Positions 1-64,000 of a stretch of DNA of 64,000 nucleotides are shown piece after piece. Made by a program: the position numbers and the translations under genes. The DNA is taken from positions 1,573,602 through 1,637,601 of the forward strand of contig OY761465.1 of NCBI GenBank assembly GCA_963664535.1, in the 5' to 3' direction. The notes beneath the pieces were generated by a model that made no database searches, was not told the origin of the DNA, and saw only the letters and a program-made list of their open reading frames with translations. Source of the stretch: Candidatus Binatia bacterium. GTDB lineage: Bacteria; Desulfobacterota; Binatia; UBA9968; JAJDTQ01. Positions within the stretch are counted from its first letter, which is position 1. Every line of letters starts with the position of its first letter.

Positions 1-699
1 GAGGCCCTGGAGCCCGGCACGGTGCGCCTCGGCGAGTCGGTCCGGAGCCTGTCCTGGAACCCCGACACCCGCCGCTGGCGAGTGGAAACCCACGGCGCCC
101 GCCTGGAGGCGGACGCGGTCATCTGCACGCTGCCGGCGTTCGCCACGGGAGACGCCCTGACGACACTCGATCCGGAGCTGGCCCGGGAGCTGAAGGCGAT
201 CTCATTCTCCTCCACCGCCACCGTCAACATCGCCTACCGCCGCGGCGACATCGCTCATCCCCTCGACGGCTACGGCTTCGTAGTCCCGCACGTGGAAGGC
301 CGGAAGATCATGGCCTGCACCTTCAGCAGCGTGAAGTATAAGGGTAGGGCTCCGGAAGACATCGCCCTGCTCCGCTGTTTCGCCGGCGGCGCCCTGCAGC
401 CCGGCCTGCTCGAACAGCCGGACGAAGCCCTGGAAGCCCAGGTCCGGGAAGACCTGGAGGCGCTGCTCGGCATATCCGGCCCGCCGATCCTCTGCCGCAC
501 CACCCGCTACACCGACGGCATGCCTCAGTACAACGTCGGGCACCTGGACCGCGTTGAGAGGATCGAGACCCGGTTACAGCGATTTTCCACCCTCGCCCTA
601 GCAGGCAAGAGCTATCGGGGAGTTGGCATCTCCAACTGCATCGCCGGCGGCGAGACGGCTGCGGACGGGATCATCGAACACCTCTCGCGGGGTCAATGA
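1..699 (+). CDS. hemY: protoporphyrinogen oxidase, C-terminal part; the 5' end lies outside the window
   Basis: The reading frame is open from nt 1. The C-terminal motif ...AGKSYRGVGISNCIAGGETAA... matches the conserved HemY/PPOX FAD-oxidase tail. Confidence 0.6.
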   Translation, partial: EALEPGTVRLGESVRSLSWNPDTRRWRVETHGARLEADAVICTLPAFATGDALTTLDPELARELKAISFSSTATVNIAYRRGDIAHPLDGYGFVVPHVEGRKIMACTFSSVKYKGRAPEDIALLRCFAGGALQPGLLEQPDEALEAQVREDLEALLGISGPPILCRTTRYTDGMPQYNVGHLDRVERIETRLQRFSTLALAGKSYRGVGISNCIAGGETAADGIIEHLSRGQ

Positions 700-720
700 G
701 GGGCCGAATCCGCCGTCTCA

Positions 721-737
721 GTCACGGCATCCGTGAC
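721..737 (+). terminator. perfect 7-bp-stem hairpin GTCACGGcatCCGTGAC just after the hemY stop
   Basis: The inverted repeat is read directly in the sequence and is followed by T-rich sequence. Putative intrinsic terminator. Confidence 0.3.
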
Positions 738-789
738 TTGGTCGTTCTCCGGGACGACAACTTTGGTTCCCAACAATTACAAACCCCAA

Positions 790-850
790 ATAAATTTTTG
801 CCAAAAAAACTATTGCCAAAAATTATTTTGTCGATTATGATGAGGATCCC
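790..850 (+). promoter_or_regulatory. AT-rich promoter-like region with a TTGCCAAAAA direct repeat upstream of the ATPase pair
   Basis: TTGCCAAAAA occurs twice (798-807 and 814-823) in the only strongly AT-rich stretch of the first 5 kb. TTGCCA is -35-like, with AATTAT/GATTAT downstream. Confidence 0.3.
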
Positions 851-878
851 TTAAGAATTGCAACAGAGAGACTCACAA

Positions 879-2081
879 ATGCGCAACATAACGGGACAGG
901 CAGTTATCGGCGACGATCTTTACGGGAGAGAGTATGAAGTCACCCGACTTTGGGAAATGCTGGAACAGGGCGAGCATATACTGATGCTTGCTCCCAGACG
1001 GGTGGGCAAGACGAGCTTAATGCTTGAGCTTCATCGCTCACCTCGCGAAAACTGGGACGTCTTCTATGTCGATGTGGAGGCCGGCAAGGGACCCGCGGAC
1101 TGCGTTGCAGCGATTCTCGCCGCGCTGGCGGCGGATCCTCAATACCGGACCCGTTTTGAGGCGATGCCATTCTCTAACGCCATCAAGGACGTTTTCGGCC
1201 ATCTGTCTGTCAACGCCGACGTCGGCGCACTTCGAGTTGAGCTCGGGAACGCCATCGGGCGGGAATGGGACCGCGCGGCGGACCAACTCCAGACACGCCT
1301 TACGAGTCTCCTGGACGTAGGACGCCGTCTTCTAATCATTGTCGATGAACTGCCCTTCCTTCTCTCGCGGATGCTCCGAGCCGGAGGGCAGGAACGAGAC
1401 ACCGAGTTACTGTTGTCGCGCCTTAGGCACTGGCGTCAGGCGCCGGAACTGCGCGGAAGGGTCCACACCCTTCTTGGTGGATCGATCGGCCTCGATGGGG
1501 TGCTGAGACGGGCCGGCCTTTCAGGCACCGTGAACGACCTCACGCCATTTCGACTGGATTCGTGGGACCCACCCACGGCAGTCAAATTCCTGAAGATACT
1601 GGGACGCGATTACAACTTCGCCCTTGGAGACGAGTCTGTTGAGCAAATCCTGGATTTGCTGGGAGATGCTGTTCCGTATCACGTACAGTTATTCTTTTTG
1701 GCCCTCCGCGATGCCTGCAAAGGCGACCCCCAAAACGTCTCGCAACACTTGATCGCGGTTTGCTTTGCGGACCAGTTGGCGGGGTCGAGTGGCACCGTTC
1801 ATCTGGACCACTACGCGACGCGCCTTGAGTTCGCTCTTGACGGGGACGAGCTCCAAACCGCGCTCGACATCCTGGGTCGTGCCTGCCGGCGCGAATGGGG
1901 TGTCAGTCTCGCGGAACTCGATGATCTGCGGCAACGGAGCGAGGCGGCGTTTCGGTCCGTGTTGCGTAACCTCCAGACCGACGGCTACCTCCGCCGACAT
2001 CCAGATGAAACCTTACGCTTCCGTTCGAACCTCTTGCGGCAGTGGTGGATGAAATATCAAGGAAGAGCAGCCGCGCGATGA
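879..2081 (+). CDS. P-loop NTPase of the archaeal-ATPase/STAND type (Arch_ATPase/COG1672-like)
   Basis: Walker A LAPRRVGKTSL and Walker B LLIIVDELP. The C-terminal part is winged-helix/DUF234-like. ATG at 879; the track ORF starts at a TTG at 858. The stop overlaps the next gene by 4 nt (ATGA). Confidence 0.6.
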   Translation: MRNITGQAVIGDDLYGREYEVTRLWEMLEQGEHILMLAPRRVGKTSLMLELHRSPRENWDVFYVDVEAGKGPADCVAAILAALAADPQYRTRFEAMPFSNAIKDVFGHLSVNADVGALRVELGNAIGREWDRAADQLQTRLTSLLDVGRRLLIIVDELPFLLSRMLRAGGQERDTELLLSRLRHWRQAPELRGRVHTLLGGSIGLDGVLRRAGLSGTVNDLTPFRLDSWDPPTAVKFLKILGRDYNFALGDESVEQILDLLGDAVPYHVQLFFLALRDACKGDPQNVSQHLIAVCFADQLAGSSGTVHLDHYATRLEFALDGDELQTALDILGRACRREWGVSLAELDDLRQRSEAAFRSVLRNLQTDGYLRRHPDETLRFRSNLLRQWWMKYQGRAAAR

Positions 2082-4945
2082 CCCGACGACGCCTCTACAA
2101 CCCCGCACAACTCACTCCCGACGAGTTACGCACGTCTTTTGTTGCGCGGGAAGACACTCTTGCGGAGATGCTCCGCTTGACCGGCGAACAGGAGCCGGGG
2201 CATCCCTGCCAGCACATGATGCTCATCGGCCCTCGCGGCATGGGGAAGACAACGCTCGGTCTGAGATTCCTCCATGAGATAGTGGACATACCTACCCTGG
2301 CGGCAATCTGGCAGCCCGTTGCCTTCCACGAGGAGAGCTACGGACTCAGCAACTTGGGCGAGTTCTGGCTCGCCGCCCTGAACCACCTGACCCGGAGCAC
2401 CGAAGATCCCAGGTGGGCTGACCGAGCAGAAGCCTTGGCAAGAGACGAACGAGACGACAGCCGGCTTGCAGCATACGCGCTGGCTGCGTTGATGGACTTC
2501 TGCCAAGCAAGCGGGAAACGATTGATTCTGTTCGTAGAGAACATCGACACGGTCTTCAAGCAACTGGGTGACGAGCGCCAAGTCCATGAGTTGCGCGCCA
2601 CCCTGATCGAACGCCCCGAGATCCTGCTCATCGGCTCCGCCAACACCGTCTTCGAAGCCATTCACAGCCACGGCGAACCGCTTTACGAGTTCTTCCGGCT
2701 CTTCATTCTCAAGGGACTAGGGCCGGAGGATACTCGGCGAATACTCGCAACCCTCGCGAACGATGAAGACAAGCCGGAAGTCATAGAACTTCTTGACCGT
2801 GAACAGGGCCGGCTCGAAACCATACGCCGTTTGACCGGTGGCAACCCGCGGTTGGTCGTGCTTGCGTGCCGGATACTGATCGAGTCGCCTCTAGGCTCCG
2901 CCTTCGACGATCTCGAACGCCTCATCGACGAACAGACACCCTACTTCAAGGCTAGGATTGAGGAATTGCCGGTCCAGGCGCGCAGAGTATTCCACTGTCT
3001 CGCGGAGGGCTGGAAGCCGATGCAAGCCAGGGAGGTAGCTGACGCAGCGAAACTCAACTCCTCCCACGCCAGTGCCCAACTCAGGCAACTGATCGAGAAG
3101 GGTTACGCGCGAGAAGTGACCGTACCCCACGCCAAGCGGACACTGTATGAGGTGGGCGACCGATTCTACAACATCTACTACGTGCTGCGTTTCTCACGCA
3201 CCGGTCGCGACCGTCTGGCGCGACTCGTCGCTTTCCTTCACGACCTCTTCGGTCCCACCGGCATTCGAACGATGTATCCGGCCGCTTTGGAAGGTCCGCG
3301 CATTGGAGCCCCGCATGGCGACGACCACTCGAGTTTGTTGGGCGTCTTGGCTGCGTATGTGGCCGAAGACGAGGACTTCGCAGGACGCGACGACTGGCTG
3401 TGGCAAGCGCTCTCCTTGGCTAAAGAGACGTGGGGTCCGAACGCTCCAGTAGTTGCGGAGATCCGCGAGTCTTTTGCCGCGTATGACCCTGCGACTCCAA
3501 CCCGATTGACTGAGTTGTTGAGCCGCAGCGCCGCACTTTCCGAGCTTGGACGTCTCCAGGAATTGGAAGTACTGTATCGGGCAATGATCGAAGAGAGGCC
3601 GAACGACGCCGGGGCGTGGACGTTTTTGGGCCTTACACTAATGGAAGTGGGACGGTATCACGAGGGCATCGAGGCCTTCAACCGGGTTCTGCGTGATCCC
3701 TTTCCCGCCGACAAGTCAGAATCGCGTTTTTTGTCTGCTGTAGCGTCGTATGGCAAGACGGAGGCTCTCTTTAAATTGAAGCAGTATGCAGAAGCTCTCG
3801 AAGTCGCAAAGTGGTTCGAAAAAAACATAACCCCAGACGACTCGGAATCCTTGCTGCACTTGGCCGCATTCGCATACGACGTGAGCGGCAGAGCTTTGGC
3901 GCAACTGGACCAGAATGAAGAGGCCATGGTCGCTTGGGAACGAGTTGCCGAATCTACACGAGGCCATGACCCCCCGTGGATAAGACGCAGGGCCGCCAAG
4001 TCACTCTGCGCCAAGGGTGCTACTCTCTATAAGTTGGACCGATCCGAGGAGGCCGTGGTTGCTTGGAAACGAGTTGCCGAGTATGTCCACGTAGACGATA
4101 CACCGGATTTGCGGGGAATCGCCGCTAGCGCCCTACGTTCAACGAGTGCTGCTCTCGACAAGCTCAGTGACCTAGACGAACTTGCCCGTGTATGCGAGCG
4201 TGCCAAGGACTATGTTGGCTTGGATGATGCTCCACTTCTGCGGTATGCGGCTGCCAATACTATACTCGCCAGATACCTTACTCTATTGGGCCTACGACGT
4301 TACGAAGAATCGAACGCCGCTTGGCGTTCGGCCGCTGACTATGTCCGCCCAGATGATCCACAGGATTTACGCAAGCCCATCGCAGCTATCCTGTCAACGG
4401 GCGCCAGCCTGCTGAATGCTTTGGGAAGATCCGCCGAGGCAGAAGAACTATGCAACAAAGCAACAGAGATTGATCCAACACATGCTGAGTCATGGCGGGT
4501 GTTTGCAGAAGCCATCCTTGATCAGGACGATTCGGCGCGTTTTGCAAAGGCCGAGGACTGCGCCAGATACGCGGTCAACTTGGCACTTGACAGTGCAGTT
4601 GCTGTCCATACGCTCTGCGATGTTCTGTCTCGTCGCGGCAACTGGACAGCGGCGCTGGATGCGTTTGAGCGCGCTCTCCGCATAGGTGGTGTTGAATTCC
4701 AGAGTAAGAAACGTCCGCATCTGGCGGTGTCGTTGTGCCAAGCCATCACCGCTGGCTATGCACCACGAGCAAAGCGGATCATGGAAGAATTCGGTCTGGC
4801 CGAATCGATGGAGCCCCTTTGGCATGCGGTACGGTTGGCGTTAGGTGAAGACCTCGGCCCCCTGCCCGCGGAGATCATGGATGCCGTGACCGACATCCGG
4901 CAATGCTTCTTCAGCAATCTCGATAGCTCTTCAGACGATACGTAG
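2078..4945 (+). CDS. P-loop NTPase (STAND-like) with a winged-helix domain and a long C-terminal TPR-repeat array
   Basis: Walker A GPRGMGKTTLG and Walker B LILFVENID. The C-terminal ~450 aa are TPR-like repeats (WxxLG, YxEA patterns). The ATG at 2078 overlaps the upstream stop as ATGA. GC is lower than the surroundings. Confidence 0.6.
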   Translation: MTRRRLYNPAQLTPDELRTSFVAREDTLAEMLRLTGEQEPGHPCQHMMLIGPRGMGKTTLGLRFLHEIVDIPTLAAIWQPVAFHEESYGLSNLGEFWLAALNHLTRSTEDPRWADRAEALARDERDDSRLAAYALAALMDFCQASGKRLILFVENIDTVFKQLGDERQVHELRATLIERPEILLIGSANTVFEAIHSHGEPLYEFFRLFILKGLGPEDTRRILATLANDEDKPEVIELLDREQGRLETIRRLTGGNPRLVVLACRILIESPLGSAFDDLERLIDEQTPYFKARIEELPVQARRVFHCLAEGWKPMQAREVADAAKLNSSHASAQLRQLIEKGYAREVTVPHAKRTLYEVGDRFYNIYYVLRFSRTGRDRLARLVAFLHDLFGPTGIRTMYPAALEGPRIGAPHGDDHSSLLGVLAAYVAEDEDFAGRDDWLWQALSLAKETWGPNAPVVAEIRESFAAYDPATPTRLTELLSRSAALSELGRLQELEVLYRAMIEERPNDAGAWTFLGLTLMEVGRYHEGIEAFNRVLRDPFPADKSESRFLSAVASYGKTEALFKLKQYAEALEVAKWFEKNITPDDSESLLHLAAFAYDVSGRALAQLDQNEEAMVAWERVAESTRGHDPPWIRRRAAKSLCAKGATLYKLDRSEEAVVAWKRVAEYVHVDDTPDLRGIAASALRSTSAALDKLSDLDELARVCERAKDYVGLDDAPLLRYAAANTILARYLTLLGLRRYEESNAAWRSAADYVRPDDPQDLRKPIAAILSTGASLLNALGRSAEAEELCNKATEIDPTHAESWRVFAEAILDQDDSARFAKAEDCARYAVNLALDSAVAVHTLCDVLSRRGNWTAALDAFERALRIGGVEFQSKKRPHLAVSLCQAITAGYAPRAKRIMEEFGLAESMEPLWHAVRLALGEDLGPLPAEIMDAVTDIRQCFFSNLDSSSDDT

Positions 4946-4989
4946 GCGGGCGCGCTTCTTACCGCGCCCCCTTTCCTCTGGATCCCGGA

Positions 4990-5424
4990 TCAAGTCCGGG
5001 ATGACAGGGAGGTGGGCTCGATCCGCTGCCGGCTCAACGTCGGCTCGTATAGCATCTGGACGACCACGCCGTCGGGATCCGCGCAGTAGAAGGAGGCGCT
5101 GCCGTCGCGGTGGCGCTTGAAGGGCTTGATGATGGTGACCTGCCGGGCGCGGAACTCGGCTTCGAGTTCCTGGACGCGGTCGATTTCGGAGACGATGAAG
5201 CCCAGGTGGTCGAGGGACGAGGTGGCGGAGGGAGCCCGGTCGCCGGGGGTCTCGTGCAGGGCGAGATTGTCCGTCCCGGAGCTGAGGTAGGCGTTTTGGG
5301 GGTCGGGCTGCCACACGACTTCCATGCCCAGAATGTCTTGGTAGAAGGCTTTGGAGCGCTCGACGTCCTTGACGTTGAGGGCGATGTGGCGCATTCCCAT
5401 CAGGCCGCTGAGCGCCTTGGGCAT
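4990..5424 (-). CDS. VOC family protein (glyoxalase/bleomycin-resistance/dioxygenase fold)
   Basis: MRHIALNVKDVERSKAFYQDILGMEV is a classic VOC N-terminal beta-alpha-beta-beta-beta signature. Confidence 0.7.
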   Translation of the reverse strand: MPKALSGLMGMRHIALNVKDVERSKAFYQDILGMEVVWQPDPQNAYLSSGTDNLALHETPGDRAPSATSSLDHLGFIVSEIDRVQELEAEFRARQVTIIKPFKRHRDGSASFYCADPDGVVVQMLYEPTLSRQRIEPTSLSSRT

Positions 5425-5484
5425 GGTGTCTTCCTTGCTGGAGTCGAGACGAGGCCGGCCGGCGGCCGGCCCCGCTTGCGGAAA

Positions 5485-6342
5485 CTAGCCGTCGAGGGCG
5501 CCCTGGATGGCGCGGGCCGTGTTGAGCCGGGCCAGATGGGAGCGGAACTCCCCGGACGCGTGGATGTCGTCCAGGGCGTCGACGCCCTCCGCAACCTGGG
5601 CCGCGGCCGCGGCGACGGCGTCGGCGGTCAGCGTCTTGCCCCTGAGCTGGTCCTCCACCGCGGTGGCCCGGAAGGGCGTGCCGGCGAGGCCGGTGACGCC
5701 GATGCCGACGTCGGTGCAGGTGTCGCCGGCGGTGCGCAGGCATACCGCGATTCCGACGATGGCGAAACCCGAAGCCTTCTGCTTGACCTTGCGGTAGGCG
5801 GCGCGGGCGCCGGCGGCGGGCACGGGAACGCTCACGCCCGTCAGGATCTCGTTGGGCTCGGCGGCGGTGGTCAGAGGTCCCAGGAAGAAGTCCCCGGCGG
5901 CCACTGAACGGGAGCCGCCGCTGCTCGTAAGCGTCACCTCCGCGCCCAGGGCCAGCAGCGCCGCGGGCCAGTCCGCGGCCGGGTCCCCGTGGACCACGCT
6001 GCCGCCGATGGTGCCGCGGTTCCGCACCTGCGGGTCGCCGATGCTGCCGGCGGTCAGGGCCAGCAGCGGACAGTTCTCGTTCACCTCGCTCGACGTCTCC
6101 ACCTGGTGGTGCGTCACCAGCGCCCCGATGCGGAGCGCGCCGCCATCCAGTTGGATCTGACGCAGGGAGTCCAGCCGCTTGAGGTCGATGACCACCGAGG
6201 GCTGCGCAAGCCGCAGCTTCATCATCGGCAGCAGGCTGTGCCCGCCGGCCATCACCTTGGCGTTTTCGCCGGCGTCCGCCAGGCTGGCGGCCGCGGCCTC
6301 GAGGCTGTCCGGGACGATATAATCGAAAGCTGCAGGTATCAT
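5485..6342 (-). CDS. coxM: FAD-binding medium subunit of a xanthine dehydrogenase/CO dehydrogenase family molybdoenzyme
   Basis: The CO dehydrogenase flavoprotein fold motifs AGGHSLLPMMKLRL and GTIGGS are present. It lies immediately downstream of coxL. Confidence 0.8.
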   Translation of the reverse strand: MIPAAFDYIVPDSLEAAAASLADAGENAKVMAGGHSLLPMMKLRLAQPSVVIDLKRLDSLRQIQLDGGALRIGALVTHHQVETSSEVNENCPLLALTAGSIGDPQVRNRGTIGGSVVHGDPAADWPAALLALGAEVTLTSSGGSRSVAAGDFFLGPLTTAAEPNEILTGVSVPVPAAGARAAYRKVKQKASGFAIVGIAVCLRTAGDTCTDVGIGVTGLAGTPFRATAVEDQLRGKTLTADAVAAAAAQVAEGVDALDDIHASGEFRSHLARLNTARAIQGALDG

Positions 6343-6362
6343 GATCGGCTCTCGCTATCTGG

Positions 6363-8690
6363 TTACTTGGTACCGCCCTGGCACAGGCGCCAGATCTTCT
6401 CGGGCTTGAGCGGCATGTCGATGTGGGTGACGCCGAACGGGGCCAACGCATCCACCACCGCGTTGACGATGGAGGGCGTGGAGCCGATGGTGCCGGCCTC
6501 GCCCACTCCCTTGACCCCCATGGGATTCACCGGCGACGGGGTCTCCGTTCGGGCGAATTCCAGCGGCGGCAGGTCTTCCGCCCGGGCCACGGCGTAGTCC
6601 ATGAGGCTGCCGGTGACGAGCTGGCCGTCCTCGTCGTAGACCACTTCCTCCAGCAGCGCCTGCCCCAGTCCCTGGGCGATGCCGCCCTGCACCTGGCCGT
6701 CCACGATCATCGGGTTGATGACCTTGCCGCAGTCGTCCACCGCCACGTACTTCTTGATCTCGATCTCGCCGCTGTGGGTGTCCACTTCCACCACGCAGAT
6801 ATGCGTGCCGAAGGGGAACGTGAAGTTCGACGGCTCGAACACGGACGTGGCCTGGAGCCCCGGCTCCATGCCCGCGGGCAGCTTGGTGGCCACGTGCGCC
6901 TGCAGGGCGACCTCCTGGATGGTGATGCCCTTGTCGGGCACGCCCTTGACCGAGAACTTGCCGTCCTCGAACTCCAGGTCCTCGGCGCTGCACTCCAGCA
7001 CGTTGGCGGCGATGGCCTCGGCCTTCTCCCGGACCTGCTGGGTCGCCATGTACACCGCGGTGCCGCCCACGGAGATGCCGCGGCTCCCGAAGGTGCCGAT
7101 GCCGTTGGGCACCACCGCCGTATCGCCGTGCAGCACGGCCACGTCCTCGATGGGAACGCCGAGATCGTCGGAGACGATCTGCGCGAAGGTGGTCTCCTCG
7201 CCCTGGCCGTGGGGCGAGACGCCCGTCAGCACGGTGGCCTTGCCGGTGAAGTCCATGCGCACGGTGCCGCTTTCCCAACCGCCCGCCGGCAGCGCCGCGG
7301 AAGGACCCATGGCGCAGATCTCGACGTAGGTGGAGAAGCCGATGCCCAGGTAGCGGCCTTCCTCCCTGAGCCGCTTCTGCTCCGCGCGAAGGTCCTGGTA
7401 GCCCACCATTTCCAGCGCCTTGTCCAGCGCCGCCTGGTAGTTGCCGCTGTCATAGGCGAGCCCGGTGGCCACCGGCAGCGGGAAATCAGTCGGCTGGGCA
7501 AAGTTCTTGCGGCGCAACTCCACCGGGTCCATGTCCAGCTCCCGCGCGATCAGGTCCATGGTGCGCTCGATCACCAGGGTGGCTTCCGGCCTGCCGGCGC
7601 CGCGGTAGGCGTCGGTGGCGACCTTGTTGGTGAAGCCGCCGGTGGAGGTGAACTTCAGGGTCGGTATCTTGTAGGAACCGCTGATCATCAACCCGGTGAG
7701 CGGCGGCATTCCCGGCGTGAGGAGCTGGTGATAGGCGCCGGTATCCAGCAGGCTGTCGTAGGTGACGCCCAGGATGGTGCCGTCCTTCTTCACCGCCGCC
7801 TCCACGGTGCCCACCTGTCCGCGTCCGTGGATGGTCGCCTGCATGTTCTCGCGCCGCCCTTCGATCCACTTCACCGTGGCCTTGAGCTTCATCGCCAGAT
7901 GGGCCAGCAGAGCCTCCTCGCGGTAGACGTTCAGCTTGCATCCGAAGCCGCCGCCCACCTCCGGGGCGATGACCCGGATGCGGTGTTCCGGGAACCCGAG
8001 CACGAGCGCCAGCATGGCCCGCAGCAAATGCGGGATCTGGGTCGAACTCCACACGGTCAACTCGCCTTCACCCGGGAAATACCGCGCCACCACGCCGCGG
8101 GTCTCCACCGGAATCGGCGCGAGCCGCTGGTGGATGAACTTCTGCTTGACGATGACGTCCGCCTCGGCGCGGGCCTTGTCCATGTCACCGGTGCCGCACT
8201 CGAAGGTGAAGGCCTGGTTGCTGTCCCACTGGGAATGGACGAGCGGCGAGCCCGGCTGAAGCGCTTTCTCGAGATCCGAAACCGCCGGCAGCGGCTCGTA
8301 GTCCACCTCGATGAGGTCCAGGGCGTCCCGCGCCGTGTAGGAGTCCTCGGCCACCACCGCGGCCACGGGCTCTCCCACGTAGCGCACCTCGCCCTGGGCC
8401 AGCACCGGGTGCGGCGGCGTGCGCAGCGTCGGATTGGCGGCGGCGCAAGGCACCGAGCCCACGCTGTCGCCGATGTCCGCGCCGGTCACGACGCTGACGA
8501 CGCCGGGCAGCGACTGGGCGGCGCCCTTGTCGATGCCGTTGATGCGGGCGTGGGCGTGGGGGCTCCGCAGGATGGCCACCTGCAGCACGTCCGCCATCCG
8601 GAGATCGTCCACATAGTGCGAGAGGCCCTGCACCAGGCGCGGGTCTTCCCGCCTCTTCACCTTGGTTCCAACAAGCTTGCTTACCGGCAT
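6363..8690 (-). CDS. coxL: molybdopterin-binding large subunit, form II CoxL-like (xanthine dehydrogenase family)
   Basis: It is 775 aa with an aldehyde oxidase/xanthine DH a/b hammerhead and MoCo-binding domains. The active-site loop is AYRGAGR (form II type, not the form I AYxCSFR). Confidence 0.85.
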   Translation of the reverse strand: MPVSKLVGTKVKRREDPRLVQGLSHYVDDLRMADVLQVAILRSPHAHARINGIDKGAAQSLPGVVSVVTGADIGDSVGSVPCAAANPTLRTPPHPVLAQGEVRYVGEPVAAVVAEDSYTARDALDLIEVDYEPLPAVSDLEKALQPGSPLVHSQWDSNQAFTFECGTGDMDKARAEADVIVKQKFIHQRLAPIPVETRGVVARYFPGEGELTVWSSTQIPHLLRAMLALVLGFPEHRIRVIAPEVGGGFGCKLNVYREEALLAHLAMKLKATVKWIEGRRENMQATIHGRGQVGTVEAAVKKDGTILGVTYDSLLDTGAYHQLLTPGMPPLTGLMISGSYKIPTLKFTSTGGFTNKVATDAYRGAGRPEATLVIERTMDLIARELDMDPVELRRKNFAQPTDFPLPVATGLAYDSGNYQAALDKALEMVGYQDLRAEQKRLREEGRYLGIGFSTYVEICAMGPSAALPAGGWESGTVRMDFTGKATVLTGVSPHGQGEETTFAQIVSDDLGVPIEDVAVLHGDTAVVPNGIGTFGSRGISVGGTAVYMATQQVREKAEAIAANVLECSAEDLEFEDGKFSVKGVPDKGITIQEVALQAHVATKLPAGMEPGLQATSVFEPSNFTFPFGTHICVVEVDTHSGEIEIKKYVAVDDCGKVINPMIVDGQVQGGIAQGLGQALLEEVVYDEDGQLVTGSLMDYAVARAEDLPPLEFARTETPSPVNPMGVKGVGEAGTIGSTPSIVNAVVDALAPFGVTHIDMPLKPEKIWRLCQGGTK

Positions 8691-8693
8691 GGC

Positions 8694-9176
8694 TTACGTC
8701 CCAGCTTTCATTTGTTCCGCGGCCTGTTGCACCGCGTCGACGATATGCTTGTACCCGGTACAGCGGCAGATGTTGCCTTCGAGCCCGTGGCGGATCTCCT
8801 CCTCCGAGGGGCTCGGATTCTCCTGGAGAAGCTGCCGCGTGGCCATGATCATGCCGGGGGTGCAGAAGCCGCACTGGAGGCCGTGGCAGTCCCAGAAAGC
8901 CTCCTGTATCGGATGCAGCCCGTCGTCGGTGGCGAGCGACTCGATGGTCTGGACCTCGCACCCGTCGGCCTGTACGGCCAGCAGCGTGCAGGACTTCACC
9001 GCCGCGCCGTCCACCATGACCGTGCAGGCGCCGCACAGGCTCGTCTCGCAGCCGATGTGGGTGCCGGTCAGGCCGAGAACATCCCGGAGATAGTGCACCA
9101 GCAGCAGGCGGGGCTGCACCTCCGCGGTCCGGCCGACCCCGTTGACTCGAACCTCGATCTTGGTCGTGTTTGCCAT
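8694..9176 (-). CDS. coxS: (2Fe-2S)-binding small subunit of the CoxSLM-type molybdoenzyme
   Basis: It carries two [2Fe-2S] motifs ([11 protein letters not shown] and CGFCTPG...CRCTGY). The start is MANTTKIE at 9176. Three nt separate it from coxL. Confidence 0.85.
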
Positions 9177-9430
9177 AGTTCCTGAACCTTTCGGGTCGAA
9201 AGAATATACTTCGCCCGATTGGAGGTCAAGGGAAAGTTGATCGTTCCGGCGCGGACCGCCCAACCGTTGCGAAGCGCGGTCGAGGGTGCCGCGGGCCGGG
9301 GCATCCTTGACGATCCGAAGCATGTGTGACAGATTCCACGGGTTTGCAGGCGGGCCCGGGCAAGCCCTTCGGGACGCCGCGCAAACGCCATCTCGACTGC
9401 AGCCGCAAACCAAGGATCTGGAGGGAATTC

Positions 9431-10378
9431 ATGAAGGTATTCATCACCGGAGCCGGAATGCTCGGATGCCACACGGCCAGGGAGCTGACGCAGAAAGGAC
9501 ACAGCGTTCACCTCTACGACCTCAGTCCCGACCCGGAATACGTCGCCGCCATCGCCGGAAAGAAACGTCTGACGACGTCGCGCGGCGACCTGCTGGATTT
9601 GCCCAACCTGCTTCGCGCTCTGGCCCAGGCCAAGCCCGACGTGTTGGTGCACACCGCCGGTTTCATCGGCGGCCAGGTGGAAAGCCCGCCCTACCGCGGC
9701 TTCCAGACCAACACGGTGGGGTCCGTGAACGTCTTCGAGGCCTGCCAGATCTCCCGGATCAAGCGGCTGGTGCACCTCAGCACGTTCGGCGTCTACGACT
9801 GGACCCAGATCCGCAAGGGGCCGGTCAGGGAGGACGCTCCGCGCTGGGGCAACCGGTTCTATCCCGCCACCAAGGTGGCCAACGAAGTGCTGCTGGACGC
9901 GTACGAGAACTACTACGGCATGGAGTGCGTCCGCATGCGGCCCACGGGGGTCTACGGCCCGGGGCACTATCGCGGCGGCTCCGGCGGCGGCATCGCCATG
10001 AACGACTTGGTGCGCGCGTGCATGGGCGACGGCCCCATCGAGCTCGAGGGCCGGCACGTGGGACCCAACGATTTCGTCTACGCCGCCGACGTGGGCCGCG
10101 GCATCGCCCTGGCCTGCACCGCCAAGGACGCGCCGGGCAAAGCCTTCCACCTGGGCGCCGGCAAGAACTACGGCCCCGCGGACTTCCTCCGGGCGCTGCG
10201 CCGGCTACTGCCGGGCCGGGACGTCAAGCTGGCCCCGGGCGCCGGCAAGAAGACCGCTCGTCCCCGCGTGGACCTGTCCGCGTCGAAACGCATCCTCGGA
10301 TACGAGCCGCAGTATTCCCTGGAGAAGGGCATCGCGGACTACATGGAAGTGGTGCGGCGTCACGGCTTCTGGCATTGA
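9431..10378 (+). CDS. NAD-dependent epimerase/dehydratase (extended SDR)
   Basis: There is a VFITGAGMLG Rossmann motif and a YxxxK-type catalytic region. A GGAGGG RBS lies upstream of the ATG at 9431. Confidence 0.75.
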   Translation: MKVFITGAGMLGCHTARELTQKGHSVHLYDLSPDPEYVAAIAGKKRLTTSRGDLLDLPNLLRALAQAKPDVLVHTAGFIGGQVESPPYRGFQTNTVGSVNVFEACQISRIKRLVHLSTFGVYDWTQIRKGPVREDAPRWGNRFYPATKVANEVLLDAYENYYGMECVRMRPTGVYGPGHYRGGSGGGIAMNDLVRACMGDGPIELEGRHVGPNDFVYAADVGRGIALACTAKDAPGKAFHLGAGKNYGPADFLRALRRLLPGRDVKLAPGAGKKTARPRVDLSASKRILGYEPQYSLEKGIADYMEVVRRHGFWH

Positions 10379-10404
10379 AGCCGTGACCGTAATGGGAAGC
10401 CGTT

Positions 10405-10428
10405 GGGGGCGACCGGGCGGTCGCCCCC
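10405..10428. terminator. strong GC hairpin (GGGGGCGACCG / CGGTCGCCCCC) between convergent genes
   Basis: It is a 10-11 bp perfect inverted repeat between the epimerase (+) end and the ferritin-like gene (-) end. Likely a bidirectional terminator. Confidence 0.4.
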
Positions 10429-10444
10429 ACGGGACAGGACACTA
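10428..10444. mobile_element. solo terminal inverted repeat of the IS630-family/MITE element (CACGGGACAGGACAC+TA)
   Basis: These 15 nt are identical to the right end of the MITE at 22120-22134 and closely match the IS630 element's left-end repeat. No partner end lies nearby. Confidence 0.45.
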
Positions 10445-11110
10445 GCCTCCGGCCGGGTCTTCGAACCGGCGCAGAATCGCGTCCACGTCGACGCCCAACT
10501 CCCGGCCTTCGCGGATCACGCCTTCCTTCTGGCTGGCCCAGCTCTGGACGAACATGTTCTCCAGGAACTCGCGGTTGGCGGGGTCCTCGGCAAAACGGGC
10601 GAGCTTTTCCATGACCATGTCCTCGTGGCCTTCCTCATCGTCCACGATGTCCTTGGCGAGTTGCCGCACCACCGGATCGGGCGTCACGTCCCGCAGGTGC
10701 TGCATGAACACCACCGCGGATTTCTCGGCGATGTTGCAGAGCCGGAACGCCCGCACGTCGCCGGTGAGGAACTGACCGAAGTAGCCGTCGTAGGCATCCG
10801 CGGGAATGTCGTCGGCGGCGCCGCGGCCGTCGAGGTAGTCCTTGATCAGGGCGTAGTGCCTGTACTCGTCGGCGGCCTGCTCGGCCACGTGGGCGCGCTC
10901 GTGGGGCTCCAGCTCGCCGTATTGCAGCAACGCCCTGGTGAAGGCCACGCCGTGGGCCAGCTCCTTCTTGGCCTGCCGCTGCATCAGGCCGACGAACTCC
11001 GCGGTCCGAGGGTTCAACTCCGCCAGCGCCTTGCGGATGGCGATGACGGGCCCCTCCAACTCATCGTGGTATCGGCTCCACAGCGATTCGACGAATTCCC
11101 TTCCGGTCAT
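10442..11110 (-). CDS. ferritin-like domain protein
   Basis: An E...EExH-type diiron-like helix pattern is present (AEQAADEYRHYALI, EEGHEDMVMEKL). The start is MTGREF at 11110. The track ORF extends further upstream. Confidence 0.5.
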   Translation of the reverse strand: MTGREFVESLWSRYHDELEGPVIAIRKALAELNPRTAEFVGLMQRQAKKELAHGVAFTRALLQYGELEPHERAHVAEQAADEYRHYALIKDYLDGRGAADDIPADAYDGYFGQFLTGDVRAFRLCNIAEKSAVVFMQHLRDVTPDPVVRQLAKDIVDDEEGHEDMVMEKLARFAEDPANREFLENMFVQSWASQKEGVIREGRELGVDVDAILRRFEDPAGG

Positions 11111-11311
11111 GGCAATGATTCCTCCACACCCAGGCTGCCTCACACTAACGGGCGGTCCGGGCGGTGTCAATTGGGTGAAGTCCTGGTTGCCCAAGGCCGG
11201 GATCCACCGGCGACTCTTTGCCGCGGGTGCACGTACTGCTACAAGAAACACGAAACAAACACTTCGACTCACGGACACACACCGGCTCGATTCCGAAAGG
11301 AGACTGGACAT

Positions 11312-11684
11312 GGCGGACGACGCGCGCAAGGCCTTCGAGGACGTATCGCTCGGGGCCACAAACAAGGCCTATGACATCATCGCCGAGTTGGACCCGGAAT
11401 ACTCCCGGCACCTTACGGGGCTCTTCGTCGACGGGACCTTCGGGCGCGAGGGGGCCCTCGACCGCAAGACCAAGGAGCTGATCATGGTGGGCATCACCTG
11501 CGCCCTGAACCGGCCCCGAGGGGTGCGGCTTCACAGCGAGCGGGCGCTCAAGCTCGGCGCCACGCCGCGGCAGGTGCTGGAGACGGTGGAAGTGTCGGCC
11601 ATACCCGGGGGCATGCCGGGGCTTTGGCTCGGGGCCGAGACGCTCGACGAGATCATGCGCGAGCAGGGGCTGGAGTTCAAGTGA
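11312..11684 (+). CDS. carboxymuconolactone decarboxylase family protein (AhpD-like)
   Basis: The CMD domain motif is KTKELIMVGITCALNRPRG. An AAGGAG RBS lies upstream of the ATG at 11312. Confidence 0.7.
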
Positions 11685-12895
11685 ATCAGGCCGCCGGTCC
11701 GCTGCACGGGGTCCGGGTGCTGGACCTGTCGCGGGTCCTGGCCGGCCCCTACTGCACCATGTTCCTGGGCGACCTGGGAGCGGAGGTGGTCAAGGTCGAG
11801 GAGCCCCGCAGGGGCGACGACACACGAAGCTGGGGGCCGCCGTTCCAGGGCGGCGAGAGCGCCTACTTCCTTTGCGTCAACCGCAACAAGCGGAGCGTCA
11901 CCCTGGATCTCCGGACTCCGGGCGGCATCGAGCTGCTGCGGCGGCTGGCCTCGGAAGCGGACGTGCTGATGGAGAACTTCCGGCCCGGCACGCTCGCGGG
12001 CTGGGGCCTGCCCGAGGCGGAGATCCGGCGACGGAACCCCCGGCTCATCTACGCGTCGCTTTCGGCCTTCGGCTCCAGCGGACCGCTGAAGGAACGGCCG
12101 GGATACGATGTGGCCATCCAGGCATGGGGCGGGCTGATGAGCATCACCGGTCCCGCCGGCGGCGAGCCGACGAAGGTGGGAGTCGCCATCGTCGACATCG
12201 TCGCCGGCCTCATGCTGGGCCAATCCATCGCCGCGGCCCTCTATGCGCGGGAGAAGACCGGCGAGGGGCAACGGATCGCAACCTCGCTCATGGAGGCGGA
12301 GGTCGCCAGCCTGATCAATGCCGGGAGCAACTATCTCGTGACCGGCGAGGTCCCGGGACGCTGGGGCAACGCCCATCCCAACATCGTGCCCTACCAGAGC
12401 TTCGCGACGGCGGACGGCCATCTCGTCGTCGCCGTGGCCAACGAGGCCATCTGGGCGCGGTTCTGCGACGGCGTCGGCAAGATGGAACTGGCGGCGGACC
12501 CCCGGTTCGACACCAATGCCCGTCGGGTGGAGAATCGTGACGAGCTCCTCCGAATCCTGGGCGAGATGTTCGGCGCGCGCCCGCGCCACGAATGGATCGA
12601 TCTCCTGAACCGCGCGGGCGTGCCGTGCTCCCCGGTCCAGGACATCCGGGAAGTGTTCGAGTCGCCCCAGGTGCTGGCAACCGGAATGTTGCAGGAGATC
12701 GACCACCCGACGGCCGGGAAGGTGCGCATGGCGGGTTTGCCGGTGAAGTTCTCCGGAACTCCGGCCTCGGTCCGGCTCCCGCCGCCGCTCCTGGGCGAGC
12801 ACAACGAACAGGTGCTGAAGGAATGGCTGGAGCTGGACGACGATGCCATCGTCGAACTCCGGAGCCAGGGGACCCTCGGGCCGCGCCCGGGGTGA
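11681..12895 (+). CDS. CoA transferase family III (CaiB/BaiF)
   Basis: GVRVLDLSRVLAGPYCTMFLGDLGAEVVKVE is the canonical N-terminal CaiB/BaiF signature. The GTG start overlaps the upstream stop (GTGA). Confidence 0.8.
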   Translation: MNQAAGPLHGVRVLDLSRVLAGPYCTMFLGDLGAEVVKVEEPRRGDDTRSWGPPFQGGESAYFLCVNRNKRSVTLDLRTPGGIELLRRLASEADVLMENFRPGTLAGWGLPEAEIRRRNPRLIYASLSAFGSSGPLKERPGYDVAIQAWGGLMSITGPAGGEPTKVGVAIVDIVAGLMLGQSIAAALYAREKTGEGQRIATSLMEAEVASLINAGSNYLVTGEVPGRWGNAHPNIVPYQSFATADGHLVVAVANEAIWARFCDGVGKMELAADPRFDTNARRVENRDELLRILGEMFGARPRHEWIDLLNRAGVPCSPVQDIREVFESPQVLATGMLQEIDHPTAGKVRMAGLPVKFSGTPASVRLPPPLLGEHNEQVLKEWLELDDDAIVELRSQGTLGPRPG

Positions 12896-12928
12896 CCGGG
12901 CGTTTCGCCGCGGCGAGGAAAATCAGCG

Positions 12929-13384
12929 ATGCAACAAGGGATGACCTGCGAGGAGTTTCGACCGGGCGACGTCCACCGAACCGCCCGGCGCACCGTGACC
13001 GAGACCGACGTGGTGCAGTTCGTCAACCTGTCCGGTCTCATCGAGCCGCTGTTCAACGACGCCGAGTACATGCGGAACGAGACCGAGTACGGCGAGCGCA
13101 TCGCGCCCGGAAGCCTCACCTTCGCGCTGGCCGAGGGGCTGACCACTCAGACCGGCATGATCCACGGCACGGGCCTGGCCTTCGTGGGCCTGGAGGGGAT
13201 GCGGCTGTTCCAGCCGGTCAAGGTCGGCGACACCATCGGCGTCGAGATCGAGGTGCTCGAGAGCCGCCGGACCAGGTCCCGCAACGCGGGCATCGTCCGC
13301 TGCCGGCACCTGGTGAAGAACCAGCGCGGCGAGACGGTCATGGAATATACGGTGAAACGCCTGATTCGCGGCAAGGATGAATAG
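12929..13384 (+). CDS. MaoC-like (R)-specific enoyl-CoA hydratase/dehydratase (hotdog fold)
   Basis: It is 151 aa with hotdog-fold MaoC motifs (FVNLSGLIEPLFND, GDTIGVEIEV). Confidence 0.75.
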   Translation: MQQGMTCEEFRPGDVHRTARRTVTETDVVQFVNLSGLIEPLFNDAEYMRNETEYGERIAPGSLTFALAEGLTTQTGMIHGTGLAFVGLEGMRLFQPVKVGDTIGVEIEVLESRRTRSRNAGIVRCRHLVKNQRGETVMEYTVKRLIRGKDE

Positions 13385-13440
13385 GAAACGTATCGGGTGG
13401 CCTGTCGAAACCCCGTTGCGGGCGGGTTCGAAACCCGTCC

Positions 13441-14490
13441 CTACGGGTTCCGGTCTTCGGCGGCGGGCTTCTCGGGGAAGAGCAGCTTGCGGAGTTGAAC
13501 GATGAACTTCGGTTCCAGCGCGAACAGGCCCTTTACGGTCTTCTCGATTTCCGCGCCGCCCAGGGGGCGGACTTCCAGCCCCTGGCTGTTGGCCTCGGCC
13601 AGGAAAGCCGGGTCCGCCACGGTGTCGGCGAAAGCCTTGCGGAGCGCCGCCACCTGCGCGTCGGGCGTCCCGGGAGGGAGGGAATAGGCGCGGGCCAGCT
13701 TGGCCGGGTCGTGGACCCCGTACACGAGAAACATGCGCGCGTCCTCGGACTTGGCCAGATCCAGGGCATTGGGCACCGACGGCAACTCGGGGTGCGGCTT
13801 GGCCATGGCCTGCAGCACCACCTGCGCTTCTCTGGCCGCGAGCATCTTCCGCCACGCCTGCTTGACCGCCTGCCAGTACCAGCAACCACCCTCCACTTCC
13901 TGATTACCGGCGGCCAGGCGCACGTTGACCGGGCCCTTGTAGCCGTCGATGAGCTTGACGGGCAGGCCCAGGGTGGCGCCCAAGACCCGCGACATGTTGG
14001 TGGCGGCATCGTTGCGGCCGATGCCTCCCAGCTTGACGGGCTTCTTGGCGCCGCTCCACGCCGCCAGATCGCCGATGCCGCTCGTCTTGGTCAGGATGCA
14101 CACCGGATGCAGGGTCGAGACAGCGCCCACCCAGGCGAACCGCCGCGTGTCGAACTGCACACCCTTGCCGCCGAATATCTGGCTGTGGATGAGGTCGCCC
14201 GCCCAGTTGCCCACTGTTCGTCCGTCGGGCTTGGCTTCGCGGTAGAGGTACTCCGCCGCCACGCTGCCGCCGCCCCCCACCATGTTCCTGACCGCGACCT
14301 TCGGGCGGTCCGGCAGGTGGCGGACAATGTGTTTGGCGAGGGTGCGGGTGGTGCGGTCGAAGACGCTTCCGGCTCCAGCCCCCACCACGAAGGTCAGGGT
14401 ACCCTGCTGCGCGTACGCCTCGCCGCCGGCGACGGGCGCCAAGGCCAGCAGCAGGACTGCCGCGAGAGTACGGGTGGAAAGCATCGGCAC
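13441..14490 (-). CDS. tripartite tricarboxylate transporter substrate-binding protein, TctC/Bug family
   Basis: There is a signal peptide. The Bug-family signatures PGGGFDRTTR and KPDGRTVGNW are present. Confidence 0.85.
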   Translation of the reverse strand: MPMLSTRTLAAVLLLALAPVAGGEAYAQQGTLTFVVGAGAGSVFDRTTRTLAKHIVRHLPDRPKVAVRNMVGGGGSVAAEYLYREAKPDGRTVGNWAGDLIHSQIFGGKGVQFDTRRFAWVGAVSTLHPVCILTKTSGIGDLAAWSGAKKPVKLGGIGRNDAATNMSRVLGATLGLPVKLIDGYKGPVNVRLAAGNQEVEGGCWYWQAVKQAWRKMLAAREAQVVLQAMAKPHPELPSVPNALDLAKSEDARMFLVYGVHDPAKLARAYSLPPGTPDAQVAALRKAFADTVADPAFLAEANSQGLEVRPLGGAEIEKTVKGLFALEPKFIVQLRKLLFPEKPAAEDRNP

Positions 14491-14554
14491 GATGATCCGT
14501 CTCGCGCGCCGCTACGACGGCAACGCGTTCGGAGAGGCTTGGGACTTCCTTGTT

Positions 14555-15697
14555 TCAGGCGCCGTTCAACCGCGGCATGACCTCCTTGTGGAAGAGGTTC
14601 AGGGAATCGATGACCTTGCCGTGGGCGAGGTTGCCGATGTGGAACATGCCCATGAAGTGGTCGGCGCCGATCTGGTTCATCTGCTGGTTGACCTGTCGCG
14701 CGACGGTGTCGGGGCTGCCGGCGATGACGAATCCCGTCTCAAGCAACTCCTCCCAGCTCATGGGGTGGAAGTTGACCCGCTCCTCGTTGCCGGGGCGGAA
14801 GTAGCTGGAAGACCTGGCGCTGACCATGGCTTCCTTGACCTTGCGCTGATCGACAGCGACTTCCGTCTTGGCTTCATTGAAGCCGCGGTTCCACAACGTG
14901 AAGAAATACCTCAACGGCGGCTCGGCGATGGCCCGGGCCTGTGCGTCGGTCTCACCCACGAAGATGTGACGGCAGAGGACGAACTTGTCGGGTGTGCTTT
15001 CCCAGCCGTCCTCCCTGGCCGCCTTGCGGTAGTAGTTGAAAGTGTCCTCGATCTGGTCGTTGGTCTGGTACACCTGCGCGATGGGGATCTTGCGCTTGAC
15101 GCACCATTCGATGGACTCGGCGCTGCGGGCCGCTACCCAGATGGGCGGGTGCGGCTGCTGCACCGGACGCGGCCAGATGGCGCAGTTCTCGAACTGGAAG
15201 AACTCGCCCTCGTAGCTCCATACCGGTTCGGTCCAGGCGGTCATGATGACATCGAATGCTTCCCCGAACCGTCCCCGGGACTCCTGGGGCTTGACGTTGT
15301 ACCAAAGGTACTCGGAGGGAATCCCCCGGACGAATCCCGCGATCAGGCGCCCCTGGGACAGGCAGTCGAGCATGGCGTATTCCTCGGCCACCCGGACGGG
15401 GTGCTGCCGCAGCGGCAGGATGTTGCCGAGGACGCCGATCTTGATGCGTTCGGTCTTCTGGCTCAAGGCCGCGGCAATGAGGTTGGGCGACGGCATGGTG
15501 CCGTAGGCGCTGTAGTGATGCTCGTTGAAGACCACGCCCTCGAACCCCAACTCCTCGCAATAGGCCATCTCGTCCAGATGCTCCTGGTAGTTGCGCGAGC
15601 CCACCGGCGGATCGAAATAGCTGCTCGGCACCGGGGTCCCGGGGACGTCCTCGGGGACCTCCGGATAGGCCAAAAGGTCGAAGTTGTAGACTTTCAT
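14555..15697 (-). CDS. LLM class flavin/F420-dependent oxidoreductase (luciferase-like monooxygenase)
   Basis: The TIM-barrel LLM motif is GFEGVVFNEHHYSAYG. It is 380 aa. Confidence 0.75.
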   Translation of the reverse strand: MKVYNFDLLAYPEVPEDVPGTPVPSSYFDPPVGSRNYQEHLDEMAYCEELGFEGVVFNEHHYSAYGTMPSPNLIAAALSQKTERIKIGVLGNILPLRQHPVRVAEEYAMLDCLSQGRLIAGFVRGIPSEYLWYNVKPQESRGRFGEAFDVIMTAWTEPVWSYEGEFFQFENCAIWPRPVQQPHPPIWVAARSAESIEWCVKRKIPIAQVYQTNDQIEDTFNYYRKAAREDGWESTPDKFVLCRHIFVGETDAQARAIAEPPLRYFFTLWNRGFNEAKTEVAVDQRKVKEAMVSARSSSYFRPGNEERVNFHPMSWEELLETGFVIAGSPDTVARQVNQQMNQIGADHFMGMFHIGNLAHGKVIDSLNLFHKEVMPRLNGA

Positions 15698-15792
15698 GCG
15701 GATCGATCTCCTTTGCGAGCGTGGACGGCGACCTGCGGAGGCTGAACGCCTAACCTAGTCCCATCCCTCGGCCACTGTCAATCACGGCAGCG

Positions 15793-17817
15793 TCAGCCCG
15801 TGAACATCTCGATGATGGTTCCCGGCGGAAACGGCAGGCTCAACGAGTAGTCGAAGACCAGGTAGAAGCCGGCCCATGCGATCAGCGTCAACAGGACGCT
15901 GATGAACCACTTCTCCCCTGCTCCCACCTTGAGGAAGAGGAAGGTGCAGAGCGGCACCGTGATGGAGAAGCCCAGCAGCCAGATGGAAACGAAAAAGCCG
16001 AGAATCCAGCCCACGATGGTCAGCGTCCGGCTGACGACCACCGGGTCCGCGCCTTCGGCGGGCGCTTCCGCCTTCCGCTGCTTCAGAAGTCCGGTGACGT
16101 CGATCTCGAGCTGCGCCAGGGTGAGCAGGATGCCGGGGATACCAATGACCCAAGGGAACAGGCTGGCGCGAAAGCCCCAGTCCTGCGCCTCCCAGACGCC
16201 CCATGCGAAACCCGCCAGGAGCACCCCCGTGAAGACGATATGCCAGGCGGTGAGAGTCTTGGGTCCCTCGACCACCTCCAGCTCCGGTACGGGGACGCTC
16301 ACGAGCGCGTCTCCGGCGGATTTCCGCTTCGCATCCCGATGCCGCTGATAGACCGGGTAGAGAATGCCGGCCAAAATGATCGATCCGATGACCAGCACGC
16401 CGGGGAACCCGACCCATCCCCAGCCATAGTTGTCCGTGGCCAGAAACAGGTTCTTTTCCGCCAGCGAGCCCAGCACCAACCCCAGCAGAAGCGGCGGGCG
16501 CGGCCAGTCGAGCTGCACCATGACCCAGCCCACCAGCCCGAAGGCCAGCACCACGATCAGATCCTCGAAGGCGTTGTTCTGGGCGAACCCGCCCAGGTAG
16601 ATGAGCACCAGCAGGAACGGCAGCACCAGACTGCCGCGCACCTCCGTGATTCGCGCCAGTTGCTTGAGGAAGATGAAGCAGATGGAGACCGTGATGATGT
16701 TCGAGATGACGACGATCCACACGAACGAGAACGTAAGGTCGAGGTGCCCTCCCCGACTGGCCGGCTCCAGCATCGGCGGTCCCGGCACGAGACCCTGGAT
16801 GATGAACGCGCCCAGCAGGATGGCCATGGTGACGCTGCCCGGGACTCCGAAGGCGATGGTGGGCACCAGGGCGCCGCCGAGGTTCGAGTTGTTGGCCGCG
16901 CCGGGGCCCAGCACGCCTTCCACCGCCCCCGTTCCGAAGCGCTCCTTGTCGGGCGAGCTTTGCACCGCGTGCGCGTAGGCCACCCATTGGGAGACGGCCC
17001 CGCCCATGCCCGGAATGATCCCGATGTAGGTGCCGATGGCGCTGCAGCGCAGCACCAGTGCCCAGTGGCGGAAGGTGTCCTTGACGCCCTCCATGACGCC
17101 GCCCAGCTTCTCGACCTTCTCCTCCGCGATGCTGGAACCCTTGACCGATAGTTCAATAACCTCGGGAATGGCGAACAGGCCGAGGGTCACGGGCACCAGC
17201 TTTATGCCGTCCCAAAGATACAGGTTGTCGAACGTGAACCGTTCTATGCCGGAGATGGGATCCAGTCCCACGGTCGCGAGCATGAGCCCCAGGGCGGCGG
17301 CGGTGAGGCCTCGGATGACGGCCTCACCGCTCAATGCAGCCAGGAAGGTCACCCCCAGGAGGGCCAGCATGAAGAACTCCGGCGAGCCGATGGCCAGCAC
17401 CAACGGACGGACGATGGGGATGGCCAAGGCCAGCGCGAAGGCACCGAAGACGGCGCCGACGAGGGAGCTCATGAGCGAGGCCCCTAGCGCGCGCCCGGCC
17501 TCCCCCTTCTTGGCCATGGGATGGCCGTCGACAATGGTGGACGCGGTAATGGCCTCCCCCGGTATGCCGAACAGGATGGAGGTGATGTCCCCGGTGGTGG
17601 CCGTGACCGCGGACATGCCCAAGAGGAAGGCGAACGCTTCCACCGCCTCCATCTTGAAGATGAACGGCAGCATCAACGCCAGAGTGACCGGCCCGCCCAG
17701 CCCCGGCAGGATGCCCACGGCGAAGCCGATCACGATACCCAGCATCATGAGCGTGAAAGTGGTCGCCGTGAAAACCTGTGCTAGGCCGGCCCCGAAGGCC
17801 TGAACCATTTCGCCCAT
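15793..17817 (-). CDS. TctA-family permease fused to a C-terminal TctB-like 4-TM domain
   Basis: The N-terminal ~500 aa is TctA (FGIPGEA motif and many TMs). The C-terminal ~150 aa has 4 TMs and the TctB-like LFPWVIGIPG motif. At 674 aa it is longer than the usual ~500-aa TctA. Confidence 0.8.
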   Translation of the reverse strand: MGEMVQAFGAGLAQVFTATTFTLMMLGIVIGFAVGILPGLGGPVTLALMLPFIFKMEAVEAFAFLLGMSAVTATTGDITSILFGIPGEAITASTIVDGHPMAKKGEAGRALGASLMSSLVGAVFGAFALALAIPIVRPLVLAIGSPEFFMLALLGVTFLAALSGEAVIRGLTAAALGLMLATVGLDPISGIERFTFDNLYLWDGIKLVPVTLGLFAIPEVIELSVKGSSIAEEKVEKLGGVMEGVKDTFRHWALVLRCSAIGTYIGIIPGMGGAVSQWVAYAHAVQSSPDKERFGTGAVEGVLGPGAANNSNLGGALVPTIAFGVPGSVTMAILLGAFIIQGLVPGPPMLEPASRGGHLDLTFSFVWIVVISNIITVSICFIFLKQLARITEVRGSLVLPFLLVLIYLGGFAQNNAFEDLIVVLAFGLVGWVMVQLDWPRPPLLLGLVLGSLAEKNLFLATDNYGWGWVGFPGVLVIGSIILAGILYPVYQRHRDAKRKSAGDALVSVPVPELEVVEGPKTLTAWHIVFTGVLLAGFAWGVWEAQDWGFRASLFPWVIGIPGILLTLAQLEIDVTGLLKQRKAEAPAEGADPVVVSRTLTIVGWILGFFVSIWLLGFSITVPLCTFLFLKVGAGEKWFISVLLTLIAWAGFYLVFDYSLSLPFPPGTIIEMFTG

Positions 17818-17994
17818 GATCCCTGACTTTCAGTGAAAAGAGGTGAGCCCGGAAAGGGAGTGGCCGGACAGCCATCCGGCAGGGCGTGCCTGACGGCAGT
17901 CCGCCGAGGCCCGCCCATCCGGCACACGGACGGAGACCGCCTCCGGCTCACGCTGAGCGCGGCCGGAAAACGGTCTCCCCCATCCAATACGCAA

Positions 17995-19029
17995 CTACTT
18001 TTTCGGCAACAGAGTCTTCTTCAACAGGGTCAACGTGGCGTCGTCCATGTCATAGAGCCCCTGCATCTTCTTCGCCACCCAGTTGCCGTCCTGCGGGTTC
18101 AACTCCACCTTCGACTTCTTGGCGGCCGCGACCAGCTCGGGGTCCTTCAAGGTATCCGCGAACGCCTTCTGGAGCGTCTTGACCCGGTCCGCGGGTACTC
18201 CGGGCGGCAGGCTGTAGGGCCGCGACAGGGCGCGGTAGACGTCAGCGGCCACCCCCAGGAGCTTCTTGCCGGTGTCACCCTTGGCCAAATCGAATGCCAC
18301 CCCCACATCCTGGAGGTCGGGGTGCTTGTCGGGGCCCACCTGGAGGATGGGCTTGACGTTGCCGCTTTCGATACCCTGGCTCCAGGTCGGCTTGATGGAC
18401 TGCCACGCCCAGCAGCCGCCGTCGATCTCGCCCTTTTCCGCCGCCAGCCGTATGAGCGCGGTACCGCCGTAACCCTCGATGATCTGTATCGGCAGGTCCG
18501 TCGCGGCCTTGATCAGCTTGGGCACGTCATCGGTGGTCGAGCCCGGACCGGTGGCGCCGATCTTGATCGGCCTCTTGGAGTCGAGCCACTCCTTGACGCT
18601 GTTGATGCCGCTGGCCTTGGTGAGCGCACAGGTGTTGTCGTCGGTAGACGGGGCGCCCAGCCAGTTGAATTTGCGCCCATCGAACTTGATGCCCTTCTTG
18701 CCGAGCACATGCTGCAGCACCAGCGGGCCGATCCAGTTGCCGATGGTCAGGCCGTCCGGTTTGGCCTTGGCGTAGATGTAGTTGGCGGCGATCATGCTGC
18801 CGGCGCCGGTCCGGTTCTGAACCACCGTTCTGGGGTTCCCGGGGACATTCTTGCCGAAGTGGCGGGCAATCAGCCGGGTGTAGGTATCGAAACCGCCGCC
18901 CGGAGAGAAACCGACCACGAAACGAATGGTCTTGCCCTTGAAGAAGTCGTCCGCTCCCATGGCGAGCGACGGAACCAACGCAAGGAAAAGCGCCGAAACC
19001 ATGACGGCACGTAAGATTCGACTGAACAT
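17995..19029 (-). CDS. TctC/Bug-family substrate-binding protein, paralog 2
   Basis: There is a signal peptide. PGGGFDTYTR and KPDGLTIGNW are present. Confidence 0.85.
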   Translation of the reverse strand: MFSRILRAVMVSALFLALVPSLAMGADDFFKGKTIRFVVGFSPGGGFDTYTRLIARHFGKNVPGNPRTVVQNRTGAGSMIAANYIYAKAKPDGLTIGNWIGPLVLQHVLGKKGIKFDGRKFNWLGAPSTDDNTCALTKASGINSVKEWLDSKRPIKIGATGPGSTTDDVPKLIKAATDLPIQIIEGYGGTALIRLAAEKGEIDGGCWAWQSIKPTWSQGIESGNVKPILQVGPDKHPDLQDVGVAFDLAKGDTGKKLLGVAADVYRALSRPYSLPPGVPADRVKTLQKAFADTLKDPELVAAAKKSKVELNPQDGNWVAKKMQGLYDMDDATLTLLKKTLLPKK

Positions 19030-19189
19030 AGCGAGCCTCCTGAGCTTTCGCGTCCCGAGACGCCACCGCTGATTTAAACTCTTCTTGTTTCACAAATACG
19101 GCCCAAAGAAAAGGGCAGGCGGGAGAAATCCGCCGCCGCAAACGGCCATTCCTCCAAAGGGGTTGACCTTGGCCCGACAATGCAATAGC

Positions 19190-19215
19190 ATGGAGCGAAC
19201 GATCGTTCGCTCCAT
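19190..19215. promoter_or_regulatory. perfect 26-bp palindrome ATGGAGCGAACGATCGTTCGCTCCAT, a candidate operator
   Basis: The sequence is self-complementary over all 26 nt. It lies ~190 nt upstream of the ferredoxin/NuoF-like operon. Confidence 0.4.
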
Positions 19216-19404
19216 CGGCGATCACGCGGGCATGCGCTACAGCGTCGACGGCGATTTGCTCTCCGAGACGGAATATGAGAAACATCTTTCCGAGGCGCTT
19301 CCCGGCGCCGGGGACGAGCGATTCCTGAACGATATACTTCAAGGACAAAGACTGGGTTCTTCAGATGAACTTGATGAACTAGCCCTGCCCACAAGGAAAA
19401 TCCA

Positions 19405-19728
19405 GTGAAGCGATTCTGCCTGGTCTGCCAGAACGTCGACTGCAAGAGCCGCGGCTCCGAAGAGCTGATGAAGGAGCTGCAGGAGCGGGTGGCGGCCAAG
19501 GGCCTGGAAGACGTGGAGGTGCGTTCCTACATGTGCTTCGGCGCATGCCAGGAAGGCCCCAACATGGTCGTCTATCCCGACAAGTGCTGGTATGCCGGTG
19601 TGAAGAAAGAGGATGTGGACGACGTCGTCGCACACCTGGCCGGAGGCCCGCACGTGGACCGGCTGGACAAGATCGACCCCTCGCTCAAGGAACTCATCTA
19701 CCAGTTGCTCGACACCGGAGTGTTTTAG
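19405..19728 (+). CDS. thioredoxin-like [2Fe-2S] ferredoxin (NuoE-like, short form)
   Basis: The Cys pattern is CX4C...CX3C (CQNVDC, CFGAC). It has a GTG start with an AAGGA RBS. It lies directly upstream of the NuoF-like gene. Confidence 0.65.
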   Translation: MKRFCLVCQNVDCKSRGSEELMKELQERVAAKGLEDVEVRSYMCFGACQEGPNMVVYPDKCWYAGVKKEDVDDVVAHLAGGPHVDRLDKIDPSLKELIYQLLDTGVF

Positions 19729-19733
19729 CGCTC

Positions 19734-20975
19734 ATGGAAGGCATCCTGTTCCCGCGAGGCGTGGCGGAGGGGATCGAGGGGCTTGACGCCTATCGCTCGC
19801 GAGGCGGCTACGACGCCCTCGGCCGGCTGAAGGAGCTGTCCCCCCAGGACGTCATCGCGAAGGTGGAGGCCTCCGGCCTGCGCGGCCGCGGAGGCGCCGG
19901 CTTCCCCGCCGGCAGGAAGCTCGCCCTCACCCTGGAATGTCCCGAAACGCCCCACTACGTGGTCATGAACGGCGGCGAGGACGAGCCCGGCAGCAAGAAG
20001 GACCGCGTGCTCATGGAGAACGTGCCCCACCTCCTCCTGGAGGGGATCATTCTCGCGGCCTACGCGGTGCGGGCGGAGAAAGCCTACCTCTACATCAACC
20101 ACGGCTATGAAGCCGCTACCGGCGCGGTGGAGACCGCCATGCGTGAAGCCCGGGAGGCGGGCTACTGGGGCGAGGATGTCGCCGGTTCCGGTTTCGCCCT
20201 CGAGCTGGTGACCGTGGCGGCCCCCTCCAACTACGTGGCCGGAGAGGACACCGCGGCGCTGGAGGTCATCGAAGGAAAAGACCCCCTGCCCCGGCAGAAG
20301 CCGCCGTTCCCGGTCACCGAGGGCCTGTTCGGCAAGCCCAGCCTGGTCAACAACGTGGAAACCCTGGCCAACATCGCGCCCATCGTCGCCAGGGGGCCGG
20401 AATGGTTCCGCTCCTTCGGCACCGGCGACAGTCCCGGCACCATGATCTTTTCGCTGGGGGACGAGATGGAAAGGCCGGGCGTCTACGAGCTGCCGTTGGG
20501 GACCCCCCTGCGGTACCTCGTGGAAGAATGCGGCGGCGGCCTGAAGGACGGCAAGCGCATCAAGGCCATTCTCCCCGGCGGCCCGTCATCGGGGTTCCTG
20601 CTGCCGGACAGCCTCGACCTGCCGCTGGATCACGACTCCCTGCGGGAGGCGGGCTCATCCATCGGGTGCGGCGTCGTCAAGCTCCTCACCGAGGACGATT
20701 CGGTGGTGGATGAGGTGGCGCGGATCGCGGACTTCTTCGCCGCGGAGTCCTGCGGCCAATGCCCGGCATGCCGCATGGAGACGAACATGCTCGCGGCGCT
20801 GATCAAGAAGGTTCAGCAGGGTGAGGGGAGCGATGCGTTGACGGAGCAGTTCGGGAAGGTAATCGCCTTCAACAAGGGGAAGGGGTTCTGCAGCCTGATC
20901 AACATGCCCGGCCCGCCCATCGAAAGCGCCGTGCGGCTCTTCCCCGAAGAGTTCCGCACGGCGGCCGCATTATAG
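19734..20975 (+). CDS. NADH dehydrogenase 51-kDa (NuoF-like) FMN/NAD-binding flavoprotein with a 4Fe-4S motif
   Basis: The FMN site GRGGAGFPAG and the C-terminal ESCGQCPACR cluster motif are present. It is 413 aa. Confidence 0.8.
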   Translation: MEGILFPRGVAEGIEGLDAYRSRGGYDALGRLKELSPQDVIAKVEASGLRGRGGAGFPAGRKLALTLECPETPHYVVMNGGEDEPGSKKDRVLMENVPHLLLEGIILAAYAVRAEKAYLYINHGYEAATGAVETAMREAREAGYWGEDVAGSGFALELVTVAAPSNYVAGEDTAALEVIEGKDPLPRQKPPFPVTEGLFGKPSLVNNVETLANIAPIVARGPEWFRSFGTGDSPGTMIFSLGDEMERPGVYELPLGTPLRYLVEECGGGLKDGKRIKAILPGGPSSGFLLPDSLDLPLDHDSLREAGSSIGCGVVKLLTEDDSVVDEVARIADFFAAESCGQCPACRMETNMLAALIKKVQQGEGSDALTEQFGKVIAFNKGKGFCSLINMPGPPIESAVRLFPEEFRTAAAL

Positions 20976-21155
20976 ATCGAGATTTTTCGTCGGCACGTTG
21001 AAGACCACGCCGTCGCCGTTTTTCACCAGGCACATGTCGTTGCTCCACTCCTTCACCACCTCCACCTCGTCTCCCGGCGAGAACTCGAACTCCTCGATGT
21101 CGGAGTTCTTGGTCGACTGATACTTGTAGGTAAACGCTTCCTTGACCGTGGCCAT
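20970..21155 (-). CDS. small hypothetical protein (61 aa, possible SH3/KOW-like beta-barrel)
   Basis: It has a strong GGGAGGGG RBS. The start is MATVKEAF. Confidence 0.4.
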   Translation of the reverse strand: MATVKEAFTYKYQSTKNSDIEEFEFSPGDEVEVVKEWSNDMCLVKNGDGVVFNVPTKNLDL

Positions 21156-21196
21156 CCGAGGCCCCTCCCTTCTCTGTCGTTCGCGTGTGTCCGCGT

Positions 21197-21889
21197 TCAG
21201 GCTTCGTGAGCGCCCCGCCAGCTTCCTCGCCGGGTGGGGTAACGCAATGTCTCCTCCAGGCGCTTCAGGAAAGCCGTCCGAGGCACCTCCCGGGCGCCCA
21301 GACTCAGCATATGCGACGTTGTAACCTGCGCGTCGATGAAATGGAAGCCCCAACCGGCGAGCCGGCCGACCAGCCGCGCCAGCGCCACCTTGGAAGCGTC
21401 CGCCTCGCGGTGGAACATCGACTCGCCGAAGAACCCCCTGCCCAAGGCAATGCCGTAGATGCCTCCGACCAAGCGCCTGCCGAGCCAGCATTCAACCGAA
21501 TGAGCCAGCCCCGCCTCATGAAGGCGGACGTAGGCCCGTTCCATTTCCGGCGTGATCCACGTCCCTTCCTGACCCGGCCGCTCCACCGATGCGCAGGCGC
21601 GGATCACACCCCGGAAGTCTTCATCGAAACCGATTCGAAACTTCCCCTGGTTCAGGACGCGCCGCAGCCGCCTGGAGACGTGAAAGTCAGTCAGGTCGAG
21701 GACGCACCGGGGGTCCGGCGACCACCACAGGATCGGTTGCCCTTCGCTATACCAGGGAAATATGCCCATGGAGTACGCCAGCAGGAGGCGCGCGCTGCCG
21801 AGGTCGCCCCCCACCGCCAGAAGCCCGTTCGGTTCCGCCTCGTGCGGGGAAGGAAAGGCGAGCTCCCGGCTCAAGCGATAGACAGGCAT
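21197..21889 (-). CDS. aat: leucyl/phenylalanyl-tRNA--protein transferase
   Basis: LLLAYSMGIFPWYSEGQPILWWSPDPR is the hallmark Aat motif. Confidence 0.85.
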   Translation of the reverse strand: MPVYRLSRELAFPSPHEAEPNGLLAVGGDLGSARLLLAYSMGIFPWYSEGQPILWWSPDPRCVLDLTDFHVSRRLRRVLNQGKFRIGFDEDFRGVIRACASVERPGQEGTWITPEMERAYVRLHEAGLAHSVECWLGRRLVGGIYGIALGRGFFGESMFHREADASKVALARLVGRLAGWGFHFIDAQVTTSHMLSLGAREVPRTAFLKRLEETLRYPTRRGSWRGAHEA

Positions 21890-21975
21890 GGATGGAACTC
21901 ATGGTGCAGAATCGAGGCAGTGGATGCAAGGAACACCCGTCATCCCGGATCCCGGGTCACGCCCGGGGCAAGCTA

Positions 21976-22134
21976 GTGTCCTGTCCCACGTAATTCTTTA
22001 CCAAGATGCGCAGGATTTCTTGTTGTCGGCAAGGCGCGATGACGAGCAGTGGCGGGCACCACGCGAGGAAGAGCAACGCAGCCGACGACAAGAAAGACAA
22101 GCAGATTGGTAAAGAATTACGCGGGACAGGACAC
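21976..22134. mobile_element. MITE (159 bp) with 29-bp terminal inverted repeats and a TA target duplication; related to the IS630-family element at 59971
   Basis: The left end is GTGTCCTGTCCCACGTAATTCTTTACCAA. The reverse complement of the right end is GTGTCCTGTCCCGCGTAATTCTTTACCAA (28/29 match). TA flanks both ends at 21974-75 and 22135-36. There is no ORF inside. Confidence 0.75.
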
Positions 22135-22273
22135 TAGGTCCGGGGTCCAGGCGACAGAGACTGGTCGGTGCATATCCCATCCGCCTTACGCGGCCTTCGA
22201 TGAGGGCGCCACGGTGATTCAAAGTTTGCGACTTCGGACCGTGATCGTGCTATATTCCCGGCAGGGTATCGCC

Positions 22274-22642
22274 ATGTTCAAGAGAATCGACCACGTAGCC
22301 CTGCATGTCGCGGACCTGGACCGCACCGTCTCCTTCTACGAGGAGAACTTCGGCTTCCGGAAGTATTTCCAGCACGAGGCGACGGCCGGGATGCAGATAG
22401 CCTACCTCAAGTTAGGGGACACGGTTTTGGAGCTGACCCACCGGAGCGAGGGCTCCATGACCGGCTTTCACTTCTGCCTGGAGACCGACAGCTTCGACGA
22501 GACCGTCGCGGAGTTGCAACGGCGTGGCGTGCCGTTGCTGCGGGAGCCTCACGGCACGGCGGCACGGGAGCCGCGGGAGGAAGGCTGGCGGCGGGTCGTC
22601 TTCGGCGGCCCCGACGGCGAGCAGATCGAGCTGCGAGGCTAG
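22274..22642 (+). CDS. VOC family protein (glyoxalase-like)
   Basis: RIDHVALHVADLDRTVSFYEENFGF is the VOC signature. Confidence 0.7.
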   Translation: MFKRIDHVALHVADLDRTVSFYEENFGFRKYFQHEATAGMQIAYLKLGDTVLELTHRSEGSMTGFHFCLETDSFDETVAELQRRGVPLLREPHGTAAREPREEGWRRVVFGGPDGEQIELRG

Positions 22643-22670
22643 CGGGCCGCGGCTCAGCAAGGGAACTCTC

Positions 22671-22979
22671 ATGGCGGACCAGGAACCCACGACGATCAAG
22701 GTGGAATGCCCGTGCTGCGGCGCGACCCTGTTCGTGGATCCGTCACTGGCGGTGGTGCTGCGGCACGAGTTGCCGCCGCCCCAGCACAAGGCGCCGGAGC
22801 TCAAGGACGCCGGCCGCCTGCTCCGGGAAGAAGCGACCCAGCGCGATCAGAAGTACCGCGACATCCTCCACGCGGAAAAGGACAAGGGGAAAGTGCTGGA
22901 CCGCAAGTTCCAGGAGTTGTTCAAAAAGGCCAAGGACGAGCCCATCGAGAAGCCCCTCAAGGACATCGACCTCGACTAG
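22671..22979 (+). CDS. hypothetical protein with an N-terminal zinc-ribbon-like segment and a Lys/Glu-rich C-terminal tail
   Basis: The Cys motif is VECPCCGATLF. There is no confident family match. Confidence 0.4.
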   Translation: MADQEPTTIKVECPCCGATLFVDPSLAVVLRHELPPPQHKAPELKDAGRLLREEATQRDQKYRDILHAEKDKGKVLDRKFQELFKKAKDEPIEKPLKDIDLD

Positions 22980-23106
22980 CCCACTACCTATCCGCGTAAC
23001 ATCCGTAGCGACGGAGATGCCGTAGGATGGCGCTTCTCTTCACCCTACGACCACGATGCCTCGCTCGGCAAGCGGCCGCACGTCAAACGTCTTCTCTGGT
23101 TTCAAA

Positions 23107-23694
23107 TCAGCCCGGCGAACGGTAATCGTACACGAGCTCCAGCAACTGCTTGACCATCCGGGCCGTGGCCCCCCAGATGTCCCAGTCCCGATACTGGAAA
23201 TGGTAGATGGGCTCCGACCTCCTGGACAGGCGGACATCCAGGGTCAGGGCGTCCTGCCGCAGCAGAGCGGCCACCGGCACGGAGAACACCTCGGCCGTCT
23301 CCCGGGGGTCGGGACGAAACTCGTACGGGTAGGGAATCAGCCCCACGAACGGGGTCACCAGGAAGTTGTAGCCCGCCACCACTTGGTCGAGCTGGCCGAG
23401 AATGCGCACGTCACCGGGGTCCACGCCGATCTCTTCCTCGGTCTCCCTGAGCGCCGTGGCCACCGCGCCATCGTCGCCCCGGTCGACGCTCCCCCCTGGA
23501 AACGCCACTTGGCCGCCGTGGGAGCTGAGGTTCTCCGAACGCAACGTCAGGATGAGGTAGTCTCCGTCCGGACGTTCCTGTATCGGCGCTAGCACGGCAG
23601 CCGGCCGGAAGTCGTCTCCGGCGACGGCCTTCGGCGTCCGGGTGCGGAGGATGTCGAATCTGTTTCGGTCAGCACCCACGGCGGTAGCAGGCAC
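23107..23694 (-). CDS. NUDIX hydrolase, CoA pyrophosphatase-like
   Basis: The NUDIX box is GGSVDRGDDGAVATALRETEEEIG. The CoA-pyrophosphatase-type upstream motif is VLAPIQERPDGDYLILTLRS. Confidence 0.7.
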   Translation of the reverse strand: MPATAVGADRNRFDILRTRTPKAVAGDDFRPAAVLAPIQERPDGDYLILTLRSENLSSHGGQVAFPGGSVDRGDDGAVATALRETEEEIGVDPGDVRILGQLDQVVAGYNFLVTPFVGLIPYPYEFRPDPRETAEVFSVPVAALLRQDALTLDVRLSRRSEPIYHFQYRDWDIWGATARMVKQLLELVYDYRSPG

Positions 23695-23710
23695 GGAGCA
23701 CTACATACGC

Positions 23711-24040
23711 CTACCCATCCCGCTTCAGCGACTCCGGGAAGTACCGGGACGGGGACCAGACCTGTGCGTTGAAGTTGGTGCAGCCGAGAATCCTCAGTTC
23801 GCGCATGATCCGGATGTAGTCTTGCGACTCGACAAAGCCCGACCACGCCTGGAGGGATTCGAACTCGATCAGAATCGCGACCTGGGGGCTGACCTCCAGG
23901 GGGTTGCGGAGATTGCGGATCTCCCGGACGCCGGGGGCGGCCAGCGTCATGGGCAGCCAGTCGTTCTTGGCCTTGTTGCTGTAGATCGTCAGGTTGGCTT
24001 TCTGGTCCGGCAGGTCCCATTGGACGATGTAGTAAACCAT
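23711..24040 (-). CDS. hypothetical protein (109 aa)
   Basis: The ORF has good coding character and no recognisable motif. Confidence 0.35.
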   Translation of the reverse strand: MVYYIVQWDLPDQKANLTIYSNKAKNDWLPMTLAAPGVREIRNLRNPLEVSPQVAILIEFESLQAWSGFVESQDYIRIMRELRILGCTNFNAQVWSPSRYFPESLKRDG

Positions 24041-24118
24041 AGCTCGTATTTCCTTGTGTTGTTGACCCTGCCTACCCTGACGTCAGCCTACCCTTTCCGA
24101 CCCCCGCCTGTCCCGACC

Positions 24119-24910
24119 CTACATGAGCGTCCTTACGAGTCCGCCGTCGATAAGCAGCGTGGTCCCGGTGATGTAGCTGGCGCGGTCGGAACCGAGAAAA
24201 ACCACCAGGTCCGCGACTTCCTCGGACTGGCCGAAACGGCCCAGGGCGATCTCGGCCTTGCTCTGCTTCTGAACCTCCTCCAGCGGCAGGTTGAGCCGCT
24301 TGGCCCGGGCCACGTTGAGGTTGTGATGGCGCTCGGTGTCGATGCGTCCGGGCATGACGGTGTTGATGAGGATGTTGTCGGGCGCCAACTCGCGGGAAAG
24401 CGTCTTGGCCCAGCCCACCACGCCGGTGCGGAAGGTGTTGGACAGAACCAGGCCCGGGATGGGCTCCTTGATGCCGTAGGAGGTGATGTTGATGACGCGC
24501 CCGGCGCCCGCTTTCTTCATGTGCGGCGCCGTCTCCCGCGTAAGCCGGACCGTGCCCATGAGGCTGAGATTGTACGCCGCCATCCAGTCGTCCTCGCTCA
24601 ACGCGTCGAACGCGCCGAACGGAGGGCCGCCGGCGTTGTTCACCACCACGTCCACCCGCCCGAAGGCATCCACGCTCCGGGCCACGAAGTTGCGGATGTC
24701 GTCGTACTTGGACATGTCCGCCACGGTGGCAAGAACGTCCCCACCCGTGGCCTGCCGAATCTCCTCGGCGGCGCCTTCCAGGGCGTCACCGCCTCTGGCG
24801 CAAATGCTCACCTTCGCGCCTTCCGCGGCGAATCCCTTGGCGATGGCCCGTCCCATTCCCTGACTCGCGCCGCCTACCAGCGCCACCTTGCCTGCCAATC
24901 CCAGATCCAT
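24119..24910 (-). CDS. SDR family oxidoreductase
   Basis: The Rossmann motif is [18 protein letters not shown] and a YxxxK-type region are present. Confidence 0.8.
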
Positions 24911-24976
24911 CCAGATCTCCTCGTTCAGGTTACGGTATCCGCGCGACGGGCCCGATAGCGCCGTCCCGGCGGATCT

Positions 24977-25222
24977 TCACTTCTGTGTCCAATAGATGTT
25001 GTCGTCGAACTCCGGATCCAGCCGCATGAGATAAAGCGACAGCATCCCGTGAGCACCCAGCGGCCGCAACTGCCGCGGATCCTTGCTCTTCAGGGCGGCG
25101 ATCTCTTCGGCGCTCAGGTCATAGTCCGACAAGGCCGTTTCCAGGTCCGAGCGCGCCTGGCTGAGGGTGTCGGGTTTCATCTTCAGGTCGAAAAGAAACC
25201 GGTTCAGGTGGTAGCGGCTCAT
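24977..25222 (-). CDS. extradiol ring-cleavage dioxygenase, LigA-like small subunit
   Basis: RYHLNRFLFDLKMKPD resembles the LigA GYNLNQFAMSL region. The start codon overlaps the LigB stop (TGATG). Confidence 0.5.
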   Translation of the reverse strand: MSRYHLNRFLFDLKMKPDTLSQARSDLETALSDYDLSAEEIAALKSKDPRQLRPLGAHGMLSLYLMRLDPEFDDNIYWTQK

Positions 25223-26085
25223 CAGATCCTCCAGCTCACGAAGCCCCACCCGGTGGCGACGTGGTCGGGCATGTAGAAGCTGTCGGAGGCCGGGGTCTCG
25301 CCCACCGCCCCGACCGTCACCATCCAGTTCAGAAACTCCGAGTTCCCCGACTGCCGCAACTGCTCCAGCGTCAGCCCGGCCAGGGCGGGCCCCTCGCCGG
25401 CGCGCATCTGCCGGAGCAGGCCCTCATCGAAGCTGGTGTCGATCTCGCCGATCCGGGGCGAGCCGGGGAAATGCGACAGTCCGCCGGTGGCGAGCATGGC
25501 CACCCGGTCGGAAGCCGCGTCCGCCACCTCCCGGATCAGGCTCCCCAGCGCGTAGCAACGGGCGGGCGTGGGGAGGGGGTCGATCCACGTGTTGACGAAG
25601 ATCGGCAGGATGGGGATGTCCGGCTCGGGCAGGAGGAAATGCAGCGGCACCATCTGGGTGTGCTGCAGCTCGATGTCCTCGCCGAAGGACAGGTCCAGCC
25701 CGGAGGCGACGCCGGCCTCGAGGATGGCCCGGCCCAGCTCCGGGTGATTCCGGTAGTGGAAGTCGTACCGGGTGAACCGGCCGCGGACCTCGTCCGACAG
25801 CGTGACGAAGAAAGTCGGGATGTTGTCGAAGAAGAAGTTCACGAACTGATCGTTGGCGACCACGATCAGCACGTCGGGCCTGGCGGCATCGAGGTCGCGG
25901 CGAAGCACCGAGAAGGCGTGCTCCGCATCGGTCCGAAGCTTCCGCTGCACTTCCAGGGACGGCTTGCCGCCGGCCGCCTGCGGCGCCATGCGGTAGTGCA
26001 GCGTCATGAACTCCTCCCACTCGGAGCCCGGGTCCAGTAGCATGTTGGGGGCGTGGCTGGCGGCCAACGCGGCGACAAACGGCAT
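25222..26085 (-). CDS. class III extradiol dioxygenase, LigB-like catalytic subunit
   Basis: The LigB fold motifs are ASHAPNM and HFPGSPRIGEID. The start is MPFVAALAASHAP at 26085. Confidence 0.7.
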   Translation of the reverse strand: MPFVAALAASHAPNMLLDPGSEWEEFMTLHYRMAPQAAGGKPSLEVQRKLRTDAEHAFSVLRRDLDAARPDVLIVVANDQFVNFFFDNIPTFFVTLSDEVRGRFTRYDFHYRNHPELGRAILEAGVASGLDLSFGEDIELQHTQMVPLHFLLPEPDIPILPIFVNTWIDPLPTPARCYALGSLIREVADAASDRVAMLATGGLSHFPGSPRIGEIDTSFDEGLLRQMRAGEGPALAGLTLEQLRQSGNSEFLNWMVTVGAVGETPASDSFYMPDHVATGWGFVSWRI

Positions 26086-26255
26086 TTTTCGGTCCCTTCC
26101 CTTGCGGTTCCTTCTAAACGCTCTGGGCAAAAGATGGTATAATCGGCGCCTGGAAATTACAACTGAACTCCGGATTTCAAGCAAGTTCAACGCACCGGTG
26201 CTCCCTGTCCCAGGGGAAAGTCGGGACCAGACACCGTGGTGATGAGGACGGCCCT

Positions 26256-27221
26256 ATGAGACTGATGGTGTGCGCTACGTTGATGGTCGCTGGGTTGGTT
26301 ACGCTGGTCCCTCCGTCCACCGCGAACGAGTGGCAGCCGGGCGACACCGTTTTCGAATATCGCGAGCCCTCGGGCGAGGGAACGGAACGCGAGCCCGGGT
26401 CCACCATCATCGGAGCCCCGCGCGTACACGTCGCGAAGTCCAGCGACACCCTCCTGGACATCGGCCGCCTGCACCACCTGGGGTACCTGGAGATCACGCG
26501 GGCGAACCCCGGCGTGGATCCCTGGCTGCCGGGCGACGGGTCGCGGATAAGCATTCCCGCCCAATGGATTCTTCCCCGCGGTCCACGGGAAGGGCTGGTC
26601 CTCAACATCGCCGAGATGAGGCTGTACCACTACCTGCCCGACTCCAGGGTCATGACCTTTCCGTTGGGGGTCGGCGTGGACGGCCAGGAGACTCCGGCCG
26701 GAGAGTACCGCGTCGGACAGAAGCGGACGAATCCTACGTGGTACGTGCCGAAATCCATCCAGGCCGAGATGGAACGCCCGCGCAAGGTCGTCCCTCCGGG
26801 GCCGGACAACCCGCTGGGCAAATACTGGATGCGTTTGTCCCACACCACTTACGGCATCCACGGCACCAACAACCCCTGGGCCATCGGCCGCCGCGTGACT
26901 CACGGCTGCATCCGGCTCTATCCCGAGGACATCGAGTACCTGTATCCGCGGGTGCCCAAAGGCACGCCCGTACGGGTGATCTACCAGCACGCCAAGGTGG
27001 GCTTGATGGACGGAAAGGCCTACGTCCAGGTGTACCGCGACGGCCGGGCGAGCGACACCGAGCTCATGGCCGACCTCATCCGGCAGATCCTGGAGCTGAA
27101 GCTGAGCGTCGATCTGCGAGCGTTGAGAGAGATGCTGCTGGAACTGCCCGACGGGGCCATGACCCCGCTGCCTCTGAAGGAAGCCGCGGTCATCGACGCC
27201 ACCGCGCACGCAGCCCCCTGA
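26256..27221 (+). CDS. L,D-transpeptidase (YkuD domain) with an N-terminal LysM-like segment
   Basis: The catalytic motif is HGTNNPWAIGRRVTHGCIRL. There is a signal peptide. Confidence 0.8.
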   Translation: MRLMVCATLMVAGLVTLVPPSTANEWQPGDTVFEYREPSGEGTEREPGSTIIGAPRVHVAKSSDTLLDIGRLHHLGYLEITRANPGVDPWLPGDGSRISIPAQWILPRGPREGLVLNIAEMRLYHYLPDSRVMTFPLGVGVDGQETPAGEYRVGQKRTNPTWYVPKSIQAEMERPRKVVPPGPDNPLGKYWMRLSHTTYGIHGTNNPWAIGRRVTHGCIRLYPEDIEYLYPRVPKGTPVRVIYQHAKVGLMDGKAYVQVYRDGRASDTELMADLIRQILELKLSVDLRALREMLLELPDGAMTPLPLKEAAVIDATAHAAP

Positions 27222-27242
27222 AGGAGCCGCCACGCGGCCGCA

Positions 27243-28112
27243 TCACGTCCGGTACTTCTCGTCCAGGGCGTACTTCTCCTCGAGCCCCACGATGTCGTGG
27301 AAGTCGTCGAACGGCAGCAGCCGGTCCATGAGGGCCTCCGCGGTGCCGGCCTCCCGGAGGTTGGTGTAGTAGCTCTTGAGCGCCTGGGCCGCTGAATAGA
27401 GCGGACCCACGGGCCAGACGATGAGGGCGAAGCCCAGCTCCCCGAGCTCCGCCGGCGTCATCAGCGGCGTGACCCCACGTTCGATCATGTTGGCCACCAG
27501 CGGACCCGGCACGTTGCGGGCGATCTCCCGCATCTCCTCGCGGCTTTCCGGAGCTTCGATGAACACGGCGTCGGCGCCGTTCTCCTTGAAGGCGATGCCG
27601 CGCCGGATGGCCTCGTCGAGGCCCAGGGCTTGGCGCGCGTCGGTGCGGGCCACGATGAAGAGGTCCCCGTCAGCCTTGGTCGCCACCGCCGCATTGAGCT
27701 TCTTGAGGTACTCTTCCAGCGGCACCACCTGCTTGCCCCTCATGTGCCCGCAGCGCTTGGGCCACACCTGGTCCTCCAGGAACATGCCCGCCGCCCCGGC
27801 CCGCATCAGCTCGTTGACGGTACGGACCACGTTCACCGCGTTGCCGTAGCCGGTGTCCGAGTCCACGATGACCGGCGTCGGCACCGCGCCGCAGATGCGG
27901 TAGATGGTGCTCAGCATCTCGGTCTGCGTGAGGATGCCGAAGTCCGGCTCGCCCAGCATGGTCGCCGAGATGCCGTAGCCGGTGGTGAAGATGACGTCGA
28001 AGCCGGCGCGTTGGGCGATGCGCGCGCTCAGGGCATCGTACACCCCGGGCATGACCAGGGTTCCGTTCCGGTCGAGGGCTTCCTTGACTCTGCTCATTTG
28101 GACCTCCAGCAT
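27243..28112 (-). CDS. isocitrate lyase/PEP mutase family protein (PrpB/carboxyvinyl-carboxyphosphonate phosphorylmutase-like)
   Basis: The ICL/PEPM barrel signatures are VMPGVYDALSARIAQRAGFDVIFTTGYG and KRCGHMRGK. An alternative start is at 28097. Confidence 0.75.
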   Translation of the reverse strand: MLEVQMSRVKEALDRNGTLVMPGVYDALSARIAQRAGFDVIFTTGYGISATMLGEPDFGILTQTEMLSTIYRICGAVPTPVIVDSDTGYGNAVNVVRTVNELMRAGAAGMFLEDQVWPKRCGHMRGKQVVPLEEYLKKLNAAVATKADGDLFIVARTDARQALGLDEAIRRGIAFKENGADAVFIEAPESREEMREIARNVPGPLVANMIERGVTPLMTPAELGELGFALIVWPVGPLYSAAQALKSYYTNLREAGTAEALMDRLLPFDDFHDIVGLEEKYALDEKYRT

Positions 28113-28548
28113 GTTTGGTTTGAAGAGAGTGACCCGAACACCAAGCAGGACGCGAAGGAAGTCATCGTCTTTCAGAGTATCCTTCTGAACTGCACGGGAG
28201 TCGAGTCTATCTCATATAGTGACGCAAGACGATGCGCGACCGCACCATTGTAAAACAGGGCTCAACCCATCGCCGTGTGGAGAACTGCGCCATTGGTTCC
28301 AGATAACCGTCAATAAAATCGGTCGGAAACCCTCTGTTCGGATCACGACTACGTAACGCAGGCTCAATTCAAAGAATCTGCTGTCTCTGGGACATGAGGC
28401 AGGAACCTTGAACCGGGTGACCTCAATCAAGTATCTTGACATCCTAGGGACCGTAGGGCGGCGGTACGGAAGACAGGTACCCTTTGGAAAAGCAGAACAG
28501 GCGTGAAAGCCCTAGCCGGGCAACCTCGGTAAGAACAGGGAGAAGAGC

Positions 28549-31245
28549 TTGAGCACGGAAGATCCGTTGGTGACAGCGTTGAGCCTCTCGTCCGGAGCAG
28601 AATTTCAGAAATGCGCGCTCCAGATCAACCCTCGGCACTATTCAGGTACGTATCGCGGCCAGCAGGCAACGCTCGGCGATGACGAATACGTCAGCGCACT
28701 AATAGACAAGGCAATGGACCTCGGAATCACAGTACTGGCGGTAACGGATCACAATCACGTAGGAGGCGTGGATGCGATCAGAATCGCGGCGCAAGAGCAG
28801 AAAATTCACGTGTTTCCTGGTTTCGAGTTGTCATCGACCGAAGGTATCCACGTCCTTTGCCTTTATTCACCAGAAACCACAGAGGAACAACTAGGTCGTT
28901 TTCTCGGCGAGTTCGGCATTCGTGCCACTACGACGTCAAGTGACTTGTGCGACAAGTCTTTCTCCGAACTCCTCGCATGCGTGCATGATCAGGGAGGCAT
29001 TTCCATCGCGGCGCATGTCACACATGACAATGGGTTGCTGCGGACCCTCCAGGGACAGCCTCGGGTCCGTGCCTGGAAGGACGAAAACCTCTACGCCATC
29101 CAAATCCCCGGACCGGTCAACGACCTTCCGGACGACATACGGCCGATCGTTCAAAATAGGAATGGCGACTATTTCCGGGAATACGCACCCGAGCCCGACC
29201 TTGCCATAGCGACAGTTAACGCAAAGGATGTCGCGGCGCCAGACGACCTCGCTGACCCATCGGCTACTTGCTGGATCAAAATGTCCGAGGTCAGCATGGA
29301 AGGCCTGCGCCAAGCATTTCTCGATCCCGGGTCGCGAGTCCGGCTGAACAGCGATCCGGTGCCTGAGGAGCACTCTGAGCTTGTCGCCATGGGATGGCAA
29401 GGGGGCTTCCTGGACGGCACAATGTTCCACTTCAATCCAAATCTGAACGTCTTGGTGGGAGGTCGTGGTGCAGGCAAGTCAACGGTAATCGAAAGCTTGC
29501 GTTATGTACTCGGACTAGAACCGTTAGGTGAAGAGGCCCAATCGGGCCATGCAGGTATTCTCCGTAACGTCCTCCGTAATGGTACCAAGGTGTCTCTCCT
29601 GGTTCGTTGCCATCGCCCAGGGCCGCGAGACTACCGCATCGAACGCACCGTCCCTAATCCGCCGGTCGTACGCGATACTCAGACAGGCGAGGTGCTAAGC
29701 GTAGCGGCGACCAACATTTTTCCCGGTGTAGAGGTCTATGGGCAGCACGAGATTTCGGAACTCACAAAGAGTCCGGAAAAGCTGACCCGGTTGCTTGAGC
29801 GGTTTGTGGAGCGAGACGATTCCGTAGGCAACCAGAAGCGCGAACTGCACCGCGAACTGGAACGCTTGCGTAGTCGGATTCTCGCGGCTCGTAAGGAGCT
29901 CAGCCAGATAGGGGAAAGACTGGACGCTCTGCCAGGACTTGAGGGGACGCTACGGCGCTATCAGGAAGCGGGGTTGGAACAGGACCTGAAAGAACAAAGT
30001 CTTCTGGTACGGGAGGAGGGTGTCCTCGAAACCATACCCGAGCGCCTACAACCGTTGCGGTCCTGCTTGGATGGGTTGCAGCAGGAGTTACCGATTGACC
30101 GGACTTTCCTCTCCCCAAAAGCTCTGGAAGATCTGCCTGGGAAAGCGATCTTGGCTGGTGCCAATCAAGTGTTAGCGAAACTGAACGCCGATCTGGAGAA
30201 AGTGTTACCCGACTTCACTCGGGCACTCGACAAGGCCGAACAGGGTCTCCAAGGTGTCCATCGACAGTTCGGCGAGCGTAGGACCGCGGTGCAAGCAGCG
30301 TACGAGAAGAAGCTTCGGGAACTCCAGAAAGCCAGGATCGACGGTGAGGAGTTCATACGGCTCCGACGTCGGATAGAAGAGTTACGACCCCTCAAAGAAC
30401 GGCAAACGACTCTAGCTCGGATGGAGACGGACCAACAAGAACGACGCCGGAATCTGTTGGCTGAATGGGAGGACATTAAGGCAGCAGAGTTCCGGGCGCT
30501 GGAACGCGCCGGCAAACGTGTCACGCGGAAACTCGAAGGCCGTGTTCGTGTACGTGTCGAGTTTGGCGGAAACCGCGAGGCATTGTTCCAACTCCTCCGT
30601 GATGAGATAGGCGGACGACTGTCCGAGACGATCGACATTCTGCGACAGTCCGACAACTTGTCTCTCAGCGCTTTTGTAAAGGCTTGTCGCCAAGGTCCGG
30701 ACATTCTTCTCACGGAATTCGAAATCTCGGGTGTTCAAGCAGATCGTTTGGCTCAGGCCCCCGACGAGATTCTCATGCAGGTTGAAGAGCTTGACCTCCC
30801 GTCCATCACAAAGATCGAGCTGAACACGGCACCTCCTGACGAAAGGGAAAACTGGCAAGCGCTCGATCAGCTCTCCACTGGCCAAAAGGCAACTGCTGTA
30901 CTGTTGCTCTTGCTACTTGAGTCCGATGCACCACTCGTCGTGGATCAACCGGAGGATGATCTCGACAACCGCTTCATCACAGAAGGAGTTGTCCCGCGTA
31001 TGCGCGACGAGAAACAGCGTCGCCAGTTTCTTTTCTCGACTCATAACGCAAACATTCCAGTCCTCGGAGATGCCGAACTCATCCTAGGTCTCAGCGCATC
31101 GGGAGAAGCGGAAGAAGGGAACGCGAAGATTGCACCGGAACACATGGGTTCTATCGATGCTCAAGCTGTGAGAGAGCTTGTGGAAGAGTTGCTCGAAGGT
31201 GGCGAGGACGCGTTCAAGCGCCGGCGGCGCAAGTACGGATTCTAG
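28549..31245 (+). CDS. PHP-family phosphoesterase domain fused to an SMC/Rad50/RecN-like ABC ATPase with a long coiled coil (Ppl-like architecture)
   Basis: The N-terminus carries PHP motifs (AVTDHNHVGG, AAHVTHDNG). The ATPase part has Walker A GGRGAGKST, a ~300-aa Leu/Glu/Arg-rich coiled coil, signature LSTGQK, Walker B/D-loop VVDQPEDDLD and an H-loop FSTHN. It has a TTG start with a GGGAG RBS. GC is lower than the flanks. Confidence 0.7.
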   Translation: MSTEDPLVTALSLSSGAEFQKCALQINPRHYSGTYRGQQATLGDDEYVSALIDKAMDLGITVLAVTDHNHVGGVDAIRIAAQEQKIHVFPGFELSSTEGIHVLCLYSPETTEEQLGRFLGEFGIRATTTSSDLCDKSFSELLACVHDQGGISIAAHVTHDNGLLRTLQGQPRVRAWKDENLYAIQIPGPVNDLPDDIRPIVQNRNGDYFREYAPEPDLAIATVNAKDVAAPDDLADPSATCWIKMSEVSMEGLRQAFLDPGSRVRLNSDPVPEEHSELVAMGWQGGFLDGTMFHFNPNLNVLVGGRGAGKSTVIESLRYVLGLEPLGEEAQSGHAGILRNVLRNGTKVSLLVRCHRPGPRDYRIERTVPNPPVVRDTQTGEVLSVAATNIFPGVEVYGQHEISELTKSPEKLTRLLERFVERDDSVGNQKRELHRELERLRSRILAARKELSQIGERLDALPGLEGTLRRYQEAGLEQDLKEQSLLVREEGVLETIPERLQPLRSCLDGLQQELPIDRTFLSPKALEDLPGKAILAGANQVLAKLNADLEKVLPDFTRALDKAEQGLQGVHRQFGERRTAVQAAYEKKLRELQKARIDGEEFIRLRRRIEELRPLKERQTTLARMETDQQERRRNLLAEWEDIKAAEFRALERAGKRVTRKLEGRVRVRVEFGGNREALFQLLRDEIGGRLSETIDILRQSDNLSLSAFVKACRQGPDILLTEFEISGVQADRLAQAPDEILMQVEELDLPSITKIELNTAPPDERENWQALDQLSTGQKATAVLLLLLLESDAPLVVDQPEDDLDNRFITEGVVPRMRDEKQRRQFLFSTHNANIPVLGDAELILGLSASGEAEEGNAKIAPEHMGSIDAQAVRELVEELLEGGEDAFKRRRRKYGF

Positions 31246-31254
31246 GGCAACAAA

Positions 31255-32631
31255 GTGACGAAGACAGAGCTTCTGGAGCTGATTGCAAACGGCGAGAACT
31301 CGGGCGTGGACTTTAAGCGCGATGTAATTGACAACCGCGCGCTCGCGAAGGTCCTCGTGGCATTCGCCAACCTGCGGGGTGGACGCCTCCTCCTCGGGGT
31401 GGACGACGATGGAACCGTCCGCGGCCTTACGCGGCAAGATCCACGGTTGGAAACAGAAGAGGATGAGACTGGTCCGCACACGTACCAAGCCCTTGAGGAG
31501 TGGGTGATGCAGGCGTGTCGCGACAAGATCCGCCCCGAGATCATCCCCTACTTCGAAACCTTCCGAGAAGTCGCGCCTGGACGTGACGTGGCTGTCGTAC
31601 AAGTCGGTCGCGGGTGGGGTGTACACCACGTGTGGCACAATCAGCATCGCACCTACTACATCCGCGTCGGGACGTTGAGCCGTGAGGCTAGCCCGGAAGA
31701 ACTGGCGCGGATGTTTCAACAGCGAGGTGCCTTTCGCTTGGAACTACAACCGGTGTCAGGCACTTCGATCGACGACTTGGACCCTCGACGCCTTACTCAA
31801 TATTTTGCGGAGATACGAGAACAGCAAGTCCCGGCATCGAATCCACCTGAGGAGTGGCGTATCGAAACAACGGCATGGGCACGGAACGAGGACCAGAAAC
31901 ATTGGCGGGAACTTGTCGATCAGAGGGAACGAGATTGGTACCGTGAACAGGCAGCCGCATGGAAATCATTGCTCGTCAACACCGAGTTTCTCGCCGAAGA
32001 TGATCCGCAACCTGGGACCGTGGCCGGACTTATGTTGTTTGGTAGCAACCCCAGTCGATTCCTACCCCAAGCGAAGATTGACGCCGCCGCCTACTTCGGT
32101 TCGGTGAAAGACTATGCCGCAAAGGAACGGCGCACGCTGCGGGGACCGCTCGTCAGTTTGAAAGGTGTCGACGGTTCCGTGCTGGAGCCTGGCCTCGTGG
32201 AACAGGCAGTGGAGTTTGTCAGACGGAACATCCAGACGGTGCATCTGGAAGGGGGGATACGCCGCCAAGAACGGTGGGACTACCCGGTCGAGGTCGTTCG
32301 TGAGGTGATCGTCAACGCGGTCGTTCACCGCGATTATCTGCTGTCGAGTTCGGACATCGAACTCAGTGTCTATTCCGACCGGCTTGAGGTCATCTCACCC
32401 GGGCGCTTGGCGAACGGCATCACCACAGAGCGAATGCGAGTCGGATGCAGAAGCGCCCGCAACGAGCTGCTGAAAGACGCCATGCGAGACTACGGTTACC
32501 TCGAGCACATGGGTATGGGCGTACCACGAAAGATCATTCGGGGTATGCAGGAGCAGAACCGCACCGATCCCGACTTTATCGAGGACGACGAACGGTTCAC
32601 TGTACGATTGTGGAAGGATCCGCGGGCCTAG
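31255..32631 (+). CDS. COG2865-type protein: Schlafen-like AlbA_2 (divergent-AAA) N-domain plus a C-terminal HATPase_c_4/RecG-C-like domain
   Basis: The N-terminal motif is ENSGVDFKRDVIDNRALAKVLVAFANLRGGRLLLGVDDDGTV. The C-terminal motif is REVIVNAVVHRDYLLSSSDIELSVYSDRLEVISPGRL. It starts 9 nt after the PHP-ATPase gene. Confidence 0.65.
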   Translation: MTKTELLELIANGENSGVDFKRDVIDNRALAKVLVAFANLRGGRLLLGVDDDGTVRGLTRQDPRLETEEDETGPHTYQALEEWVMQACRDKIRPEIIPYFETFREVAPGRDVAVVQVGRGWGVHHVWHNQHRTYYIRVGTLSREASPEELARMFQQRGAFRLELQPVSGTSIDDLDPRRLTQYFAEIREQQVPASNPPEEWRIETTAWARNEDQKHWRELVDQRERDWYREQAAAWKSLLVNTEFLAEDDPQPGTVAGLMLFGSNPSRFLPQAKIDAAAYFGSVKDYAAKERRTLRGPLVSLKGVDGSVLEPGLVEQAVEFVRRNIQTVHLEGGIRRQERWDYPVEVVREVIVNAVVHRDYLLSSSDIELSVYSDRLEVISPGRLANGITTERMRVGCRSARNELLKDAMRDYGYLEHMGMGVPRKIIRGMQEQNRTDPDFIEDDERFTVRLWKDPRA

Positions 32632-32873
32632 GCGTTCCGAGGATGGTCACAGGCACGGCTGGACTTGAGAAGATCCAATACCGCCAATATTCAAACAACA
32701 GATTTGGAGCGGTTCTGAATCGAGACACAGGCCACGAATCTTCGACAACTCGCTACTGCGTGTCCTTCACCGTTGAAGCCAGGCGAGTTCCAAGTGAACA
32801 ATCGGGCTGAAGCCCCTGACACGACGACGAGCATCCCACGCTGGCCATACGATACGCGTGACCAGTTAATCCG

Positions 32874-33158
32874 CTACTCCGCGGGAATCTCCACGATCAC
32901 GTCGCCGAGCACCTTGGCGACGCAGCCCAGACGCTCGGCGGCATCCGCGCTGAGCATGGACAGCGTCAGCTCCTCATTGTCGTCCATGGGGCTCAGGTTG
33001 TTGTCTCCGGCGAGGATCTTCACCCGGTCCGTGCCGCAGATGGCCTCGGTGCAGTCGTGGCGAAGGGTGACGCCGTTCCGTATGGCCGCCACCAGGATGG
33101 TGGTGCCGTCGTCGACCTCGAAGCTCTGTCCCAGTGGCATGAAAGTGACTCTAGGCAT
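32874..33158 (-). CDS. small hypothetical protein, ferredoxin/beta-grasp-like fold with an incomplete Cys set
   Basis: The N-terminus (RVTFMPLGQSFEVDDGTTIL, HDCTEAIC) is 2Fe-2S-ferredoxin-like, but only three Cys are present. Confidence 0.35.
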   Translation of the reverse strand: MPRVTFMPLGQSFEVDDGTTILVAAIRNGVTLRHDCTEAICGTDRVKILAGDNNLSPMDDNEELTLSMLSADAAERLGCVAKVLGDVIVEIPAE

Positions 33159-33246
33159 GGCGGGTTTGTAGGAGACGCTTGCCGGGTTGTCAAGAAGTTG
33201 CGTCCGATGGGTCGGCGCCCCATCGGCGTCTCAGGGTTTTCGTACA

Positions 33247-33269
33247 GGGGCGGGCTTGAAACCCGCCCC
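33247..33269 (-). terminator. GC-rich hairpin GGGGCGGGcttgaaaCCCGCCCC abutting the stop codon of the MBL-fold gene
   Basis: An 8-bp perfect stem immediately follows the minus-strand gene ending at 33269. There is no clear U-tract. Confidence 0.3.
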
Positions 33270-33991
33270 TACAAATCCACCACCAGGCCGTCCTCCGCCG
33301 TCTCCACCGGCAACGACCGGCGCCGGGCCAGCATCTCTTCTCCCATGTGCGTCAGGATCAGCCGCTTGCACTCCAGCCGCTCACGGCGCGCGGCGATCTC
33401 CACGTAGCTCATGTGCGAGGGAGACGGCGCGTCGTAGTGGCAGCACTCGCAGATGAACAGGTCGGCGCCCCGGCTGTGGGCGATGAACTGGTCCGTCCAG
33501 CTCGAATCCCCGGAGAAGAGCACGGTGCGGCCCGCCACCGTCACCCGCAGGCCCAGCGACACGGCGTCGGTCTGGTGCGGCACCCGGAAGCCCAGCACCT
33601 CGGCGCCGGCCACGGCGGTGACGGTGCCGGGTTGCAACTCGGTGAAGAGGGCGAAAGGCAGATCCTTCTCGCCGTACATCACCTTCATGAGATCGCGGAC
33701 GCGGGTCTCGGTGCCGGGCGGCCCGGCCACCGCGAGGGGGCGGGTCCGAGGCTTGTCGTAGAGGTAGTGGATGAAAAAGAACGGCAGTCCGCCGAAGTGG
33801 TCGCCGTGCAGATGGCTCAGGGTGACGGCGTCGACATCGGCGGGGTCCAGGCCCGCGCGCCTGAGGGCGGGGAGCGTGGAGGGGCCGCAGTCCAGCAGGA
33901 AGAGGCGCGGGCCGTCCTCCAGCAGATAGGCGGTCTGGTTTCTGCCGCCGCTGCCGAAGGCGTCCCCGCATCCGAGGAAATGGACTTTCAC
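33269..33991 (-). CDS. MBL-fold metallo-hydrolase
   Basis: The beta-lactamase-fold metal-binding motif is HLHGDHFGG. It is 240 aa. Confidence 0.75.
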   Translation of the reverse strand: MKVHFLGCGDAFGSGGRNQTAYLLEDGPRLFLLDCGPSTLPALRRAGLDPADVDAVTLSHLHGDHFGGLPFFFIHYLYDKPRTRPLAVAGPPGTETRVRDLMKVMYGEKDLPFALFTELQPGTVTAVAGAEVLGFRVPHQTDAVSLGLRVTVAGRTVLFSGDSSWTDQFIAHSRGADLFICECCHYDAPSPSHMSYVEIAARRERLECKRLILTHMGEEMLARRRSLPVETAEDGLVVDL

Positions 33992-34137
33992 GATGCCGAG
34001 ACTAACAGCGCCGGATCGACCTTGGCAACGCGTGCCGGGTCTGCCACATTCCCCTGAGTATCCCGGTCTTGTTTCGGGGCCGCGTCCGCGGCGCGGCGAA
34101 GCCCGATCGCACTAACTTCGCACATGAAGTCGACTTC

Positions 34138-37100
34138 ATGAAGATCATTCTCGGCCCCTGGCACCCCCACCTGGAACACGCCCTGGCGGACGAAATCCGC
34201 GACCGGCGCGCGCGCGACCGGCTCGCCCCGCTGCTGTTGGCGGTGCCGTCAGAAACGCTACGCCGTCGCATCAAGGTGCTACTGGCGCAAGAGCGCAACC
34301 TCCAACTCCTGAACTTCGATGCGATCACCTTCTCCCAACTCAGCCTGAAGCTCTACCACGAGACCCACGGTCCCGTGGAACCGACGTTGCGCAGCGGAAC
34401 CTTCATGGAGGAGGCCCTGAAACGCGTGCTTCCGGCCCGGGGCCGCTTCGCGGGCATCGCGGACAACGATGGCTCGTGCGCGGCGCTGTGGCAGACCCTG
34501 CGGGACCTCAAGGACGCCGGGGTGGATCCGGATGCGGCCCTGGACGCGCTGCGGGAAGGGCATTTCGGAAACCGCGACCGCGACTCCTTGCAGGCGCTCC
34601 TGGAGTTGCACCGCGAGGTGCAGCGCCGCTTTCCCGAATGGGACGCGCGGGACCGGCAGGACCTCGACGCTCGGGTCGTGCCGCGGGCGCCGTTCTCGCG
34701 CTGGCTCGGGCAGTTCGAGCGCATCTATTACTACGGCTTCTATGACCTGACCCAGACCCAGTTGGACTTGTTGCGGAGCGTCGCCGGCGCTTGGCCGGTC
34801 ACCCTGTTCTACCCGCTTGTACGGGGGGACCCGGACTGGTCCTTCGCCGAAAGATTCTTCGACCGATACCTGATGGGACTGGCGGGGGCGGACGAAGTCG
34901 TGGATCTGCTCGGCGACGCGGCGGCAGACGGCGCCGTTGCGGGCGGCGCTGAAGCCGTCGCTTCGGACGACCCTGAACACGACCCGCCGGACGGCGGCGA
35001 ACGAGCGGCGCGCCGGGCGGACAGTCACCCGACCCGGGACAGCCGGCGCGGGCGGGCGCCCCGCCGCGAGGCGCTCAGTTGCGCCGGCCCGCGCGCCGAA
35101 GTGCTCACCGCGGCCAAGCTCATCCTCGGACTTGTGGAAGAAGAGGGCTTCGAATGGCGCCGGGTGGGCGTAGCCTCGCGCACCCTGGACGGCTATCTTC
35201 CGTGGATCCGGGAGATCTTCCCCGCCCACGGCATCCCTTTCGACACGCCGGCGCGAGAGTCGCTGGCCCGGTCCCAAAGGGTGCGCGCCCTGCTGGCGCT
35301 GCTGGAGCTGCCGGCACGCGACTACCCGCGCGCCGGGGTCATCGATCTGCTCGCGTCCCACCGCTTCAACTTCAGGGCCGTGCTCGGACCCCACGCAGAC
35401 GCCCGGCCGGATCTGTGGGACGTGGCCACGCGTCTCCTGGGCATCGGGCGCGGCATGGGCGAATGGCGCCGGTTGGAGCGCTTCCTCGACACCGGGCTGG
35501 CATACCGGCGCGAACATGACGAGGATACGGACCGGCCCCGGCGCATCGAGGCGGAGGACATCCGCGCGCTACTGAAAACCGTGGAGGCGTTGCACGCGGA
35601 ACTGAGCGCGCTGCCGCCGGAAGGCGCTTGGTCGGAACTCGCGGGGCGCTGCCGAGCGCTCATGGACCGCTTCCTTGCGCCCATCCGGGATGAACGAGAG
35701 CGTGGCGTGATCGGCGCCATCGACGGCGTCCTGGACGAGTTGGCCGCCCTGGACCGCGTTGCCGACCGCGTGGCGGTCCCGGCATTCGCGGCGGCCTTGC
35801 GCAAGGGCCTGGAGCGGGGCTCGGTGCCGATCGTGGGGCAAGCCGCGGCCGGCGTCGCCGTGCTGGACGCCGCCGCCGCCCGCGGCATCCCCTTCGATGC
35901 CCTGTTTCTGCTGGGCATGAACGAAGGGACGTTTCCCCGCGCCATTCGCGAAGACCCCTTTCTTCCCGACCGAGCCCGGAACGTGTTCGAAACCGTGCTG
36001 GGCTACAAGGTGGCCTCGAAGCTGGCGGGATACGACGAAGAGAGGCTCCTGTTCGCGCTGCTCGCCGGCGCGGCGGCCGAGCGGCTCTATTGCACCTGGC
36101 CGCGCGAGGACGCGAGGGAGCGCGCGCTGGCGCCGTCGTGGTACCTGCGCGGGCTGGGCGCGGACGCAGGCCGCCCGGATGTCCTCACGCGGGTGCTGCC
36201 GAAAAACCTTCCAGGCAAACACCCGCCACCGCCCTTCGACAAGGACCGCTGGCTCTTGCCCGAAGAGCTGGCGGTACGCCGGGCGCTCTCGGGAAAGGAC
36301 CCGCGCCCGCCCATGCGCATCGCCGGCGTTTCCATGGACAGCTTCGAACGAAGCCTGCGCGCGGTCCGCGCGCTGGAAGACGGCAGCGGCGCGCCGGGAC
36401 CGTTCGACGGCGACACCGGCCCGCTGGACGAAGTCTGGGCTGACGTGATCGAGCGCGGCGTCTCGCCCTCGATGCTGGAGGCCTACGGGCGCTGCCCGTT
36501 CCAGTACTTCGCCGGCCGTGTGCTCCGCCTGGAACGGCTGGAGCGTCCGGAAGGCAAGACGCCGGTCGGGGCGCTGGAGCACGGAGCGCTCTGCCACGAA
36601 ATCCTGGAACAATTCTACAAGGACACGGAGCAGGCCTTCGGGCCGGACTGGCGCGAGCGGCTGGACCGCGTTGCCGTCCGGGTCCTGTCCGACTTCTCGG
36701 AACGCAACCCCACGGGCTACCCAGCGGCGTGGGAAGTGGCGAGGGAAGAGCTCGTGGACATGCTGCGGCGCGAGGTCGAGGCGGATCGGCGGCAAATGAT
36801 GAAACTGGGCTTCCGCCCCGTGGCGCTCGAAGTGGAACAAAGCGTTGACCTTGCCGCGGCGCTCGATGCGGACTGGCCGAAAGAACTCCGGGACATCCGG
36901 CTTCAGGGACGGCTGGACCGCGTGGACTACAGCGACGCGGACGGCCGTTACCGGATCGTGGACTACAAGTACAAGAGCGGCCGAAAGCCCCAGACCGTGG
37001 ACCAGGACCCCGCGCGCTCCGCGGTCCGCGGGCAAAGGCTGCAACTGCCCATCTACGTGCTGCTGGCGGCCGGCGGCCGCGACAACCGGCTCAACGTGCC

Positions 37101-37425
37101 TGCCGCGACCCAAGTGGACGCGTCCTGGCACTTTCTCGCCCCCCATTGGGAAGAGGGCCCCCTGTCCACCCGTGAGTTCAAGGGGCAGTCGTGGCAGGAA
37201 CCCGAAGGCGAACAGATTCGTGACACGATGACACACCTTCTGATGGGCATTCGGGCGGGGGCGTTTCCCATGGTGCCCGGCGACTATTGCGGCTATTGCC
37301 AAGTGTCGGAGATCTGCCGAAAGAAGCACTTCCCGTCGGTCACGCGCGCGCGGCGGCACCCGGCGGCGGAAGCGTTGACGCGGATGCGAAAGGCCAAGCC
37401 CCTGAAGAAGAAGGATCGGCCATGA
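34138..37425 (+). CDS. addB: double-strand break repair helicase/nuclease AddB-like (PD-(D/E)XK nuclease with C-terminal Cys cluster)
   Basis: It is 1095 aa. The C-terminal CGYCQVSEIC motif is typical of the AddB Fe-S/nuclease region. Its stop overlaps the addA start (ATGA). Confidence 0.65.
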   Translation: MKIILGPWHPHLEHALADEIRDRRARDRLAPLLLAVPSETLRRRIKVLLAQERNLQLLNFDAITFSQLSLKLYHETHGPVEPTLRSGTFMEEALKRVLPARGRFAGIADNDGSCAALWQTLRDLKDAGVDPDAALDALREGHFGNRDRDSLQALLELHREVQRRFPEWDARDRQDLDARVVPRAPFSRWLGQFERIYYYGFYDLTQTQLDLLRSVAGAWPVTLFYPLVRGDPDWSFAERFFDRYLMGLAGADEVVDLLGDAAADGAVAGGAEAVASDDPEHDPPDGGERAARRADSHPTRDSRRGRAPRREALSCAGPRAEVLTAAKLILGLVEEEGFEWRRVGVASRTLDGYLPWIREIFPAHGIPFDTPARESLARSQRVRALLALLELPARDYPRAGVIDLLASHRFNFRAVLGPHADARPDLWDVATRLLGIGRGMGEWRRLERFLDTGLAYRREHDEDTDRPRRIEAEDIRALLKTVEALHAELSALPPEGAWSELAGRCRALMDRFLAPIRDERERGVIGAIDGVLDELAALDRVADRVAVPAFAAALRKGLERGSVPIVGQAAAGVAVLDAAAARGIPFDALFLLGMNEGTFPRAIREDPFLPDRARNVFETVLGYKVASKLAGYDEERLLFALLAGAAAERLYCTWPREDARERALAPSWYLRGLGADAGRPDVLTRVLPKNLPGKHPPPPFDKDRWLLPEELAVRRALSGKDPRPPMRIAGVSMDSFERSLRAVRALEDGSGAPGPFDGDTGPLDEVWADVIERGVSPSMLEAYGRCPFQYFAGRVLRLERLERPEGKTPVGALEHGALCHEILEQFYKDTEQAFGPDWRERLDRVAVRVLSDFSERNPTGYPAAWEVAREELVDMLRREVEADRRQMMKLGFRPVALEVEQSVDLAAALDADWPKELRDIRLQGRLDRVDYSDADGRYRIVDYKYKSGRKPQTVDQDPARSAVRGQRLQLPIYVLLAAGGRDNRLNVPAATQVDASWHFLAPHWEEGPLSTREFKGQSWQEPEGEQIRDTMTHLLMGIRAGAFPMVPGDYCGYCQVSEICRKKHFPSVTRARRHPAAEALTRMRKAKPLKKKDRP

Positions 37426-40400
37426 CGACTCCGCCCCCGGACCACAGGGCACGGCTGGAGGCCGCCACCAACTTCGACCGCAACGTGGTTGTGACCGCGG
37501 GCGCCGGCACGGGCAAGACCACTCTCCTGGTGGACCGCTGCGTCAATCTGCTGATGCGCAACAAGCCGGAGGCGGTGAAGGTGACCGAGTTCGTGGCGCT
37601 GACCTTCACCAACAAGGCCGCCAACGAGATGAAGGCGCGCCTGCGGGACCGTCTGGAAAGGCTCGCCGGCGACGGCGCGGCGCCAGCGCAGGCGGCGCGT
37701 GACGCCGGGGCCGATGAAGTGGAGGCCCTGTGCCGGCGCAATGACGGACTCAAGCCCAACGACGTCCGCGAGCGCGCCGGCGAGGCGCTTCAACACCTGG
37801 AACGCGCCCATATCGGCACCATTCACCATTTTGCGGCCTCGTTGCTCCGCCTCTACCCGCTCCAGACCGGACTCGACCCCGGATTCCGGGACGGCGACGA
37901 ACGGCTGCTGAAGGGACATTTCGACACCGCCTGGGCGCTGTGGCTCGACGGCGAGCTGTCGAGCACCGGTCCCGGGACCGGCGAGTGGAAGCGCGCTCTC
38001 GCCAACTTCACCCTGGATCGGCTCGGCGCGCTCGCGCGGAAGCTCTGCGCGGAAGACGTGGACCTGGACCGGCTCCAGAGTCCAGGCGCCGGGGACGGCG
38101 CCCACCCCGATCTGCTCGTATGGCTGAGGAAGCTGGATGCCACGGCCAGAAACCTCTCCGAACGTTATCCGCCGCCCGGCGCGAACGCGCTGGAACGGGC
38201 GCTGCCCGTGGCGTTGGGAATCGTCACGGCCGCGGCCGGTGGCGGCGCCGAGGCCTCCGCCCCGACCCTGGACGATCTCCGGCTGCTCGAGGCCGACGTC
38301 AGCAGGCGGCCCAAGAATTGGACCCCGGAGGACCACGAGCGCGCTCGAGACCTCATCGCCGACGCGCGCCGACTGGCCGCGGTGGACCCGAGGGAACGGG
38401 AACGCCTGTGCGCCTTGCTGGCGCCCTTCGCCCGTGAGACCCGCGCGGACCTGACCCGCAAGGGGCTGGTGACCTTCGACGGCCTGCTGGTACGCGCGCG
38501 GGACCTGCTGCGCGACCACCCGCGCATCCGTGAGGACCTGAAGAGCCGTTTCAAGGCCATCCTGGTGGACGAGTTCCAGGACACCGATCCGCTCCAGTAC
38601 GAGATCCTGCTGTGGCTGTGCGAGGAACGCGCGCAACACGCCGGTCACTGGCGCGACATCCGCCTTACCCCGGGCAAGCTGTTCGTGGTGGGGGACCCCA
38701 AGCAATCCATCTACGGATTTCGCGGCGCCGACATCGAAGCCTACCTGAAGGTCGTGCAGGAAGTGATCGAGTTCCAGGACGGGGCAGGGTACCCCCTCAC
38801 CGCCAACTTCAGAAGCGACCCCCGGATCCTGGACGTCGTGAACGACGTCTTCGGGCGCCTGATCGAGGAAAAGGCCGGCCTCCAGCCCGAATACAACGCC
38901 CTCCAGTCGGGACTCCAGCGACCCGCCGAGACGCCGGATCCGGAACGGAACCGCCCGCCGGTGCGGGTGCGCCGGGTCACGATGAAAGGGAGAATGAACG
39001 TGGAACAGGCGCGCCTGCTGGAGGCTGCATCCCTGGCCCGCTGGCTCGACGAGGAGGTGTTGCGGGGCCGGACCCTCCTGCGCGACCGGGACGGCAAGGG
39101 CATGCCTGCCATGCCGGGGCACGTGGCCTTTCTCTTTCGCGGCCTCACCAACGTGGCCATCTACCTGGAAGCGCTTCGCCGTCGGGGCATCGGTTACGTG
39201 GTGACCGGCGAGCGGAGTTTCTTCGACGCCCAGGAGGTCCAGGGTGTCGTGAATCTGCTGAGGGCCATCGACAACCCCCAGGACCGGCTGGCGCTGGTGG
39301 GCGTGCTGCGCTCGCCTTTGGGCGGGCATGACGACAACGAGATCCACGCCCTCGGCCGCAAGCGCCTGCTGGACTACCGCGCGGTGTCGTGGACACGCGG
39401 CGCGGACCTTCCCGGCACAACCCGTGACCTGTATCGGCGGCTCCTTGAACTGCACCGCGAGGCCCCGTTCCTGGAAGCCGGGCAGGCGGTCGCGCTCGTT
39501 CTGCGGGAACTGCCGCTGTTCGTTCTGGCGGCCGGCACGGGGGCGGGCGCGCAGGCCGTCGCCAATCTCGAGAAAGTCCGCCTCGTGGCCGAGGAGACCG
39601 GCGGCACGCTCAAGGAGGTAGTCGCCGAGCTGGAGCGGCGCATGCTGGGGCGCGAGCCCGAGCCCGAGAGCCCCCTGGAAGAGGAGGGTCTGGACGCCGT
39701 GCGCATCATGAGCATCCACGCGGCCAAGGGCCTGGAATTTCCCATCATGGTGCTGGCGGACGCGCTGGCGGGGTCCGGGAGAGGCGGTCGGGAGGACGTC
39801 CAGATACAACGGGACTGGGCCACCGGCCTCACGGGCTTTCACGTCGGCGACCTGTGGGATCTCCCGGGCGTATTCATCGAGGCGAAACGGCGCCAGCGGG
39901 ATGAATACGAACGCCGCCGCCTCCTGTACGTGGCCATGACCCGGCCGCGGGACCGGTTGGTGATATCGTTCGCGAACCAGGGCGACGGAAAGGCACGGCG
40001 CGACAGCCTGCTCGCCTTGCTGGAGGACGGGGGCGAGTCCGAACTGACCCACGCCGGCCACGAGGACCGTCCCATCGTCGTCCCAACCGGCGACGGACAG
40101 ATGGAAGTCGAAGTGGTGGTGGAGGAGCCGGAAGCCCTTGGCGGCAGCCGCCACGAGGAGAGTCCGGCCGCGGATGCCGATGACGGGTCGGTGTACGAAG
40201 ATCGGTGGCGCCGGCGGCGCGAAGTATGGGAGGAACGCAATCGACAAATCGTGTTCCGCTCGCCGACCGGGTCCAGGCCCGCGGGCGAGGCAGGCGAGAG
40301 CGAAACGGAGCGGCGGCGCGGCCGCCGACGGTCCGGCGCCCGTGATTTCGATCGCGACACCGCGCTCAAGCTCGGAGTCGTGGCGCACGGCGTGCTCGAA

Positions 40401-40871
40401 CACTGGGATTTCCAAACGGCGCGCATCGCGCAGGATCTCGCCGACGCCATCGCCCTGCACACAGCCGCCCTCCCGGCCGAGGAGCGCGCGATTGTCATCC
40501 GTGAACTGAAGGACATGTGGCCCACCTTCACGGAGTCCACGATCTACGACGAGCTTCGGACCGCTCGCATCGTGGGGCGTGAGATGCCCTTCCTCATGCC
40601 CTGGAACGGGCAGCAGATCATGGAGGGACGGATCGATCTCGTCTACGAGCGCGACGGGCGGCTCTACGTGGCCGATTACAAGACCGACCGGCTCACCGCC
40701 GAAGAAATCGGACAAACCATGGACGAATACGACCATCAGGCATCGGTCTACACCGAAGCCGTCCAGCGCTGCCTGGACCGGGACGTGGCCGCGTTCCGGC
40801 TGATCCTGCTGCGGCTGGGCCGTGCCGTGGACGTGCCGCTGAAGGTGAACGGCGGAAGCCCCGTGCCGTGA
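37422..40871 (+). CDS. addA: UvrD-family helicase/nuclease AddA-like
   Basis: The helicase motifs are Walker A TAGAGTGKTT, motif II DEFQDTDPLQ and the UvrD-C region. It is 1149 aa. Confidence 0.75.
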   Translation: MTTPPPDHRARLEAATNFDRNVVVTAGAGTGKTTLLVDRCVNLLMRNKPEAVKVTEFVALTFTNKAANEMKARLRDRLERLAGDGAAPAQAARDAGADEVEALCRRNDGLKPNDVRERAGEALQHLERAHIGTIHHFAASLLRLYPLQTGLDPGFRDGDERLLKGHFDTAWALWLDGELSSTGPGTGEWKRALANFTLDRLGALARKLCAEDVDLDRLQSPGAGDGAHPDLLVWLRKLDATARNLSERYPPPGANALERALPVALGIVTAAAGGGAEASAPTLDDLRLLEADVSRRPKNWTPEDHERARDLIADARRLAAVDPRERERLCALLAPFARETRADLTRKGLVTFDGLLVRARDLLRDHPRIREDLKSRFKAILVDEFQDTDPLQYEILLWLCEERAQHAGHWRDIRLTPGKLFVVGDPKQSIYGFRGADIEAYLKVVQEVIEFQDGAGYPLTANFRSDPRILDVVNDVFGRLIEEKAGLQPEYNALQSGLQRPAETPDPERNRPPVRVRRVTMKGRMNVEQARLLEAASLARWLDEEVLRGRTLLRDRDGKGMPAMPGHVAFLFRGLTNVAIYLEALRRRGIGYVVTGERSFFDAQEVQGVVNLLRAIDNPQDRLALVGVLRSPLGGHDDNEIHALGRKRLLDYRAVSWTRGADLPGTTRDLYRRLLELHREAPFLEAGQAVALVLRELPLFVLAAGTGAGAQAVANLEKVRLVAEETGGTLKEVVAELERRMLGREPEPESPLEEEGLDAVRIMSIHAAKGLEFPIMVLADALAGSGRGGREDVQIQRDWATGLTGFHVGDLWDLPGVFIEAKRRQRDEYERRRLLYVAMTRPRDRLVISFANQGDGKARRDSLLALLEDGGESELTHAGHEDRPIVVPTGDGQMEVEVVVEEPEALGGSRHEESPAADADDGSVYEDRWRRRREVWEERNRQIVFRSPTGSRPAGEAGESETERRRGRRRSGARDFDRDTALKLGVVAHGVLEHWDFQTARIAQDLADAIALHTAALPAEERAIVIRELKDMWPTFTESTIYDELRTARIVGREMPFLMPWNGQQIMEGRIDLVYERDGRLYVADYKTDRLTAEEIGQTMDEYDHQASVYTEAVQRCLDRDVAAFRLILLRLGRAVDVPLKVNGGSPVP

Positions 40872-41653
40872 GAACCTCCTCCCACATCACCGCCGAAGGA
40901 ATGCTGGCCCGTCTCGGCGTCAAGCAAGGCGCCCTGGGTGAGGCGGCGCTGGTGGCCGGCCCGCGGGAACGGGCCGCGCGGCTGCGCGCTTCCCTGGATA
41001 ACCCGCGCGAGACCCTCGCCTTCCAGGACTACAAGATGTACACGGGCGAACTGGACGGGCACCGCGTCACCGTCGGCAACGGCGGGCGCTACTCCGCGGA
41101 CACGGCCATCACCACCGAACTGCTGTGCGCCGCGGGCGTGGAGACGCTGGTGCGAGTGGGTAGCTGCGGGTCGCTCCAGGAAACCGTGAAGCTCGGCGAC
41201 ATCGTCATCGTCACGGGCGCGGTGCGCGGCGACGGCGCGAGCCCCCGCTACGTCACCGACGACTTCGACACGCTGTTCCGCCCGAGCGCGCGGGAACCGC
41301 ACGAAGGTGAGGCCCATCTCGCCCTGCCCCACCCGCGCGTGACGGAAGCGCTCACGCGGGCCGCCGAGAGCTTGGGCGCGCCGGTGCACCACGGCGTCGT
41401 GTTCACCACCGACGCCCTGTTCCGGGAAACCCCGCGACTCCTGGCCGGCCTCGAAGAGGAGGGAACCACGGCCATCGACATGGTGACCGCCGCCTTCCTC
41501 ACCGTGGCGCAATCCCAGGGCGCCCGCGCCGGCGCCATCCTCGCGGTGTCGGACGAATGCGTCAGCGGCAAGCTGGGCTTCCAAGGCCCAGCCTTCCGCC
41601 AGGCCGAACAACGAATCATGGCAATCGCCGTCAAGACGCTGGCGTGGCTGTGA
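40868..41653 (+). CDS. PNP/UDP-family nucleoside phosphorylase/nucleosidase
   Basis: The PNP_UDP_1 signature region is RVGSCGSL. The GTG start overlaps the addA stop (GTGA); an in-frame ATG alternative lies at MLARLG. Confidence 0.6.
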   Translation: MRTSSHITAEGMLARLGVKQGALGEAALVAGPRERAARLRASLDNPRETLAFQDYKMYTGELDGHRVTVGNGGRYSADTAITTELLCAAGVETLVRVGSCGSLQETVKLGDIVIVTGAVRGDGASPRYVTDDFDTLFRPSAREPHEGEAHLALPHPRVTEALTRAAESLGAPVHHGVVFTTDALFRETPRLLAGLEEEGTTAIDMVTAAFLTVAQSQGARAGAILAVSDECVSGKLGFQGPAFRQAEQRIMAIAVKTLAWL

Positions 41654-41684
41654 CCGCCAAACAGAAGCGTACCCCGCCCCACCT

Positions 41685-41766
41685 GGATTCCCGCTTTCGC
41701 GGGAATGACGGGAGAGGGATGCGCGAATGACGGGAGAGGGAGAATGACGGAAGAGGGATGCGGGAA
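41685..41766. repeat. composite short repeat: palindromic unit GGATTCCCGCTTTCGCGGGAATGAC plus 3 tandem 17-mers GAATGACGGGAGAGGGA
   Basis: The tandem 17-mers lie at 41703-41719, 41725-41741 and 41742-41758. The palindromic core is CCCGC-ttt-GCGGG. The reverse-complement copy is at 44031-44079. Confidence 0.7.
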
Positions 41767-41977
41767 GATCATCGCCGGTTGCAGAGAGATCGAGGAATTC
41801 GTACCGTCGAGCTTCGAAGAGGAGTTCACTATGGGTCGCGTGCCGGTCATTGCCACGAAGGGCCGGCCGTCACCGATCTGCTGGCAGAGGCGGTGCGTTG
41901 CCGGCGCACGACGCCGGACGGTGCGTAACGGGCCGCAACGCGCTCCGAACCGTCGCATTACGAAAAGGAGGAACACC

Positions 41978-43021
41978 ATGAAACCGTATCTCCGCTCCAT
42001 GCTCCGTGTAGCCTTGGCGACAGGCATCGCCGTGGTCGTCACGGCCGCGACCGCGGCGTCCGCCGCGGACTTCTACAAGGGCAAGACCATCCGCATCATC
42101 GTGGGCTCGGCTCCGGGCGGCGGCTTCGATACCTACGCGCGGCTGGTGGCCCGGCACCTCCCCAAGCACATACCGGGGGCCCCGAGGACCCTGGTGACCA
42201 GCATGACCGGGGCCGGCAACCTCATCGCCGCCAACTACATGTACAACAAGGCCAAGCCCGACGGCCTCACCATCGGCCACTGGGTGGGGACCCTGGTGCT
42301 GCAGCAGGTCCTGGGGAACAAGCGTGTCCAGTTCGATGCCCGGAAGTTCGAGTGGATCACCGTCCCCAAGCCCAGCTACACGGCCTGCATCGTGGCCAGG
42401 GACAGCGGCATCGCCAACATGGACCAGTGGCTCGCGGCCAAGAAACCGCTCAAGCTCGGCGGCATGGGACCGGGCAGCTCCATCTCGGACATTCCCCGGT
42501 TGCTGGAGAACATAACCGGGGTGCCGCTCCAACTGATCGAGGGCTATGGCGGCGCCGCCAGGATCCGTCTCGCCATCGAGAAGCGGGAGGTCATGGGCGG
42601 GTGCTGGAGTCCCGACGTCATCTTCTCGTACTGGCCGAAGCGGATCCCCGCCGGAGAGCTGAACTTCGTGATACAGGTGGGCGTCGGCAGACATCCCAGC
42701 TTCCCCAACGTCCCGAACATCCTGGAGTTTGCCAAGAACGACGCACAGCGGCAGTTGACGGGCGTGGTGGGCCGCAACGCCCACGAGATCCTGCGGGCCT
42801 TCTCGCTGCCTCCGGGCACCCCCAAGGACCGCGTGGAACTGCTGCGCAAGGCCTTCGCGGCCACCTTCAAGGACCCGGAGCTGCTGGCCGAGGCCAAGAA
42901 GTCCAGGCTCATCATCAACCCCATTCCCGGCACCCGGGTGGCTCAGGCGGTGAACGAGTTCTTCGAGCTCGACGCCGAGCTGATGGCCCGGTTGAGGGGC
43001 ATCCTGGTCCCGAAACAGTGA
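41978..43021 (+). CDS. TctC/Bug-family substrate-binding protein, paralog 3
   Basis: There is a signal peptide. PGGGFDTYAR and KPDGLTIGHW are present. An AAAGGAGG RBS lies upstream. Confidence 0.85.
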   Translation: MKPYLRSMLRVALATGIAVVVTAATAASAADFYKGKTIRIIVGSAPGGGFDTYARLVARHLPKHIPGAPRTLVTSMTGAGNLIAANYMYNKAKPDGLTIGHWVGTLVLQQVLGNKRVQFDARKFEWITVPKPSYTACIVARDSGIANMDQWLAAKKPLKLGGMGPGSSISDIPRLLENITGVPLQLIEGYGGAARIRLAIEKREVMGGCWSPDVIFSYWPKRIPAGELNFVIQVGVGRHPSFPNVPNILEFAKNDAQRQLTGVVGRNAHEILRAFSLPPGTPKDRVELLRKAFAATFKDPELLAEAKKSRLIINPIPGTRVAQAVNEFFELDAELMARLRGILVPKQ

Positions 43022-43061
43022 CGCGCGTCCGGCCGGGGCGGGCGGACGCCGAAGGGCGCGC

Positions 43062-43982
43062 ATGATCGTCGAGGTCCACTGCCATCCCTTCGGGCCGCCC
43101 GCCTACCGGGACCTGCGCGGCAGGATCCGCAGCGTCCCGGACCTGATAGGCTTCCGCCGCAACCATCCCGATCTCTACCGGGCCCGGGACACCGAGCCGC
43201 TGGTGGACTACGTGGACGAGCTGATCGCCGACATGGACCGGTACGGCGTGGACAAGGCGCTGATCATGACCACCGGGGGCTGCGACGGCCCGGACGAGAA
43301 GGACGAGAAGACCGCGGCGGCCGTGGCGCGGTATCCGGAGCGGCTGTACGGGCTGGCGAGCCTGGGGGAAGACTACTCGGGCAACGGCGTCTGGGAGAAC
43401 GCGCCGGCGCTGCGGGCGGCCGCGCCCGAGCAGATCGCCGACCGCATCGGGCGGCTGGGCTTCAAGGGCATCGGCGAATCCCACGGCGGCCCTTTCACCA
43501 CCGAGACCCACCCGGTCAAGATCGCCGACGACCTGCGCCCCATCATGGAAACCCTGGCCGGCTACCGGGTGCCGCTGCTCATCGCCACCGGCTGGACCCA
43601 GTTCCCCGGCCGCATGTACTACGCCGACCCCATCTACGTGGACGAGATCGCCGGACGCTACCCCGATGTCCCCATCGTCCTCACCAAGATGGGGCGGGCC
43701 ATCCAGCACTACTTCGAGTCGGCGCTGATCGTTGCCATGCGCAACCCCAACGTGTATTTCGATACCACTTCCACCACCGCCGAGCACCTGCGGCGGGCGG
43801 TGGAGACCATTGGCGCCGGCCGCATCATGTTCGGCACCGACTGGTCACCCACTTGGCGGTGCGTGGAGGTGCCCGAGCCGCTGTACCCGGCCAGGCTCAG
43901 GGTCGTGCGGGAGTCAGGCATCTCGGAGGACGACGTGGAGCAGGTGCTGTGGAAGACGGCGGTGGAGTTGTATGGATTGTGA
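43062..43982 (+). CDS. amidohydrolase-2 family TIM-barrel metal-dependent hydrolase
   Basis: The N-terminal metal-binding motif is MIVEVHCHPF. The C-terminal motif is GTDWSP. It is 306 aa. Confidence 0.65.
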   Translation: MIVEVHCHPFGPPAYRDLRGRIRSVPDLIGFRRNHPDLYRARDTEPLVDYVDELIADMDRYGVDKALIMTTGGCDGPDEKDEKTAAAVARYPERLYGLASLGEDYSGNGVWENAPALRAAAPEQIADRIGRLGFKGIGESHGGPFTTETHPVKIADDLRPIMETLAGYRVPLLIATGWTQFPGRMYYADPIYVDEIAGRYPDVPIVLTKMGRAIQHYFESALIVAMRNPNVYFDTTSTTAEHLRRAVETIGAGRIMFGTDWSPTWRCVEVPEPLYPARLRVVRESGISEDDVEQVLWKTAVELYGL

Positions 43983-44030
43983 AAGAAGTATGGATCGTGA
44001 AGGAATGAGACCCGCGGAACGAGACCCGCA

Positions 44031-44079
44031 CCCGTCATTCCCGCCCTCCTCTCCGTCATTCCCGCGCAAGCGGGAATCC
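44031..44079. repeat. second copy (opposite orientation) of the GTCATTCCCGCGMAAGCGGGAATCC / CCCTCYCCCGTCATTC repeat family
   Basis: The sequence is CCCGTCATTCCCGCCCTCCTCTCCGTCATTCCCGCGCAAGCGGGAATCC. It is inverted relative to 41685-41766. Confidence 0.7.
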
Positions 44080-44127
44080 AGGAGGGGCGGGGAACGGGGG
44101 CCGTATCAACAAGAGGAGGATTCCATC

Positions 44128-44886
44128 ATGCGTTTGGACGGTAAAGTCGCGATCGTGACGGGCGGCGGCATCGGCATCGGCCGCGCCTACTCCAAGGGGC
44201 TGGCGCGCGAAGGCGCCAAGGTCGCCGTGGCCGACATCCAGGTGGAGGCCGCCACCCAGGTGGCGGAGGAGATCAGGAAGGAAGGCGGCGATGCCATCCC
44301 CGTGGCGGTGGACGTCGCCTCGCCCGAGAAGACCCGCGAGATGGCGGATGCGGTACTGAAGGAATACGGCCGCATCGACGTGCTGGTGAACAACGCGGCG
44401 CTATACACGGCGCTCACGAAAAAGTCCTTCATGGAGATCGATGAGGACGAATGGGACCGGGTCATGGCGGTGAACGTCAAGGGTCTGCACCTGTGCGTGC
44501 AGGCGGTCTATCCGGCCATGAAGGAGCAGGGCAAGGGCAAGATCATCAACATTTCCTCCGGCACGATCCTGGGCGGGACGCCCATGTTCCTCCACTACGT
44601 CACCTCCAAGGCCGGCGTGCTGGGATTCACCCGGGCGCTGGCGCGGGAGATCGGCCCCGACGGGATCAGCGTCAACTCCATCATGCCCGGCCTCACCATA
44701 TCCGGCGACAGCCAGGACGGCGTCACCACCCCCCAGCAACTGGAGAACCGGCGCAAGAGCCGCGCGTTCCAGCGGGACCAGTACCCGGACGACCTGGTGG
44801 GCACGGTCATCTTCCTGTCGTCCGATGACAGCGACTTCGTCACCGGCCAGTCCATCAGCGTGGACGGCGGCCAGCACATGCACTGA
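44128..44886 (+). CDS. SDR family oxidoreductase
   Basis: The Rossmann motif is GKVAIVTGGGIGIG. NNAA and S-Y-K catalytic elements are present. Confidence 0.8.
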   Translation: MRLDGKVAIVTGGGIGIGRAYSKGLAREGAKVAVADIQVEAATQVAEEIRKEGGDAIPVAVDVASPEKTREMADAVLKEYGRIDVLVNNAALYTALTKKSFMEIDEDEWDRVMAVNVKGLHLCVQAVYPAMKEQGKGKIINISSGTILGGTPMFLHYVTSKAGVLGFTRALAREIGPDGISVNSIMPGLTISGDSQDGVTTPQQLENRRKSRAFQRDQYPDDLVGTVIFLSSDDSDFVTGQSISVDGGQHMH

Positions 44887-44892
44887 CCTGTC

Positions 44893-46194
44893 ATGACGGG
44901 GCTCGAACTCGCCGCGTACCGCGTACGTGAAATCCGCCTCGGCCGCGCGACGCGCTATGCCTCCGGCGTTCTGGAAGTGGATGCCGAGCGCCTGGCGGCA
45001 TGGGCGGAGGAGGACCCGCGGGTGCGCTCCGCGAGCTTCGACGTGGTGCACCCCGGCGAGAAGGCGCGGGTCACCGGCATCCGCGACGTAGTGGAACCCC
45101 GCATCAAGACCTCCGGCACGGGGCAGGTGTTTCCGGGAGTCCTCGGACCGGTGGCTCCAGTGGGCCAGGGGCGCACCCACCGCCTGTCAGGCATGGCGCT
45201 GGTCACCGCCGTGGCCTACGAGGGCACCGTCCGGACCGGCACGACTGCCCAGCGCAGCGCCATCCTGGACATGTGGGGCCCCGGTGCCGACATGACCCCG
45301 TTCAGTTCGCTGAACAACCTGGTGCTGACCCTCGACCTGGAGGACGGACTGTCCGCGTACGAGGCGCACCAAGCCATCCAGCGGGCGGAGTTCGGCACGG
45401 CCCTGCGGCTCGCCGAGGCCACCAACGGCCTCGATCCCGATGCCGTGGAGATTCACGATCCCGACGCCGACGGAGCCGACCTCCCGTGCGCCGTGGTCAT
45501 CATCGGCTGTTTCACCGAGCCCGACAACAAGCCGTCCAACGTCGCCTACTACGGCTTCCCGGTCCAGGAATCCCTGTCCACGGTGATCCACCCCAACGAG
45601 CTGACCGACGGCGCCATCACCTCCAGCACCATCCGCACCGTCAGCTATCATCCCATCACCTGGAACTGGCAGCATCAGCCCCTGGTGCTGGGGCTCTTGC
45701 GGGACCGGCGGTACCGGTTCGCGGGAGTGATCCTCCAGCGCATCGGCTTCGAGACCTCCCGCGAGAAGGAGATCGCGGCCCACAATGCCGTGCGGGTGGC
45801 CATGTCCCTGGGAGCCGACGCCGCCCTGATCACGCGCACGGGCTCGGGCAACGCATTCATCGAGGTCATGCTGACGGTGAAAGGCTGCGAGGAGAAGGGC
45901 ATCAAGACCGTCCTCGTCACCTACGAATACGGCGGCAAGGACGGCACCGAATCTCCCCTGCTGTACTACGAAAAGGAAGCCGACGCCGTGATCAGCACCG
46001 GCAACCGCGACATCGTCGTTGAGCTACCCGCCGCGGAACGGGTGGTAGGCGCCTACGACCGGCTCCAGCTCATCAACTATCCCGGCGCGCCCTACGTAGC
46101 CGCCGGCGACCCGTTGGTGCTGGAGGCCCGCGACGTCATCGCCGGCGGCATCGACATCTGGGGCGGCCGCGACCGGCTCTGCCGGCCGTACTGA
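44893..46194 (+). CDS. glycine/sarcosine/betaine reductase component B family protein (non-selenoprotein homolog)
   Basis: The region ITRTGSGNAFIEVMLTVKGCEEKGIKTVLVTYEYGG resembles the Gly_reductase family. There is no in-frame TGA. Confidence 0.45.
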   Translation: MTGLELAAYRVREIRLGRATRYASGVLEVDAERLAAWAEEDPRVRSASFDVVHPGEKARVTGIRDVVEPRIKTSGTGQVFPGVLGPVAPVGQGRTHRLSGMALVTAVAYEGTVRTGTTAQRSAILDMWGPGADMTPFSSLNNLVLTLDLEDGLSAYEAHQAIQRAEFGTALRLAEATNGLDPDAVEIHDPDADGADLPCAVVIIGCFTEPDNKPSNVAYYGFPVQESLSTVIHPNELTDGAITSSTIRTVSYHPITWNWQHQPLVLGLLRDRRYRFAGVILQRIGFETSREKEIAAHNAVRVAMSLGADAALITRTGSGNAFIEVMLTVKGCEEKGIKTVLVTYEYGGKDGTESPLLYYEKEADAVISTGNRDIVVELPAAERVVGAYDRLQLINYPGAPYVAAGDPLVLEARDVIAGGIDIWGGRDRLCRPY

Positions 46195-46242
46195 CGCCCC
46201 GTACTCAAACCCGTTACCGTACGGAGCCGGGGGGTTGAGACT

Positions 46243-47313
46243 CTACTCCGGATACAGCGGCGCCTTGTACACCGTCCCCGGCACCACGACGCCGCCGGCC
46301 GGCCGTTCCCCTTCCTTCAGGTGGGAGAAACGGTCGCTGAACGCAGGCGGCAGCGGCCGCCCGCCGGGTGTGCCGAGCCATAGACGCAGGAGATTGCGAC
46401 GGCGCTCGGGCTCCGGGTAGTCCTCGAACTCGGTGCGCGAATGGGCGGTGACGTGGTTGTGCAATATCTGCACGTCGCCCCGCAGGAACTCCATGTCGTA
46501 CGACAGCTCATTGCACAGATCGGCGAAGAGGGTCAGCGCCTCCTTCAGGGCCTCGGTGTGGCGCGGCAACTGCTCGAACCGCTGGGCCGAACGGACATAG
46601 GTGCCTCCGGCGCTCACGGTGAGATAGTCTTCGTAGAAATTGAAAATGGCGAGCTGCCACCACGGGTCCTTGCCCTCCGGGACCTCGCCGCGGCGGTCGC
46701 GGTAGATGGGGGCGGCCAGCTCCGCCACCAGCTCGGGCCGGCGCTTCAGCATCTCGTTGTAGACGTTGAGAGTGCTCGTGAACCGGCTGCTGCCGCCGGA
46801 CTTGGCCGGGTGCAGGCACATCAGCACCACCAGGTCGCAGGCATCGCAGTGAAAGGGCAGCATGTCGTGGGTCTGGTAGCCGCGGTGCTTGGGGTTCTTG
46901 AGGGTACCGCCGAGATCGGCCACATGACCTAGCAGATGTCCCTTGGAGTTCTGGGACACGGGCTCGCCGAGGAAGAGGCCGATGCCCCAGAAGGCGATGG
47001 CGGACTGCAGGCGGCTGTAGCGATGCACCGGCACCCCGCGTATGAGCGACAAACCGCGACCGTCGACGACGTCGGAAGCAATCTCGTCGAGCCGGTCTCC
47101 CAGGGTCGAAAGCACGAAGTCGTCGCGGGTGATGTCCAGGATGTCGAGCCCGCGTTCCTCCACCCGCGCCACGGCAGCGTCCAGCTCCGCGACCTCGCTC
47201 TCGGTCAGCGGGTGTATCCAGCTCTGGTCAGAGGCCAGATCTTCCGCGGTCCAGGCCGCGGGGTCCACCACGGGCTGATTCAGCACGGCCGGTTGTCTGA
47301 TAACGTTCAGCAT
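46243..47313 (-). CDS. TauD/TfdA-family Fe(II)/2-oxoglutarate-dependent dioxygenase
   Basis: A HxD...H facial-triad context is present (THDMLPFHCDA...H). It is 356 aa. Confidence 0.65.
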   Translation of the reverse strand: MLNVIRQPAVLNQPVVDPAAWTAEDLASDQSWIHPLTESEVAELDAAVARVEERGLDILDITRDDFVLSTLGDRLDEIASDVVDGRGLSLIRGVPVHRYSRLQSAIAFWGIGLFLGEPVSQNSKGHLLGHVADLGGTLKNPKHRGYQTHDMLPFHCDACDLVVLMCLHPAKSGGSSRFTSTLNVYNEMLKRRPELVAELAAPIYRDRRGEVPEGKDPWWQLAIFNFYEDYLTVSAGGTYVRSAQRFEQLPRHTEALKEALTLFADLCNELSYDMEFLRGDVQILHNHVTAHSRTEFEDYPEPERRRNLLRLWLGTPGGRPLPPAFSDRFSHLKEGERPAGGVVVPGTVYKAPLYPE

Positions 47314-47347
47314 GGGGCTTCCTCCGAACTTCGCCCGGAATTCAATC

Positions 47348-49495
47348 TCACAGGTTCTCGACCTTGGCGATGCGGCACGGCAGCCCGCGTGTGTCCGCCG
47401 ACCCCGTCACCGGGTCCCACGGCCCATCATAGCGCATGGCGGCGTTGATGTTCACCTCCAACGCACCACGGTGAGGCGCCTCCGCCTCCGGATACCACCA
47501 GCCCATGCCGGTGCGCGCCACCCCCGGCAGCGTCGCGTCCGTGACGCGGACCTTCAGGCGGCAGCGGCCCGGCCCGCCGGCCGTCTCCACCCATACCCAG
47601 TCGTTCTCGGCGAGACGGTACCGCGTGGCGGTCTCCGGGTGCAGTTGAAGCCACGGGTCCGGCGACACCTTGCGGGCCCAGCCCTGGTCCCGGAACCGCG
47701 AGTGGTGGTAGGTGCGCTCCCGCACGCCGGTGAGCAGCGTCAACGGATAGGCGTCGCGCACCGCAAGCGTCTCGCGCTCCGCCCGGGTCGGCGTGTAGTC
47801 CGGCAGCGGGTCCAGGCCCAACTCGGCGAGGCGCTCGGAATAGAGTTCTACCTTGCCGGTCTTGGTCTTGAACCCGGCCTTCTCGAAATCCCCATAGGTG
47901 AACGGGAAGTTCGCGTACCCCTTCTCCCGCATCTGCTCCACGGTGACGCCGCAGTCGCCCAGCAGGAACTCGTTGAACTCGATCTTGGTCTCCCAAGGGA
48001 TGAAGCGCCGCGCCTCGGCGACGCCCCGGGCTTCGATGCGCCGGGCCAGGTCGCGGGCGATGCGGAAATCGCCCCGGGCCTCGCCTTGGGGCTCCACCGC
48101 CGGCTGGATCAGGCTGAGGCACGGACCGGAGCCCTCCAGCGAGACTTCCTCGTCCTCCAGCCCGGTGGTCTTGGGCAGCACGAGGTCCGCGTACTCCGCG
48201 GTCGGGTTCATCATGTGGGTGGCCACCGCGAAAAAATCCAGGGACCTGAGCGCCTCCAGGGTCTTCGGCGTATCGGGATAGGTCACCACGATGTTGACGC
48301 CGCTGACGTACATGGCGCGCACCGGGTACGGCTTGCCGCTGAGCACCGCCTCGATGACCGACGGGTTGTGACAGGCGGTCTGCCAGCCTTCGGGTCCCGC
48401 CCACAGCGGGAACCGGTCCGCGCCGATGGTCTGCTTCTCCACCTCCAGGGGCAGACGGAACTCGGGCTTGTGCAGCACTTCGATGTAGTTGGTGAATCCC
48501 GCCGGCTTCTTGGCGCGGCGATTGCCGCCCTCGCGGTCCAGGTTGCCGCTGATCGCCACCAGGCAATGGAACGCGCGAAAGGTCTGGACGCCGGCGCTGA
48601 AGGCGTCGATGCCGTGCCCGCTCACGAAGCAGGAGGGGCCGTCCGCGTAGTACTCCGCAGCCTTCTCGATGTCTGCCCGCGGCACCCCGGTCAACTCCGC
48701 GGCGCGTCCGGCAGGATACTGCGCCGCCCGCTCCACGAGCGCGTCGAAGCCGTGGCACCAGCGCTCCACGAACTCACGGTCGTAGCGGCCATGCTCCACC
48801 AGCCAGTGGATCATGGCCAACCCGATGGCCGCGTCCGTGCCCGGCCGCGGCCGCAGCCACACATCCGCCATGGTGGCCGCAGGGGTTTCGCCCGGATCGA
48901 TCACGACGACGCGCGCACCCTTCGCCTTGGCGCGCTTGAGCGCCTGCCACTGCGGCGGGTCGGCCGCATACGGATTGCGCCCCACCACGAGCGCGCAACG
49001 GGTATTGTCGATATCCTCGCCCTTGCCGATGGCCAGCCCCGTGATCCGGTCGCTCAACGCACGGCACCCGCCGCAAAGGTCCTGGTTCATCATCCAGTTG
49101 GGCGACCCGAAAGCCCGCAGGAGCAGCGCCACCATGACCCCGCGGCTGAAATGCGCGTTGCTCACCGCCCCGCAAAGCGCCTTCGGCCCATACCGCTCCC
49201 GCACGGCCAGCATCGCCTCCGCCATCTCGTCCAGCGCCTCGTCCCACGACACCCGCTGCCACCGCCCCCCGCCCCGCGGCCCGGTGCGCTTCATCGGATA
49301 GAGCACCCGGTCCGGATGATAGGTCAACTCCGGCAACCCCCGGATACCCTTCACGCAGAACGCCCCCAGCGACGCCGGATGCTCCGGGTACGGCGACACC
49401 TTGGTGACCCGCCCGTCCTCGACGGTGACCAGCGATCCGCAATGGGCGCTGCATTCCCAGCAGGTGCTGGGGATGATGGCTGTGCCGTTGTTCAT
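47348..49495 (-). CDS. molybdopterin-dependent oxidoreductase, DMSO-reductase family (cytoplasmic, N-terminal 4Fe-4S)
   Basis: The N-terminal Fe-S motif is CWECSAHCGSL...C. Mo-bisPGD domains and the C-terminal beta-barrel follow. There is no Tat signal. Confidence 0.8.
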   Translation of the reverse strand: MNNGTAIIPSTCWECSAHCGSLVTVEDGRVTKVSPYPEHPASLGAFCVKGIRGLPELTYHPDRVLYPMKRTGPRGGGRWQRVSWDEALDEMAEAMLAVRERYGPKALCGAVSNAHFSRGVMVALLLRAFGSPNWMMNQDLCGGCRALSDRITGLAIGKGEDIDNTRCALVVGRNPYAADPPQWQALKRAKAKGARVVVIDPGETPAATMADVWLRPRPGTDAAIGLAMIHWLVEHGRYDREFVERWCHGFDALVERAAQYPAGRAAELTGVPRADIEKAAEYYADGPSCFVSGHGIDAFSAGVQTFRAFHCLVAISGNLDREGGNRRAKKPAGFTNYIEVLHKPEFRLPLEVEKQTIGADRFPLWAGPEGWQTACHNPSVIEAVLSGKPYPVRAMYVSGVNIVVTYPDTPKTLEALRSLDFFAVATHMMNPTAEYADLVLPKTTGLEDEEVSLEGSGPCLSLIQPAVEPQGEARGDFRIARDLARRIEARGVAEARRFIPWETKIEFNEFLLGDCGVTVEQMREKGYANFPFTYGDFEKAGFKTKTGKVELYSERLAELGLDPLPDYTPTRAERETLAVRDAYPLTLLTGVRERTYHHSRFRDQGWARKVSPDPWLQLHPETATRYRLAENDWVWVETAGGPGRCRLKVRVTDATLPGVARTGMGWWYPEAEAPHRGALEVNINAAMRYDGPWDPVTGSADTRGLPCRIAKVENL

Positions 49496-50355
49496 GGCGT
49501 TATTGCCGGTAATCGACGGGAGCCTGAGAAGCTTCCTTGCTCCCTTTCCCTCCAGGAGAGGATCAGGTGAGGGCCGACAGCCTCCTCCGGACCTTCGATC
49601 TGGATGCCGAAGAACTCCAGCCCTCCATCGGCTTCAATCTCGACGGAATAGTCCCACCCGTGGACTTCAAACTCGAACAGCACGCCGCCCGCAAGAGTCG
49701 GAAAAACTGAAAGGGCTCCGGCCAGCGAGGGGCGTTGTCTGAGAAAAGTCTTTGCCATCTTGATGGCTTCATCGGATGGCGCAGAGCCTTCACCATCATG
49801 CCACCCGTCCTGCAGGTTTCCGAGATCGGTCAATCGTTCCATACAACGCATCAGCTGGTAAGTTTCCCGTACATGGGTGATGAGGGCTTTTCGACGGTAA
49901 CTGTCGAGAAAGACAACATTTCCGTCAGGATCACGCCGGTCTGGAAACTCGATCCTTTCCTGGTCGCGCAGACCGGCGCCAAATTTGTTAAGGGCACGGA
50001 TATGCTCAGAGGAGAGTGCTGGGAACCGGTCTTGGCCGGCGCCATCGATCAGGCCGACTAGATCCTTGAAGGACTGATCGACAATCTCTTCGATCTCGTC
50101 CGTGAAACCCGGCAATGTTGTATGCGCTTGTTCCAGGCTCCAATCGAGTTTTGGAACTGCACTCCCATCCTCGATCCCGACCAAGTCAAGTGAAATGCTT
50201 TTGTCGAACCCTTTGGGGAGGCGTTCACGGTCGGCATGCGACTGTCGCCAACGATCCTTGGCGTAGGCAACCAGCAAGTCGCGGAAAGCAGTCAGATCGG
50301 CTAGCACTGTCGTCGGCAGGCGCGGGCCTTCAAAGCGTGCCCCGACATAACGCAA
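49492..50355 (-). CDS. hypothetical protein (287 aa), lower-GC, translationally coupled to the molybdoenzyme
   Basis: The ATGA overlap with the downstream gene is at 49492-49495. There is no recognisable motif. GC is about 57% against a backbone of about 68%. Confidence 0.45.
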   Translation of the reverse strand: MRYVGARFEGPRLPTTVLADLTAFRDLLVAYAKDRWRQSHADRERLPKGFDKSISLDLVGIEDGSAVPKLDWSLEQAHTTLPGFTDEIEEIVDQSFKDLVGLIDGAGQDRFPALSSEHIRALNKFGAGLRDQERIEFPDRRDPDGNVVFLDSYRRKALITHVRETYQLMRCMERLTDLGNLQDGWHDGEGSAPSDEAIKMAKTFLRQRPSLAGALSVFPTLAGGVLFEFEVHGWDYSVEIEADGGLEFFGIQIEGPEEAVGPHLILSWREREQGSFSGSRRLPAITP

Positions 50356-50704
50356 CTCGAATATTTTCCGTCCAGTAGGCAGGTCGGTATCTCCAGACCG
50401 CGCAACTCAACTGTACCCTTAACCAGATACCACCGGACAAGCCGGACTTCAAAGTTCAGAGGCAGGCTTCCTATGTAAGGGAATGTGGTAAGGTGATCTG
50501 TAGGGTGGTTTCTCATGACAGAAATGGAGACGTGGATCCTTCATACACGCAAGTCGGCGTCTACCAAATGGCCCGAATTGCCGCCAAGGATAGCAAGTGA
50601 CCCACGAGGCTGCCGTATACGGCGACGGTTCAGTTTCGACCCTCGACGAGGCACTTGAGGCCCTCCAATCCCTCTCCTTGCCGGACGAAGACAAAGGGTA
50701 GTCC

Positions 50705-51676
50705 GTGGTCATAGACTTCCAGCACCACTACGTGCCCGAGGAACTGGCCCGAAAGAAGGGCCTCTACTCCGACAAGGTCGCCGTGGCCACAGAGGGCGGG
50801 GTGCCGCGGATGACCCTTCACGCCAAGCTCTACGACGCGGAGGCGCAGCTTCGGGACATGGACGAGGCCGGGGTGGACGTGTCGGTGGTGTCCTGCCATC
50901 TGGGGTGGGACGGGAGCCTGGAGGATTGCAGGGTCATCAATGACAGCTACGCGGGGCTGGAGCGGCGGTACGACGGACGGTTCGTCGGGCTGGCGCATGC
51001 GCCCGTCCTGGAAGGCGAAAAGGCGCTGGACGAGCTGGATCGGGCGATCCTGGAGCGCGGGCTCCACGGCGTGACCATCACTTCACAGGTGGGCGGCCTC
51101 TTTCTCGACGCGCCGGAGCTGGACCGGTTCTACGAACGGGTCGAGCGGCTTGGTGTTCCGATATTCGTGCACCCGGCGCTGGTGCCCAAGGGTTACGAAT
51201 CCATTCAGGGCTACGATCTGCCGCGCATCATCGGCAGGGAGATCGACCTGACCATCGCTACCATCCGGCTGATCGCCGGCGGGGTGTTGGACCGCCACCC
51301 GGAGATCGACTTCGTCATCGGGCACTTCGGCGGCGGCATCGCCGCGTTCAAGGACCGGCTGGTGGCCATGGCGCACCGGTTCGGCACCTTGAAACATTCG
51401 TTCGAAGAGTACTTCGATCGGCTCTATTTCGACCTCTCCGGCTTCGAGGGCGGGCTCACGGCCTTCGGTTGCGGCCTGCTGGGCATCCGGCCGGAACGGC
51501 TCGTGTTCGCCACGGACTATCCGCAGAACTTCACCGGCGTGAGCACGCAGGGCGGCAAGGGCAACCAGGCGATCCGTGAATATATCGAGGCGGTCAGGAA
51601 TCTGGAGCTTGAGGAGCAGGTCAAGGAGGACATCCTGGGGGGTACGGCCGCCCGGCTGCTGAAACTGGACGGTTGA
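50705..51676 (+). CDS. amidohydrolase-2 family protein (ACMSD-like decarboxylase/hydrolase TIM barrel)
   Basis: The motifs are MVIDFQHHYVPEE, GVPIFVHPA and FATDYP. It has a GTG start. Confidence 0.7.
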   Translation: MVIDFQHHYVPEELARKKGLYSDKVAVATEGGVPRMTLHAKLYDAEAQLRDMDEAGVDVSVVSCHLGWDGSLEDCRVINDSYAGLERRYDGRFVGLAHAPVLEGEKALDELDRAILERGLHGVTITSQVGGLFLDAPELDRFYERVERLGVPIFVHPALVPKGYESIQGYDLPRIIGREIDLTIATIRLIAGGVLDRHPEIDFVIGHFGGGIAAFKDRLVAMAHRFGTLKHSFEEYFDRLYFDLSGFEGGLTAFGCGLLGIRPERLVFATDYPQNFTGVSTQGGKGNQAIREYIEAVRNLELEEQVKEDILGGTAARLLKLDG

Positions 51677-51722
51677 AACCCCTGTCCGTCCAATCCCTGC
51701 CTGTCCAATGAACGGAGGTCCC

Positions 51723-52268
51723 ATGAAATACCTTGGACTCATTCTCCTGACTGTCTTGGTGGGCGCCCTGCTTGCCGGCCCGGGCGCGGCGGGCGAAACC
51801 GTGGAGGTCCTGCTGGTGGACCGCCTGGACGACCAGCGCGGCTTTTGCCTGGACATCCGCGGCTACAAGGAACGCGCCAGGGTCGACAGGGGCCTACAGG
51901 CACACAGTTGCTACAGCTATCAGGGGCAAGTCGGCGTCGACCAGGGATTCGACAGCGACGGCATCAAGGCGGGGCGCTTCCACATGCCCGGGTTCGACGT
52001 GTGCATGACCGCGGGCGGTGCCCACGCGGGCTCCGGGCTCGGGCTCGCGAAATGCGACGGCTCGCCGTCACAGGGGTTTTCCATGACGTCCGAGGGCGCG
52101 ATCGTTGCCAAGAGCGCGCCGAAGCTGTGCGTGACGGTGACGGGTGGCGAATCGAGGCAGGGAGGAGGCGGCCGGCCGCCGCATCTCATTCGGCGCCTGA
52201 CCCTGGAGCCTTGTGACGAGAAAACCGCCAAGTACCAGCGGTGGCGCGTCCGCACCAAAGCGGACTAG
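51723..52268 (+). CDS. secreted ricin-type beta-trefoil lectin domain protein
   Basis: There is a signal peptide. GFCLDI and QRWRV (QxW) repeats are present. A GGAGG RBS lies upstream. Confidence 0.6.
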   Translation: MKYLGLILLTVLVGALLAGPGAAGETVEVLLVDRLDDQRGFCLDIRGYKERARVDRGLQAHSCYSYQGQVGVDQGFDSDGIKAGRFHMPGFDVCMTAGGAHAGSGLGLAKCDGSPSQGFSMTSEGAIVAKSAPKLCVTVTGGESRQGGGGRPPHLIRRLTLEPCDEKTAKYQRWRVRTKAD

Positions 52269-52281
52269 CCGCACAACGACG

Positions 52282-52304
52282 AAGGGAGGTTTCAAACCCT
52301 CCCG
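52282..52304 (+). terminator. hairpin GGGAGGtttcaaaCCCTCCC after the lectin gene; its right arm begins the ~1.4 kb duplicated segment
   Basis: The stem is 6 bp. The second copy at 62292 lacks the left arm. Confidence 0.3.
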
Positions 52305-52532
52305 TCATTCAAGAGCAGCCATGCTCAGGCATACGCTTGTATCGCCAATAAACATGTGATTTAAGCAGGTTAAGATCGTTTGATACTGCCAAACCACGCC
52401 GTCTCCCACACTCCACTGCGCTCCGATTCCTTCTCTCGTGTTGATTGTGGGGTTGACTATTTCCTGGTCCACGCCTATCATACCCGTGTTTTCCGGTCTC
52501 CCAGCCGATACCCGAATTCGCGAGGTAACCCC

Positions 52533-53795
52533 ATGCAACACGCCGCAAAACTCGTCGCCAAAGTCAAGCTCATGCTGACCAAGAGAACGGTAGACGCTCT
52601 TGAGTCCGAAGACAAGCCCTGGATCGCCTGGGATGACAAGCTGACCGGATTCGGTGTGCGCGTCCACCCCTCCGGAGCCAAGTCCTTCGTCGTGAACTAC
52701 CGTGCCGGCAACGGCGGGCGCAAGGCGCCCAACAAGCGCGTGGTGGTGGGCCGTGTCGGGCGGGTTACCCCGGACCAGGCCAGGCGTCTGGCCCAGGAAC
52801 TCCTGGGGCGCGTGGCCGCGGGAAACGACCCCGCGGGGGAGCGCGCAGAGGCGCGTTCTGTGCCGACCCTGGGAGAGGCGTGCAAGGACTACATGGAGTC
52901 GGGCCATGGGCGCGCGGCCAGCACCGAGCGGGGCTATCGCCGGTATACGGCCTTGTATCTCGGCGACTGGCTGTCCCGCCCACTGGATGCCATCACCCGC
53001 CGGGAGGTGGAGAACCGGTTCAGGTTCCTTACCGAGCGCCACGGAGAGATGCCGGCCAACCAGTGCCTGTCGTTCCTTCGGTCGGTGTACCGCAGGCCCT
53101 GCGTGGACTACGAGGGTCTGCGCAATCCGGTGGAGCAGTGGCTTGCGGCCGGAGGGCGCTACCACCGGAAGACACGGCGGCGGATATCGTCTCCGGCCGA
53201 GGTGCTGCCGTGCTGGCGGAAGGGGCTGGAGGCGGAGGTGGGCAATGCGGTTCACCGGGACGTGGTTCTGTTTGGGCTCTACACGGGGATGCGGCTTGGA
53301 GAGGTCGTGCCGCTTCGGTGGGAGGATGTAGACCTGGATGCCGGGCTTTTCCGGGTGGAGGAGACCAAGACCGGGGCGCCGCTCGAGTTGCCGGTGACGC
53401 GGCAGCTTGGAGAGATACTGGCGCGGCGGCGGGCGGAGGGCCACACGGTTGGGGAGGAGCTTCGCGTGTGGGTGTTTCCGTCGCCGATGAGCGATTCCGG
53501 GCACGTGGAGGAACTCTACCGACACTACGGGGCCATCGGGCGAGCAGGCGGAGCGAAGTTCTGGTTTCACGCGTTGCGGAACTGCTTCATCACGGTGGCG
53601 GAGCGGGAGTTGATGCTGCCGCGGTCGTTGACGAAGCGTCTGGTGAACCATGCCCGGCCCGGTGACGTGACCGAGGGCTACGCCGCGGACTGGACGGTGG
53701 AGCAGTTGCGAGAGCCTGCGCAACGGGTCGCGAACCGCATCGATGAGTTGATGGCCCGACAGGTGCCGACCGTGCCTCACTCGCTTGGGAAGTGA
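52533..53795 (+). CDS. int: tyrosine-type site-specific integrase, P4-like with N-terminal DUF4102 arm-binding domain
   Basis: The DUF4102 region is DKLTGFGVRVHPSGAKSFVVNYR. The catalytic residues are present (R in GMRLGEV, HALRN, and Y in the GYAA tail). Confidence 0.85.
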   Translation: MQHAAKLVAKVKLMLTKRTVDALESEDKPWIAWDDKLTGFGVRVHPSGAKSFVVNYRAGNGGRKAPNKRVVVGRVGRVTPDQARRLAQELLGRVAAGNDPAGERAEARSVPTLGEACKDYMESGHGRAASTERGYRRYTALYLGDWLSRPLDAITRREVENRFRFLTERHGEMPANQCLSFLRSVYRRPCVDYEGLRNPVEQWLAAGGRYHRKTRRRISSPAEVLPCWRKGLEAEVGNAVHRDVVLFGLYTGMRLGEVVPLRWEDVDLDAGLFRVEETKTGAPLELPVTRQLGEILARRRAEGHTVGEELRVWVFPSPMSDSGHVEELYRHYGAIGRAGGAKFWFHALRNCFITVAERELMLPRSLTKRLVNHARPGDVTEGYAADWTVEQLREPAQRVANRIDELMARQVPTVPHSLGK

Positions 53796-54016
53796 CATGC
53801 GCGCGACGAGGCACATCCAACGGCTCCCGGAACAGCAGGTTGTGTCAAACAGGACCCTGGCGGCGTGATCCTTTACACCGGAATACACCTTACCTCCGCC
53901 GCCTCCCTGTCCCACAACCAGGACCACTTCATGATCCAACAAGAGTCTGGCGGCGGAAGGCGGTGGTTGCGCAGAGAGCCGTGGGTCAAGGGTGCGAATG
54001 GCGCCACCAGCATCGG

Positions 54017-54034
54017 GGATGCGTGGGGTGTGAG
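54017..54034. repeat. 18-nt direct repeat GGATGCGTGGGGTGTGAG (copy 1 of 2; second at 58304-58321), a candidate att core
   Basis: The match is exact over 18 nt and extends to a 28-nt near-match (GCATCsssGGATGCGTGGGGTGTGAG). It flanks the nuclease-like gene plus the two tandem integrases. Confidence 0.45.
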
Positions 54035-54259
54035 GAGAAAAGACTCCGCATGGAGTCAGATGGGCGATTGTGCCCTGCACACCGTCATTGGGTGGAACAG
54101 CCTGCGCCGCAAGAGTTTGGAGCCTTCGCGGCGATTGAGCGAGACGACCGGGCCGCAGTGTCCGAGCGAGTTCCGCATCGCCTTCCAGGCAACAGAGGTA
54201 ACAGACCGTACCGTACGGTGCAAGCACGAAGCGAGGCGTTTCACACACCGCGCACCGAA

Positions 54260-54480
54260 GGTTCGGTGTTACCGTCCGTCAACGGACGGGTTGCACTTGT
54301 TACCGCGAATCGTCAAGACGAGGTTCACATGTTACCGGAGACTTGAGTAGCGTGGTGAAGTGACCGGTGCACGAGGTCGTGCATGGTCCGGTGCACACGT
54401 TTGGAGTTACCGCGCATGAACCTGACGGTTAGGTTCTCGTTACCCGTCCTCACACTGCAAGCGGTCGTGCACTGCACGAT
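54260..54480. repeat. repeat- and palindrome-rich non-coding region (4x GTTACCG, palindromes CCGTCCGTcaaCGGACGG and CGTGCACTGCACG)
   Basis: GTTACCG occurs at 54268, 54298, 54332 and 54406. Several short perfect palindromes are present. There is no credible ORF across 53.8-54.66 kb. Confidence 0.45.
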
Positions 54481-54663
54481 GCAGACCGGCCTGCGGACAC
54501 CACTTGCATAAGCAACACCAGTTCTTCCCACGTCACTTGATGGCTTGATGGCGACTTACCCCTGATGTACCGACGTACCGCGGTGGAGGGATCGGCTTAG
54601 GCGGCGCTGGTGGCGCTTGCGGTGCCGGAGCGAGAAAAGTGGACCGCGACGGTCACGTTTTCG

Positions 54664-55536
54664 TTACTTCTCCGCACCGTGTACGCGGTCGTGGACGCCC
54701 GCTGCGAGAAGGTCTTCGATCACTTCTTTGAGTTCGACCACCGCAAGTGGACATTCTGGCCAATTGTGCTGCCAGCAGACGATCAAATCGCACTTCGCCG
54801 GGTCGTGTCCATGGTCCAAGAAGGTACGAGACATAAACTCAAACTCGATCCGCACACGCTGCCATCGGTCTTTCTTTCGATCGACGAGGCGCTTCGCCTC
54901 GCAGTCGGGGAAGGAGGCGTGTACAGCTTCGACGAGGAAGCCGAGTTCACGGCTGACCATGCCAAAGAGAAAGACGACTCCTAGCTCGTTGATCGGAGCG
55001 TGCCTCAGTCCGCGAAAGTCGATTGGGGCGCCGAACTGCGGTCCGCCACTGTTGCCCAGATGGACGTAAGGTTCCGGCGAGACAGTCTTGGTCTGTTTCA
55101 CTGGCGGTTGTCCTGATTCGTGCGATCCATCAAGTTGGCTCAACAGCGGAGACTGTGGCTCGTTTCGAACGAGCCATGCTCTGTACCTAGCCAGTAGACC
55201 ACTTCGGCCGCCGAAGCGGCGGCTAACGACTCCGTCTGAAATCAGACTGTGATGGTTGAACTGGTTCAACGTAGGGATCCGCCCAAGGCCCGATGCCACC
55301 GAATGGAACTCGCTCAGAAGTTCGTCATCCTCCAGGCGCTCGCGATGCCTGGGATGTTTCGGGATGCCAGCGCGCTCCTTGAGTTCCGACCACCCACCAT
55401 CAGGGAAGAGACGGTAGATTTGACGCTGGCTGATCCCGGAGATGCGCTCGAAGTCTGATCGCGACAGCGGTTGCCCTTGCTTCTCACTTGCGTGTTGGGC
55501 TTCCTGGATCAGATCGTTCTGTGTGAGCTGGCTCAT
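54664..55536 (-). CDS. hypothetical protein with an N-terminal HTH-like region and a C-terminal DUF559/Vsr-like (PD-(D/E)XK) endonuclease-like domain
   Basis: The C-terminus (FPDCEAKRL ... RVRIEFEF ... HGHD ... DLIVCWQHNW) parallels the DUF559 pattern (DFaClEAKL ... vEvDG.qH ... GwrVlRfwn). Confidence 0.45.
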   Translation of the reverse strand: MSQLTQNDLIQEAQHASEKQGQPLSRSDFERISGISQRQIYRLFPDGGWSELKERAGIPKHPRHRERLEDDELLSEFHSVASGLGRIPTLNQFNHHSLISDGVVSRRFGGRSGLLARYRAWLVRNEPQSPLLSQLDGSHESGQPPVKQTKTVSPEPYVHLGNSGGPQFGAPIDFRGLRHAPINELGVVFLFGMVSRELGFLVEAVHASFPDCEAKRLVDRKKDRWQRVRIEFEFMSRTFLDHGHDPAKCDLIVCWQHNWPECPLAVVELKEVIEDLLAAGVHDRVHGAEK

Positions 55537-55717
55537 GCTCCATGTCCCTCACGGCGGTCCTTGTCTAGCGCAGGCGTGTACATTCAGCGTGGCGCTTGTA
55601 CTCAGGCCACCGTCCAAGACTCGGCTGCGGGGCCTCAGAACCGCCCAAAAGGCGATCTTATTTTTTATCACACATTGTAGGGCCACGTACATTACCGATC
55701 CGTCCTCCTTCTGCGTC

Positions 55718-56977
55718 TTAATCGGATAGCTGGTGCGACGGATCGAGACCAGGAGGAACTGGTGGACCGGAGAGTCTGGCCTGTGGTTCAATCTGCGAGG
55801 GCGGCGTCTCGGCCCGAAAGCCCATGGCGCAGGCGATGACTGCAGCCGCCTGCTTGGCCGCACCCTGTAGCGCGATATCGTCGAGGTGGGCGTAGATGGC
55901 GGTTGTGGCGCGCTTGCGGTGTCCGAGCAGGCGGCCCACCGTGGTCAGCCCTACGCCGTTCATGACACCCTGGGAGGCGTAGGTGTGGCGGGTGTCGTGG
56001 ATTCGGACGCCTTGCAACCCGGCTTCCTGGCGAATCGCGCACCAGAAGCTGTAGAGCCTGCCTGGGGTGAGATCCTCGGGGAACACCCGCCCGTCGCCCT
56101 CCAGGCGGGGAAGGGCCGCGAGCACCTTTACCGCTTGCGGTCCGAGCCACAGGGTGCGCGGTCCGGTCTTGGAGTCCGGGAGGCGGACGCTTGCGCCGTC
56201 CCCGGACAGCTTCCCGATCTCGTCCCACCGGAGGTTCAACACCTCGGAGAGCCGCGCGCCGGTGAGGGTGAGGAGGTGGAGCGCAGCCACGGGCCAGGGA
56301 CGCTTCGCACGGCATGCATCAAGGACTGCGCCAAGGCGTTCCAGTTCTTCGCGGGTGAGATGGCGCGCGACCGGTCTTCTGGGGTTCATGACGATGTTGG
56401 CGCAGGGGTCGGGAGCGTCCTCGGACACCTCGCCCCACTGGCGCGCCGTGCGCAGCATGGCGCGGAGGATCTCGAAGGCGCGGTTGGCCGCGCCGGGCCG
56501 GTCGACGCTGGCGGAGTCGAACCACGCGGAGACCCGCGCATGGTCGATGCGATCGAGCCGCAGTCGGCCGAAGGCGGGCATGAGCCTCTGCCGCATGTAG
56601 CTGTCGTGGGCTTTGAGCGAGGACGGCTTGCAGCGGCTCCTGAGCCGCTCGCGGTAGCGGGCGGCGAAGTCGCCGAAGAGCGCCGGCCTGGGCCTGTGGC
56701 CGGGCACCGTGGCGTCGCCTGCCCAGATACGGGCGAGCACTTTGGCAGCCTCCCTTCGCGCATCGGCGAGGGGGGTCTCTGGGAAGCGCCCGAGGGTGAG
56801 CTTGCGCATCCGGCCCCGCACGCGGGTCTGGACGATGAAGGAGCGCACGCCCGAGGGCTGCACCCTGACTCCGAAGTGAGCGAGCGCGCCGTCCCAGAGC
56901 GTGTACTCGGTCCGCCTCGGCTTGGCGGCTGCAATGGCGCTAACGGTCAACGGCTTCTTGCCCTGCCTACGATCCAT
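55718..56977 (-). CDS. tyrosine-type integrase, P4-like (DUF4102 N-domain), downstream member of a tandem pair
   Basis: The DUF4102 region is WDGALAHFGVRVQPSGVRSFIVQ. The catalytic residues are present (R in GARLSEV, HDTRHT, and Y in AIYAHL). A GGAGG RBS lies upstream. Confidence 0.85.
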   Translation of the reverse strand: MDRRQGKKPLTVSAIAAAKPRRTEYTLWDGALAHFGVRVQPSGVRSFIVQTRVRGRMRKLTLGRFPETPLADARREAAKVLARIWAGDATVPGHRPRPALFGDFAARYRERLRSRCKPSSLKAHDSYMRQRLMPAFGRLRLDRIDHARVSAWFDSASVDRPGAANRAFEILRAMLRTARQWGEVSEDAPDPCANIVMNPRRPVARHLTREELERLGAVLDACRAKRPWPVAALHLLTLTGARLSEVLNLRWDEIGKLSGDGASVRLPDSKTGPRTLWLGPQAVKVLAALPRLEGDGRVFPEDLTPGRLYSFWCAIRQEAGLQGVRIHDTRHTYASQGVMNGVGLTTVGRLLGHRKRATTAIYAHLDDIALQGAAKQAAAVIACAMGFRAETPPSQIEPQARLSGPPVPPGLDPSHQLSD

Positions 56978-58115
56978 GACGCCCCTCCTTCCTGCTTCCG
57001 GTCATCGCCGCCTCAACGATGCCGCCGATGCGGCCCGCAGCCTCCCGGACGTGGTCGTCGGCAAGGTGAGCATAGCGGTCGGTGGAGGCGATGTCCGCAT
57101 GGCCGAGCAAGCGGCCCACCGTATAGAGGTCGATGCGGCTCATGACCGCGTGGGAGGCCAGAGTATGACGGAAGTCGTGTATGCGCACGTCCTCCAGACC
57201 CGCCAGCCTTCGCAGCTTCTGCCAGCGAAGCCCGAGATCGTTCATCGGCCCGGAGCCCGTTGTGTTGGGAAAGACGTAGCGTGAGACACGCGGCACTCCG
57301 GAGAGCACCGCTCGGGCGGGTGGCGGAAGCTGGATGGTCTTCGGGCCGGTCTTCGAATCCGGCAACAGCGCCCGGGCGCCGCGTATCCAGTCCCACCGAA
57401 GGCCGGTGATCTCGGACGACCGCGCGCCGGTGAACAGCAGGAGACGGATCACGGCGACGGCCTGACTGTCCTCGGCATGGTCGAGCACGAAGCCGAGGCG
57501 TTTCAACTCCTCCACGGAGAGGAACCGCTCCCTGGCCCCAGTCCTGTAGCGGCGCATGTTACGGCAGGGGTTGGAGCCCTGGGGGCGAATGTCCCACAGT
57601 TCGGCCTGGGCGAGCATGACGGAGAGCACGGGCAGCGCTCGGTTGGCGGTGGCGGGAGAGCTGCTCAGGGAATCGAACCAGCGCTGCACGTCGGCGCGGG
57701 AGATTTCGGGGACGCGCATGAAGCCGAAGAAGGGCAGGAGTTGGTTCTTGAGCACGGAGCTGTTGCTCTGGCGGGTGGAGGGCTTCCAGCGCCTGGACTG
57801 GCGGCGCATGAATTCGTCCGCGAAGTCCTGGAACAGGGGTCCGGCCTTGTGCTCGGCCGTGGCGGCGTCGATAGCGGCGACGGCTCGATCACGCGCCTGG
57901 GCGGCGGTCAGTTCAGCGGTCGTGCCGAGGGTGAGATTGACCGCGCTCGGGGCTCGCTTCACGCGGACGAAGAAGGTCCTCGAATCGTCGGCTGCGATCT
58001 TGAGGCCGAAGGCGGGCAGGGTGTGATCGAGGACGATGAGCGGGCGCTTCCGGTGCCTGGGCTCGGCGAACTTTCGGTTGATGGTTCTTTCATTGAGATT
58101 TGCGAAGATGCGCAT
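56967..58115 (-). CDS. tyrosine-type integrase, P4-like (DUF4102 N-domain), upstream member of the tandem pair; overlaps the next gene by 11 nt
   Basis: The DUF4102 region is LPAFGLKIAADDSRTFFVRV. The catalytic residues are present (R in GARSSEI, HDFRHT, and Y in DRYAHL). The start is MRIFANL at 58115, with a GGGAGG RBS. The track ORF extends to 58160. Confidence 0.8.
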   Translation of the reverse strand: MRIFANLNERTINRKFAEPRHRKRPLIVLDHTLPAFGLKIAADDSRTFFVRVKRAPSAVNLTLGTTAELTAAQARDRAVAAIDAATAEHKAGPLFQDFADEFMRRQSRRWKPSTRQSNSSVLKNQLLPFFGFMRVPEISRADVQRWFDSLSSSPATANRALPVLSVMLAQAELWDIRPQGSNPCRNMRRYRTGARERFLSVEELKRLGFVLDHAEDSQAVAVIRLLLFTGARSSEITGLRWDWIRGARALLPDSKTGPKTIQLPPPARAVLSGVPRVSRYVFPNTTGSGPMNDLGLRWQKLRRLAGLEDVRIHDFRHTLASHAVMSRIDLYTVGRLLGHADIASTDRYAHLADDHVREAAGRIGGIVEAAMTGSRKEGRHGS

Positions 58116-58303
58116 GTGGCTGCCTCCCATAGTTGTTCCCTCGAATGCCACCGGTTCCAAGGAAACAACGGCGGCGGTTCACGGAAGGAGATGCAGCCCG
58201 TGCAGGGACAGGGGGGTGAGTGGCCGTGACGCCCTAACGCAGCGTTAAAGCGGAAGAAATCGTCCGTATGGCTGGTCGGGAAAGTCTCGCTCAAGGCATC
58301 CCG

Positions 58304-58321
58304 GATGCGTGGGGTGTGAGA
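58304..58321. repeat. 18-nt direct repeat GGATGCGTGGGGTGTGAG (copy 2 of 2)
   Basis: It is identical to 54017-54034. It lies ~190 nt upstream of the tandem-integrase start. Confidence 0.45.
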
Positions 58322-58808
58322 ACCCTTAACGGGCGCCAGCCCGTCCAAGAAGGGGGATTGGCCGCTGGGCTACGATGTCGGGGAGGAGTGCATGGACGGT
58401 CAGCAAGGCAAAGCCGCCGTGGCGATTGAACGGTGCCGGTGTCGCGTTGCACGGGACATTGCGATTGGGCGCTGCACCGCCACGGGTACAGAGTCGGACA
58501 CGCTGCCGGGGGCGTGCCGGAGCAATTATGTCCGACGACGGGAACGACGCTCACCCGTGTCGGCATCACCGCGGACGGCGTGATGGTGGAAGATGACGAC
58601 TCGGCATCTCGCGGTTGAGATCGGCACGAGCACAGGGACGCCTGCTCATGCTTGTAGTTGTCGTCCCTGTGCTGTCCCGGCAGCGTGACAACCACGGACA
58701 CCGGCGACACGCGGGCATCCCATCCACAGGTGATTGACGCCATTGACACGCCGTGCCTGGTCGCTGTACAAATCTGGATGAATGGCAACACTCAACGGAG
58801 GCTCGGCG

Positions 58809-59210
58809 ATGAGGACGTTTCTTGTAGTACTGATTGCAGCGCTACTCATGGTTGGCGGCACGACCGTTGCTCATGCAGGGGACTGCAGTGGGATGTCTGT
58901 CGAGAAGGCCCGCAATATCCTCCTTGAAGAGAGCCCCACTCGCACAGAGTACCCCTGTGCGGCGAAGCGGGTAAAACAGGATATCAAGGCATGCCTGGAG
59001 TTTTTTAAGCAGGACGAATGTACGGGCCCAGCTAAAGTTTGGTTGAATGCATGGGACAAGTTAAAACCGCAACCCTCCGAGGAGTCAAGTTCCGTCAAGT
59101 CCTTGGCGTTGTCGACGCCGTCAATCCTGAAACCGCGTGCTCCCTTTGCGAAATCTATCACGGACTATTTGCGTGAGACGCCCTATCCGTACGGCCGTGC
59201 GCCCCGATGA
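58809..59210 (+). CDS. small secreted hypothetical protein (signal peptide, Cys-containing)
   Basis: The signal peptide is MRTFLVVLIAALLMVGGTTVAHAG. A GGAGG RBS lies upstream. GC is lower than the backbone. Confidence 0.45.
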   Translation: MRTFLVVLIAALLMVGGTTVAHAGDCSGMSVEKARNILLEESPTRTEYPCAAKRVKQDIKACLEFFKQDECTGPAKVWLNAWDKLKPQPSEESSSVKSLALSTPSILKPRAPFAKSITDYLRETPYPYGRAPR

Positions 59211-59767
59211 GCATGCCGGAACCGGCCACAAACGCATCAAACGGTTCACCATCGGGCACGGGCAACGGTACCGAGGGAGGGCGGTTCGGCCGGTTGAGCA
59301 GGGATCCAGGTGCCGTCACCCCTGGCTTGGCCGCAGCGGTCCTCGGTTTTACTGTTGGCGCGCTGACTGGCGTCTCCGGTCCTGACGCTGTAGTGCTGGC
59401 TGCGGTTCTGCCCGCAGTCCTGTCGGCTGCCGGTCCCACCGCTGTCTTTCTCGTAAGCAGAGGAGATGGTGGCACACGCCGCATGCGTGCCGTCAGTGGC
59501 CTGATCGTCCTGTTTTCCGTTGGTATCCTCGTCGGCGCCCCTTTCGGATCTTGGTACAAGGACTACAGTGAGAGAAGCGCGTTCAATGACGCGCTGAAGA
59601 AAGCGGAGGTCGCCCGGCAGGCTATCAGAGTCCGTCATTTCGAGGATCTGAGGGACTGCACAATCTTAGAACACCAAGTGAGTACTCAGCGTGATCGCCT
59701 TGATCTGCCGCCGGTCACAATCTCACAGGTTTGCCCGTTCCTCGACGATCCGAATTCCGGCAGATGA
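59207..59767 (+). CDS. hypothetical membrane protein (3-4 TM, Gly/Ala-rich)
   Basis: It is coupled to the upstream gene by an ATGA overlap. Hydrophobic helices are present (AAVLGFTVGALTGV, VVLAAVLPAVLSAAG, LIVLFSVGILVGAPFG). Confidence 0.45.
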   Translation: MSMPEPATNASNGSPSGTGNGTEGGRFGRLSRDPGAVTPGLAAAVLGFTVGALTGVSGPDAVVLAAVLPAVLSAAGPTAVFLVSRGDGGTRRMRAVSGLIVLFSVGILVGAPFGSWYKDYSERSAFNDALKKAEVARQAIRVRHFEDLRDCTILEHQVSTQRDRLDLPPVTISQVCPFLDDPNSGR

Positions 59768-59970
59768 CGAACATCTGGCCGACCTCAACCACTGCTGAGA
59801 GCTTTCCCCCAACCACAGACACGGCCTGTGACGGTCCCATGACGGTACATCAGGCCCTGACCGTGCGCTGGACCATCTCCCGGAAGCGGTGCTTTCCCCA
59901 GCGCTGGCGGATACAGGTCAGGCTCGAATGGTGGGGGCAGGCGCTCGTGCAACCCGTAATCGATGAACTA

Positions 59971-61124
59971 GTGTCCTGTCCGATTAATTAGTTGAAGAAC
60001 AATGGAGTGTGTCGTACCATGGGAAGAAAGGACAGGAGGGCACCATGGCACGACCCCCAGCGGCGATCGTTTTGAGCGAGGAGGAGAAGGCGGAGCTAGA
60101 AAGATGGAGTCGGCGGCGCAATACGCGAGCGGGTCTTCATCTACGAGCGGGCGTGGTTTTGGATTGCGCGCGAGGTTACACCGGGGAGGAGGTGGCGAAG
60201 CGACACCACACGAGCCAGCAGACGGTGTCGAAGTGGCGGGGGCGGTTCGCCCGAGAGCGACTGGCGGGACTGTCCGATGCGGTGCGAAGCGGCCAGCCGC
60301 GCAAGCACAACGACGTACGGGTGCAGGAAGTGTTGGACGCGACACTGAATCGACGGCCGAAGCATGCCACGCACTGGAGCGTTCGGAGTTTATCCGAGGA
60401 CCTGGATGTGCCACGGGATTTCGTTCATCGTGTATGGCGGGCATTCGGGCTCAAACCTCACTTGTCTCGGAACTTCAAGCTATCCACCGATCCGCACTTC
60501 ATCGACAAGGTGCGGGACGTGGTGGGTCTTTATCTGAATCCGCCGGACAACGCGCTGGTGTTGTGCGTGGATGAGAAAAGCCAGATTCAGGCATTGGACC
60601 GTACCCAACCCGGTTTACCGCTGAACTACGGCACACCCGAGACCCGGACCCATGACTATCGGCGCTATGGCACCACCACGCTGTTCGCCGCACTGGAGGT
60701 GGCTACGGGTCGAGTGGTGGGCAAGCTGCACCGCCGGCACAGAAGCCAAGAGTTCACCGCTTTCTTGCGCCACATCGACTCGCAGGTCCCGGCCGCCTTG
60801 GAAGTCCACCTCATTCTCGACAACTACGGCACCCACAAGACCACCCAAGTCAAGAACTGGCTGTTGCGACACCCCCGATTCCACTGTCATTTCATCCCCA
60901 CCTACAGTTCCTGGATGAACTTGGTGGAGCGCTTCTTCGCAACCTTGACCGAACACCAGTTACGCCGCGGCACCTACCGCTCCGTGGTCGCTCTGGAGAA
61001 AGCCATACGAAATTACCTCGACCTGCACAATCAACATCCCAAGCCGTTTCGTTGGACCAAGTCCGCTGACGCCATCATTGACTCTGTCACCAGTGTTATT
61101 AAACGAATTAACCAGACACCACAC
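59971..61124 (+). mobile_element. IS630-family insertion sequence (1154 bp) with imperfect ~21-bp TIRs and a TA target-site duplication
   Basis: The left end is GTGTCCTGTCCGATTAATTAG. The reverse complement of the right end is GTGTGGTGTCTGGTTAATTCG (16/21 match). TA flanks both ends at 59969-70 and 61125-26. It contains a single DDE transposase gene. Confidence 0.7.
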
Positions 61125-61127
61125 TAG
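60045..61127 (+). CDS. IS630-family transposase (HTH + DDE)
   Basis: The N-terminal HTH is [21 protein letters not shown]. The DDE region spans [14 protein letters not shown] ... [10 protein letters not shown] ... [19 protein letters not shown] precedes the ATG at 60045. The stop lies within the right TIR. Confidence 0.85.
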
Positions 61128-61199
61128 CATGGCCGTGGGCGCTAGGAAAAACGCCGCTTCGGTGTCTGACGGCCGTTTGCCTCTGCCGTCTCAATAGTG

Positions 61200-61660
61200 C
61201 TAGGCGGAAGGGAATCGGCTGAGAATGCGCCTTTGTTTATTGAAGCATTCGACGATGCCAGCGAGGAACTGGAGCGACGCCATTCCGAATTGGAAATGCC
61301 CGGAGTCGGACGAATCAGCCGTATCTTGACGGATGCTGGCTCGGGTTTCCAGATAGACCCGCCGAAGCTTGTCGCCGCCCGGCGGGTGGCCACAGTCCAT
61401 GACCGCTACCAGGTACAGGAAGCCAGGCCGGACGGGGATATGGGTGGTGTACGCGGTCCAGATCTGATTGGGCCGGTCGATGGCGAGGCCATGGAGAAGG
61501 ACGGGGTGGGGTTTGGTGGTCCGCGATGCCTGGTAGATGGCCTGTAGTCTCATCAACCGCAGAATTGATCGCACCCAACGGGCCAGTGTGTCGCGTCTCC
61601 GTTTCGACGCGGGAGAAACCGTGACCGATGCTGCCGCGCGTGCTATATTCCATCGGTTCC
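61200..61660 (-). pseudogene. IS3-family transposase (OrfB integrase-core) remnant
   Basis: IDRPNQIWTAYTTHIPVRPGFLYLVAVMD matches the IS3 rve core, and the C-terminal GIVECFNKQRR matches the IS3 tail. It is truncated and degraded, with no intact catalytic region. Confidence 0.55.
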
Positions 61661-61678
61661 GCTTGAGGGGAAAGAGAG

Positions 61679-61951
61679 TTGAAGAAGTCCGATGTCGTGT
61701 CCCACGTGACGAGCAGCGCCTCCCTGTCGAAGGCCGAGTCGGTCGCCGCAGTCGACGCGGTGTTCGACGCCATCTAGGACTGTCTGGCGAAAGGAGAACC
61801 GGTCGTCATCACGGGGTTCGGGACCTTCTCGACGACGAGCCGACCGGCCCGCCGGGGGCGGAACCCGAGGACGGGTGAGCGCATCGACATCGCCGCCTCG
61901 ACAGCGCCCTCGTTCAAGGCCGGCAAGGCCCTTTGCGATGCGGTGCGCTAG
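61679..61951 (+). pseudogene. HU/IHF-family DNA-binding protein gene with an in-frame amber codon at codon 33
   Basis: The 90-codon frame reads [89 protein letters not shown]. The TAG lies at 61775-61777. It has a TTG start with a GGGGAAAGAGAG RBS. Confidence 0.55.
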
Positions 61952-62291
61952 AGTTCCGCCGGGTAGAGCAGGCGGGCGGCGCCATCAGGCGGCAGGAATG
62001 CTGGGTTTACAGAAGCCACCAAGCCACCGTAAGTGTTCGGTGACGGGGTGATTGCGAAGCAAGGAAACACCGAGCATAGATAGCGCGTCGTCGTGCAGAA
62101 CCGGAATCACCGCTGTCTCGGCGCTGGCATCACCCTTTGACCGAACGAAGACAAGCCACCCGAAGCGCCGTGTTGACCATGTGTTGATTGTTCCGGCGCG
62201 AATCATCCGGTCTTTCAAGAGGAGAGTTTTACTTATTTGTTTTCAGCTAGTTACGGGCGGCGAGCGGTAGGACAAACCCCTACACGGCCAA

Positions 62292-63672
62292 GTTTCAAAC
62301 CCTCCCGTCATTCAAGAGCAGCCATGCTCAGGCATACGCGAGTCCGAAGACAAGCCTTGGATCGCCTGGGATGACAAGCTGACCGGATTCGGTGTGCGCG
62401 TCCACCCCTCCGGAGCCAAGTCCTTCGTCGTGAACTACCGTGCCGGCAACGGCGGGCGCAAGGCGCCCAACAAGCGCGTGGTGGTGGGCCGTGTCGGGCG
62501 GGTTACCCCGGACCAGGCCAGGCGTCTGGCCCAGGAACTCCTGGGGCGCGTGGCCGCGGGAGACGACCCCGCGGGGGAGCGCGCAGAGGCGCGTTTTGTG
62601 CCGACCCTGGGAGAGGCGTGCAAGGACTACATGGAGTCGGGCCATGGGCGCGCGGCCAGCACCGAACGGGGCTATCGCCGGTATACGGCCTTGTATCTCG
62701 GCGACTGGCTGTCCCGCCCACTGGATGCCATCACCCGCCGGGAGGTGGAGAACCGGTTCAGGTTCCTTACCGAGCGCCACGGAGAGATGCCGGCCAACCA
62801 GTGCCTGTCGTTCCTTCGGTCGGTGTACCGCAGGCCCTGCGTGGACTACGAGGGTCTGCGCAATCCGGTGGAGCAGTGGCTTGCGGCCGGAGGGCGCTAC
62901 CACCGGAAGACACGGCGGCGGATATCGTCTCCGGCCGAGGTGCTGCCGTGCTGGCGGAAGGGGCTGGAGGCGGAGGTGGGCAATGCGGTTCACCGGGACG
63001 TGGTTCTGTTCGGGCTCTACACGGGGATGCGGCTTGGAGAGGTCGTGCCGCTTCGGTGGGAGGATGTAGACCTGGATGCCGGGCTTTTCCGGGTGGAGGA
63101 GACCAAGACCGGGGTGCCGCTCGAGTTGCCGGTGACGCGGCAGCTTGGAGAGATACTGGCGCGGCGGCGGGCGGAGGGCCACACGGTTGGGGAGGAGCTT
63201 CGCGTGTGGGTGTTTCCGTCGCCGATGAGCGATTCCGGGCACGTGGAGGAACTCTACCGACACTACGGGGCCATCGGGCGAGCAGGCGGAGCGAAGTTCT
63301 GGTTTCACGCGTTGCGGAACTGCTTCATCACCGTGGCGGAGCGGGAGTTGATGCTGCCGCGGTCGTTGACGAAGCGTCTGGTGAACCATGCCCGGCCCGG
63401 TGACGTGACCGAGGGCTACGCCGCGGACTGGACGGTGGAGCAGTTGCGGGAGCCTGCGCAACGGGTCGCAACCCGCATCGATGAGTTGATGGCCTGACAG
63501 GTGCCCACCGTACCTCACTCGCCGGGGAAGTGACATGCGCGCGACGAGGCACATCCAACGGCTCCCGGAACAGCAGGTTGTGTCAAACAGGACCCTGGCG
63601 GCGTGATCCTTTACACCGGAATACACCTTAACTCCGCCGCCTCCCTGTCCTACAAACCAGGACCACCTCACG
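62292..63672 (+). repeat. segmental direct repeat of 52290-53930 (integrase region), ~98% identical, with a ~263-nt internal deletion
   Basis: The block 62292-62339 equals 52290-52337. From 62340 onward the sequence matches 52603 onward with scattered mismatches. Similarity ends near 63672/53930. Confidence 0.8.
62340..63497 (+). pseudogene. 5'-truncated, nonsense-mutated duplicate of the P4-like integrase gene
   Basis: It lacks the start codon and the first ~23 codons of the 52533 gene. It has a premature TGA (CGA->TGA) at 63495-63497 that removes the last 11 codons. Confidence 0.7.
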
Positions 63673-64000
63673 TAAAACTCCCCCAAATCCAGCCCGTCCA
63701 CCAGGTCGCTTACGTGGTGCGCCAAATGCCCCGCAGGTACCCACTCCGCCAAATCCGGCGGCATCAACAGCTTCTGCCCAGGTTCATACCCTCGATAGCT
63801 CGTTGGCACTCCCCTCTCCTTCCGCTCCTTGTCTCCTCCCGCTCCTCTTTATACTTTCTCCCTTGCCCGCTTTTCTACGGCGCAGACTCCTAGTTCCGGT
63901 ATGGTTATTATAAATGCAGTAGTTCGCGATTATTGCGAAAATCCGTCGGTTCATCAACTATCGACTTCTGTTGCTGTGATTGTCCCAATTCGCGTTTTCT

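Follow-up and report, generated by a model that had tools for sequence, protein, structure and literature searches.

What is the function of two coupled NTPase genes that form a low-GC islet between hemY- and cox-like genes and bring no recognizable effector with them? We studied the question in a window of 64,000 nucleotides from Candidatus Binatia bacterium (contig OY761465.1, assembly GCA_963664535.1), for which a sequence-only reading had proposed such a pair, here called A and B. The features, all on the plus strand, are the following:

720–758, +: two short hairpins (720–738 and 741–758; inverted repeat I3), with a terminator-like site at 741–758
786–841, +: AT-rich promoter and putative operator, from repeats, a promoter match and a nine-locus alignment
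879–2081, +: gene A, 400 aa, an Arch_ATPase/ORC-like P-loop NTPase
2078–2081, +: ATGA overlap of the B start codon and the A stop codon (TGA), indicating translational coupling
2078–2962, +: NTPase core of B (aa 1–295), from an AAA_16 match and invariant columns
2963–3193, +: winged helix-turn-helix of B (aa 296–372), from weak Pfam matches (HTH_IclR, HTH_27, MarR_2), the structure model and invariant columns
3203–4537, +: variable TPR-like solenoid of B (aa 376–820)
4538–4945, +, including the stop codon: conserved helical C-terminal region of B (aa 821–955), from the alignment and the model
4948–4969, +: G+C-rich hairpin immediately 3' of the B stop codon, between the convergent B and glyoxalase genes

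The open reading frame of A spans 858 (TTG) or 879 (ATG) to 2081, and that of B was read as 2042 (GTG) to 4945. We placed the start of A at 879 because its homologues share the N-terminus MRNITGQ, and that of B at the ATG at 2078 (955 aa) because they share MTRRRLYNP. The proposed ATGA overlap is thereby borne out, and a 4-nt overlap was found in 20 of the 24 loci in which both frames could be delimited; the remaining four differ, with a gap of 9 nt in L007, a computed 37 nt in L015/L016 and 11 nt in L022 and L024. The islet is indeed less GC-rich than its surroundings, with a GC content of 0.592 in A and 0.579 in B versus 0.678 in the flanks, and of 0.52–0.61 over positions 750–4750 versus 0.65–0.74 outside. 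The flanking genes agree with the earlier assignments: upstream lies the C-terminal end of a protein from the Amino_oxidase family, consistent with HemY, and downstream a VOC/glyoxalase gene followed by CoxS/M/L-type molybdopterin dehydrogenase genes. The hairpins at 720–758, just past the stop codon of the hemY-like gene, are probably its terminator and the left edge of the islet, while the hairpin at 4948–4969 probably serves as a terminator and marks the right edge.

The AT-rich, repeat-bearing tract noticed earlier before A was confirmed, with a GC content of 0.455 over the preceding 200 nt and three 15-nt direct repeats at 786–830. TTGCCAA boxes lie at 798–804 and 813–819, followed by a degenerate third box, TTGTCGA, at 828–834. 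The resulting motif, TTGCCAA-N8-TTGCCAA with a 15-bp period, overlaps a sigma-70-like promoter (TTGCCA-17-TATGAT; –35 at 813–818, –10 at 836–841), and we take A and B to be expressed as one transcript from this promoter embedded in the repeats. Within the 64-kb window the motif occurs at this site only (0.2 matches expected at two mismatches); it was found once per locus in 15 loci, 58–80 nt upstream of the A start, and nowhere else in ~330 kb of 16 close-family loci. The boxes are invariant in the nine-locus alignment, which spans several phyla, and the operator travels with the close family across them. Distant members, inspected by eye, appear to have other repeat or palindrome arrangements upstream.

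Both proteins carry the marks of STAND-type NTPases (a GRE-type motif, a P-loop, a GxP-type motif and a winged helix), and their P-loops are intact, as claimed earlier. In A, the Walker A (LAPRRVGKTSL) and the canonical Walker B (LLIIVDELP) are invariant in homologues and the GRE-type motif reads LYGRE; the NTPase is followed by a helical domain and a C-terminal winged helix (aa 344–381), ending in an invariant NLLRxWW. The structure model (pLDDT 83) matched best, among solved structures, the Walker-type ATPase 2qen of P. abyssi (E 5e-9), then archaeal ORC2 (E 6e-7), plant NLRs and Avs3, and the fold also resembles Cdc6, clamp loaders, RuvB and MuB. Against Pfam Arch_ATPase (PF01637), A scored 22.5 bits, below the curated cut-off of 33.2, and an NCBIfam profile search returned no match for it. 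One A-like protein also has an AbiEi-type HTH fused to it.

The core of B exceeds the Pfam AAA_16 cut-off (35.2 versus 32.6 bits); its matches to ORC-CDC6-like Pfam families and TIGR02928 are weak. The Walker A (IGPRGMGKTTL) and Walker B (LILFVENID) are invariant in homologues, but the latter is less clean than had been thought: it reads E-N, with a D two residues on, in place of D-E or D-D, and thus has Asn at the catalytic position. Further motifs are FVARE, a GSAN sensor-1 region and GGNPR (GxP-type), and a Moraxella plasmid homologue has the same core (hhalign probability 100, E 2e-39). The winged helix proposed for B is recovered by Pfam HTH_IclR (aa 303–346, E 2e-4) and by the model, which shows helix-helix-helix-strand-strand at aa 299–359; its sequence is near-invariant (SSHASAQLRQL...KRTRYEV..DRFYNIYYLLR). 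The TPR array is likewise present: in the model an all-helical solenoid of ~570 aa extends over aa 376–946, with TPR Pfam matches at 485–870 and 43-aa (129-nt) units whose number varies among homologues. The C-terminal region retains an invariant MEPLWHA...PLPAEI, with dN/dS of 0.22–0.86. Structural neighbours of B are the STAND-TPR protein 6mfv and peptide-binding TPRs.

A and B form an old module that is always inherited together. Wherever the sequence downstream of A could be read, in 24 of 24 loci, an A-like gene is followed by a B-like one, with A identities from >60% down to 22%; co-conservation across genomes, on which the earlier reading had hinged, thus holds in every locus examined. 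The pair was found on chromosomes and on plasmids in at least five phyla (carriers include Binatia/Thermodesulfobacteriota, Gamma- and Alphaproteobacteria, Acidobacteria, Bacteroidota and Bacillota), and pairwise divergences of A and of the B core are correlated (Spearman 0.81). No conserved third gene was present in the neighbourhoods examined.

Close relatives show that the module has been acquired, lost, disrupted and recombined, and it moves between phyla. The hemY–glyoxalase junction without insert is the ancestral state (L033 and others), and among close relatives from sponge metagenomes the site has four further states: empty, with an operator relic, TTGCCAAGAATTCTGTTGCCAA, remaining between two convergent genes (L030); a broken A with an in-frame deletion (L027); a B allele only 57% identical (L029); and, instead of the pair, one further gene and HerA/DUF87 beside the glyoxalase gene (L028). 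A short B was found in L012. In high-GC hosts, the pair lies 2–9 GC points below its flanks, and between phyla A is 61–70% and the B core 64–76% identical. Divergences reveal a mosaic history for A, the core of B and its sensor: dS versus L001 was 0.045 for A and 0.45 for the B core; versus L003 it was 0.16–0.32 in the flanks, 0.72 in A, 0.82 in the B core and ~2 in the TPR region; and versus L004 the TPR and C-terminal regions were closer than A. The TPR region is the fastest-evolving part (dN/dS 0.30–0.43 versus 0.13–0.15 in the B core), with average dN/dS below 1 throughout. No integrase, transposase or repeat boundaries were seen to move with the pair.

Defence or mobile-element neighbours were present in ~6 of ~16 independent contexts: type I-F cas, SLFN_AlbA_2, WYL and LRR genes; DUF499 and DUF1156 with AAA_15/21 and a transposase (L006 and L012); DNA methylases; AAA_15/21 with DUF4276; Qat, a kinase, IS elements and a methylase on the Moraxella plasmid; and two DUF262 genes, WYL and IS elements on a Segatella plasmid. 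DUF499/DUF1156 represents a BREX-related system (10.1101/2025.10.09.681413). In about half of the contexts, among them the cultured Marinomonas and Psychrobacter, the pair lies among plain metabolic genes, and in none examined did it adjoin replication genes, a setting that the sequence-only reading had named as contrary to its view. Searches of 50,697 phage records and of 2.9 million viral contigs found no relative. Two further claims of that reading stand: Pfam, PADLOC, NCBIfam and a fold search of the models revealed no enzymatic effector, and the pair is no described system as far as PADLOC-DB 2.0 (no match better than E 1e-3, and matches limited to the P-loop), NCBIfam for A and literature searches go.

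Known systems resemble the pair in parts. Avs1–21, bNACHT and bacterial NLR-like proteins share with B the order of P-loop NTPase, helical and winged-helix domains and a large TPR-like sensor; B further has in common with them that the core is conserved and the sensor varies, that the genes are transferred horizontally and that they sit now and then in defence islands. Avs are single polypeptides whose activity requires the effector domain (PMC12803255), whereas the pair lacks an effector, obligatorily couples a second, unrelated NTPase and brings a conserved operator of its own; none of the Avs or NLR models of PADLOC matches it. PH0952 of Pyrococcus horikoshii (PDB 6mfv) aligns with the NTPase, winged helix and TPR architecture of B over 873 columns, although the TM-scores are low (0.19/0.26). 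B, like PH0952 and the MalT-type regulators with their TPR/SUPR sensors, suggests a nucleotide-dependent switch under the control of a repeat sensor; unlike them, the pair has a partner NTPase, is mobile and polymorphic, and lacks a LuxR-type DNA-binding output domain or an adjacent regulated operon. The order of domains in A is that of Arch_ATPase/ATPase_2 (PF01637; PABY2304, PDB 2qen) and archaeal Orc1/Cdc6, but A falls below the Pfam cut-off and is always paired with B; we know of no function for 2qen-type proteins. In the F plasmid, PifC-PifA (T7 exclusion) has the same layout, a ~360-aa gene directly followed by one for a ~740-aa P-loop protein, and is autoregulated from an operator; homology was ruled out (hhalign probability ~1% for both pairs). 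Plant sensor/helper NLRs are likewise two linked, cooperating STAND proteins, but this is an analogy without evolutionary link past the superfamily, and neither A nor B has an executing domain such as the CC or TIR of the plant helpers. BrxC, BrxD, BrxB and DUF499 are ORC/Cdc6- or STAND-type winged-helix ATPases acting as defence scaffolds, sensors or DNA-recognition units and not as effectors (10.1101/2025.10.09.681413). They offer a precedent for a non-effector role, and the DUF499/DUF1156 system adjoins the pair in L006 and L012, but it is not accompanied in its moves by PglZ, a methyltransferase or any other BREX gene.

We consider it about an even chance that A and B are an autoregulated, effector-less STAND-type sensor pair of the conflict or defence kind that acts through DNA binding or through a trans partner. 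In favour of this reading are the co-conservation, the mobility, the mosaic histories, the variable sensor, the defence or mobile-element neighbours, the STAND marks and the conserved operator. Against a defence role speak the unusual conservation of both cores for immune sensors (>60% identity across phyla), the average dN/dS below 1 throughout, the metabolic contexts, the absence from phage collections and the lack of a PADLOC-DB 2.0 model matching beyond the P-loop. The conserved operator and the MarR-like winged helix lend some weight to the regulatory pair that the earlier reading had offered as an alternative; the defence role is one that we infer.

The main rival, credible though rather unlikely, is a pair of ligand-sensing STAND-class transcription regulators akin to MalT, AfsR or PH0952, in which the TPR region of B senses a small molecule or peptide and B, with A, binds TTGCCAA-type sites through the winged helices, autoregulating and controlling genes elsewhere in the genome as an accessory regulator and not an immune system. 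It would account for the MarR/IclR-like winged helix of B with its near-invariant recognition helix, that of A, the conserved operator overlapping the promoter, the many metabolic contexts and the conserved cores; some relatives are named "MarR family transcriptional regulator" in the sources, and B resembles 6mfv and the peptide-sensing TPR regulators Rap, PlcR and NprR. No context, however, has a conserved adjoining target operon, the operator motif has no second site in the 64-kb window or in the ~330 kb of close-family loci, and an output domain of the LuxR or SARP type is absent from the Pfam matches. That close strains may have the pair, lack it or hold other cargo at the site, that the domains are mosaic and that the sensor evolves fastest is unusual for a regulator of core metabolism, and some members are carried by plasmids or lie within defence islands.

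A selfish or maintenance module (an addiction, exclusion or stabilisation cassette), persisting by horizontal spread and post-segregational or exclusion effects without benefit against phages, would fit the patchy distribution, lower GC, own promoter/operator and plasmid copies, the frequent decay and loss (L027, L012, L030) and the single AbiEi-type HTH fusion. We regard it as improbable, given that no toxin-like component, integrase, transposase or repeat boundary accompanies the pair, that both genes have been under long-term purifying selection and that an addiction cassette would not typically consist of 4 kb of costly NTPases. It is very improbable that B is a eukaryote-like TPR protein with which a sponge symbiont manipulates its animal host. 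The closest relatives do come from the sponge metagenomes of Petrosia ficiformis (LXNJ) and Aplysina aerophoba (MKWU), the close family covers several phyla and the name of one of its records, RHO1_bin_43, may also point to a sponge host; but neither A nor B, read directly, shows a signal peptide or a hydrophobic N-terminus, both are NTPases of cytoplasmic type that have DNA-binding folds, and the wider family shares the two-gene layout in hosts that are free-living or unrelated (Psychrobacter, Marinomonas, Moraxella, Segatella and Clostridium). A housekeeping ORC/Cdc6-like replication or repair pair, suggested by the ORC2/Cdc6-, clamp loader-, RuvB- and MuB-like fold of A and the weak ORC-type matches in B, is scarcely credible, being largely refuted by the presence/absence polymorphism among close relatives with intact flanks, with all ORC/Cdc6 scores far under curated cut-offs and the mobile pair never beside replication genes.

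For a sensor pair of the conflict or defence kind, B would be the sensor and switch: its TPR solenoid would bind a protein or peptide ligand, and its NTPase, with Asn in the catalytic Walker B position, could act as a slow nucleotide-dependent switch driving oligomerisation. A, made in fixed proportion to B, would assemble with it as a hydrolysis-competent ORC/Arch_ATPase-like partner with a winged helix of its own; that the two form a complex and that either winged helix binds the TTGCCAA repeats, we infer. At rest, one of the two winged helices would repress the module promoter at these repeats. As no effector was found, the killing or blocking step is wholly conjectural, and the output upon activation would not be an enzyme carried by A or B. 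The pair may bind or load onto DNA in an ATP-dependent manner, which would either stop an invader from replicating or being transcribed or reprogram transcription in the host. Alternatively, it may recruit a factor encoded elsewhere. The islet, which matches no catalogued defence system, is best described as a cassette of two genes that moves horizontally as a self-contained unit and brings along a conserved promoter.

The pair is flanked by a hemY-like gene on one side and by a convergent glyoxalase gene on the other, in the following arrangement:

22-699: C-terminus of an Amino_oxidase-family protein (hemY-like), upstream of the pair
879-2081, + strand: gene A, ATG start at 879, 400 aa
2078-4945, + strand: gene B, ATG start at 2078, 955 aa
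4990-5424, - strand: VOC/glyoxalase gene, downstream of the pair and followed by CoxM/L/S-type genes

The start of A was placed at ATG 879 because MRNITGQ is the conserved N-terminus across 24 homologues, and that of B at ATG 2078 because MTRRRLYNP is conserved; the two reading frames overlap by ATGA. GC content is 0.592 in A and 0.579 in B versus 0.678 in the flanks. The 180-nt spacer 5' of A contains two hairpins past the hemY stop codon and then an AT-rich tract in which three direct repeats of 15 nt accompany a sigma-70-like promoter (TTGCCA-17 nt-TATGAT); a G+C-rich hairpin lies directly 3' of the B stop. The sequence-only reading had described two overlapping P-loop genes, a lower-GC islet and a repeat-bearing AT-rich tract, and the open reading frames, motifs, GC content and repeats bear out all of these points. 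Neither tRNA genes nor Rfam families at the gathering score were found across window 1-64000, and in the TPR region of B, which holds diverged 129-nt units only, TRF detected no tandem repeats at the DNA level.

The STAND NTPase superfamily was reportedly defined by Leipe, Koonin and Aravind in 2004. Its typical marks are an hhGRExE-type motif ahead of the P-loop, a Walker A motif GxxxxGKT/S, a Walker B motif hhhhD[DE], a GxP-type motif in the helical domain with a winged helix next to it, and C-terminal repeats (TPR, WD40 or LRR). The GRE-type motif, the GxP-type motif and the winged helix were identified in both proteins. In A, they are DLYGRE (G16 and R17 invariant in the homologue alignment), DPVPYH (P266 and H268 invariant) and a winged helix at 344-381, with an intact Walker A and a canonical Walker B, IVDELP, in which D156 and E157 are invariant. 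In B, the GRE-type motif is SFVARE, with Ala replacing Gly (F21, A23 and R24 invariant), and the GxP-type motif is GGNPR (G255, N256, P257 and R258 invariant), followed by a winged helix at 299-359. The Walker A of B is also intact, and the LILFVENID-type motif, first taken for a clean Walker B, is indeed present but non-canonical: it reads FVEN.D (E154, N155 and D157 invariant), with Asn at the position of the second acidic residue of AAA+/STAND proteins. The Asn is kept even in a homologue of ~30% identity, and the Moraxella homologue has IDN. A C-terminal repeat sensor is found in B only, and no repeat sensor region was found in A. A and B probably both belong to the broad STAND/ORC-like NTPase superfamily. 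Their profiles have the P-loop alone in common (probability 87%, 66 columns), and they therefore represent distinct families with no recent duplication, which rules them out as recent paralogues.

Against Pfam, A stays below every cut-off, scoring 26.9 bits for AAA_22 (cut-off 27), 24.8 for AAA_16 (32.6), 22.5 for Arch_ATPase/ATPase_2 (PF01637; gathering cut-off 33.2, for which B scores 16.9) and 15.1 for nSTAND6 (27.7). Its predicted model (pLDDT 83) comprises an NTPase core and a helical domain, with a winged helix at the C-terminus. Among solved structures, it is matched best by 2qen, a Walker-type ATPase of Pyrococcus abyssi (E 5e-9), and by archaeal ORC2/Cdc6, with further matches to plant NLRs, Avs3, clamp loaders, RuvB and MuB. 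On the evidence of the model, A may work like the PF01637 family, in which 2qen is its nearest member by fold, yet it is not a curated member. B passes the AAA_16 cut-off (35.2 bits versus 32.6) and shows weak MarR/IclR-type winged-helix matches in Pfam at 303-355; TPR_1 is matched at E 1e-16, the solenoid spans 376-946, and the predicted model (pLDDT 80) is all helix from residue 376 to the C-terminus. An NCBIfam search gave zero matches for A and TPR noise alone for B.

About 20 residues precede the NTPase core in each protein, and no enzymatic effector fold (nuclease, protease, TIR, SIR2 or other) was found in either one among models and profiles. The best PADLOC matches were PDC-S27 (E 9.5e-4) and mad8 (1.6e-3) for A and IetA (0.024) for B, all in the P-loop region only, and scanning the window pair together with ten distant members gave P-loop or generic winged-helix similarity alone, so that the known defence families were rejected. 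The expectation that the genes lack a recognisable effector is thus upheld by models, profiles, PADLOC and NCBIfam, the last with nothing for A, and the PADLOC run proposed in the sequence-only reading recognised no known defence system.

Close homologues of A and of B each number in the hundreds, and many A and B matches lie on equally long contigs. Scanning cluster representatives (clusters at 50% identity) with HMMER, we found 2,124 relatives of A at E <= 0.001 and 232 at E <= 1e-30, nearly all of them full-length at ~400 aa. The B core from a Moraxella plasmid, whose B-like protein matches the first 400 residues of B with an hhalign probability of 100 (E 2e-39), retrieved more than 1,000 B-like relatives. 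These have variable helical, TPR or Sel1 tails, are without an enzymatic Pfam domain and carry source names such as 'ATP-binding protein', 'MarR family transcriptional regulator' and 'Cdc6-like AAA superfamily ATPase'. We examined twelve species genomes, three more members of the close family (five loci in all), relatives at 39, 33, 29 and 26% identity, plasmids of Moraxella osloensis, Segatella copri and Clostridium tagluense, and chromosomes of Marinomonas mediterranea and a Psychrobacter. In every locus, an A-like gene was directly followed by a B-like gene, so the two are conserved together, and the pair is not tied to replication genes in the loci examined, the housekeeping setting that would have spoken against a defence role. 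The ATGA overlap is found in 20 of the 24 loci in which both reading frames could be delimited; elsewhere, L007 has a 9-nt gap, the computed distance is 37 nt in L015/L016, and L022 and L024 have 11 nt. The copy in L012 (11203-12885) is decayed, with a B of just 560 aa. Divergence in A correlates with divergence in the B core (Spearman 0.81), and no conserved third gene was found across the pair contexts compared. The A/B pair is an old, widespread module. Rare A-like ATPases carry N-terminal fusions, P0290 to SLFN_AlbA_2 + HATPase_c_4 and P0336 to an AbiEi_4 HTH.

The TTGCCAA-N8-TTGCCAA boxes upstream of A are invariant across the aligned upstream regions of Binatia-like, Desulfurellaceae and gammaproteobacterial loci. 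In 15 loci there is a single exact copy per locus, 58-80 nt ahead of the A start; the rest of those loci and of the 64-kb window contained no further copies. Three or four repeat units follow one another with a period of 15 bp, and the second box is the -35 element. TTGCCA(A) boxes are still present in members at 33-39% identity, and in more distant members other repeats, direct or inverted, can be seen by eye in the equivalent position. This non-coding DNA is kept across phyla, which therefore indicates selection on a protein-binding site. The winged helices of A or B would be the obvious candidates for binding the operator in autoregulation.

We compared the window with four syntenic genomes at the codon level. 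Between the window and L001, dS is 0.045 in A and 0.45 in the B core; between the window and L003, it is 0.16-0.32 in the flanks, 0.72 in A, 0.82 in the B core and ~2 in the TPR region; and in L004, the TPR region and C-terminus are nearer to the window than A is. The dN/dS ratios are 0.17-0.20 in A, 0.13-0.15 in the B core, 0.30-0.43 in the TPR region and 0.22-0.86 in the C-terminal region of B, with 0.07-0.29 in the flanking genes. Mean identity across 15 loci is 43% in the TPR region versus 73% in the B core, and the TPR region varies in length from 266 to 380 aa, 43-aa units having been gained and lost.

Using the neighbouring glyoxalase protein of the window as a query, we scanned metagenomes to see what occupies the hemY/glyoxalase site. 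The hemY and glyoxalase genes abut in more distant relatives (15 nt apart in L033), and this junction is the ancestral state. In L030, an Aplysina aerophoba metagenome contig (MKWU01000638) with a coxL 96% identical, the site (8408-8762) is empty, and its 350-nt spacer between two convergent genes still contains TTGCCAAGAATTCTGTTGCCAA within a longer palindrome. We read this sequence as the relic of a lost module because of the operator motif and its location where two genes converge; apart from the 22 nt of this motif, the spacer has no alignable similarity to the upstream region of the window. The junction in L030 also holds a perfect inverted repeat with 22-nt arms, ~50 nt in total (GTCATTCCCGCGGAAGCGGGAA...TTCCCGCTTCCGCGGGAATGAC). 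Other loci show further states: L027 (3559-4098) is another decayed copy, with an in-frame deletion removing approximately residues 119-385 of A and leaving B intact, and the B allele of L029 is just 57% identical. Judged by its flanks, L028 from a Petrosia ficiformis metagenome (LXNJ01006016; coxL 99% identical) is the closest relative; at 2147-5401, it has the glyoxalase gene followed not by the pair but by a 383-aa gene of unknown kind and a 698-aa HerA/DUF87 ATPase (PADLOC HerA, E 2e-16) before the contig stops short of hemY. The site may be a hotspot that takes up alternative cargo. That these metagenome records come from sponges is documented (PMC5099237). In every high-GC host, the GC content of the pair is below that of its flanks.

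Defence or mobile-element genes were found within 10 kb of the pair in about 6 of about 16 independent contexts:

Context 1: type I-F cas genes, SLFN_AlbA_2, WYL and LRR
Context 2: AAA_15/21 and DUF4276
Context 3: DUF499, DUF1156, AAA_15/21 and a transposase
Context 4: DNA methylases
Context 5, Moraxella plasmid: Qat genes, a kinase, IS elements and a methylase
Context 6, Segatella plasmid: two DUF262 genes, WYL and IS elements

DUF499 and DUF1156 represent a BREX-related system (10.1101/2025.10.09.681413). The remaining contexts are metabolic or housekeeping, and the defence association is suggestive only. Neither close-family nor broad patterns found relatives of the pair in GenBank phage genomes or IMG/VR viral contigs.

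Some neighbours recur. In three unrelated contexts, an ATPase gene of the AAA_14 + DUF4143 kind is found near the pair, at a distance of one to three genes (L005 14851-16029, L008 15949-17379 and L015 14182-15693); its distance and orientation vary, which rules it out as a conserved third gene, and it may simply be another island-dwelling gene. A convergent VOC/glyoxalase gene is found immediately 3' of B in three unrelated hosts (window 4990-5424, L017 14114-15043 and L025 12165-12563), and it was likewise rejected as a third module gene, the three copies being 22-34% identical and the window copy native to the site; the recurrence is probably a coincidence. Directly 5' of the pair, L007 has two tandem ADP-ribosylglycohydrolase genes (6649-9819), and clustering identified homologous ORFs at the equivalent position (~5.6-10 kb) in L010 and L011. 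Elsewhere in the window, a second low-GC islet at 28549-32631 (GC 0.56 versus 0.65-0.69 around it) encodes an 898-aa protein matching PHP, SMC_N and AAA_21 ATPase models and a 458-aa SLFN_AlbA_2 + HATPase_c_4 protein, the same domain combination that recurs fused to the A-like ATPase in P0290. This islet may be another accessory or defence cassette. Other GC dips are seen at ~54-56 kb and 58-62 kb (0.60).

Among known systems, the pair would work most like the antiviral STAND/NLR-like proteins; however, an effector domain fused to the NTPase, which defines the Avs and bacterial NLR-like proteins, is missing from A and B, and because none of their profiles was matched either, we did not file the pair as Avs or bNACHT. 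An Orc1/Cdc6 initiator was rejected on the profile scores (TIGR02928 E 0.099, 11.5 bits versus a cut-off of 181; PF24389 20.4 versus 27), the pair being missing from close relatives and replication genes being absent nearby. A MalT/LAL-type activator was rejected as well, there being no LuxR or GerE domain, a C-terminus made of helical repeats and no conserved neighbouring operon. PifC/PifA of the F plasmid have a like layout and no homology (hhalign probability 0.7% and 1.3%). Our literature search, which also covered COG1672/PF01637 and the newer Pfam names, found nothing relevant on an ATPase/ATPase-TPR pair. The earlier suggestion that such an operon is an undescribed system therefore stands for the profile libraries and literature searched: neither contains two obligatorily paired NTPases that lack an effector and travel with their own operator. 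The pair is a well-supported candidate with a putative function.

The facts fit a mobile accessory module under selection of the conflict-system kind. We read them in this way because the pair is self-contained, has its own regulated promoter and moves between phyla, because a single site shows presence and absence and alternative cargo, because the parts of the module recombine, and because a fast-evolving repeat sensor is carried on a conserved nucleotide switch. What A and B each do, how they interact, what ligand they sense and what output they give are all inferences. In the most likely working model, to which we give about even credence, the module would be autoregulated: B would be a STAND-type sensor and A its obligatory ORC/Arch_ATPase-like partner, with an active ATPase predicted for A and a slow one for B, and as the output, the A/B complex would bind DNA or a factor encoded elsewhere would be recruited.

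The main competing explanation, which we consider rather unlikely, is an accessory pair of ligand-sensing transcription regulators. The MarR-like winged helix, the strongly conserved cores and the many metabolic contexts agree with it, and so does the operator, although further operator copies are absent from the DNA examined; a linked target is lacking too, and the turnover at the population level argues against such a role. A bolder reading, which we regard as doubtful, is that the two coupled STAND/ORC-like NTPases are an entire system of a new immune or conflict class. The hypervariable TPR region of B would detect an invader protein, and the response would be enzyme-free, either through ATP-dependent assembly of A and B on DNA via the two winged helices, so that replication of the invader is silenced or blocked, or through derepressed host responses. 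The pair would then correspond in bacteria to the sensor/helper NLR pairs, with DNA binding as its output, and would spread horizontally with its own TTGCCAA iteron operator. Readings of the pair as an addiction module or as serving host interaction or replication are less likely.

The conserved operator provides a direct experimental handle, and the question is testable now because carriers are culturable (Marinomonas mediterranea, CP047695 near 2.58 Mb; Psychrobacter; and Moraxella osloensis with its plasmids, such as pNP7-2). The pair may also mark a variable hotspot in sponge-symbiont genomes. If it is a pair of regulators, it would still represent a large, uncharacterised and horizontally mobile family of STAND-type regulators. 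Should it prove to be an immune module, it would be widespread (2,124 A-like clusters at 50% identity, E <= 0.001; more than 1,000 B-like proteins) and an effector-less form of STAND, which raises the question by what means, other than a nuclease, protease or NADase, nucleotide-switch sensors can halt an invader, and it would add a two-NTPase architecture to bacterial NLR-like biology.

Follow-up and report, generated by a model that had tools for sequence, protein, structure and literature searches.

A 159-bp palindromic element of Candidatus Binatia is probably a non-autonomous IS630/Tc1-mariner-type MITE of a widely dispersed family

The divergent spacer between aat and a Glyoxalase/VOC gene in a 64,000-nucleotide stretch of a Candidatus Binatia genome (this whole stretch is called the window in the following) contains a 159-bp element that is framed by inverted repeats and by TA on both sides. 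The question is what kind of element this is, which transposase moves it and whether, as a reading of the sequence alone had proposed, it derives from the autonomous IS630-family element that lies 38 kb downstream. From our point of view it is probable, at roughly 85%, that the window copy is a non-autonomous MITE of the IS630/Tc1-mariner type, and that it belongs to a family which is abundant in Candidatus Binatia, to our knowledge an uncultured phylum known only from MAGs, and in related uncultured bacteria. The coordinates of the features are collected in Table 1.

Table 1. Positions, in the window, of the 159-bp element, its parts, its neighbours and the sites compared with it.
Feature	Position	Strand	Remarks
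MITE copy	21976-22134		159 bp; between aat and Glyoxalase/VOC gene
Left TA target copy	21974..21975	.	junction C-TA-G
Left TIR, 29 nt	21976..22004	+	reads GTGTCCTGTCCCACGTAATTCTTTACCAA
Inner left hairpin arm	22016..22030	+	partner 22081-22095; helix 2
Asymmetric central core, 63 nt	22025..22087	+	hairpin apex
Inner right hairpin arm	22081..22095	+	partner 22016-22030
Right TIR, 29 nt	22106..22134	-	reverse complement reads GTGTCCTGTCCCGCGTAATTCTTTACCAA
Right TA target copy	22135..22136	.	junction CTAG
aat, Leu/Phe-tRNA-protein transferase (Leu_Phe_trans)	21200-21889	-	
Glyoxalase/VOC gene	22274-22642	+	
Solo MITE-type tip	10429..10444	-	GTGTCCTGTCCCGT + TA; adjoins REP-like GC hairpin 10405-10428
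Empty site, single TA	23712..23713	.	GGGTAGGCG; L035 MITE copy at 7706-7864
Empty site, single TA	33270..33271	.	TTGTAGGGG; L035 MITE copy at 2730-2888
Autonomous IS630-family element	59971..61124	+	1154 bp; TA in CTAG; IRL/IRR 23/30
IS630-family transposase gene	60045..61127	+	360 aa; HTH_23/28/29/32 + DDE_3

The two TIR arms agree at 28 of their 29 positions, with CTAG at both junctions, and a repeat search extended them to 37 nt at 92%, CTAG included. The same search revealed a second, inner inverted repeat which lengthens the palindrome (Table 1). Within the window the 29-mer occurs at these two sites only, where shuffled sequences would lead one to expect 0.00. Folding, which the sequence-only reading had proposed as a check, turns the single strand of the element into one long hairpin of -97.4 kcal/mol (z = -14.5 relative to shuffles). 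The only ORF that spans the element (43 aa, 22006-22137) is broken in other copies by +1/-1 and 21-59-nt frame-shifting indels, so that the element has no coding capacity. The covariance models of Rfam 15, run against window positions 21500-22600, gave no match at E <= 1. The element is hence small (<~300 bp), non-coding, bounded by TIRs and flanked by a target duplication, as a MITE should be, and the sequence-only reading described its size, its near-perfect arms, its TA duplication, its non-coding core and its location between the two genes correctly. The first ~26 nt of the TIR recur as the conserved terminus throughout the family and, judged from this conservation, are the presumed binding site of the transposase.

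How widely the family is dispersed became apparent when one genome per prokaryotic species was scanned with the first 21 nt of the MITE terminus. The scan returned 46 loci from ~10 MAGs that are labelled as Candidatus Binatia, 'Deltaproteobacteria' (sponge bins) or 'Thermodesulfobacteriota', and a metagenome scan with the terminus added 30 contigs, which makes a total of 76 MITE-bearing loci. Paired ends lay 155-218 bp apart in 34 copies of the first scan, 21 of them being exactly 159 bp long, and with BLAST added the full copies number more than 40, in over 40 contexts that are unrelated to one another. Chromosomes that are rich in copies are OZ220712.1, OZ241976.1, OZ244070.1, OZ253480.1 and CBDBFB01. 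The other 159-bp copies are 92-98.7% identical to that of the window, and copies from different genomes (mean identity 91.9%) resemble each other as closely as copies within one genome (91.1%), compared to 82-85% for the syntenic backbone. As such, the description of the element as a MITE in the sequence-only reading is borne out by a dispersed, multi-copy family in the lineage. The 64-kb window itself holds one full copy and one remnant, and an nhmmer profile search of the window gave no further diverged copy.

All solo ends among the 76 loci are either truncated MITEs or contig ends. Those in the interior of contigs represent internally deleted derivatives, for example mini-elements of 41 and 47 bp, whereas terminus matches at contig ends run on into the MITE interior, which is the usual assembly break induced by repeats. 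Both the deleted derivatives and the contigs broken within copies are what an active repeat family typically leaves behind. In soil metagenomes the same terminus (GTGTCCTGTCCCRCGTAATTnTTnAC) surrounds entirely different, GC-hairpin-rich cores, and these sequence matches point to a wider superfamily beyond the Binatia family. In the literature, the terminus string turned up in primers only, and the family terminus is undescribed in the papers searched, in Rfam and in the plasmid and viral collections. The family thus is apparently undescribed, even though bacterial MITEs of <200 bp that have TIRs, TA at their termini, a TSD and transcripts which form hairpins are well known as a kind (PMC2229807).

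The flanks of 120 distinct ends carry A at -1 (95%), T at -2 (89%) and C at -3 (92%) and are random farther out, while terminus positions 21-26, which lay outside the search pattern, are still 84-91% conserved. TA stands on both sides of nearly all 34 paired copies, in agreement with the duplication claimed from the sequence. Filled and empty sites provide the complementary evidence. A locus of another Binatia MAG (L035), syntenic with window positions 23576-36157 at 82-85% nucleotide identity, carries MITE copies at two sites at which the window has a single TA (Table 1), and at both of them the alignment is colinear if the element is taken out together with one TA. Conversely, the aat-VOC spacer is filled in the window, where it measures 384 bp, and element-free in four relatives (Aat identities of 94, 91, 89 and 88%), where it measures 95-122 bp. 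The difference of ~280 bp comprises the 161 bp of MITE plus TA and, alongside, ~77 and ~37 bp that are also specific to the window, because of which the junction is inexact and the exact empty site of the window copy cannot be reconstructed. These window-specific ~115 bp, when tested as a repeat, had no other copy in the sequences searched.

Within the aat-VOC spacer the insertion occupies the hypervariable middle, and the promoter-proximal blocks at both start codons, which are conserved in all five genomes, lie outside of it. We found neither a promoter nor a terminator consensus inside the element and no T-run after the hairpin. The outward promoter or terminator activity that the sequence-only reading had considered hence finds no counterpart in the element. 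Under the MITE reading, an IS630/Tc1-mariner-family DDE transposase supplied in trans would bind the ~26-nt terminal repeats and excise the element as double-stranded DNA, and integration into a TA, preferably within CTAG, would duplicate this TA. The window copy would have landed in the middle of the spacer, away from the promoter-proximal blocks, and would probably be close to neutral for both neighbours.

With G as its first and C as its last base, the element restores CTAG at both of its junctions, so that a TAG stop codon survives an insertion into its TA. A junction-anchored, GC3-based heuristic, which is no annotation, places a junction TAG at the end of a coding-like open frame of >=100 codons for 20 of 41 copies. 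As a baseline, 25 of the 121 remaining CTAG sites in these loci terminate such a frame (odds ratio 3.7, Fisher p = 0.001). The remnant in the window is placed likewise, since the minus-strand ORF 10442-11365 ends on a TAG that consists of the TA and the terminal base of the remnant. In a genome of 64% GC, the window offers only 43 CTAG sites in its 64 kb. From our point of view, the placement at stop codons probably reflects target availability and tolerance rather than active targeting.

The longer variants of ~180, 207 and 218 bp consist of the 159-bp element with small GC-rich palindromes nested in the central core, at the hairpin apex, such as GGGGCGACC-nnnn-GGTCGCCCC and TCCTTCGACTTCGC...CTCAGGACG. 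The former palindrome is also free-standing in several loci, and once in the window (10405-10428). An orthologous pair of copies with 97% identical flanks (L045/L043) differs by two nested palindromes, and nesting therefore continues in resident copies. Directly beside the free-standing palindrome of the window lies a solo tip that the sequence-only reading did not contain. It matches the 13-mer of the MITE end at 10432-10444 and has C at position 12, as does the MITE, whereas the IS630-family element of the window has G. By its sequence, we take this tip to be the remnant of a second MITE copy.

The reading given so far accounts for anatomy and dispersal, but does it also account for how the copies vary? 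Thirty copies from ~9 genomes, retrieved by their terminus only, were aligned in one orientation. In this alignment the 63-nt core is nearly invariant and more conserved than the arms, and the arm segments between terminus and core are variable in a compensatory fashion. In the MFE structure 98.4% of the stem cells are paired, and changes on both sides occur at 15 pairs, as opposed to 4.3 +/- 1.2 after column shuffling and 3-7 when the partners are slid by 1-3 columns. Covarying columns 41-49, with 112-120 as their partners, lie beyond the 24-30-bp footprint of a transposase, and helix 2 shows compensatory changes at columns 44/117 and 46/115.

The intermediates of these changes are not symmetric. 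Among single-sided changes, G·T outnumbers A·C by 21 positions to 5 (binomial p = 0.0025) and by 55 cells to 5, and in the independent ~180-bp class the respective numbers of positions are 11 and 2. Structure prediction favours the RNA that corresponds to the plus strand of the window over its complement in 39 of 40 distinct copies, the mean difference in stability being 10 kcal/mol. Since the copies share ancestry, we count this as one property of the family rather than as the outcome of 40 independent tests. If a transposase recognised the double strand, or if the copies decayed neutrally, the intermediates should be symmetric, unlike those seen in the stem. A plain parasite that moves by double-stranded cut-and-paste hence leaves the strand-asymmetric intermediates and the invariant core without explanation. 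We regard both features as real but unexplained, with selection on RNA or ssDNA during propagation, strand-specific deamination and templated correction within the palindrome as candidate causes.

One could speculate that the family has an added function, namely that it constitutes a mobile and structured single-stranded module of fixed polarity in which the stems are selected and the 63-nt core is functional. Such a module might stabilise the 3'-UTR, or provide a processing site there, upon delivery to stop codons, or else be a nucleic-acid partner that the element requires in order to propagate. The pairing, the double-sided changes beyond the footprint, the excess of G·T, the greater stability of the top strand and a core that is conserved despite the terminus-only retrieval all fit this idea, as does the position of 20 of 41 copies directly at the 3' end of a gene. 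ERIC and Correia elements provide precedents for effects at the RNA level (PMC2229807). Nevertheless, we regard this function as possible but rather improbable. A role in host mRNA should depend on orientation, as it does for ERIC (PMC2229807), but copies lie in either orientation to the mRNA of the adjoining gene with similar frequency (11:9, p = 0.82), by which host-mRNA orientation is also rejected as the cause of the G·T excess. Replication-strand bias fares no better as a cause, since the polarity of the copies is also unbiased relative to local GC skew (18:22, p = 0.18), which is a noisy proxy.

Further points weigh in the same direction. In four orthologous pairs the divergence of the resident copies equals or exceeds that of their flanks, so that purifying selection in situ on whole resident copies is not seen there; in the one pair that was analysed in detail (L036/L002) the differences are concentrated in the arms. 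Covariation in the arms is to be expected anyway from the matching of both ends to one transposase and from templated correction of a palindrome, and the counts are not independent, given the common descent of the copies. Rfam contains no matching family, and the small palindromes that nest within the core of the longer variants indicate that part of it tolerates disruption. A covarying stem of ~48 bp, an almost invariant core and a strong one-strand excess of G·T together form a classic signature of functional single-stranded structure. That the family is more than selfish DNA, namely a mobile RNA or ssDNA module delivered precisely to TAG stops, can nevertheless be put forward as a tentative idea at best. 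If it were true, the module would work at the RNA level at the 3' ends of genes, or its own propagation would require it as a nucleic-acid cofactor or intermediate. The latter would be unexpected for an IS630-type element, as the known mechanism is a double-stranded cut-and-paste without a hairpin intermediate.

Returning to the non-autonomous MITE, we have to ask whether the autonomous IS630-family element in the same window is its parent, i.e. whether the MITE is an internal-deletion derivative of the element at 59971-61124 that is mobilised by the transposase of the latter. The IS630-family element has an intact transposase ORF that encodes both HTH and DDE_3 domains and ends in a TAG stop formed by the TA duplication and the flanking G. 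As the sequence-only reading had noticed, the first 11 nt of the MITE are identical to the left tip of this element, and inclusion of the TA extends the identity to 13 nt. This 13-mer, TAGTGTCCTGTCC, has four exact matches in the window, where uniform chance would give ~0.002. Both elements use the same target, TA within CTAG, a preference that is known for IS630 itself. In addition, a TAATT box follows the tip in both with an offset of 1 nt (CACG-TAATTC-TTTACC in the MITE and GAT-TAATTA-G or GGT-TAATTC-G in the window-type elements).

The significance of the shared tip changes when further elements are considered. A second IS630 lineage (the L009-type), the transposase of which is 48% identical, is present in multiple copies in MITE-rich genomes, and every one of its autonomous copies sits in cTA|...|TAg. 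We compared ten IS630 termini from the two lineages and from their relatives (78-81% and 84-91% protein identity), all of which begin with GTGTnnTGTC(C). The MITE tip matches them at 8-11 of 11 positions, including 10 of 11 for both termini of the 48%-identical lineage. Because the tip is common to all lineages sampled, it is a signature of the IS630 subgroup and not evidence of descent. Beyond the tip, terminus positions 12-30 align to the IS of the window with p = 0.066 (IRL) and 0.026 (IRR; both uncorrected, global alignment relative to shuffles), and the IRR of a relative aligns equally well (p = 0.014, uncorrected). None of these values withstands correction for ten comparisons, although the window-type termini are slightly closer to the MITE than some termini of the L009-type. 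Local alignment of the 101-bp MITE interior to the IS showed no similarity beyond that of shuffles (p = 0.35 and 0.91).

What would be expected of a deletion derivative, that is TIRs which are near-identical over their whole length and shared internal sequence, is accordingly replaced by an 11/11 tip that is followed by divergence. The transposase of the IS630-family element ISY100 performs double-stranded cut-and-paste alone, its footprint covers the whole ~24-bp IR via the N-terminal HTH domains, and ~30 bp per end suffice in cis, with integration of IS630-family elements occurring only at TA, which is duplicated (PMC2170065). The conserved ~26 nt of the MITE terminus match this footprint and this requirement in cis. 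As IS630-family transposases contact the whole IR (PMC2170065), identity of the tip alone is no predictor of mobilisation. Within the 76 MITE-bearing loci, which are what this comparison covered, the transposase of the window type is furthermore absent. Among the top 120 clusters of window-type transposases none had a MITE-rich chromosome as its longest contig, which is a weak argument as clusters hide members. The clade of this transposase is widespread at 75-82% identity, with MAG labels that include Gammaproteobacteria, Woeseiaceae and Pseudomonadales.

Taken together, we regard descent of the MITE from the IS 38 kb downstream, as put forward in the sequence-only reading, as unlikely. That reading had named two observations which would speak against it, namely that the element is unique and that its likeness to the IS is confined to the tip. 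The former does not apply, since the element is multi-copy in the lineage, whereas the latter essentially does. Cross-mobilisation of the MITE by the IS of the window is possible but unsupported. Judged from the features of its class, which are the basis of the assignment to a transposase, the MITE belongs to the TA-targeting IS630/Tc1-mariner mechanistic class, and we infer that the mobilising transposase is most likely a third lineage of the IS630 subgroup to which the IS of the window belongs and not demonstrably this IS. No transposase adjoins any MITE-type end in the 76 loci of the genome and metagenome scans, and an autonomous element with the ~26-nt terminus was not found in these loci, in a plasmid collection (BLAST), in viral contigs (scan) or among the relatives of both IS630 lineages. 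A resident IS with ends that read GTGTCCTGTCCCRCGTAATTCTTTAC would identify the parent.

The assignment to the IS630 class also depends on which bases belong to the target. IS5-type transposases have YTAR targets, and one could therefore read the junctions as a 4-bp duplication of CTAG around an element TGTCC...GGACA that is moved by an enzyme of this type. CTAG stands at both junctions of most copies, which is compatible with either reading, and empty sites containing CTAG would look alike under both. We nonetheless consider this reading very unlikely. Where the outer flanking bases deviate from C and G, they differ independently on the two sides, while the TA and the adjacent G...C remain constant (L003, tTA...TAa; L014, aTA...TAg; L020, tTA...TAg; L027 and L040, cTA...TAc), and a 4-bp CTAG duplication is therefore excluded. 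The empty sites of the window moreover read GTAG rather than CTAG, and the tips of the resident IS630 elements likewise begin with this G immediately behind the TA. Least credible of all are a REP/BIME-like unit that owes its mobility to a Y1 (RAYT) transposase and a hairpin of local origin with a regulatory or terminator role, as the long stable hairpin and the small GC-rich REP-like palindromes that are present in these genomes and nested in MITE copies are outweighed by the TA duplication, the length of 159 bp and the 29-nt TIRs (REP/BIME units being Y1-associated palindromes of 20-40 nt without target duplication), by the filled/empty polymorphism, the tips shared with IS630 and more than 40 unrelated contexts, and by a hairpin without a T-run behind it or a terminator-like site inside.

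Several bacterial elements resemble the Binatia MITE in kind. Nezha, a cyanobacterial MITE with TA duplication, is derived from IS630 and its parent IS has been identified. It is similar in being a TA-duplicating bacterial MITE attributed to an IS630-family transposase and differs in that no parent IS was found for the Binatia MITE. RUP, the repeat unit of pneumococcus, is a 107-bp non-coding palindromic MITE at TA with ~100 intergenic copies that has been attributed to IS630-Spn1 (PMC2229807). It likewise is a small palindromic element inserting at TA whose assignment to IS630 is based on TIR similarity and target. The TIRs of RUP closely match an identified resident IS, whereas no IS matching the ~26-nt terminus was found for the Binatia MITE, which further differs by its length of 159 bp, its phylum, its conserved asymmetric core and its frequent insertion at stop codons. 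With IS630, ISY100 and Tc1-mariner elements in general the MITE shares the TA duplication and IRs of ~24-30 bp, and with the IS of the window and the L009-type also the GTGTnnTGTC tip and the target. It lacks a transposase, and its inner terminus is unlike that of every autonomous element sampled.

The Correia or NEMIS elements of Neisseria are flanked by TA, have TIRs of ~24-26 bp and occur in size classes of 107 and 155 bp that differ by an internal block; their long-hairpin transcripts are processed by RNase III, and no parent transposase is known (PMC2229807). The likeness to the Binatia MITE, which concerns described structure, a relationship in sequence not being expected, comprises the TA flanks, the TIRs, the size classes and the hairpin. 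Correia elements carry an IHF site and promoter-like ends, whereas no promoter-like site was found in the Binatia MITE, the size classes of which arise from small GC palindromes nested at the hairpin apex. The ERIC or IRU elements of enterobacteria are 127-bp imperfect palindromes with TA termini and a TSD that are co-transcribed with their neighbours and affect mRNA stability depending on orientation (PMC2229807). Their TIRs offer only ~7 bp of contiguous pairing, they belong to another lineage and have another sequence, and the polarity of the Binatia MITE is, in contrast to the orientation dependence of ERIC, unbiased relative to the neighbours. Wilson and Sharp reportedly found in 2006 that ERIC elements are as conserved between species as within species, with compensatory changes that suggest an RNA structure. 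In the same way, the Binatia MITE is conserved alike within and between genomes and shows compensatory changes.

Overall, the present analysis describes what is, as far as the literature searched, Rfam and the plasmid and phage collections are concerned, the first characterised MITE family of Candidatus Binatia. Its copies have practical consequences, as they break short-read assemblies, in which contigs end inside them, and mark recent insertion polymorphism between related genomes. Regeneration of CTAG and TAG lets the MITE occupy the exact 3' ends of genes without damage. The analysis further corrects an inference that a shared tip of 11 nt easily invites, since this tip identifies an IS630 subgroup and does not testify to parentage. 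Lastly, the strand-asymmetric covariation around an invariant core makes the family a tractable case in which a possible RNA or ssDNA constraint on bacterial MITEs, a question that also concerns ERIC and Correia elements, can be addressed.

Binatia genomes contain scattered, independent copies of a small palindrome of the REP-like type, GGGGCGACC-nnnn-GGTCGCCCC, with a conserved stem and a variable loop, and the same palindrome is nested at the hairpin apex, in the central core of the ~180-bp variants of the 159-bp MITE. A gain of nested palindromes can be followed in two MITE-bearing loci that carry orthologous insertions within 97% identical flanks (L045 1176-1334 vs L043 4758-4975), one resident copy having acquired two nested ~30-nt palindromes (TCCTTCGACTTCGC...CTCAGGACG). 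In the window, a perfect GC hairpin, GGGGGCGACCGGGCGGTCGCCCCC, immediately adjoins a solo MITE-type tip between two convergent genes; tip and hairpin together have the appearance of a hairpin-bearing ~180-bp variant that has undergone internal deletion.

At other loci, full MITE copies are directly abutted by tip remnants with which they have the TA in common (L014: ...GGACAC-TA-GTGTCCTGTCCG...), and a 41-bp mini-element is made up of two MITE tips. Together these arrangements are consistent with MITEs re-targeting their own regenerated CTAG, in addition to internal deletions. Further MITE subfamilies were found on soil metagenome contigs, which have the ~26-nt left terminus in common and possess unrelated, GC-hairpin-rich cores. 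Some of these subfamilies end in the right tip CCGTGGTGTCCCGC, which mirrors the difference between the IRL and IRR of the resident IS630 elements (CC vs GG at positions 5-6).

Features of the window and of MITE-bearing loci (L-numbers) from the genome and metagenome scans
Feature	Location	Strand	Remarks
Solo MITE-type tip (ACGGGACAGGACAC, then TA) and adjoining GC hairpin	window 10405-10444
NAD-dependent epimerase gene	window 9431-10378	plus	convergent gene flanking solo tip and hairpin
ORF	window 10442-11365	minus	second convergent gene; TAG stop supplied by solo-tip junction
REP-like palindrome	L040 7945-7977; L005 1083-1111; L022 2843-2864; L008 3133-3154; L046 4144-4166; L066 4142-4163; window 10407-10426
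Tip remnants / mini-element	L014 1534-1548; L013 1635-1670; L004 4231-4271
Soil MITE subfamilies	L057 7943-8080; L064 2391-2530; L065; L053; L069; L075
898-aa protein	within window 28110-32872		weak PHP match; SMC_N/AAA_23 and AAA_21 'AbiEii-like' ATPase matches
458-aa protein	within window 28110-32872		Schlafen AlbA_2 and HATPase_c_4
124-aa ORF ('...NQIWTAYTTHIPVRPGFLYLVAVMD...')	window 61200-61574	minus	just downstream of IS630 transposase ORF

The ~37 and ~77 bp immediately flanking the window's MITE (21937-21973 and 22137-22215) have no match elsewhere in the sequences compared, and four relatives lack them, as they lack the MITE itself, between aat and VOC; the window's lineage has therefore gained ~280 bp and not the MITE alone. 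A further segment of ~4.7 kb (28110-32872), ~400 bp away from one empty MITE site, is missing from the syntenic Binatia MAG locus L035 and looks like a small defence-type island.

The transposase ORF of the window's IS630 element reads through the right IR, and its TAG stop (61125-61127) consists of the duplicated TA and a flanking G. The product of the neighbouring 124-aa ORF is without a Pfam match but resembles, by eye, the beginning of an IS3-type integrase core. Relatives of the IS630 transposase (window 60045-61124) at 75-82% identity include MAGs recorded as Gammaproteobacteria, Woeseiaceae and Pseudomonadales, which suggests that this IS630 lineage has spread recently between phyla.

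Follow-up and report, generated by a model that had tools for sequence, protein, structure and literature searches.

The locus analysed here raises the question of whether a compact, compositionally foreign pair of genes forms a single system and, if so, of what kind. The pair lies in a 64,000-nucleotide stretch of DNA from a Candidatus Binatia bacterium (GCA_963664535.1, OY761465.1:1573602-1637601), hereafter the window. The islet that holds it (28113–32873, 4.8 kb) had a GC content of 0.564, compared with 0.650 in the remaining window, and fell below all 249 other 4.76-kb segments (minimum 0.585, mean 0.652, sd 0.024). GC3 was 0.60 in gene 1 and 0.66 in gene 2, with values of 0.84–0.93 in the neighbouring genes. 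Both intergenic flanks were GC-poor as well (Table 1), and their sequences matched only the near-identical locus L001. The low-GC two-gene islet proposed in the initial annotation was thus recovered, and the foreign composition of genes and flanks alike supports its suggestion of horizontal acquisition as a unit. We read the islet as an orphan copy of a two-gene TrlF–TrlG module, acquired in this way, and put the explanation as a whole, including the probable defence role discussed below, at about 0.6.

Table 1. Features of the islet in window coordinates; residues are those of the encoded protein.
Feature	Position	Strand	Remarks
Upstream intergenic region, low-GC	28113..28548	.	GC 0.525; SD-like GGGAG at 28538-28542
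Gene 1, TrlF-family protein, 898 aa	28549..31245	+	TTG start, GGGAG 5' of start
PHP-fold phosphoesterase domain, residues ~16-270	28594..29358	+	AF2, Foldseek
ABC ATPase N-terminal half, residues ~285-400	29401..29748	+	Walker A, Q-loop; SMC_N, AAA_23, AAA_29
Coiled-coil-like insert, ~360 aa, residues ~401-760, between ATPase halves	29749..30828	+	
ABC ATPase C-terminal half, residues ~761-898	30829..31245	+	Signature, Walker B/D-loop, H-loop, tail
Gene 1-gene 2 spacer, 9 nt	31246..31254	+	TAG-ggcaacaaa-GTG
Gene 2, TrlG-type 'Schlatpase', 458 aa	31255..32631	+	GTG start
Schlafen nuclease domain, residues 1-150	31255..31704	+	Triad, VAFAN box, GGRLLLGV core
GHKL (Bergerat-fold) ATPase core, residues ~341-458	32275..32631	+	N-box; HATPase_c_4
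Downstream intergenic region, right islet edge	32632..32873	.	GC 0.545

The two ORFs (898 and 458 aa, 9 nt apart) were as tightly arranged as first described; they are operonic and probably translationally coupled. Neither a sigma-70 consensus promoter nor an Rfam match was present in the upstream region (28113–28548), and the terminator signal in the downstream region (32632–32873) was not in excess of that in shuffled sequence. In the window, the neighbours of the pair encode a PEP mutase, a ferredoxin, an MBL-fold protein, an AddB-like nuclease, YkuD, LigB and an SDR. No defence island was found around this copy among the neighbour genes examined, and mobile-element genes were likewise absent from its vicinity.

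Gene 1 encodes a member of the TrlF family, in which a PHP-fold phosphoesterase is fused to an SMC/Rad50-like ABC ATPase. It scored 512.3 bits against the NCBIfam model NF045780 ('TrlF family AAA-like ATPase'), for which the curated equivalog cutoff is 350, and the alignment was full length (residues 16–897 to model positions 2–944 of 944). At least 3777 homologues were retrieved at E ≤ 1e-10, and 80 homologous genomic loci with identities of 55–98% were compared, the best match being to a Candidatus Binatia MAG (98%). Pfam matches were to AAA_21 (764–836), SMC_N and AAA_23, with AAA_29 also found in the N-terminal half of the ATPase. All the ATPase motifs that had been reported from the sequence, as well as the coiled coil, were located. 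Walker A (GGRGAGKST, 304–312), the Q-loop (YGQHE, 397–401) and the Walker B/D-loop (DQPEDDLD, 799–806) were invariant in 81/81 sequences, the residues of the signature LSTGQK (775–780) were kept in 69–81 of the 81, and in the H-loop THN (831–833) T831-H832 occurred in 81/81 and N833 in 79/81. The C-terminal tail RRRRKYGF was nearly invariant (≥90%) in an alignment of 41 sequences. Coiled-coil regions of the NCBIfam SMC, Rad50 and RecN models matched residues 394–663, and inspection of residues 401–760 revealed no CxxC zinc hook.

The PHP domain was only partly visible to profile searches (Pfam PHP, 22.5 bits with a cutoff of 26.4), and structure prediction, as proposed in the initial annotation, confirmed the fold. 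The AF2 model (pLDDT 86.5) matched, at a Foldseek probability of 1.0, the PHP domains of RNase AM (E 2.6e-7), EndoQ (TM 0.56) and PolC, and Foldseek also retrieved the PHP domain of Pol III. Eight putative site residues (Q25, N27, H68, E93, H101, H156, N224 and D227) were each present in 77–81 of the 81 sequences. Motif I reads Q25-x-N27 where HxH is expected, and the predicted metal site is conserved but non-canonical, with QxN in place of HxH. The TDHNH string singled out earlier does occur at residues 66–70; its 'TDH', however, corresponds to PHP motif II and not to HxH. Because the canonical HxH and DxH ligands are missing from the site, the PHP domain may not be an active nuclease.

Gene 1 had been likened to Ppl, a single-gene anti-phage system (Gao et al., 2020) that shares its PHP plus ABC ATPase architecture. 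A 2026 review (PMC12904381) lists Ppl among validated defences and describes it as a 3'-5' exonuclease on ssDNA that is inhibited by NTPs and senses 3'-OH ends. The resemblance was borne out: the best PADLOC match was the Ppl profile PDLC02208 (E 1.1e-41, 141 bits, a profile match alone, in two stretches with the better at residues 772–892), and the second-best NCBIfam match was the Ppl model NF042955. With 210 bits against an equivalog cutoff of 1000, however, gene 1 failed the latter model, so it is Ppl-like but was rejected as Ppl itself. It also differs from Ppl, which acts alone, in having a dedicated Schlafen-GHKL partner downstream, and in carrying QxN rather than HxH as PHP motif I.

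An ABC head whose two halves flank a long coiled coil, teamed with a phosphoesterase or nuclease, likewise recalls Rad50/SbcC-Mre11/SbcD and Lamassu/Wadjet, SMC-like systems that serve as models for the sensing of DNA ends or DNA structures. A Rad50/SbcC-type repair ATPase was nevertheless rejected, given the lack of CxxC and scores far below the cutoffs of the Rad50 and SMC models. Unlike in Rad50/SbcC, the PHP domain is fused, in contrast to the separate calcineurin-fold Mre11/SbcD protein, and no Mre11/SbcD gene was found near gene 1 in the window. LmuB and SMC matches to gene 1 covered the P-loop region only and, unlike SMC systems, TrlF–TrlG lacks a kleisin and any other SMC accessory subunit.

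The domain calls made earlier for gene 2 were confirmed by both Pfam, with SLFN_AlbA_2 at residues 14–145 and HATPase_c_4 (PF13749) at 366–452 (75 bits), and Foldseek, with matches to 3lmm (E 5e-13), SLFN11/13/12/14/5 and the SAMD9 tRNase; the GHKL part retrieved PDK and histidine-kinase GHKL folds. Using published Schlafen motif definitions (bioRxiv 10.64898/2026.05.29.728809; PMC13462974), a triad E14-x4-D19-x-K21 was recognized, of which E14, (E/D)19 and K21 were kept in 71/71 sequences, as were N39, in the Schlafen box VAFAN (35–39), and G42. The GHKL motifs comprised the N-box E350-x3-N354...H358-R-D-Y, S-P-G-R-L-x-N (381–387) and G420-x-G422, with E350, N354, H358, R359, D360, Y361, P382, G383, G420 and G422 again kept in 71/71. 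Judged by these residues, gene 2 is a TrlG-subfamily Schlafen-GHKL 'Schlatpase' with an intact Schlafen triad and ATP-binding N-box. It represents a 458-aa TrlG subtype with two insertions, and is 36% identical to a BREX-embedded TrlG-type protein from a Vibrio parahaemolyticus plasmid.

The triad, box and GHKL domain place gene 2 with SLFN-pAgo (bioRxiv 10.64898/2026.05.29.728809), Cash (PMC13462974) and pSlfn (bioRxiv 10.1101/2025.07.24.666596), as a 'Schlatpase' supradomain or pSlfn-HisKinase class protein. These relatives are tRNA-cleaving proteins that cause abortive infection; the triad supplies the catalytic residues for cutting tRNA in Cash (E17/D22/K24; PMC13462974) and in SLFN-pAgo, where ATP-bound GHKL leads to activating tetramerisation (bioRxiv 10.64898/2026.05.29.728809). 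There, the sensor (Argonaute, Csx15 or an Ig-like domain) and the effector are parts of one fusion protein, whereas TrlF would be a separate candidate sensor.

Whether a COG2865 gene is a conserved neighbour of gene 1 homologues, a test suggested at the outset, could be answered affirmatively. A TrlG-type gene was directly downstream of TrlF in 74 of the 80 homologous loci, which span ~20 phyla, with spacers of 2–19 nt in 65/73 measured loci and of 40–44 nt in the other eight. TrlF-adjacent TrlGs, with a median pairwise identity of 0.52 (minimum 0.41), grouped in a single clade, to which other Schlafen-ATPases from the same loci were just 22–30% identical. TrlF and TrlG distances were correlated (Mantel r 0.40; 0/2000 permutations as high), and on all four plasmids that encode a close TrlG (E ≤ 1e-30) its gene adjoined that of TrlF. 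These observations show that TrlF and TrlG are inherited together, in fixed order, across ~20 phyla.

The pairing, thought at first to be undescribed, is in fact already named, if poorly understood: it forms the trlF-trlG core of the 'temperature restriction locus' (TRL; trlR-trlF-trlG) of Photorhabdus laumondii (Hapeshi et al., 2020, Front Microbiol, PMC7554251), and gene 1 passes the NCBIfam TrlF model. Both loci have the same two-gene core and order, TrlF ('histidinol phosphatase'/PHP plus ATPase) followed by TrlG, which in TRL also consists of AlbA_2 and HATPase_c_4 and is often mis-annotated as RecG. Both also share a patchy distribution through horizontal transfer, TRL being present in 21/46 Photorhabdus and 12/1218 V. 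cholerae genomes, with its nearest homologue outside Photorhabdus in V. parahaemolyticus (PMC7554251). The copy in the window differs in its very distant host lineage and in lacking an upstream trlR (79 aa, HTH): no plausible trlR-like ORF was present in 28113–28548, and across the homologous loci tested no small upstream ORF was conserved, and seven such ORFs had no HTH domain. TRL confers temperature-restricted growth and altered virulence, with transcription induced by temperature (PMC7554251). All 16 distinct loss-of-restriction mutations fell in trlG and none in trlF, although the latter is ~2.2-fold larger; S16N, V35I and A36V are among them, and deletion of the whole operon was viable (PMC7554251). 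Mapped by residue numbering only, these three substitutions affect the catalytic loop and Schlafen box. To this picture the present analysis adds the embedding in Hma, BREX and DUF1156 systems described below, the Vibrio plasmid copy, the invariant TrlG triad and GHKL site, and the QxN PHP site.

The same gene arrangement might arise from two autonomous defence genes that travel together, a Ppl-like PHP exonuclease/ATPase and a Schlafen-GHKL tRNase, co-transcribed for layered immunity with direct regulatory coupling absent. Each protein is possibly autonomous, because solo TrlF occurs on many plasmids (Xanthomonas, S. aureus and E. coli), and also in BREX and RM loci, while Schlatpases are very common without TrlF (60,692 proteins). 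Ppl functions as a single gene, the Photorhabdus phenotype requires TrlG and apparently not TrlF, and partner reassortment in L004 (TrlF 76%, TrlG 48%) and L057 (58% and 72%) speaks against a tightly co-evolved interface. Random co-embedding, however, would yield variable order and partners, and the fixed order with mostly short spacers, the specific subfamily to which TrlF-linked TrlGs belong, the invariable adjacency of close plasmid TrlGs to TrlF and the significant co-variation all argue against independence. We regard autonomous genes as unlikely, although better placed than the alternatives considered below, and favor a dedicated two-gene module.

The surroundings of the homologous loci indicate what such a module does. 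At least 27 of the 80 loci had Hma, BREX or DUF1156-methylase/PLD-helicase genes within 8 kb of the pair. Hma, BREX and related restriction-like systems repeatedly had TrlF–TrlG inserted between their genes, as in the orders HmaA-[pair]-HmaB, HmaB-[pair]-HmaC and DUF1156 MTase-[pair]-PLD helicase, and in the BREX order pglX-TrlF-TrlG-pglZ on the V. parahaemolyticus plasmid. When homologous loci were compared for defence or repair-gene clustering, they proved to be defence systems and not repair operons, in agreement with the initial annotation. Hma-embedded genes have been validated as defences in 7/9 tests (bioRxiv 10.1101/2024.01.29.577857). On the other side, only two of seven tested pSlfn genes were protective, neither of them of the Slfn-HisKinase class (Taboada et al., 2025), and for TrlF–TrlG itself no experiment showing phage protection was found in the literature consulted. 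Taken as a family, the TrlF–TrlG module is quite likely an anti-phage or anti-mobile-element defence cassette.

A physiological role outside defence, either as a growth regulator that responds to stress or temperature or as SbcCD/Rad50-like repair with PHP replacing SbcD, would fit the sole published phenotype (temperature restriction and altered virulence in Photorhabdus), the SMC/Rad50-like topology of the ABC ATPase and the automatic RefSeq GO term 'double-strand break repair'. It fits poorly with the patchy, transfer-driven distribution and the foreign composition seen here, with embedding in Hma and BREX operons and carriage on conjugative plasmids, and with the absence of a zinc hook and of any repair-operon link; moreover, self-toxicity at non-permissive temperature is typical of abortive-infection effectors. 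We consider such a role very improbable.

Within a defence module, it is most likely TrlG that acts as effector and arrests growth, with TrlF as its DNA-sensing partner. TrlG is given the effector role because its tRNase triad is invariant and the Photorhabdus escape mutations are all in trlG, with none in trlF. On the same grounds the roles first assigned, an ATPase licensing the PHP nuclease with the Schlafen protein as second sensor or regulator, are probably reversed. By analogy with Ppl, TrlF would act as a nucleotide-controlled sensor or guard, monitoring or attacking 3' ends of DNA or ssDNA, and would hold TrlG back. A trigger, or failure of TrlF (e.g., at high temperature in Photorhabdus), would release TrlG, which could oligomerise through ATP binding at its GHKL domain as in SLFN-pAgo, cleave tRNA and so arrest growth by abortive infection. 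The scheme as a whole is tentative, with somewhat less than an even chance of being correct. Its logic resembles that of PARIS, which places a separate abortive-infection tRNA nuclease, AriB, under the control of an ABC ATPase, AriA, and which, like TrlF–TrlG, is frequently embedded in BREX and Hma. The effector folds are unrelated (Schlafen vs. Toprim), and TrlF carries a coiled-coil insert and a PHP domain of its own. Membership of PARIS was rejected, with just 31 bits to AriA over residues 764–836 in the C-terminal half of the ATPase and no Toprim protein, and the likeness is one of logic only.

Least probable of all, by a small measure, is a toxin-antitoxin-like addiction cassette with TrlG as toxin and TrlF as antitoxin or inhibitor, whose main role would be to stabilise carrier elements and defence operons rather than to sense phages: loss of TrlG relieves toxicity, trlF mutants were never recovered while the operon deletion is viable, the module is found on plasmids and within mobile defence systems, and TrlG has decayed in some loci (L009, L069 and L080), but this copy is chromosomal with no mobile-element genes nearby, solo TrlF copies persist without the toxin, and an antitoxin of 898 aa that joins two enzymes, with their ATPase and PHP residues invariant, would be far more elaborate than addiction calls for.

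The two co-oriented genes, separated by a 9-nt spacer, lay in a segment with a GC content of 0.564 compared with 0.650 for the remainder of the window, as the initial annotation had observed. This was the lowest value found, with 249/249 other windows of equal size being higher (minimum 0.585). The GC3 was 0.60 for gene 1 and 0.66 for gene 2, against 0.84–0.93 for the flanking PEP-mutase, MBL, AddB-like, SDR and YkuD genes, and both intergenic flanks were also low in GC. This compositional signal is strong and indicates recent horizontal acquisition of the islet as a unit, in agreement with what had been proposed. The intergenic flanks matched only L001, a near-identical locus from a Candidatus Binatia MAG (protein identity 98%), which probably points to the source lineage of the islet; they are not leftover genes of the restriction-like systems Hma or BREX. 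No att-like repeats or integrase occurred at the borders, no convincing direct or inverted repeats were found in the flanks as integration scars, no tRNA or other Rfam RNA was present in 27500–33500, and promoter and terminator scans at the islet gave nothing exceeding shuffled expectation. The pair was an orphan surrounded by metabolic and repair genes, and thus travels as a self-contained unit. The MBL-fold gene beside the islet resembled the anti-Pycsar nuclease Apyc1 weakly and below threshold (26 bits, cutoff 50), probably reflecting mere general MBL similarity. In native high-GC DNA 3′ of the islet, a 1118-aa AddB-like protein with a C-terminal PD-(D/E)XK nuclease domain was encoded, presumably a housekeeping recombination/repair gene outside the module.

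Positions of features in the window and in homologous loci (L numbers; coordinates internal to each locus)
Sequence	Feature	Coordinates	Strand	Remarks
Window	Low-GC islet	28113–32873		
Window	Gene 1 (TrlF)	28549..31245		898 aa; TTG start, GGGAG ahead of start; co-oriented with gene 2
Window	Gene 2 (TrlG)	31255..32631		458 aa; GTG start; co-oriented with gene 1
Window	Tryptophan-rich insertion of gene 2	31837–31965		Residues ~195–237
Window	MBL-fold gene	33269–33991	-	
Window	AddB-like gene	34069–37425	+	
L005	Long ORF with TrlF homologue	4194–10694		
L009	TrlG in two ORFs	5202–6438		
L069	TrlG in two ORFs	4975–6215		
L080	Schlafen-only remnant	10671–11132		153 aa
L013	HEC-01A-like ATPase	15014–16162		After HmaB
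L022	HmaC (DUF499 ATPase)	12020–15367		Adjoins pair
L025	Small ORF, HEC-01A/HEC-01B fragment	7604–7990		Directly 5′ of TrlF
L028	Small ORF, HEC-01A/HEC-01B fragment	7546–8004		Directly 5′ of TrlF
L025	Second TrlG-type paralogue	12447–13715		
L031	Second TrlG-type paralogue	4691–5929		
L034	Second TrlG-type paralogue	12728–13972		
L071	Second TrlG-type paralogue	12129–13364		
L041	Schlafen-GHKL-HTH protein	3135–5024		629 aa; just 5′ of pglX
L049	Schlafen-GHKL-HTH protein	3111–5003		629 aa; just 5′ of pglX
L084	Solo TrlF-family gene	3890–6511		E. coli IncI-gamma/K1 plasmid

Gene 1 aligned along its entire length with the curated NCBIfam equivalog ‘TrlF family AAA-like ATPase’ and passed it at 512 bits (cutoff 350). 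The suggested likeness to Ppl, a single-gene PHP and ATPase anti-phage system, was reflected in PADLOC, where Ppl was the top match (E 1e-41), but identity with Ppl was rejected, as gene 1 scored 210 bits against the NCBIfam model ‘anti-phage protein Ppl’ (curated cutoff 1000). The Pfam PHP match was sub-threshold; in an AlphaFold2 model of residues 1–290 (pLDDT 86.5) the PHP fold was recovered, with matches at probability 1.0 to the corresponding domains of RNase AM, endonuclease Q, PolC and Pol III alpha. Every motif listed in the initial annotation was found in the sequence, and its domain calls for both genes agreed with Pfam, NCBIfam and the structure models. The ABC ATPase motifs were kept among 81 TrlF members, with invariant Walker A, Q-loop and Walker B/D-loop. 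The ~360 residues between the Q-loop and signature motif of gene 1 matched the coiled-coil regions of SMC, Rad50 and RecN, and a CxxC hook was absent from this insert. A Rad50/SbcC repair reading was rejected on the lack of zinc hook and SbcD and on the defence context. Sequence searches against solved structures returned marginal matches only (Smc head, RNase AM and 3lmm).

The PHP site of gene 1 was unusual, with Q25-x-N27 conserved where the canonical N-terminal HxH was expected. Its ‘TDH’ corresponded to PHP motif II and N224...D227 to motif V, while H68, E93, H101 and H156 were retained in the pocket. Each position of the site (Q25, N27, H68, E93, H101, H156, N224 and D227) was kept in 77–81 of the 81 members, and the pocket is therefore under selection. 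It may bind fewer metals or have a different role, and a QxN-type pocket could be a sensor of nucleotides or nucleic-acid ends rather than a nuclease. Unlike the window clade, the distant TrlF members of E. coli IncI plasmids retained the canonical PHP motif I (DFHLH). Such distant solo genes were common on conjugative enterobacterial plasmids (L084, with 27% identity, and about 110 other Escherichia plasmids). Phage carriage was limited to two Listeria phage records with a full-length but distant TrlF relative (23% identity).

Gene 2 contained SLFN_AlbA_2 and HATPase_c_4 domains. The first match of its model (pLDDT 70) was 3lmm, a full-length uncharacterised homologue, followed for the N-terminal domain by human SLFN11/13/12/14/5 and the SAMD9 tRNase, with the C-terminal half matching PDK/histidine-kinase GHKL folds. 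A VAFAN Schlafen box was present, and both the Schlafen catalytic motif E14-x4-D19-x-K21 (as E, E/D and K) and the GHKL N-box E350-x3-N354 were kept in 71/71 sequences. The equivalent residues are catalytic or ATP-binding in Cash and SLFN-pAgo (PMC13462974; bioRxiv 10.64898/2026.05.29.728809), and for the Schlafen and GHKL pair the term ‘Schlatpase’ supradomain was coined in the SLFN-pAgo work (bioRxiv 10.64898/2026.05.29.728809). The tryptophan-rich helical insertion (pLDDT around 90) occurred in a 458-aa TrlG subtype (window, L001–L003, L005, L006 and others) and was missing from the 410-aa subtype; a second insertion, at residues 61–77, was disordered.

The initial annotation had regarded this pairing as undescribed. 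That was wrong, because the operon trlR-trlF-trlG of Photorhabdus laumondii had been given the name ‘temperature restriction locus’ (TRL) by Hapeshi et al. (2020; PMC7554251), with TrlF as a ‘histidinol phosphatase’ and TrlG as an AlbA_2 and HATPase_c_4 protein mis-annotated as RecG. With the curated family model also available, the window copy is a further TRL/TrlFG member, and as a single instance is ordinary and no discovery by itself. In Photorhabdus, every temperature-tolerant mutant was hit in trlG, in 16 distinct events that included S16N, V35I, A36V, two stop codons and two IS insertions, and the larger trlF was intact in all of them; deletion of the whole operon was viable, temperature up-shift raised its transcription, and phage defence was not considered (PMC7554251). 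The chance of 16/16 hits in trlG was calculated here as ~(410/1290)^16, or ~1e-8, presupposing that TrlF is needed for toxicity and that both genes are equally mutable per residue. This points either to TrlG toxicity being independent of TrlF or to lethality of TrlF loss in the presence of TrlG. The mutations were mapped through a Vibrio proxy whose numbering fitted S16, V35 and A36 only, the others being dropped. In contrast to the Photorhabdus operon, trlR was missing from the window and the relatives examined: the 436-bp region upstream of gene 1 held no ORF, and 80 loci yielded no conserved upstream ORF cluster for TrlR, only seven small upstream ORFs without HTH, two of which were HEC-01A/B fragments. 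No test of the TrlF-TrlG pair for defence was found in the literature searched.

The conservation of the pair was assessed in 80 loci (one genome per species; 55–98% identity to gene 1) spanning, by record title, about 20 phylum-level lineages, far exceeding the original proteobacterial description. The expected COG2865-type neighbour, TrlG, lay directly downstream in 74/80 loci, starting 2–44 nt past the gene 1 stop (2–19 nt in 65 of the 73 measured). Among the six exceptions, TrlG was ~1 kb upstream in L072, reduced to a remnant in L080 and absent within reach in L044 and L064; in L041 and L049 the same operon held a larger diverged Schlafen-GHKL-HTH protein. TrlF-adjacent TrlGs formed a single clade (pairwise identity median 0.52, minimum 0.41), and other Schlafen-ATPases of the same loci fell outside it (22–30% identical). 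The main rival explanation, that TrlF and TrlG are autonomous layers merely travelling together, appears unlikely. Clear cases of partner reassortment were seen, and many plasmids carried TrlF-family genes without TrlG. The distances of the two proteins nevertheless co-varied (Mantel r 0.40, reached by 0/2000 permutations), and close TrlGs (E<=1e-30), found on only 4 of 72,556 plasmids, adjoined TrlF in 4/4.

The pair was often flanked on both sides, in the same orientation, by genes of a restriction-like system, such genes occurring within 8 kb in at least 27/80 loci. The order was HmaA-TrlF-TrlG-HmaB in L013, HmaB-pair-HmaC in L022, pglX-TrlF-TrlG-pglZ on a V. parahaemolyticus plasmid, and DUF1156 methylase-pair-PLD-helicase in L002, whose pair is one of those closest to the window pair, self excluded. 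Solo TrlF was located between PglX and PglZ or BrxHI in L041, L044 and L049; in L064 its neighbours were a type III restriction enzyme on one side and PDC-S68 on the other. Hma-embedded cassettes are predominantly defence systems, with seven of nine tested being active (Payne et al., bioRxiv 10.1101/2024.01.29.577857), and Schlafen-histidine-kinase proteins are frequent ‘backup suicidal effectors’ of BREX (2026 BREX survey). The 629-aa protein of L041 and L049 (SLFN_AlbA_2, HATPase_c_4, MarR-like HTH and Fic-like_C; 22–27% identity to TrlG) may serve BREX as an accessory protein or partner TrlF in place of TrlG. The HmaC of L022 had an N-terminal Swt1-like HEPN domain, in agreement with the HEPN-DUF499 ‘backup effector’ fusion of the same survey. 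With HEC-01 homologues in L013, L025 and L028, different cassettes appear to reuse the same Hma embedding sites.

On comparative grounds, the family is a well-supported, widespread defence candidate, and defence is the probable role of TrlFG. Non-defence physiology or repair and a pure addiction module are both improbable and less likely than autonomous genes. Schlafen-GHKL modules act through ATP-driven oligomerisation, tRNA cleavage and abortive infection (bioRxiv 10.64898/2026.05.29.728809), and the same triad in Cash cuts tRNA T-loops (PMC13462974). Ppl is described as a ssDNA 3′-5′ exonuclease whose activity is blocked by bound NTPs and set off when nucleotides are depleted and 3′-OH ends are present (2026 review, PMC12904381), and PARIS places a tRNA nuclease under ABC ATPase control (2026 BREX survey). 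In the mechanism proposed here, TrlG would be a tRNase effector arresting growth, in keeping with its invariant active site and with the mutants obtained in Photorhabdus. TrlF would sense DNA ends or ssDNA and nucleotide state, perhaps also degrade DNA, and restrain or license TrlG, and the temperature restriction of Photorhabdus would be autoimmunity of the system. The roles given initially, with the ATPase licensing its own PHP nuclease and the Schlafen-like protein as second sensor or regulator, were probably reversed. The wiring from TrlF to TrlG is a tentative proposal, and the full reading, a widespread two-protein candidate immune system in which a Schlafen tRNase is licensed directly by a PHP-ABC ATPase that resembles Ppl and senses DNA ends or ssDNA, is given a probability of roughly 0.35. 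If true, bacteria would have an equivalent of the logic of human SLFN11, in which aberrant DNA is sensed, tRNA is cleaved and growth is arrested. In the module, a member of Slfn-GHKL, the largest prokaryotic Schlafen class, of putative function, is combined with a protein related to Ppl, a validated exonuclease that senses DNA ends; the repeated embedding of the module in Hma and BREX systems is part of its wider significance. The coupling, if real, would allow the activation of Schlafen tRNases to be studied in a tractable system of two proteins, explain a published host-range/temperature phenotype as defence-system autoimmunity, and add a further ABC-ATPase and tRNA-nuclease immune design beside PARIS.

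Several loci departed from the simple two-gene arrangement. In L005, the ORF with the TrlF homologue ran 6.5 kb uninterrupted from far upstream, and could be a fusion to the upstream gene or merely a missing in-frame stop. L009 and L069 each had a TrlG broken into two ORFs, which, with the L080 remnant, suggests that the putative toxic effector occasionally decays while TrlF stays intact. A second TrlG-type paralogue, 47–58% identical to the TrlG of its own locus and inside the TrlG clade, was present in L025, L031, L034 and L071, where a single TrlF may serve two distinct TrlG effectors.
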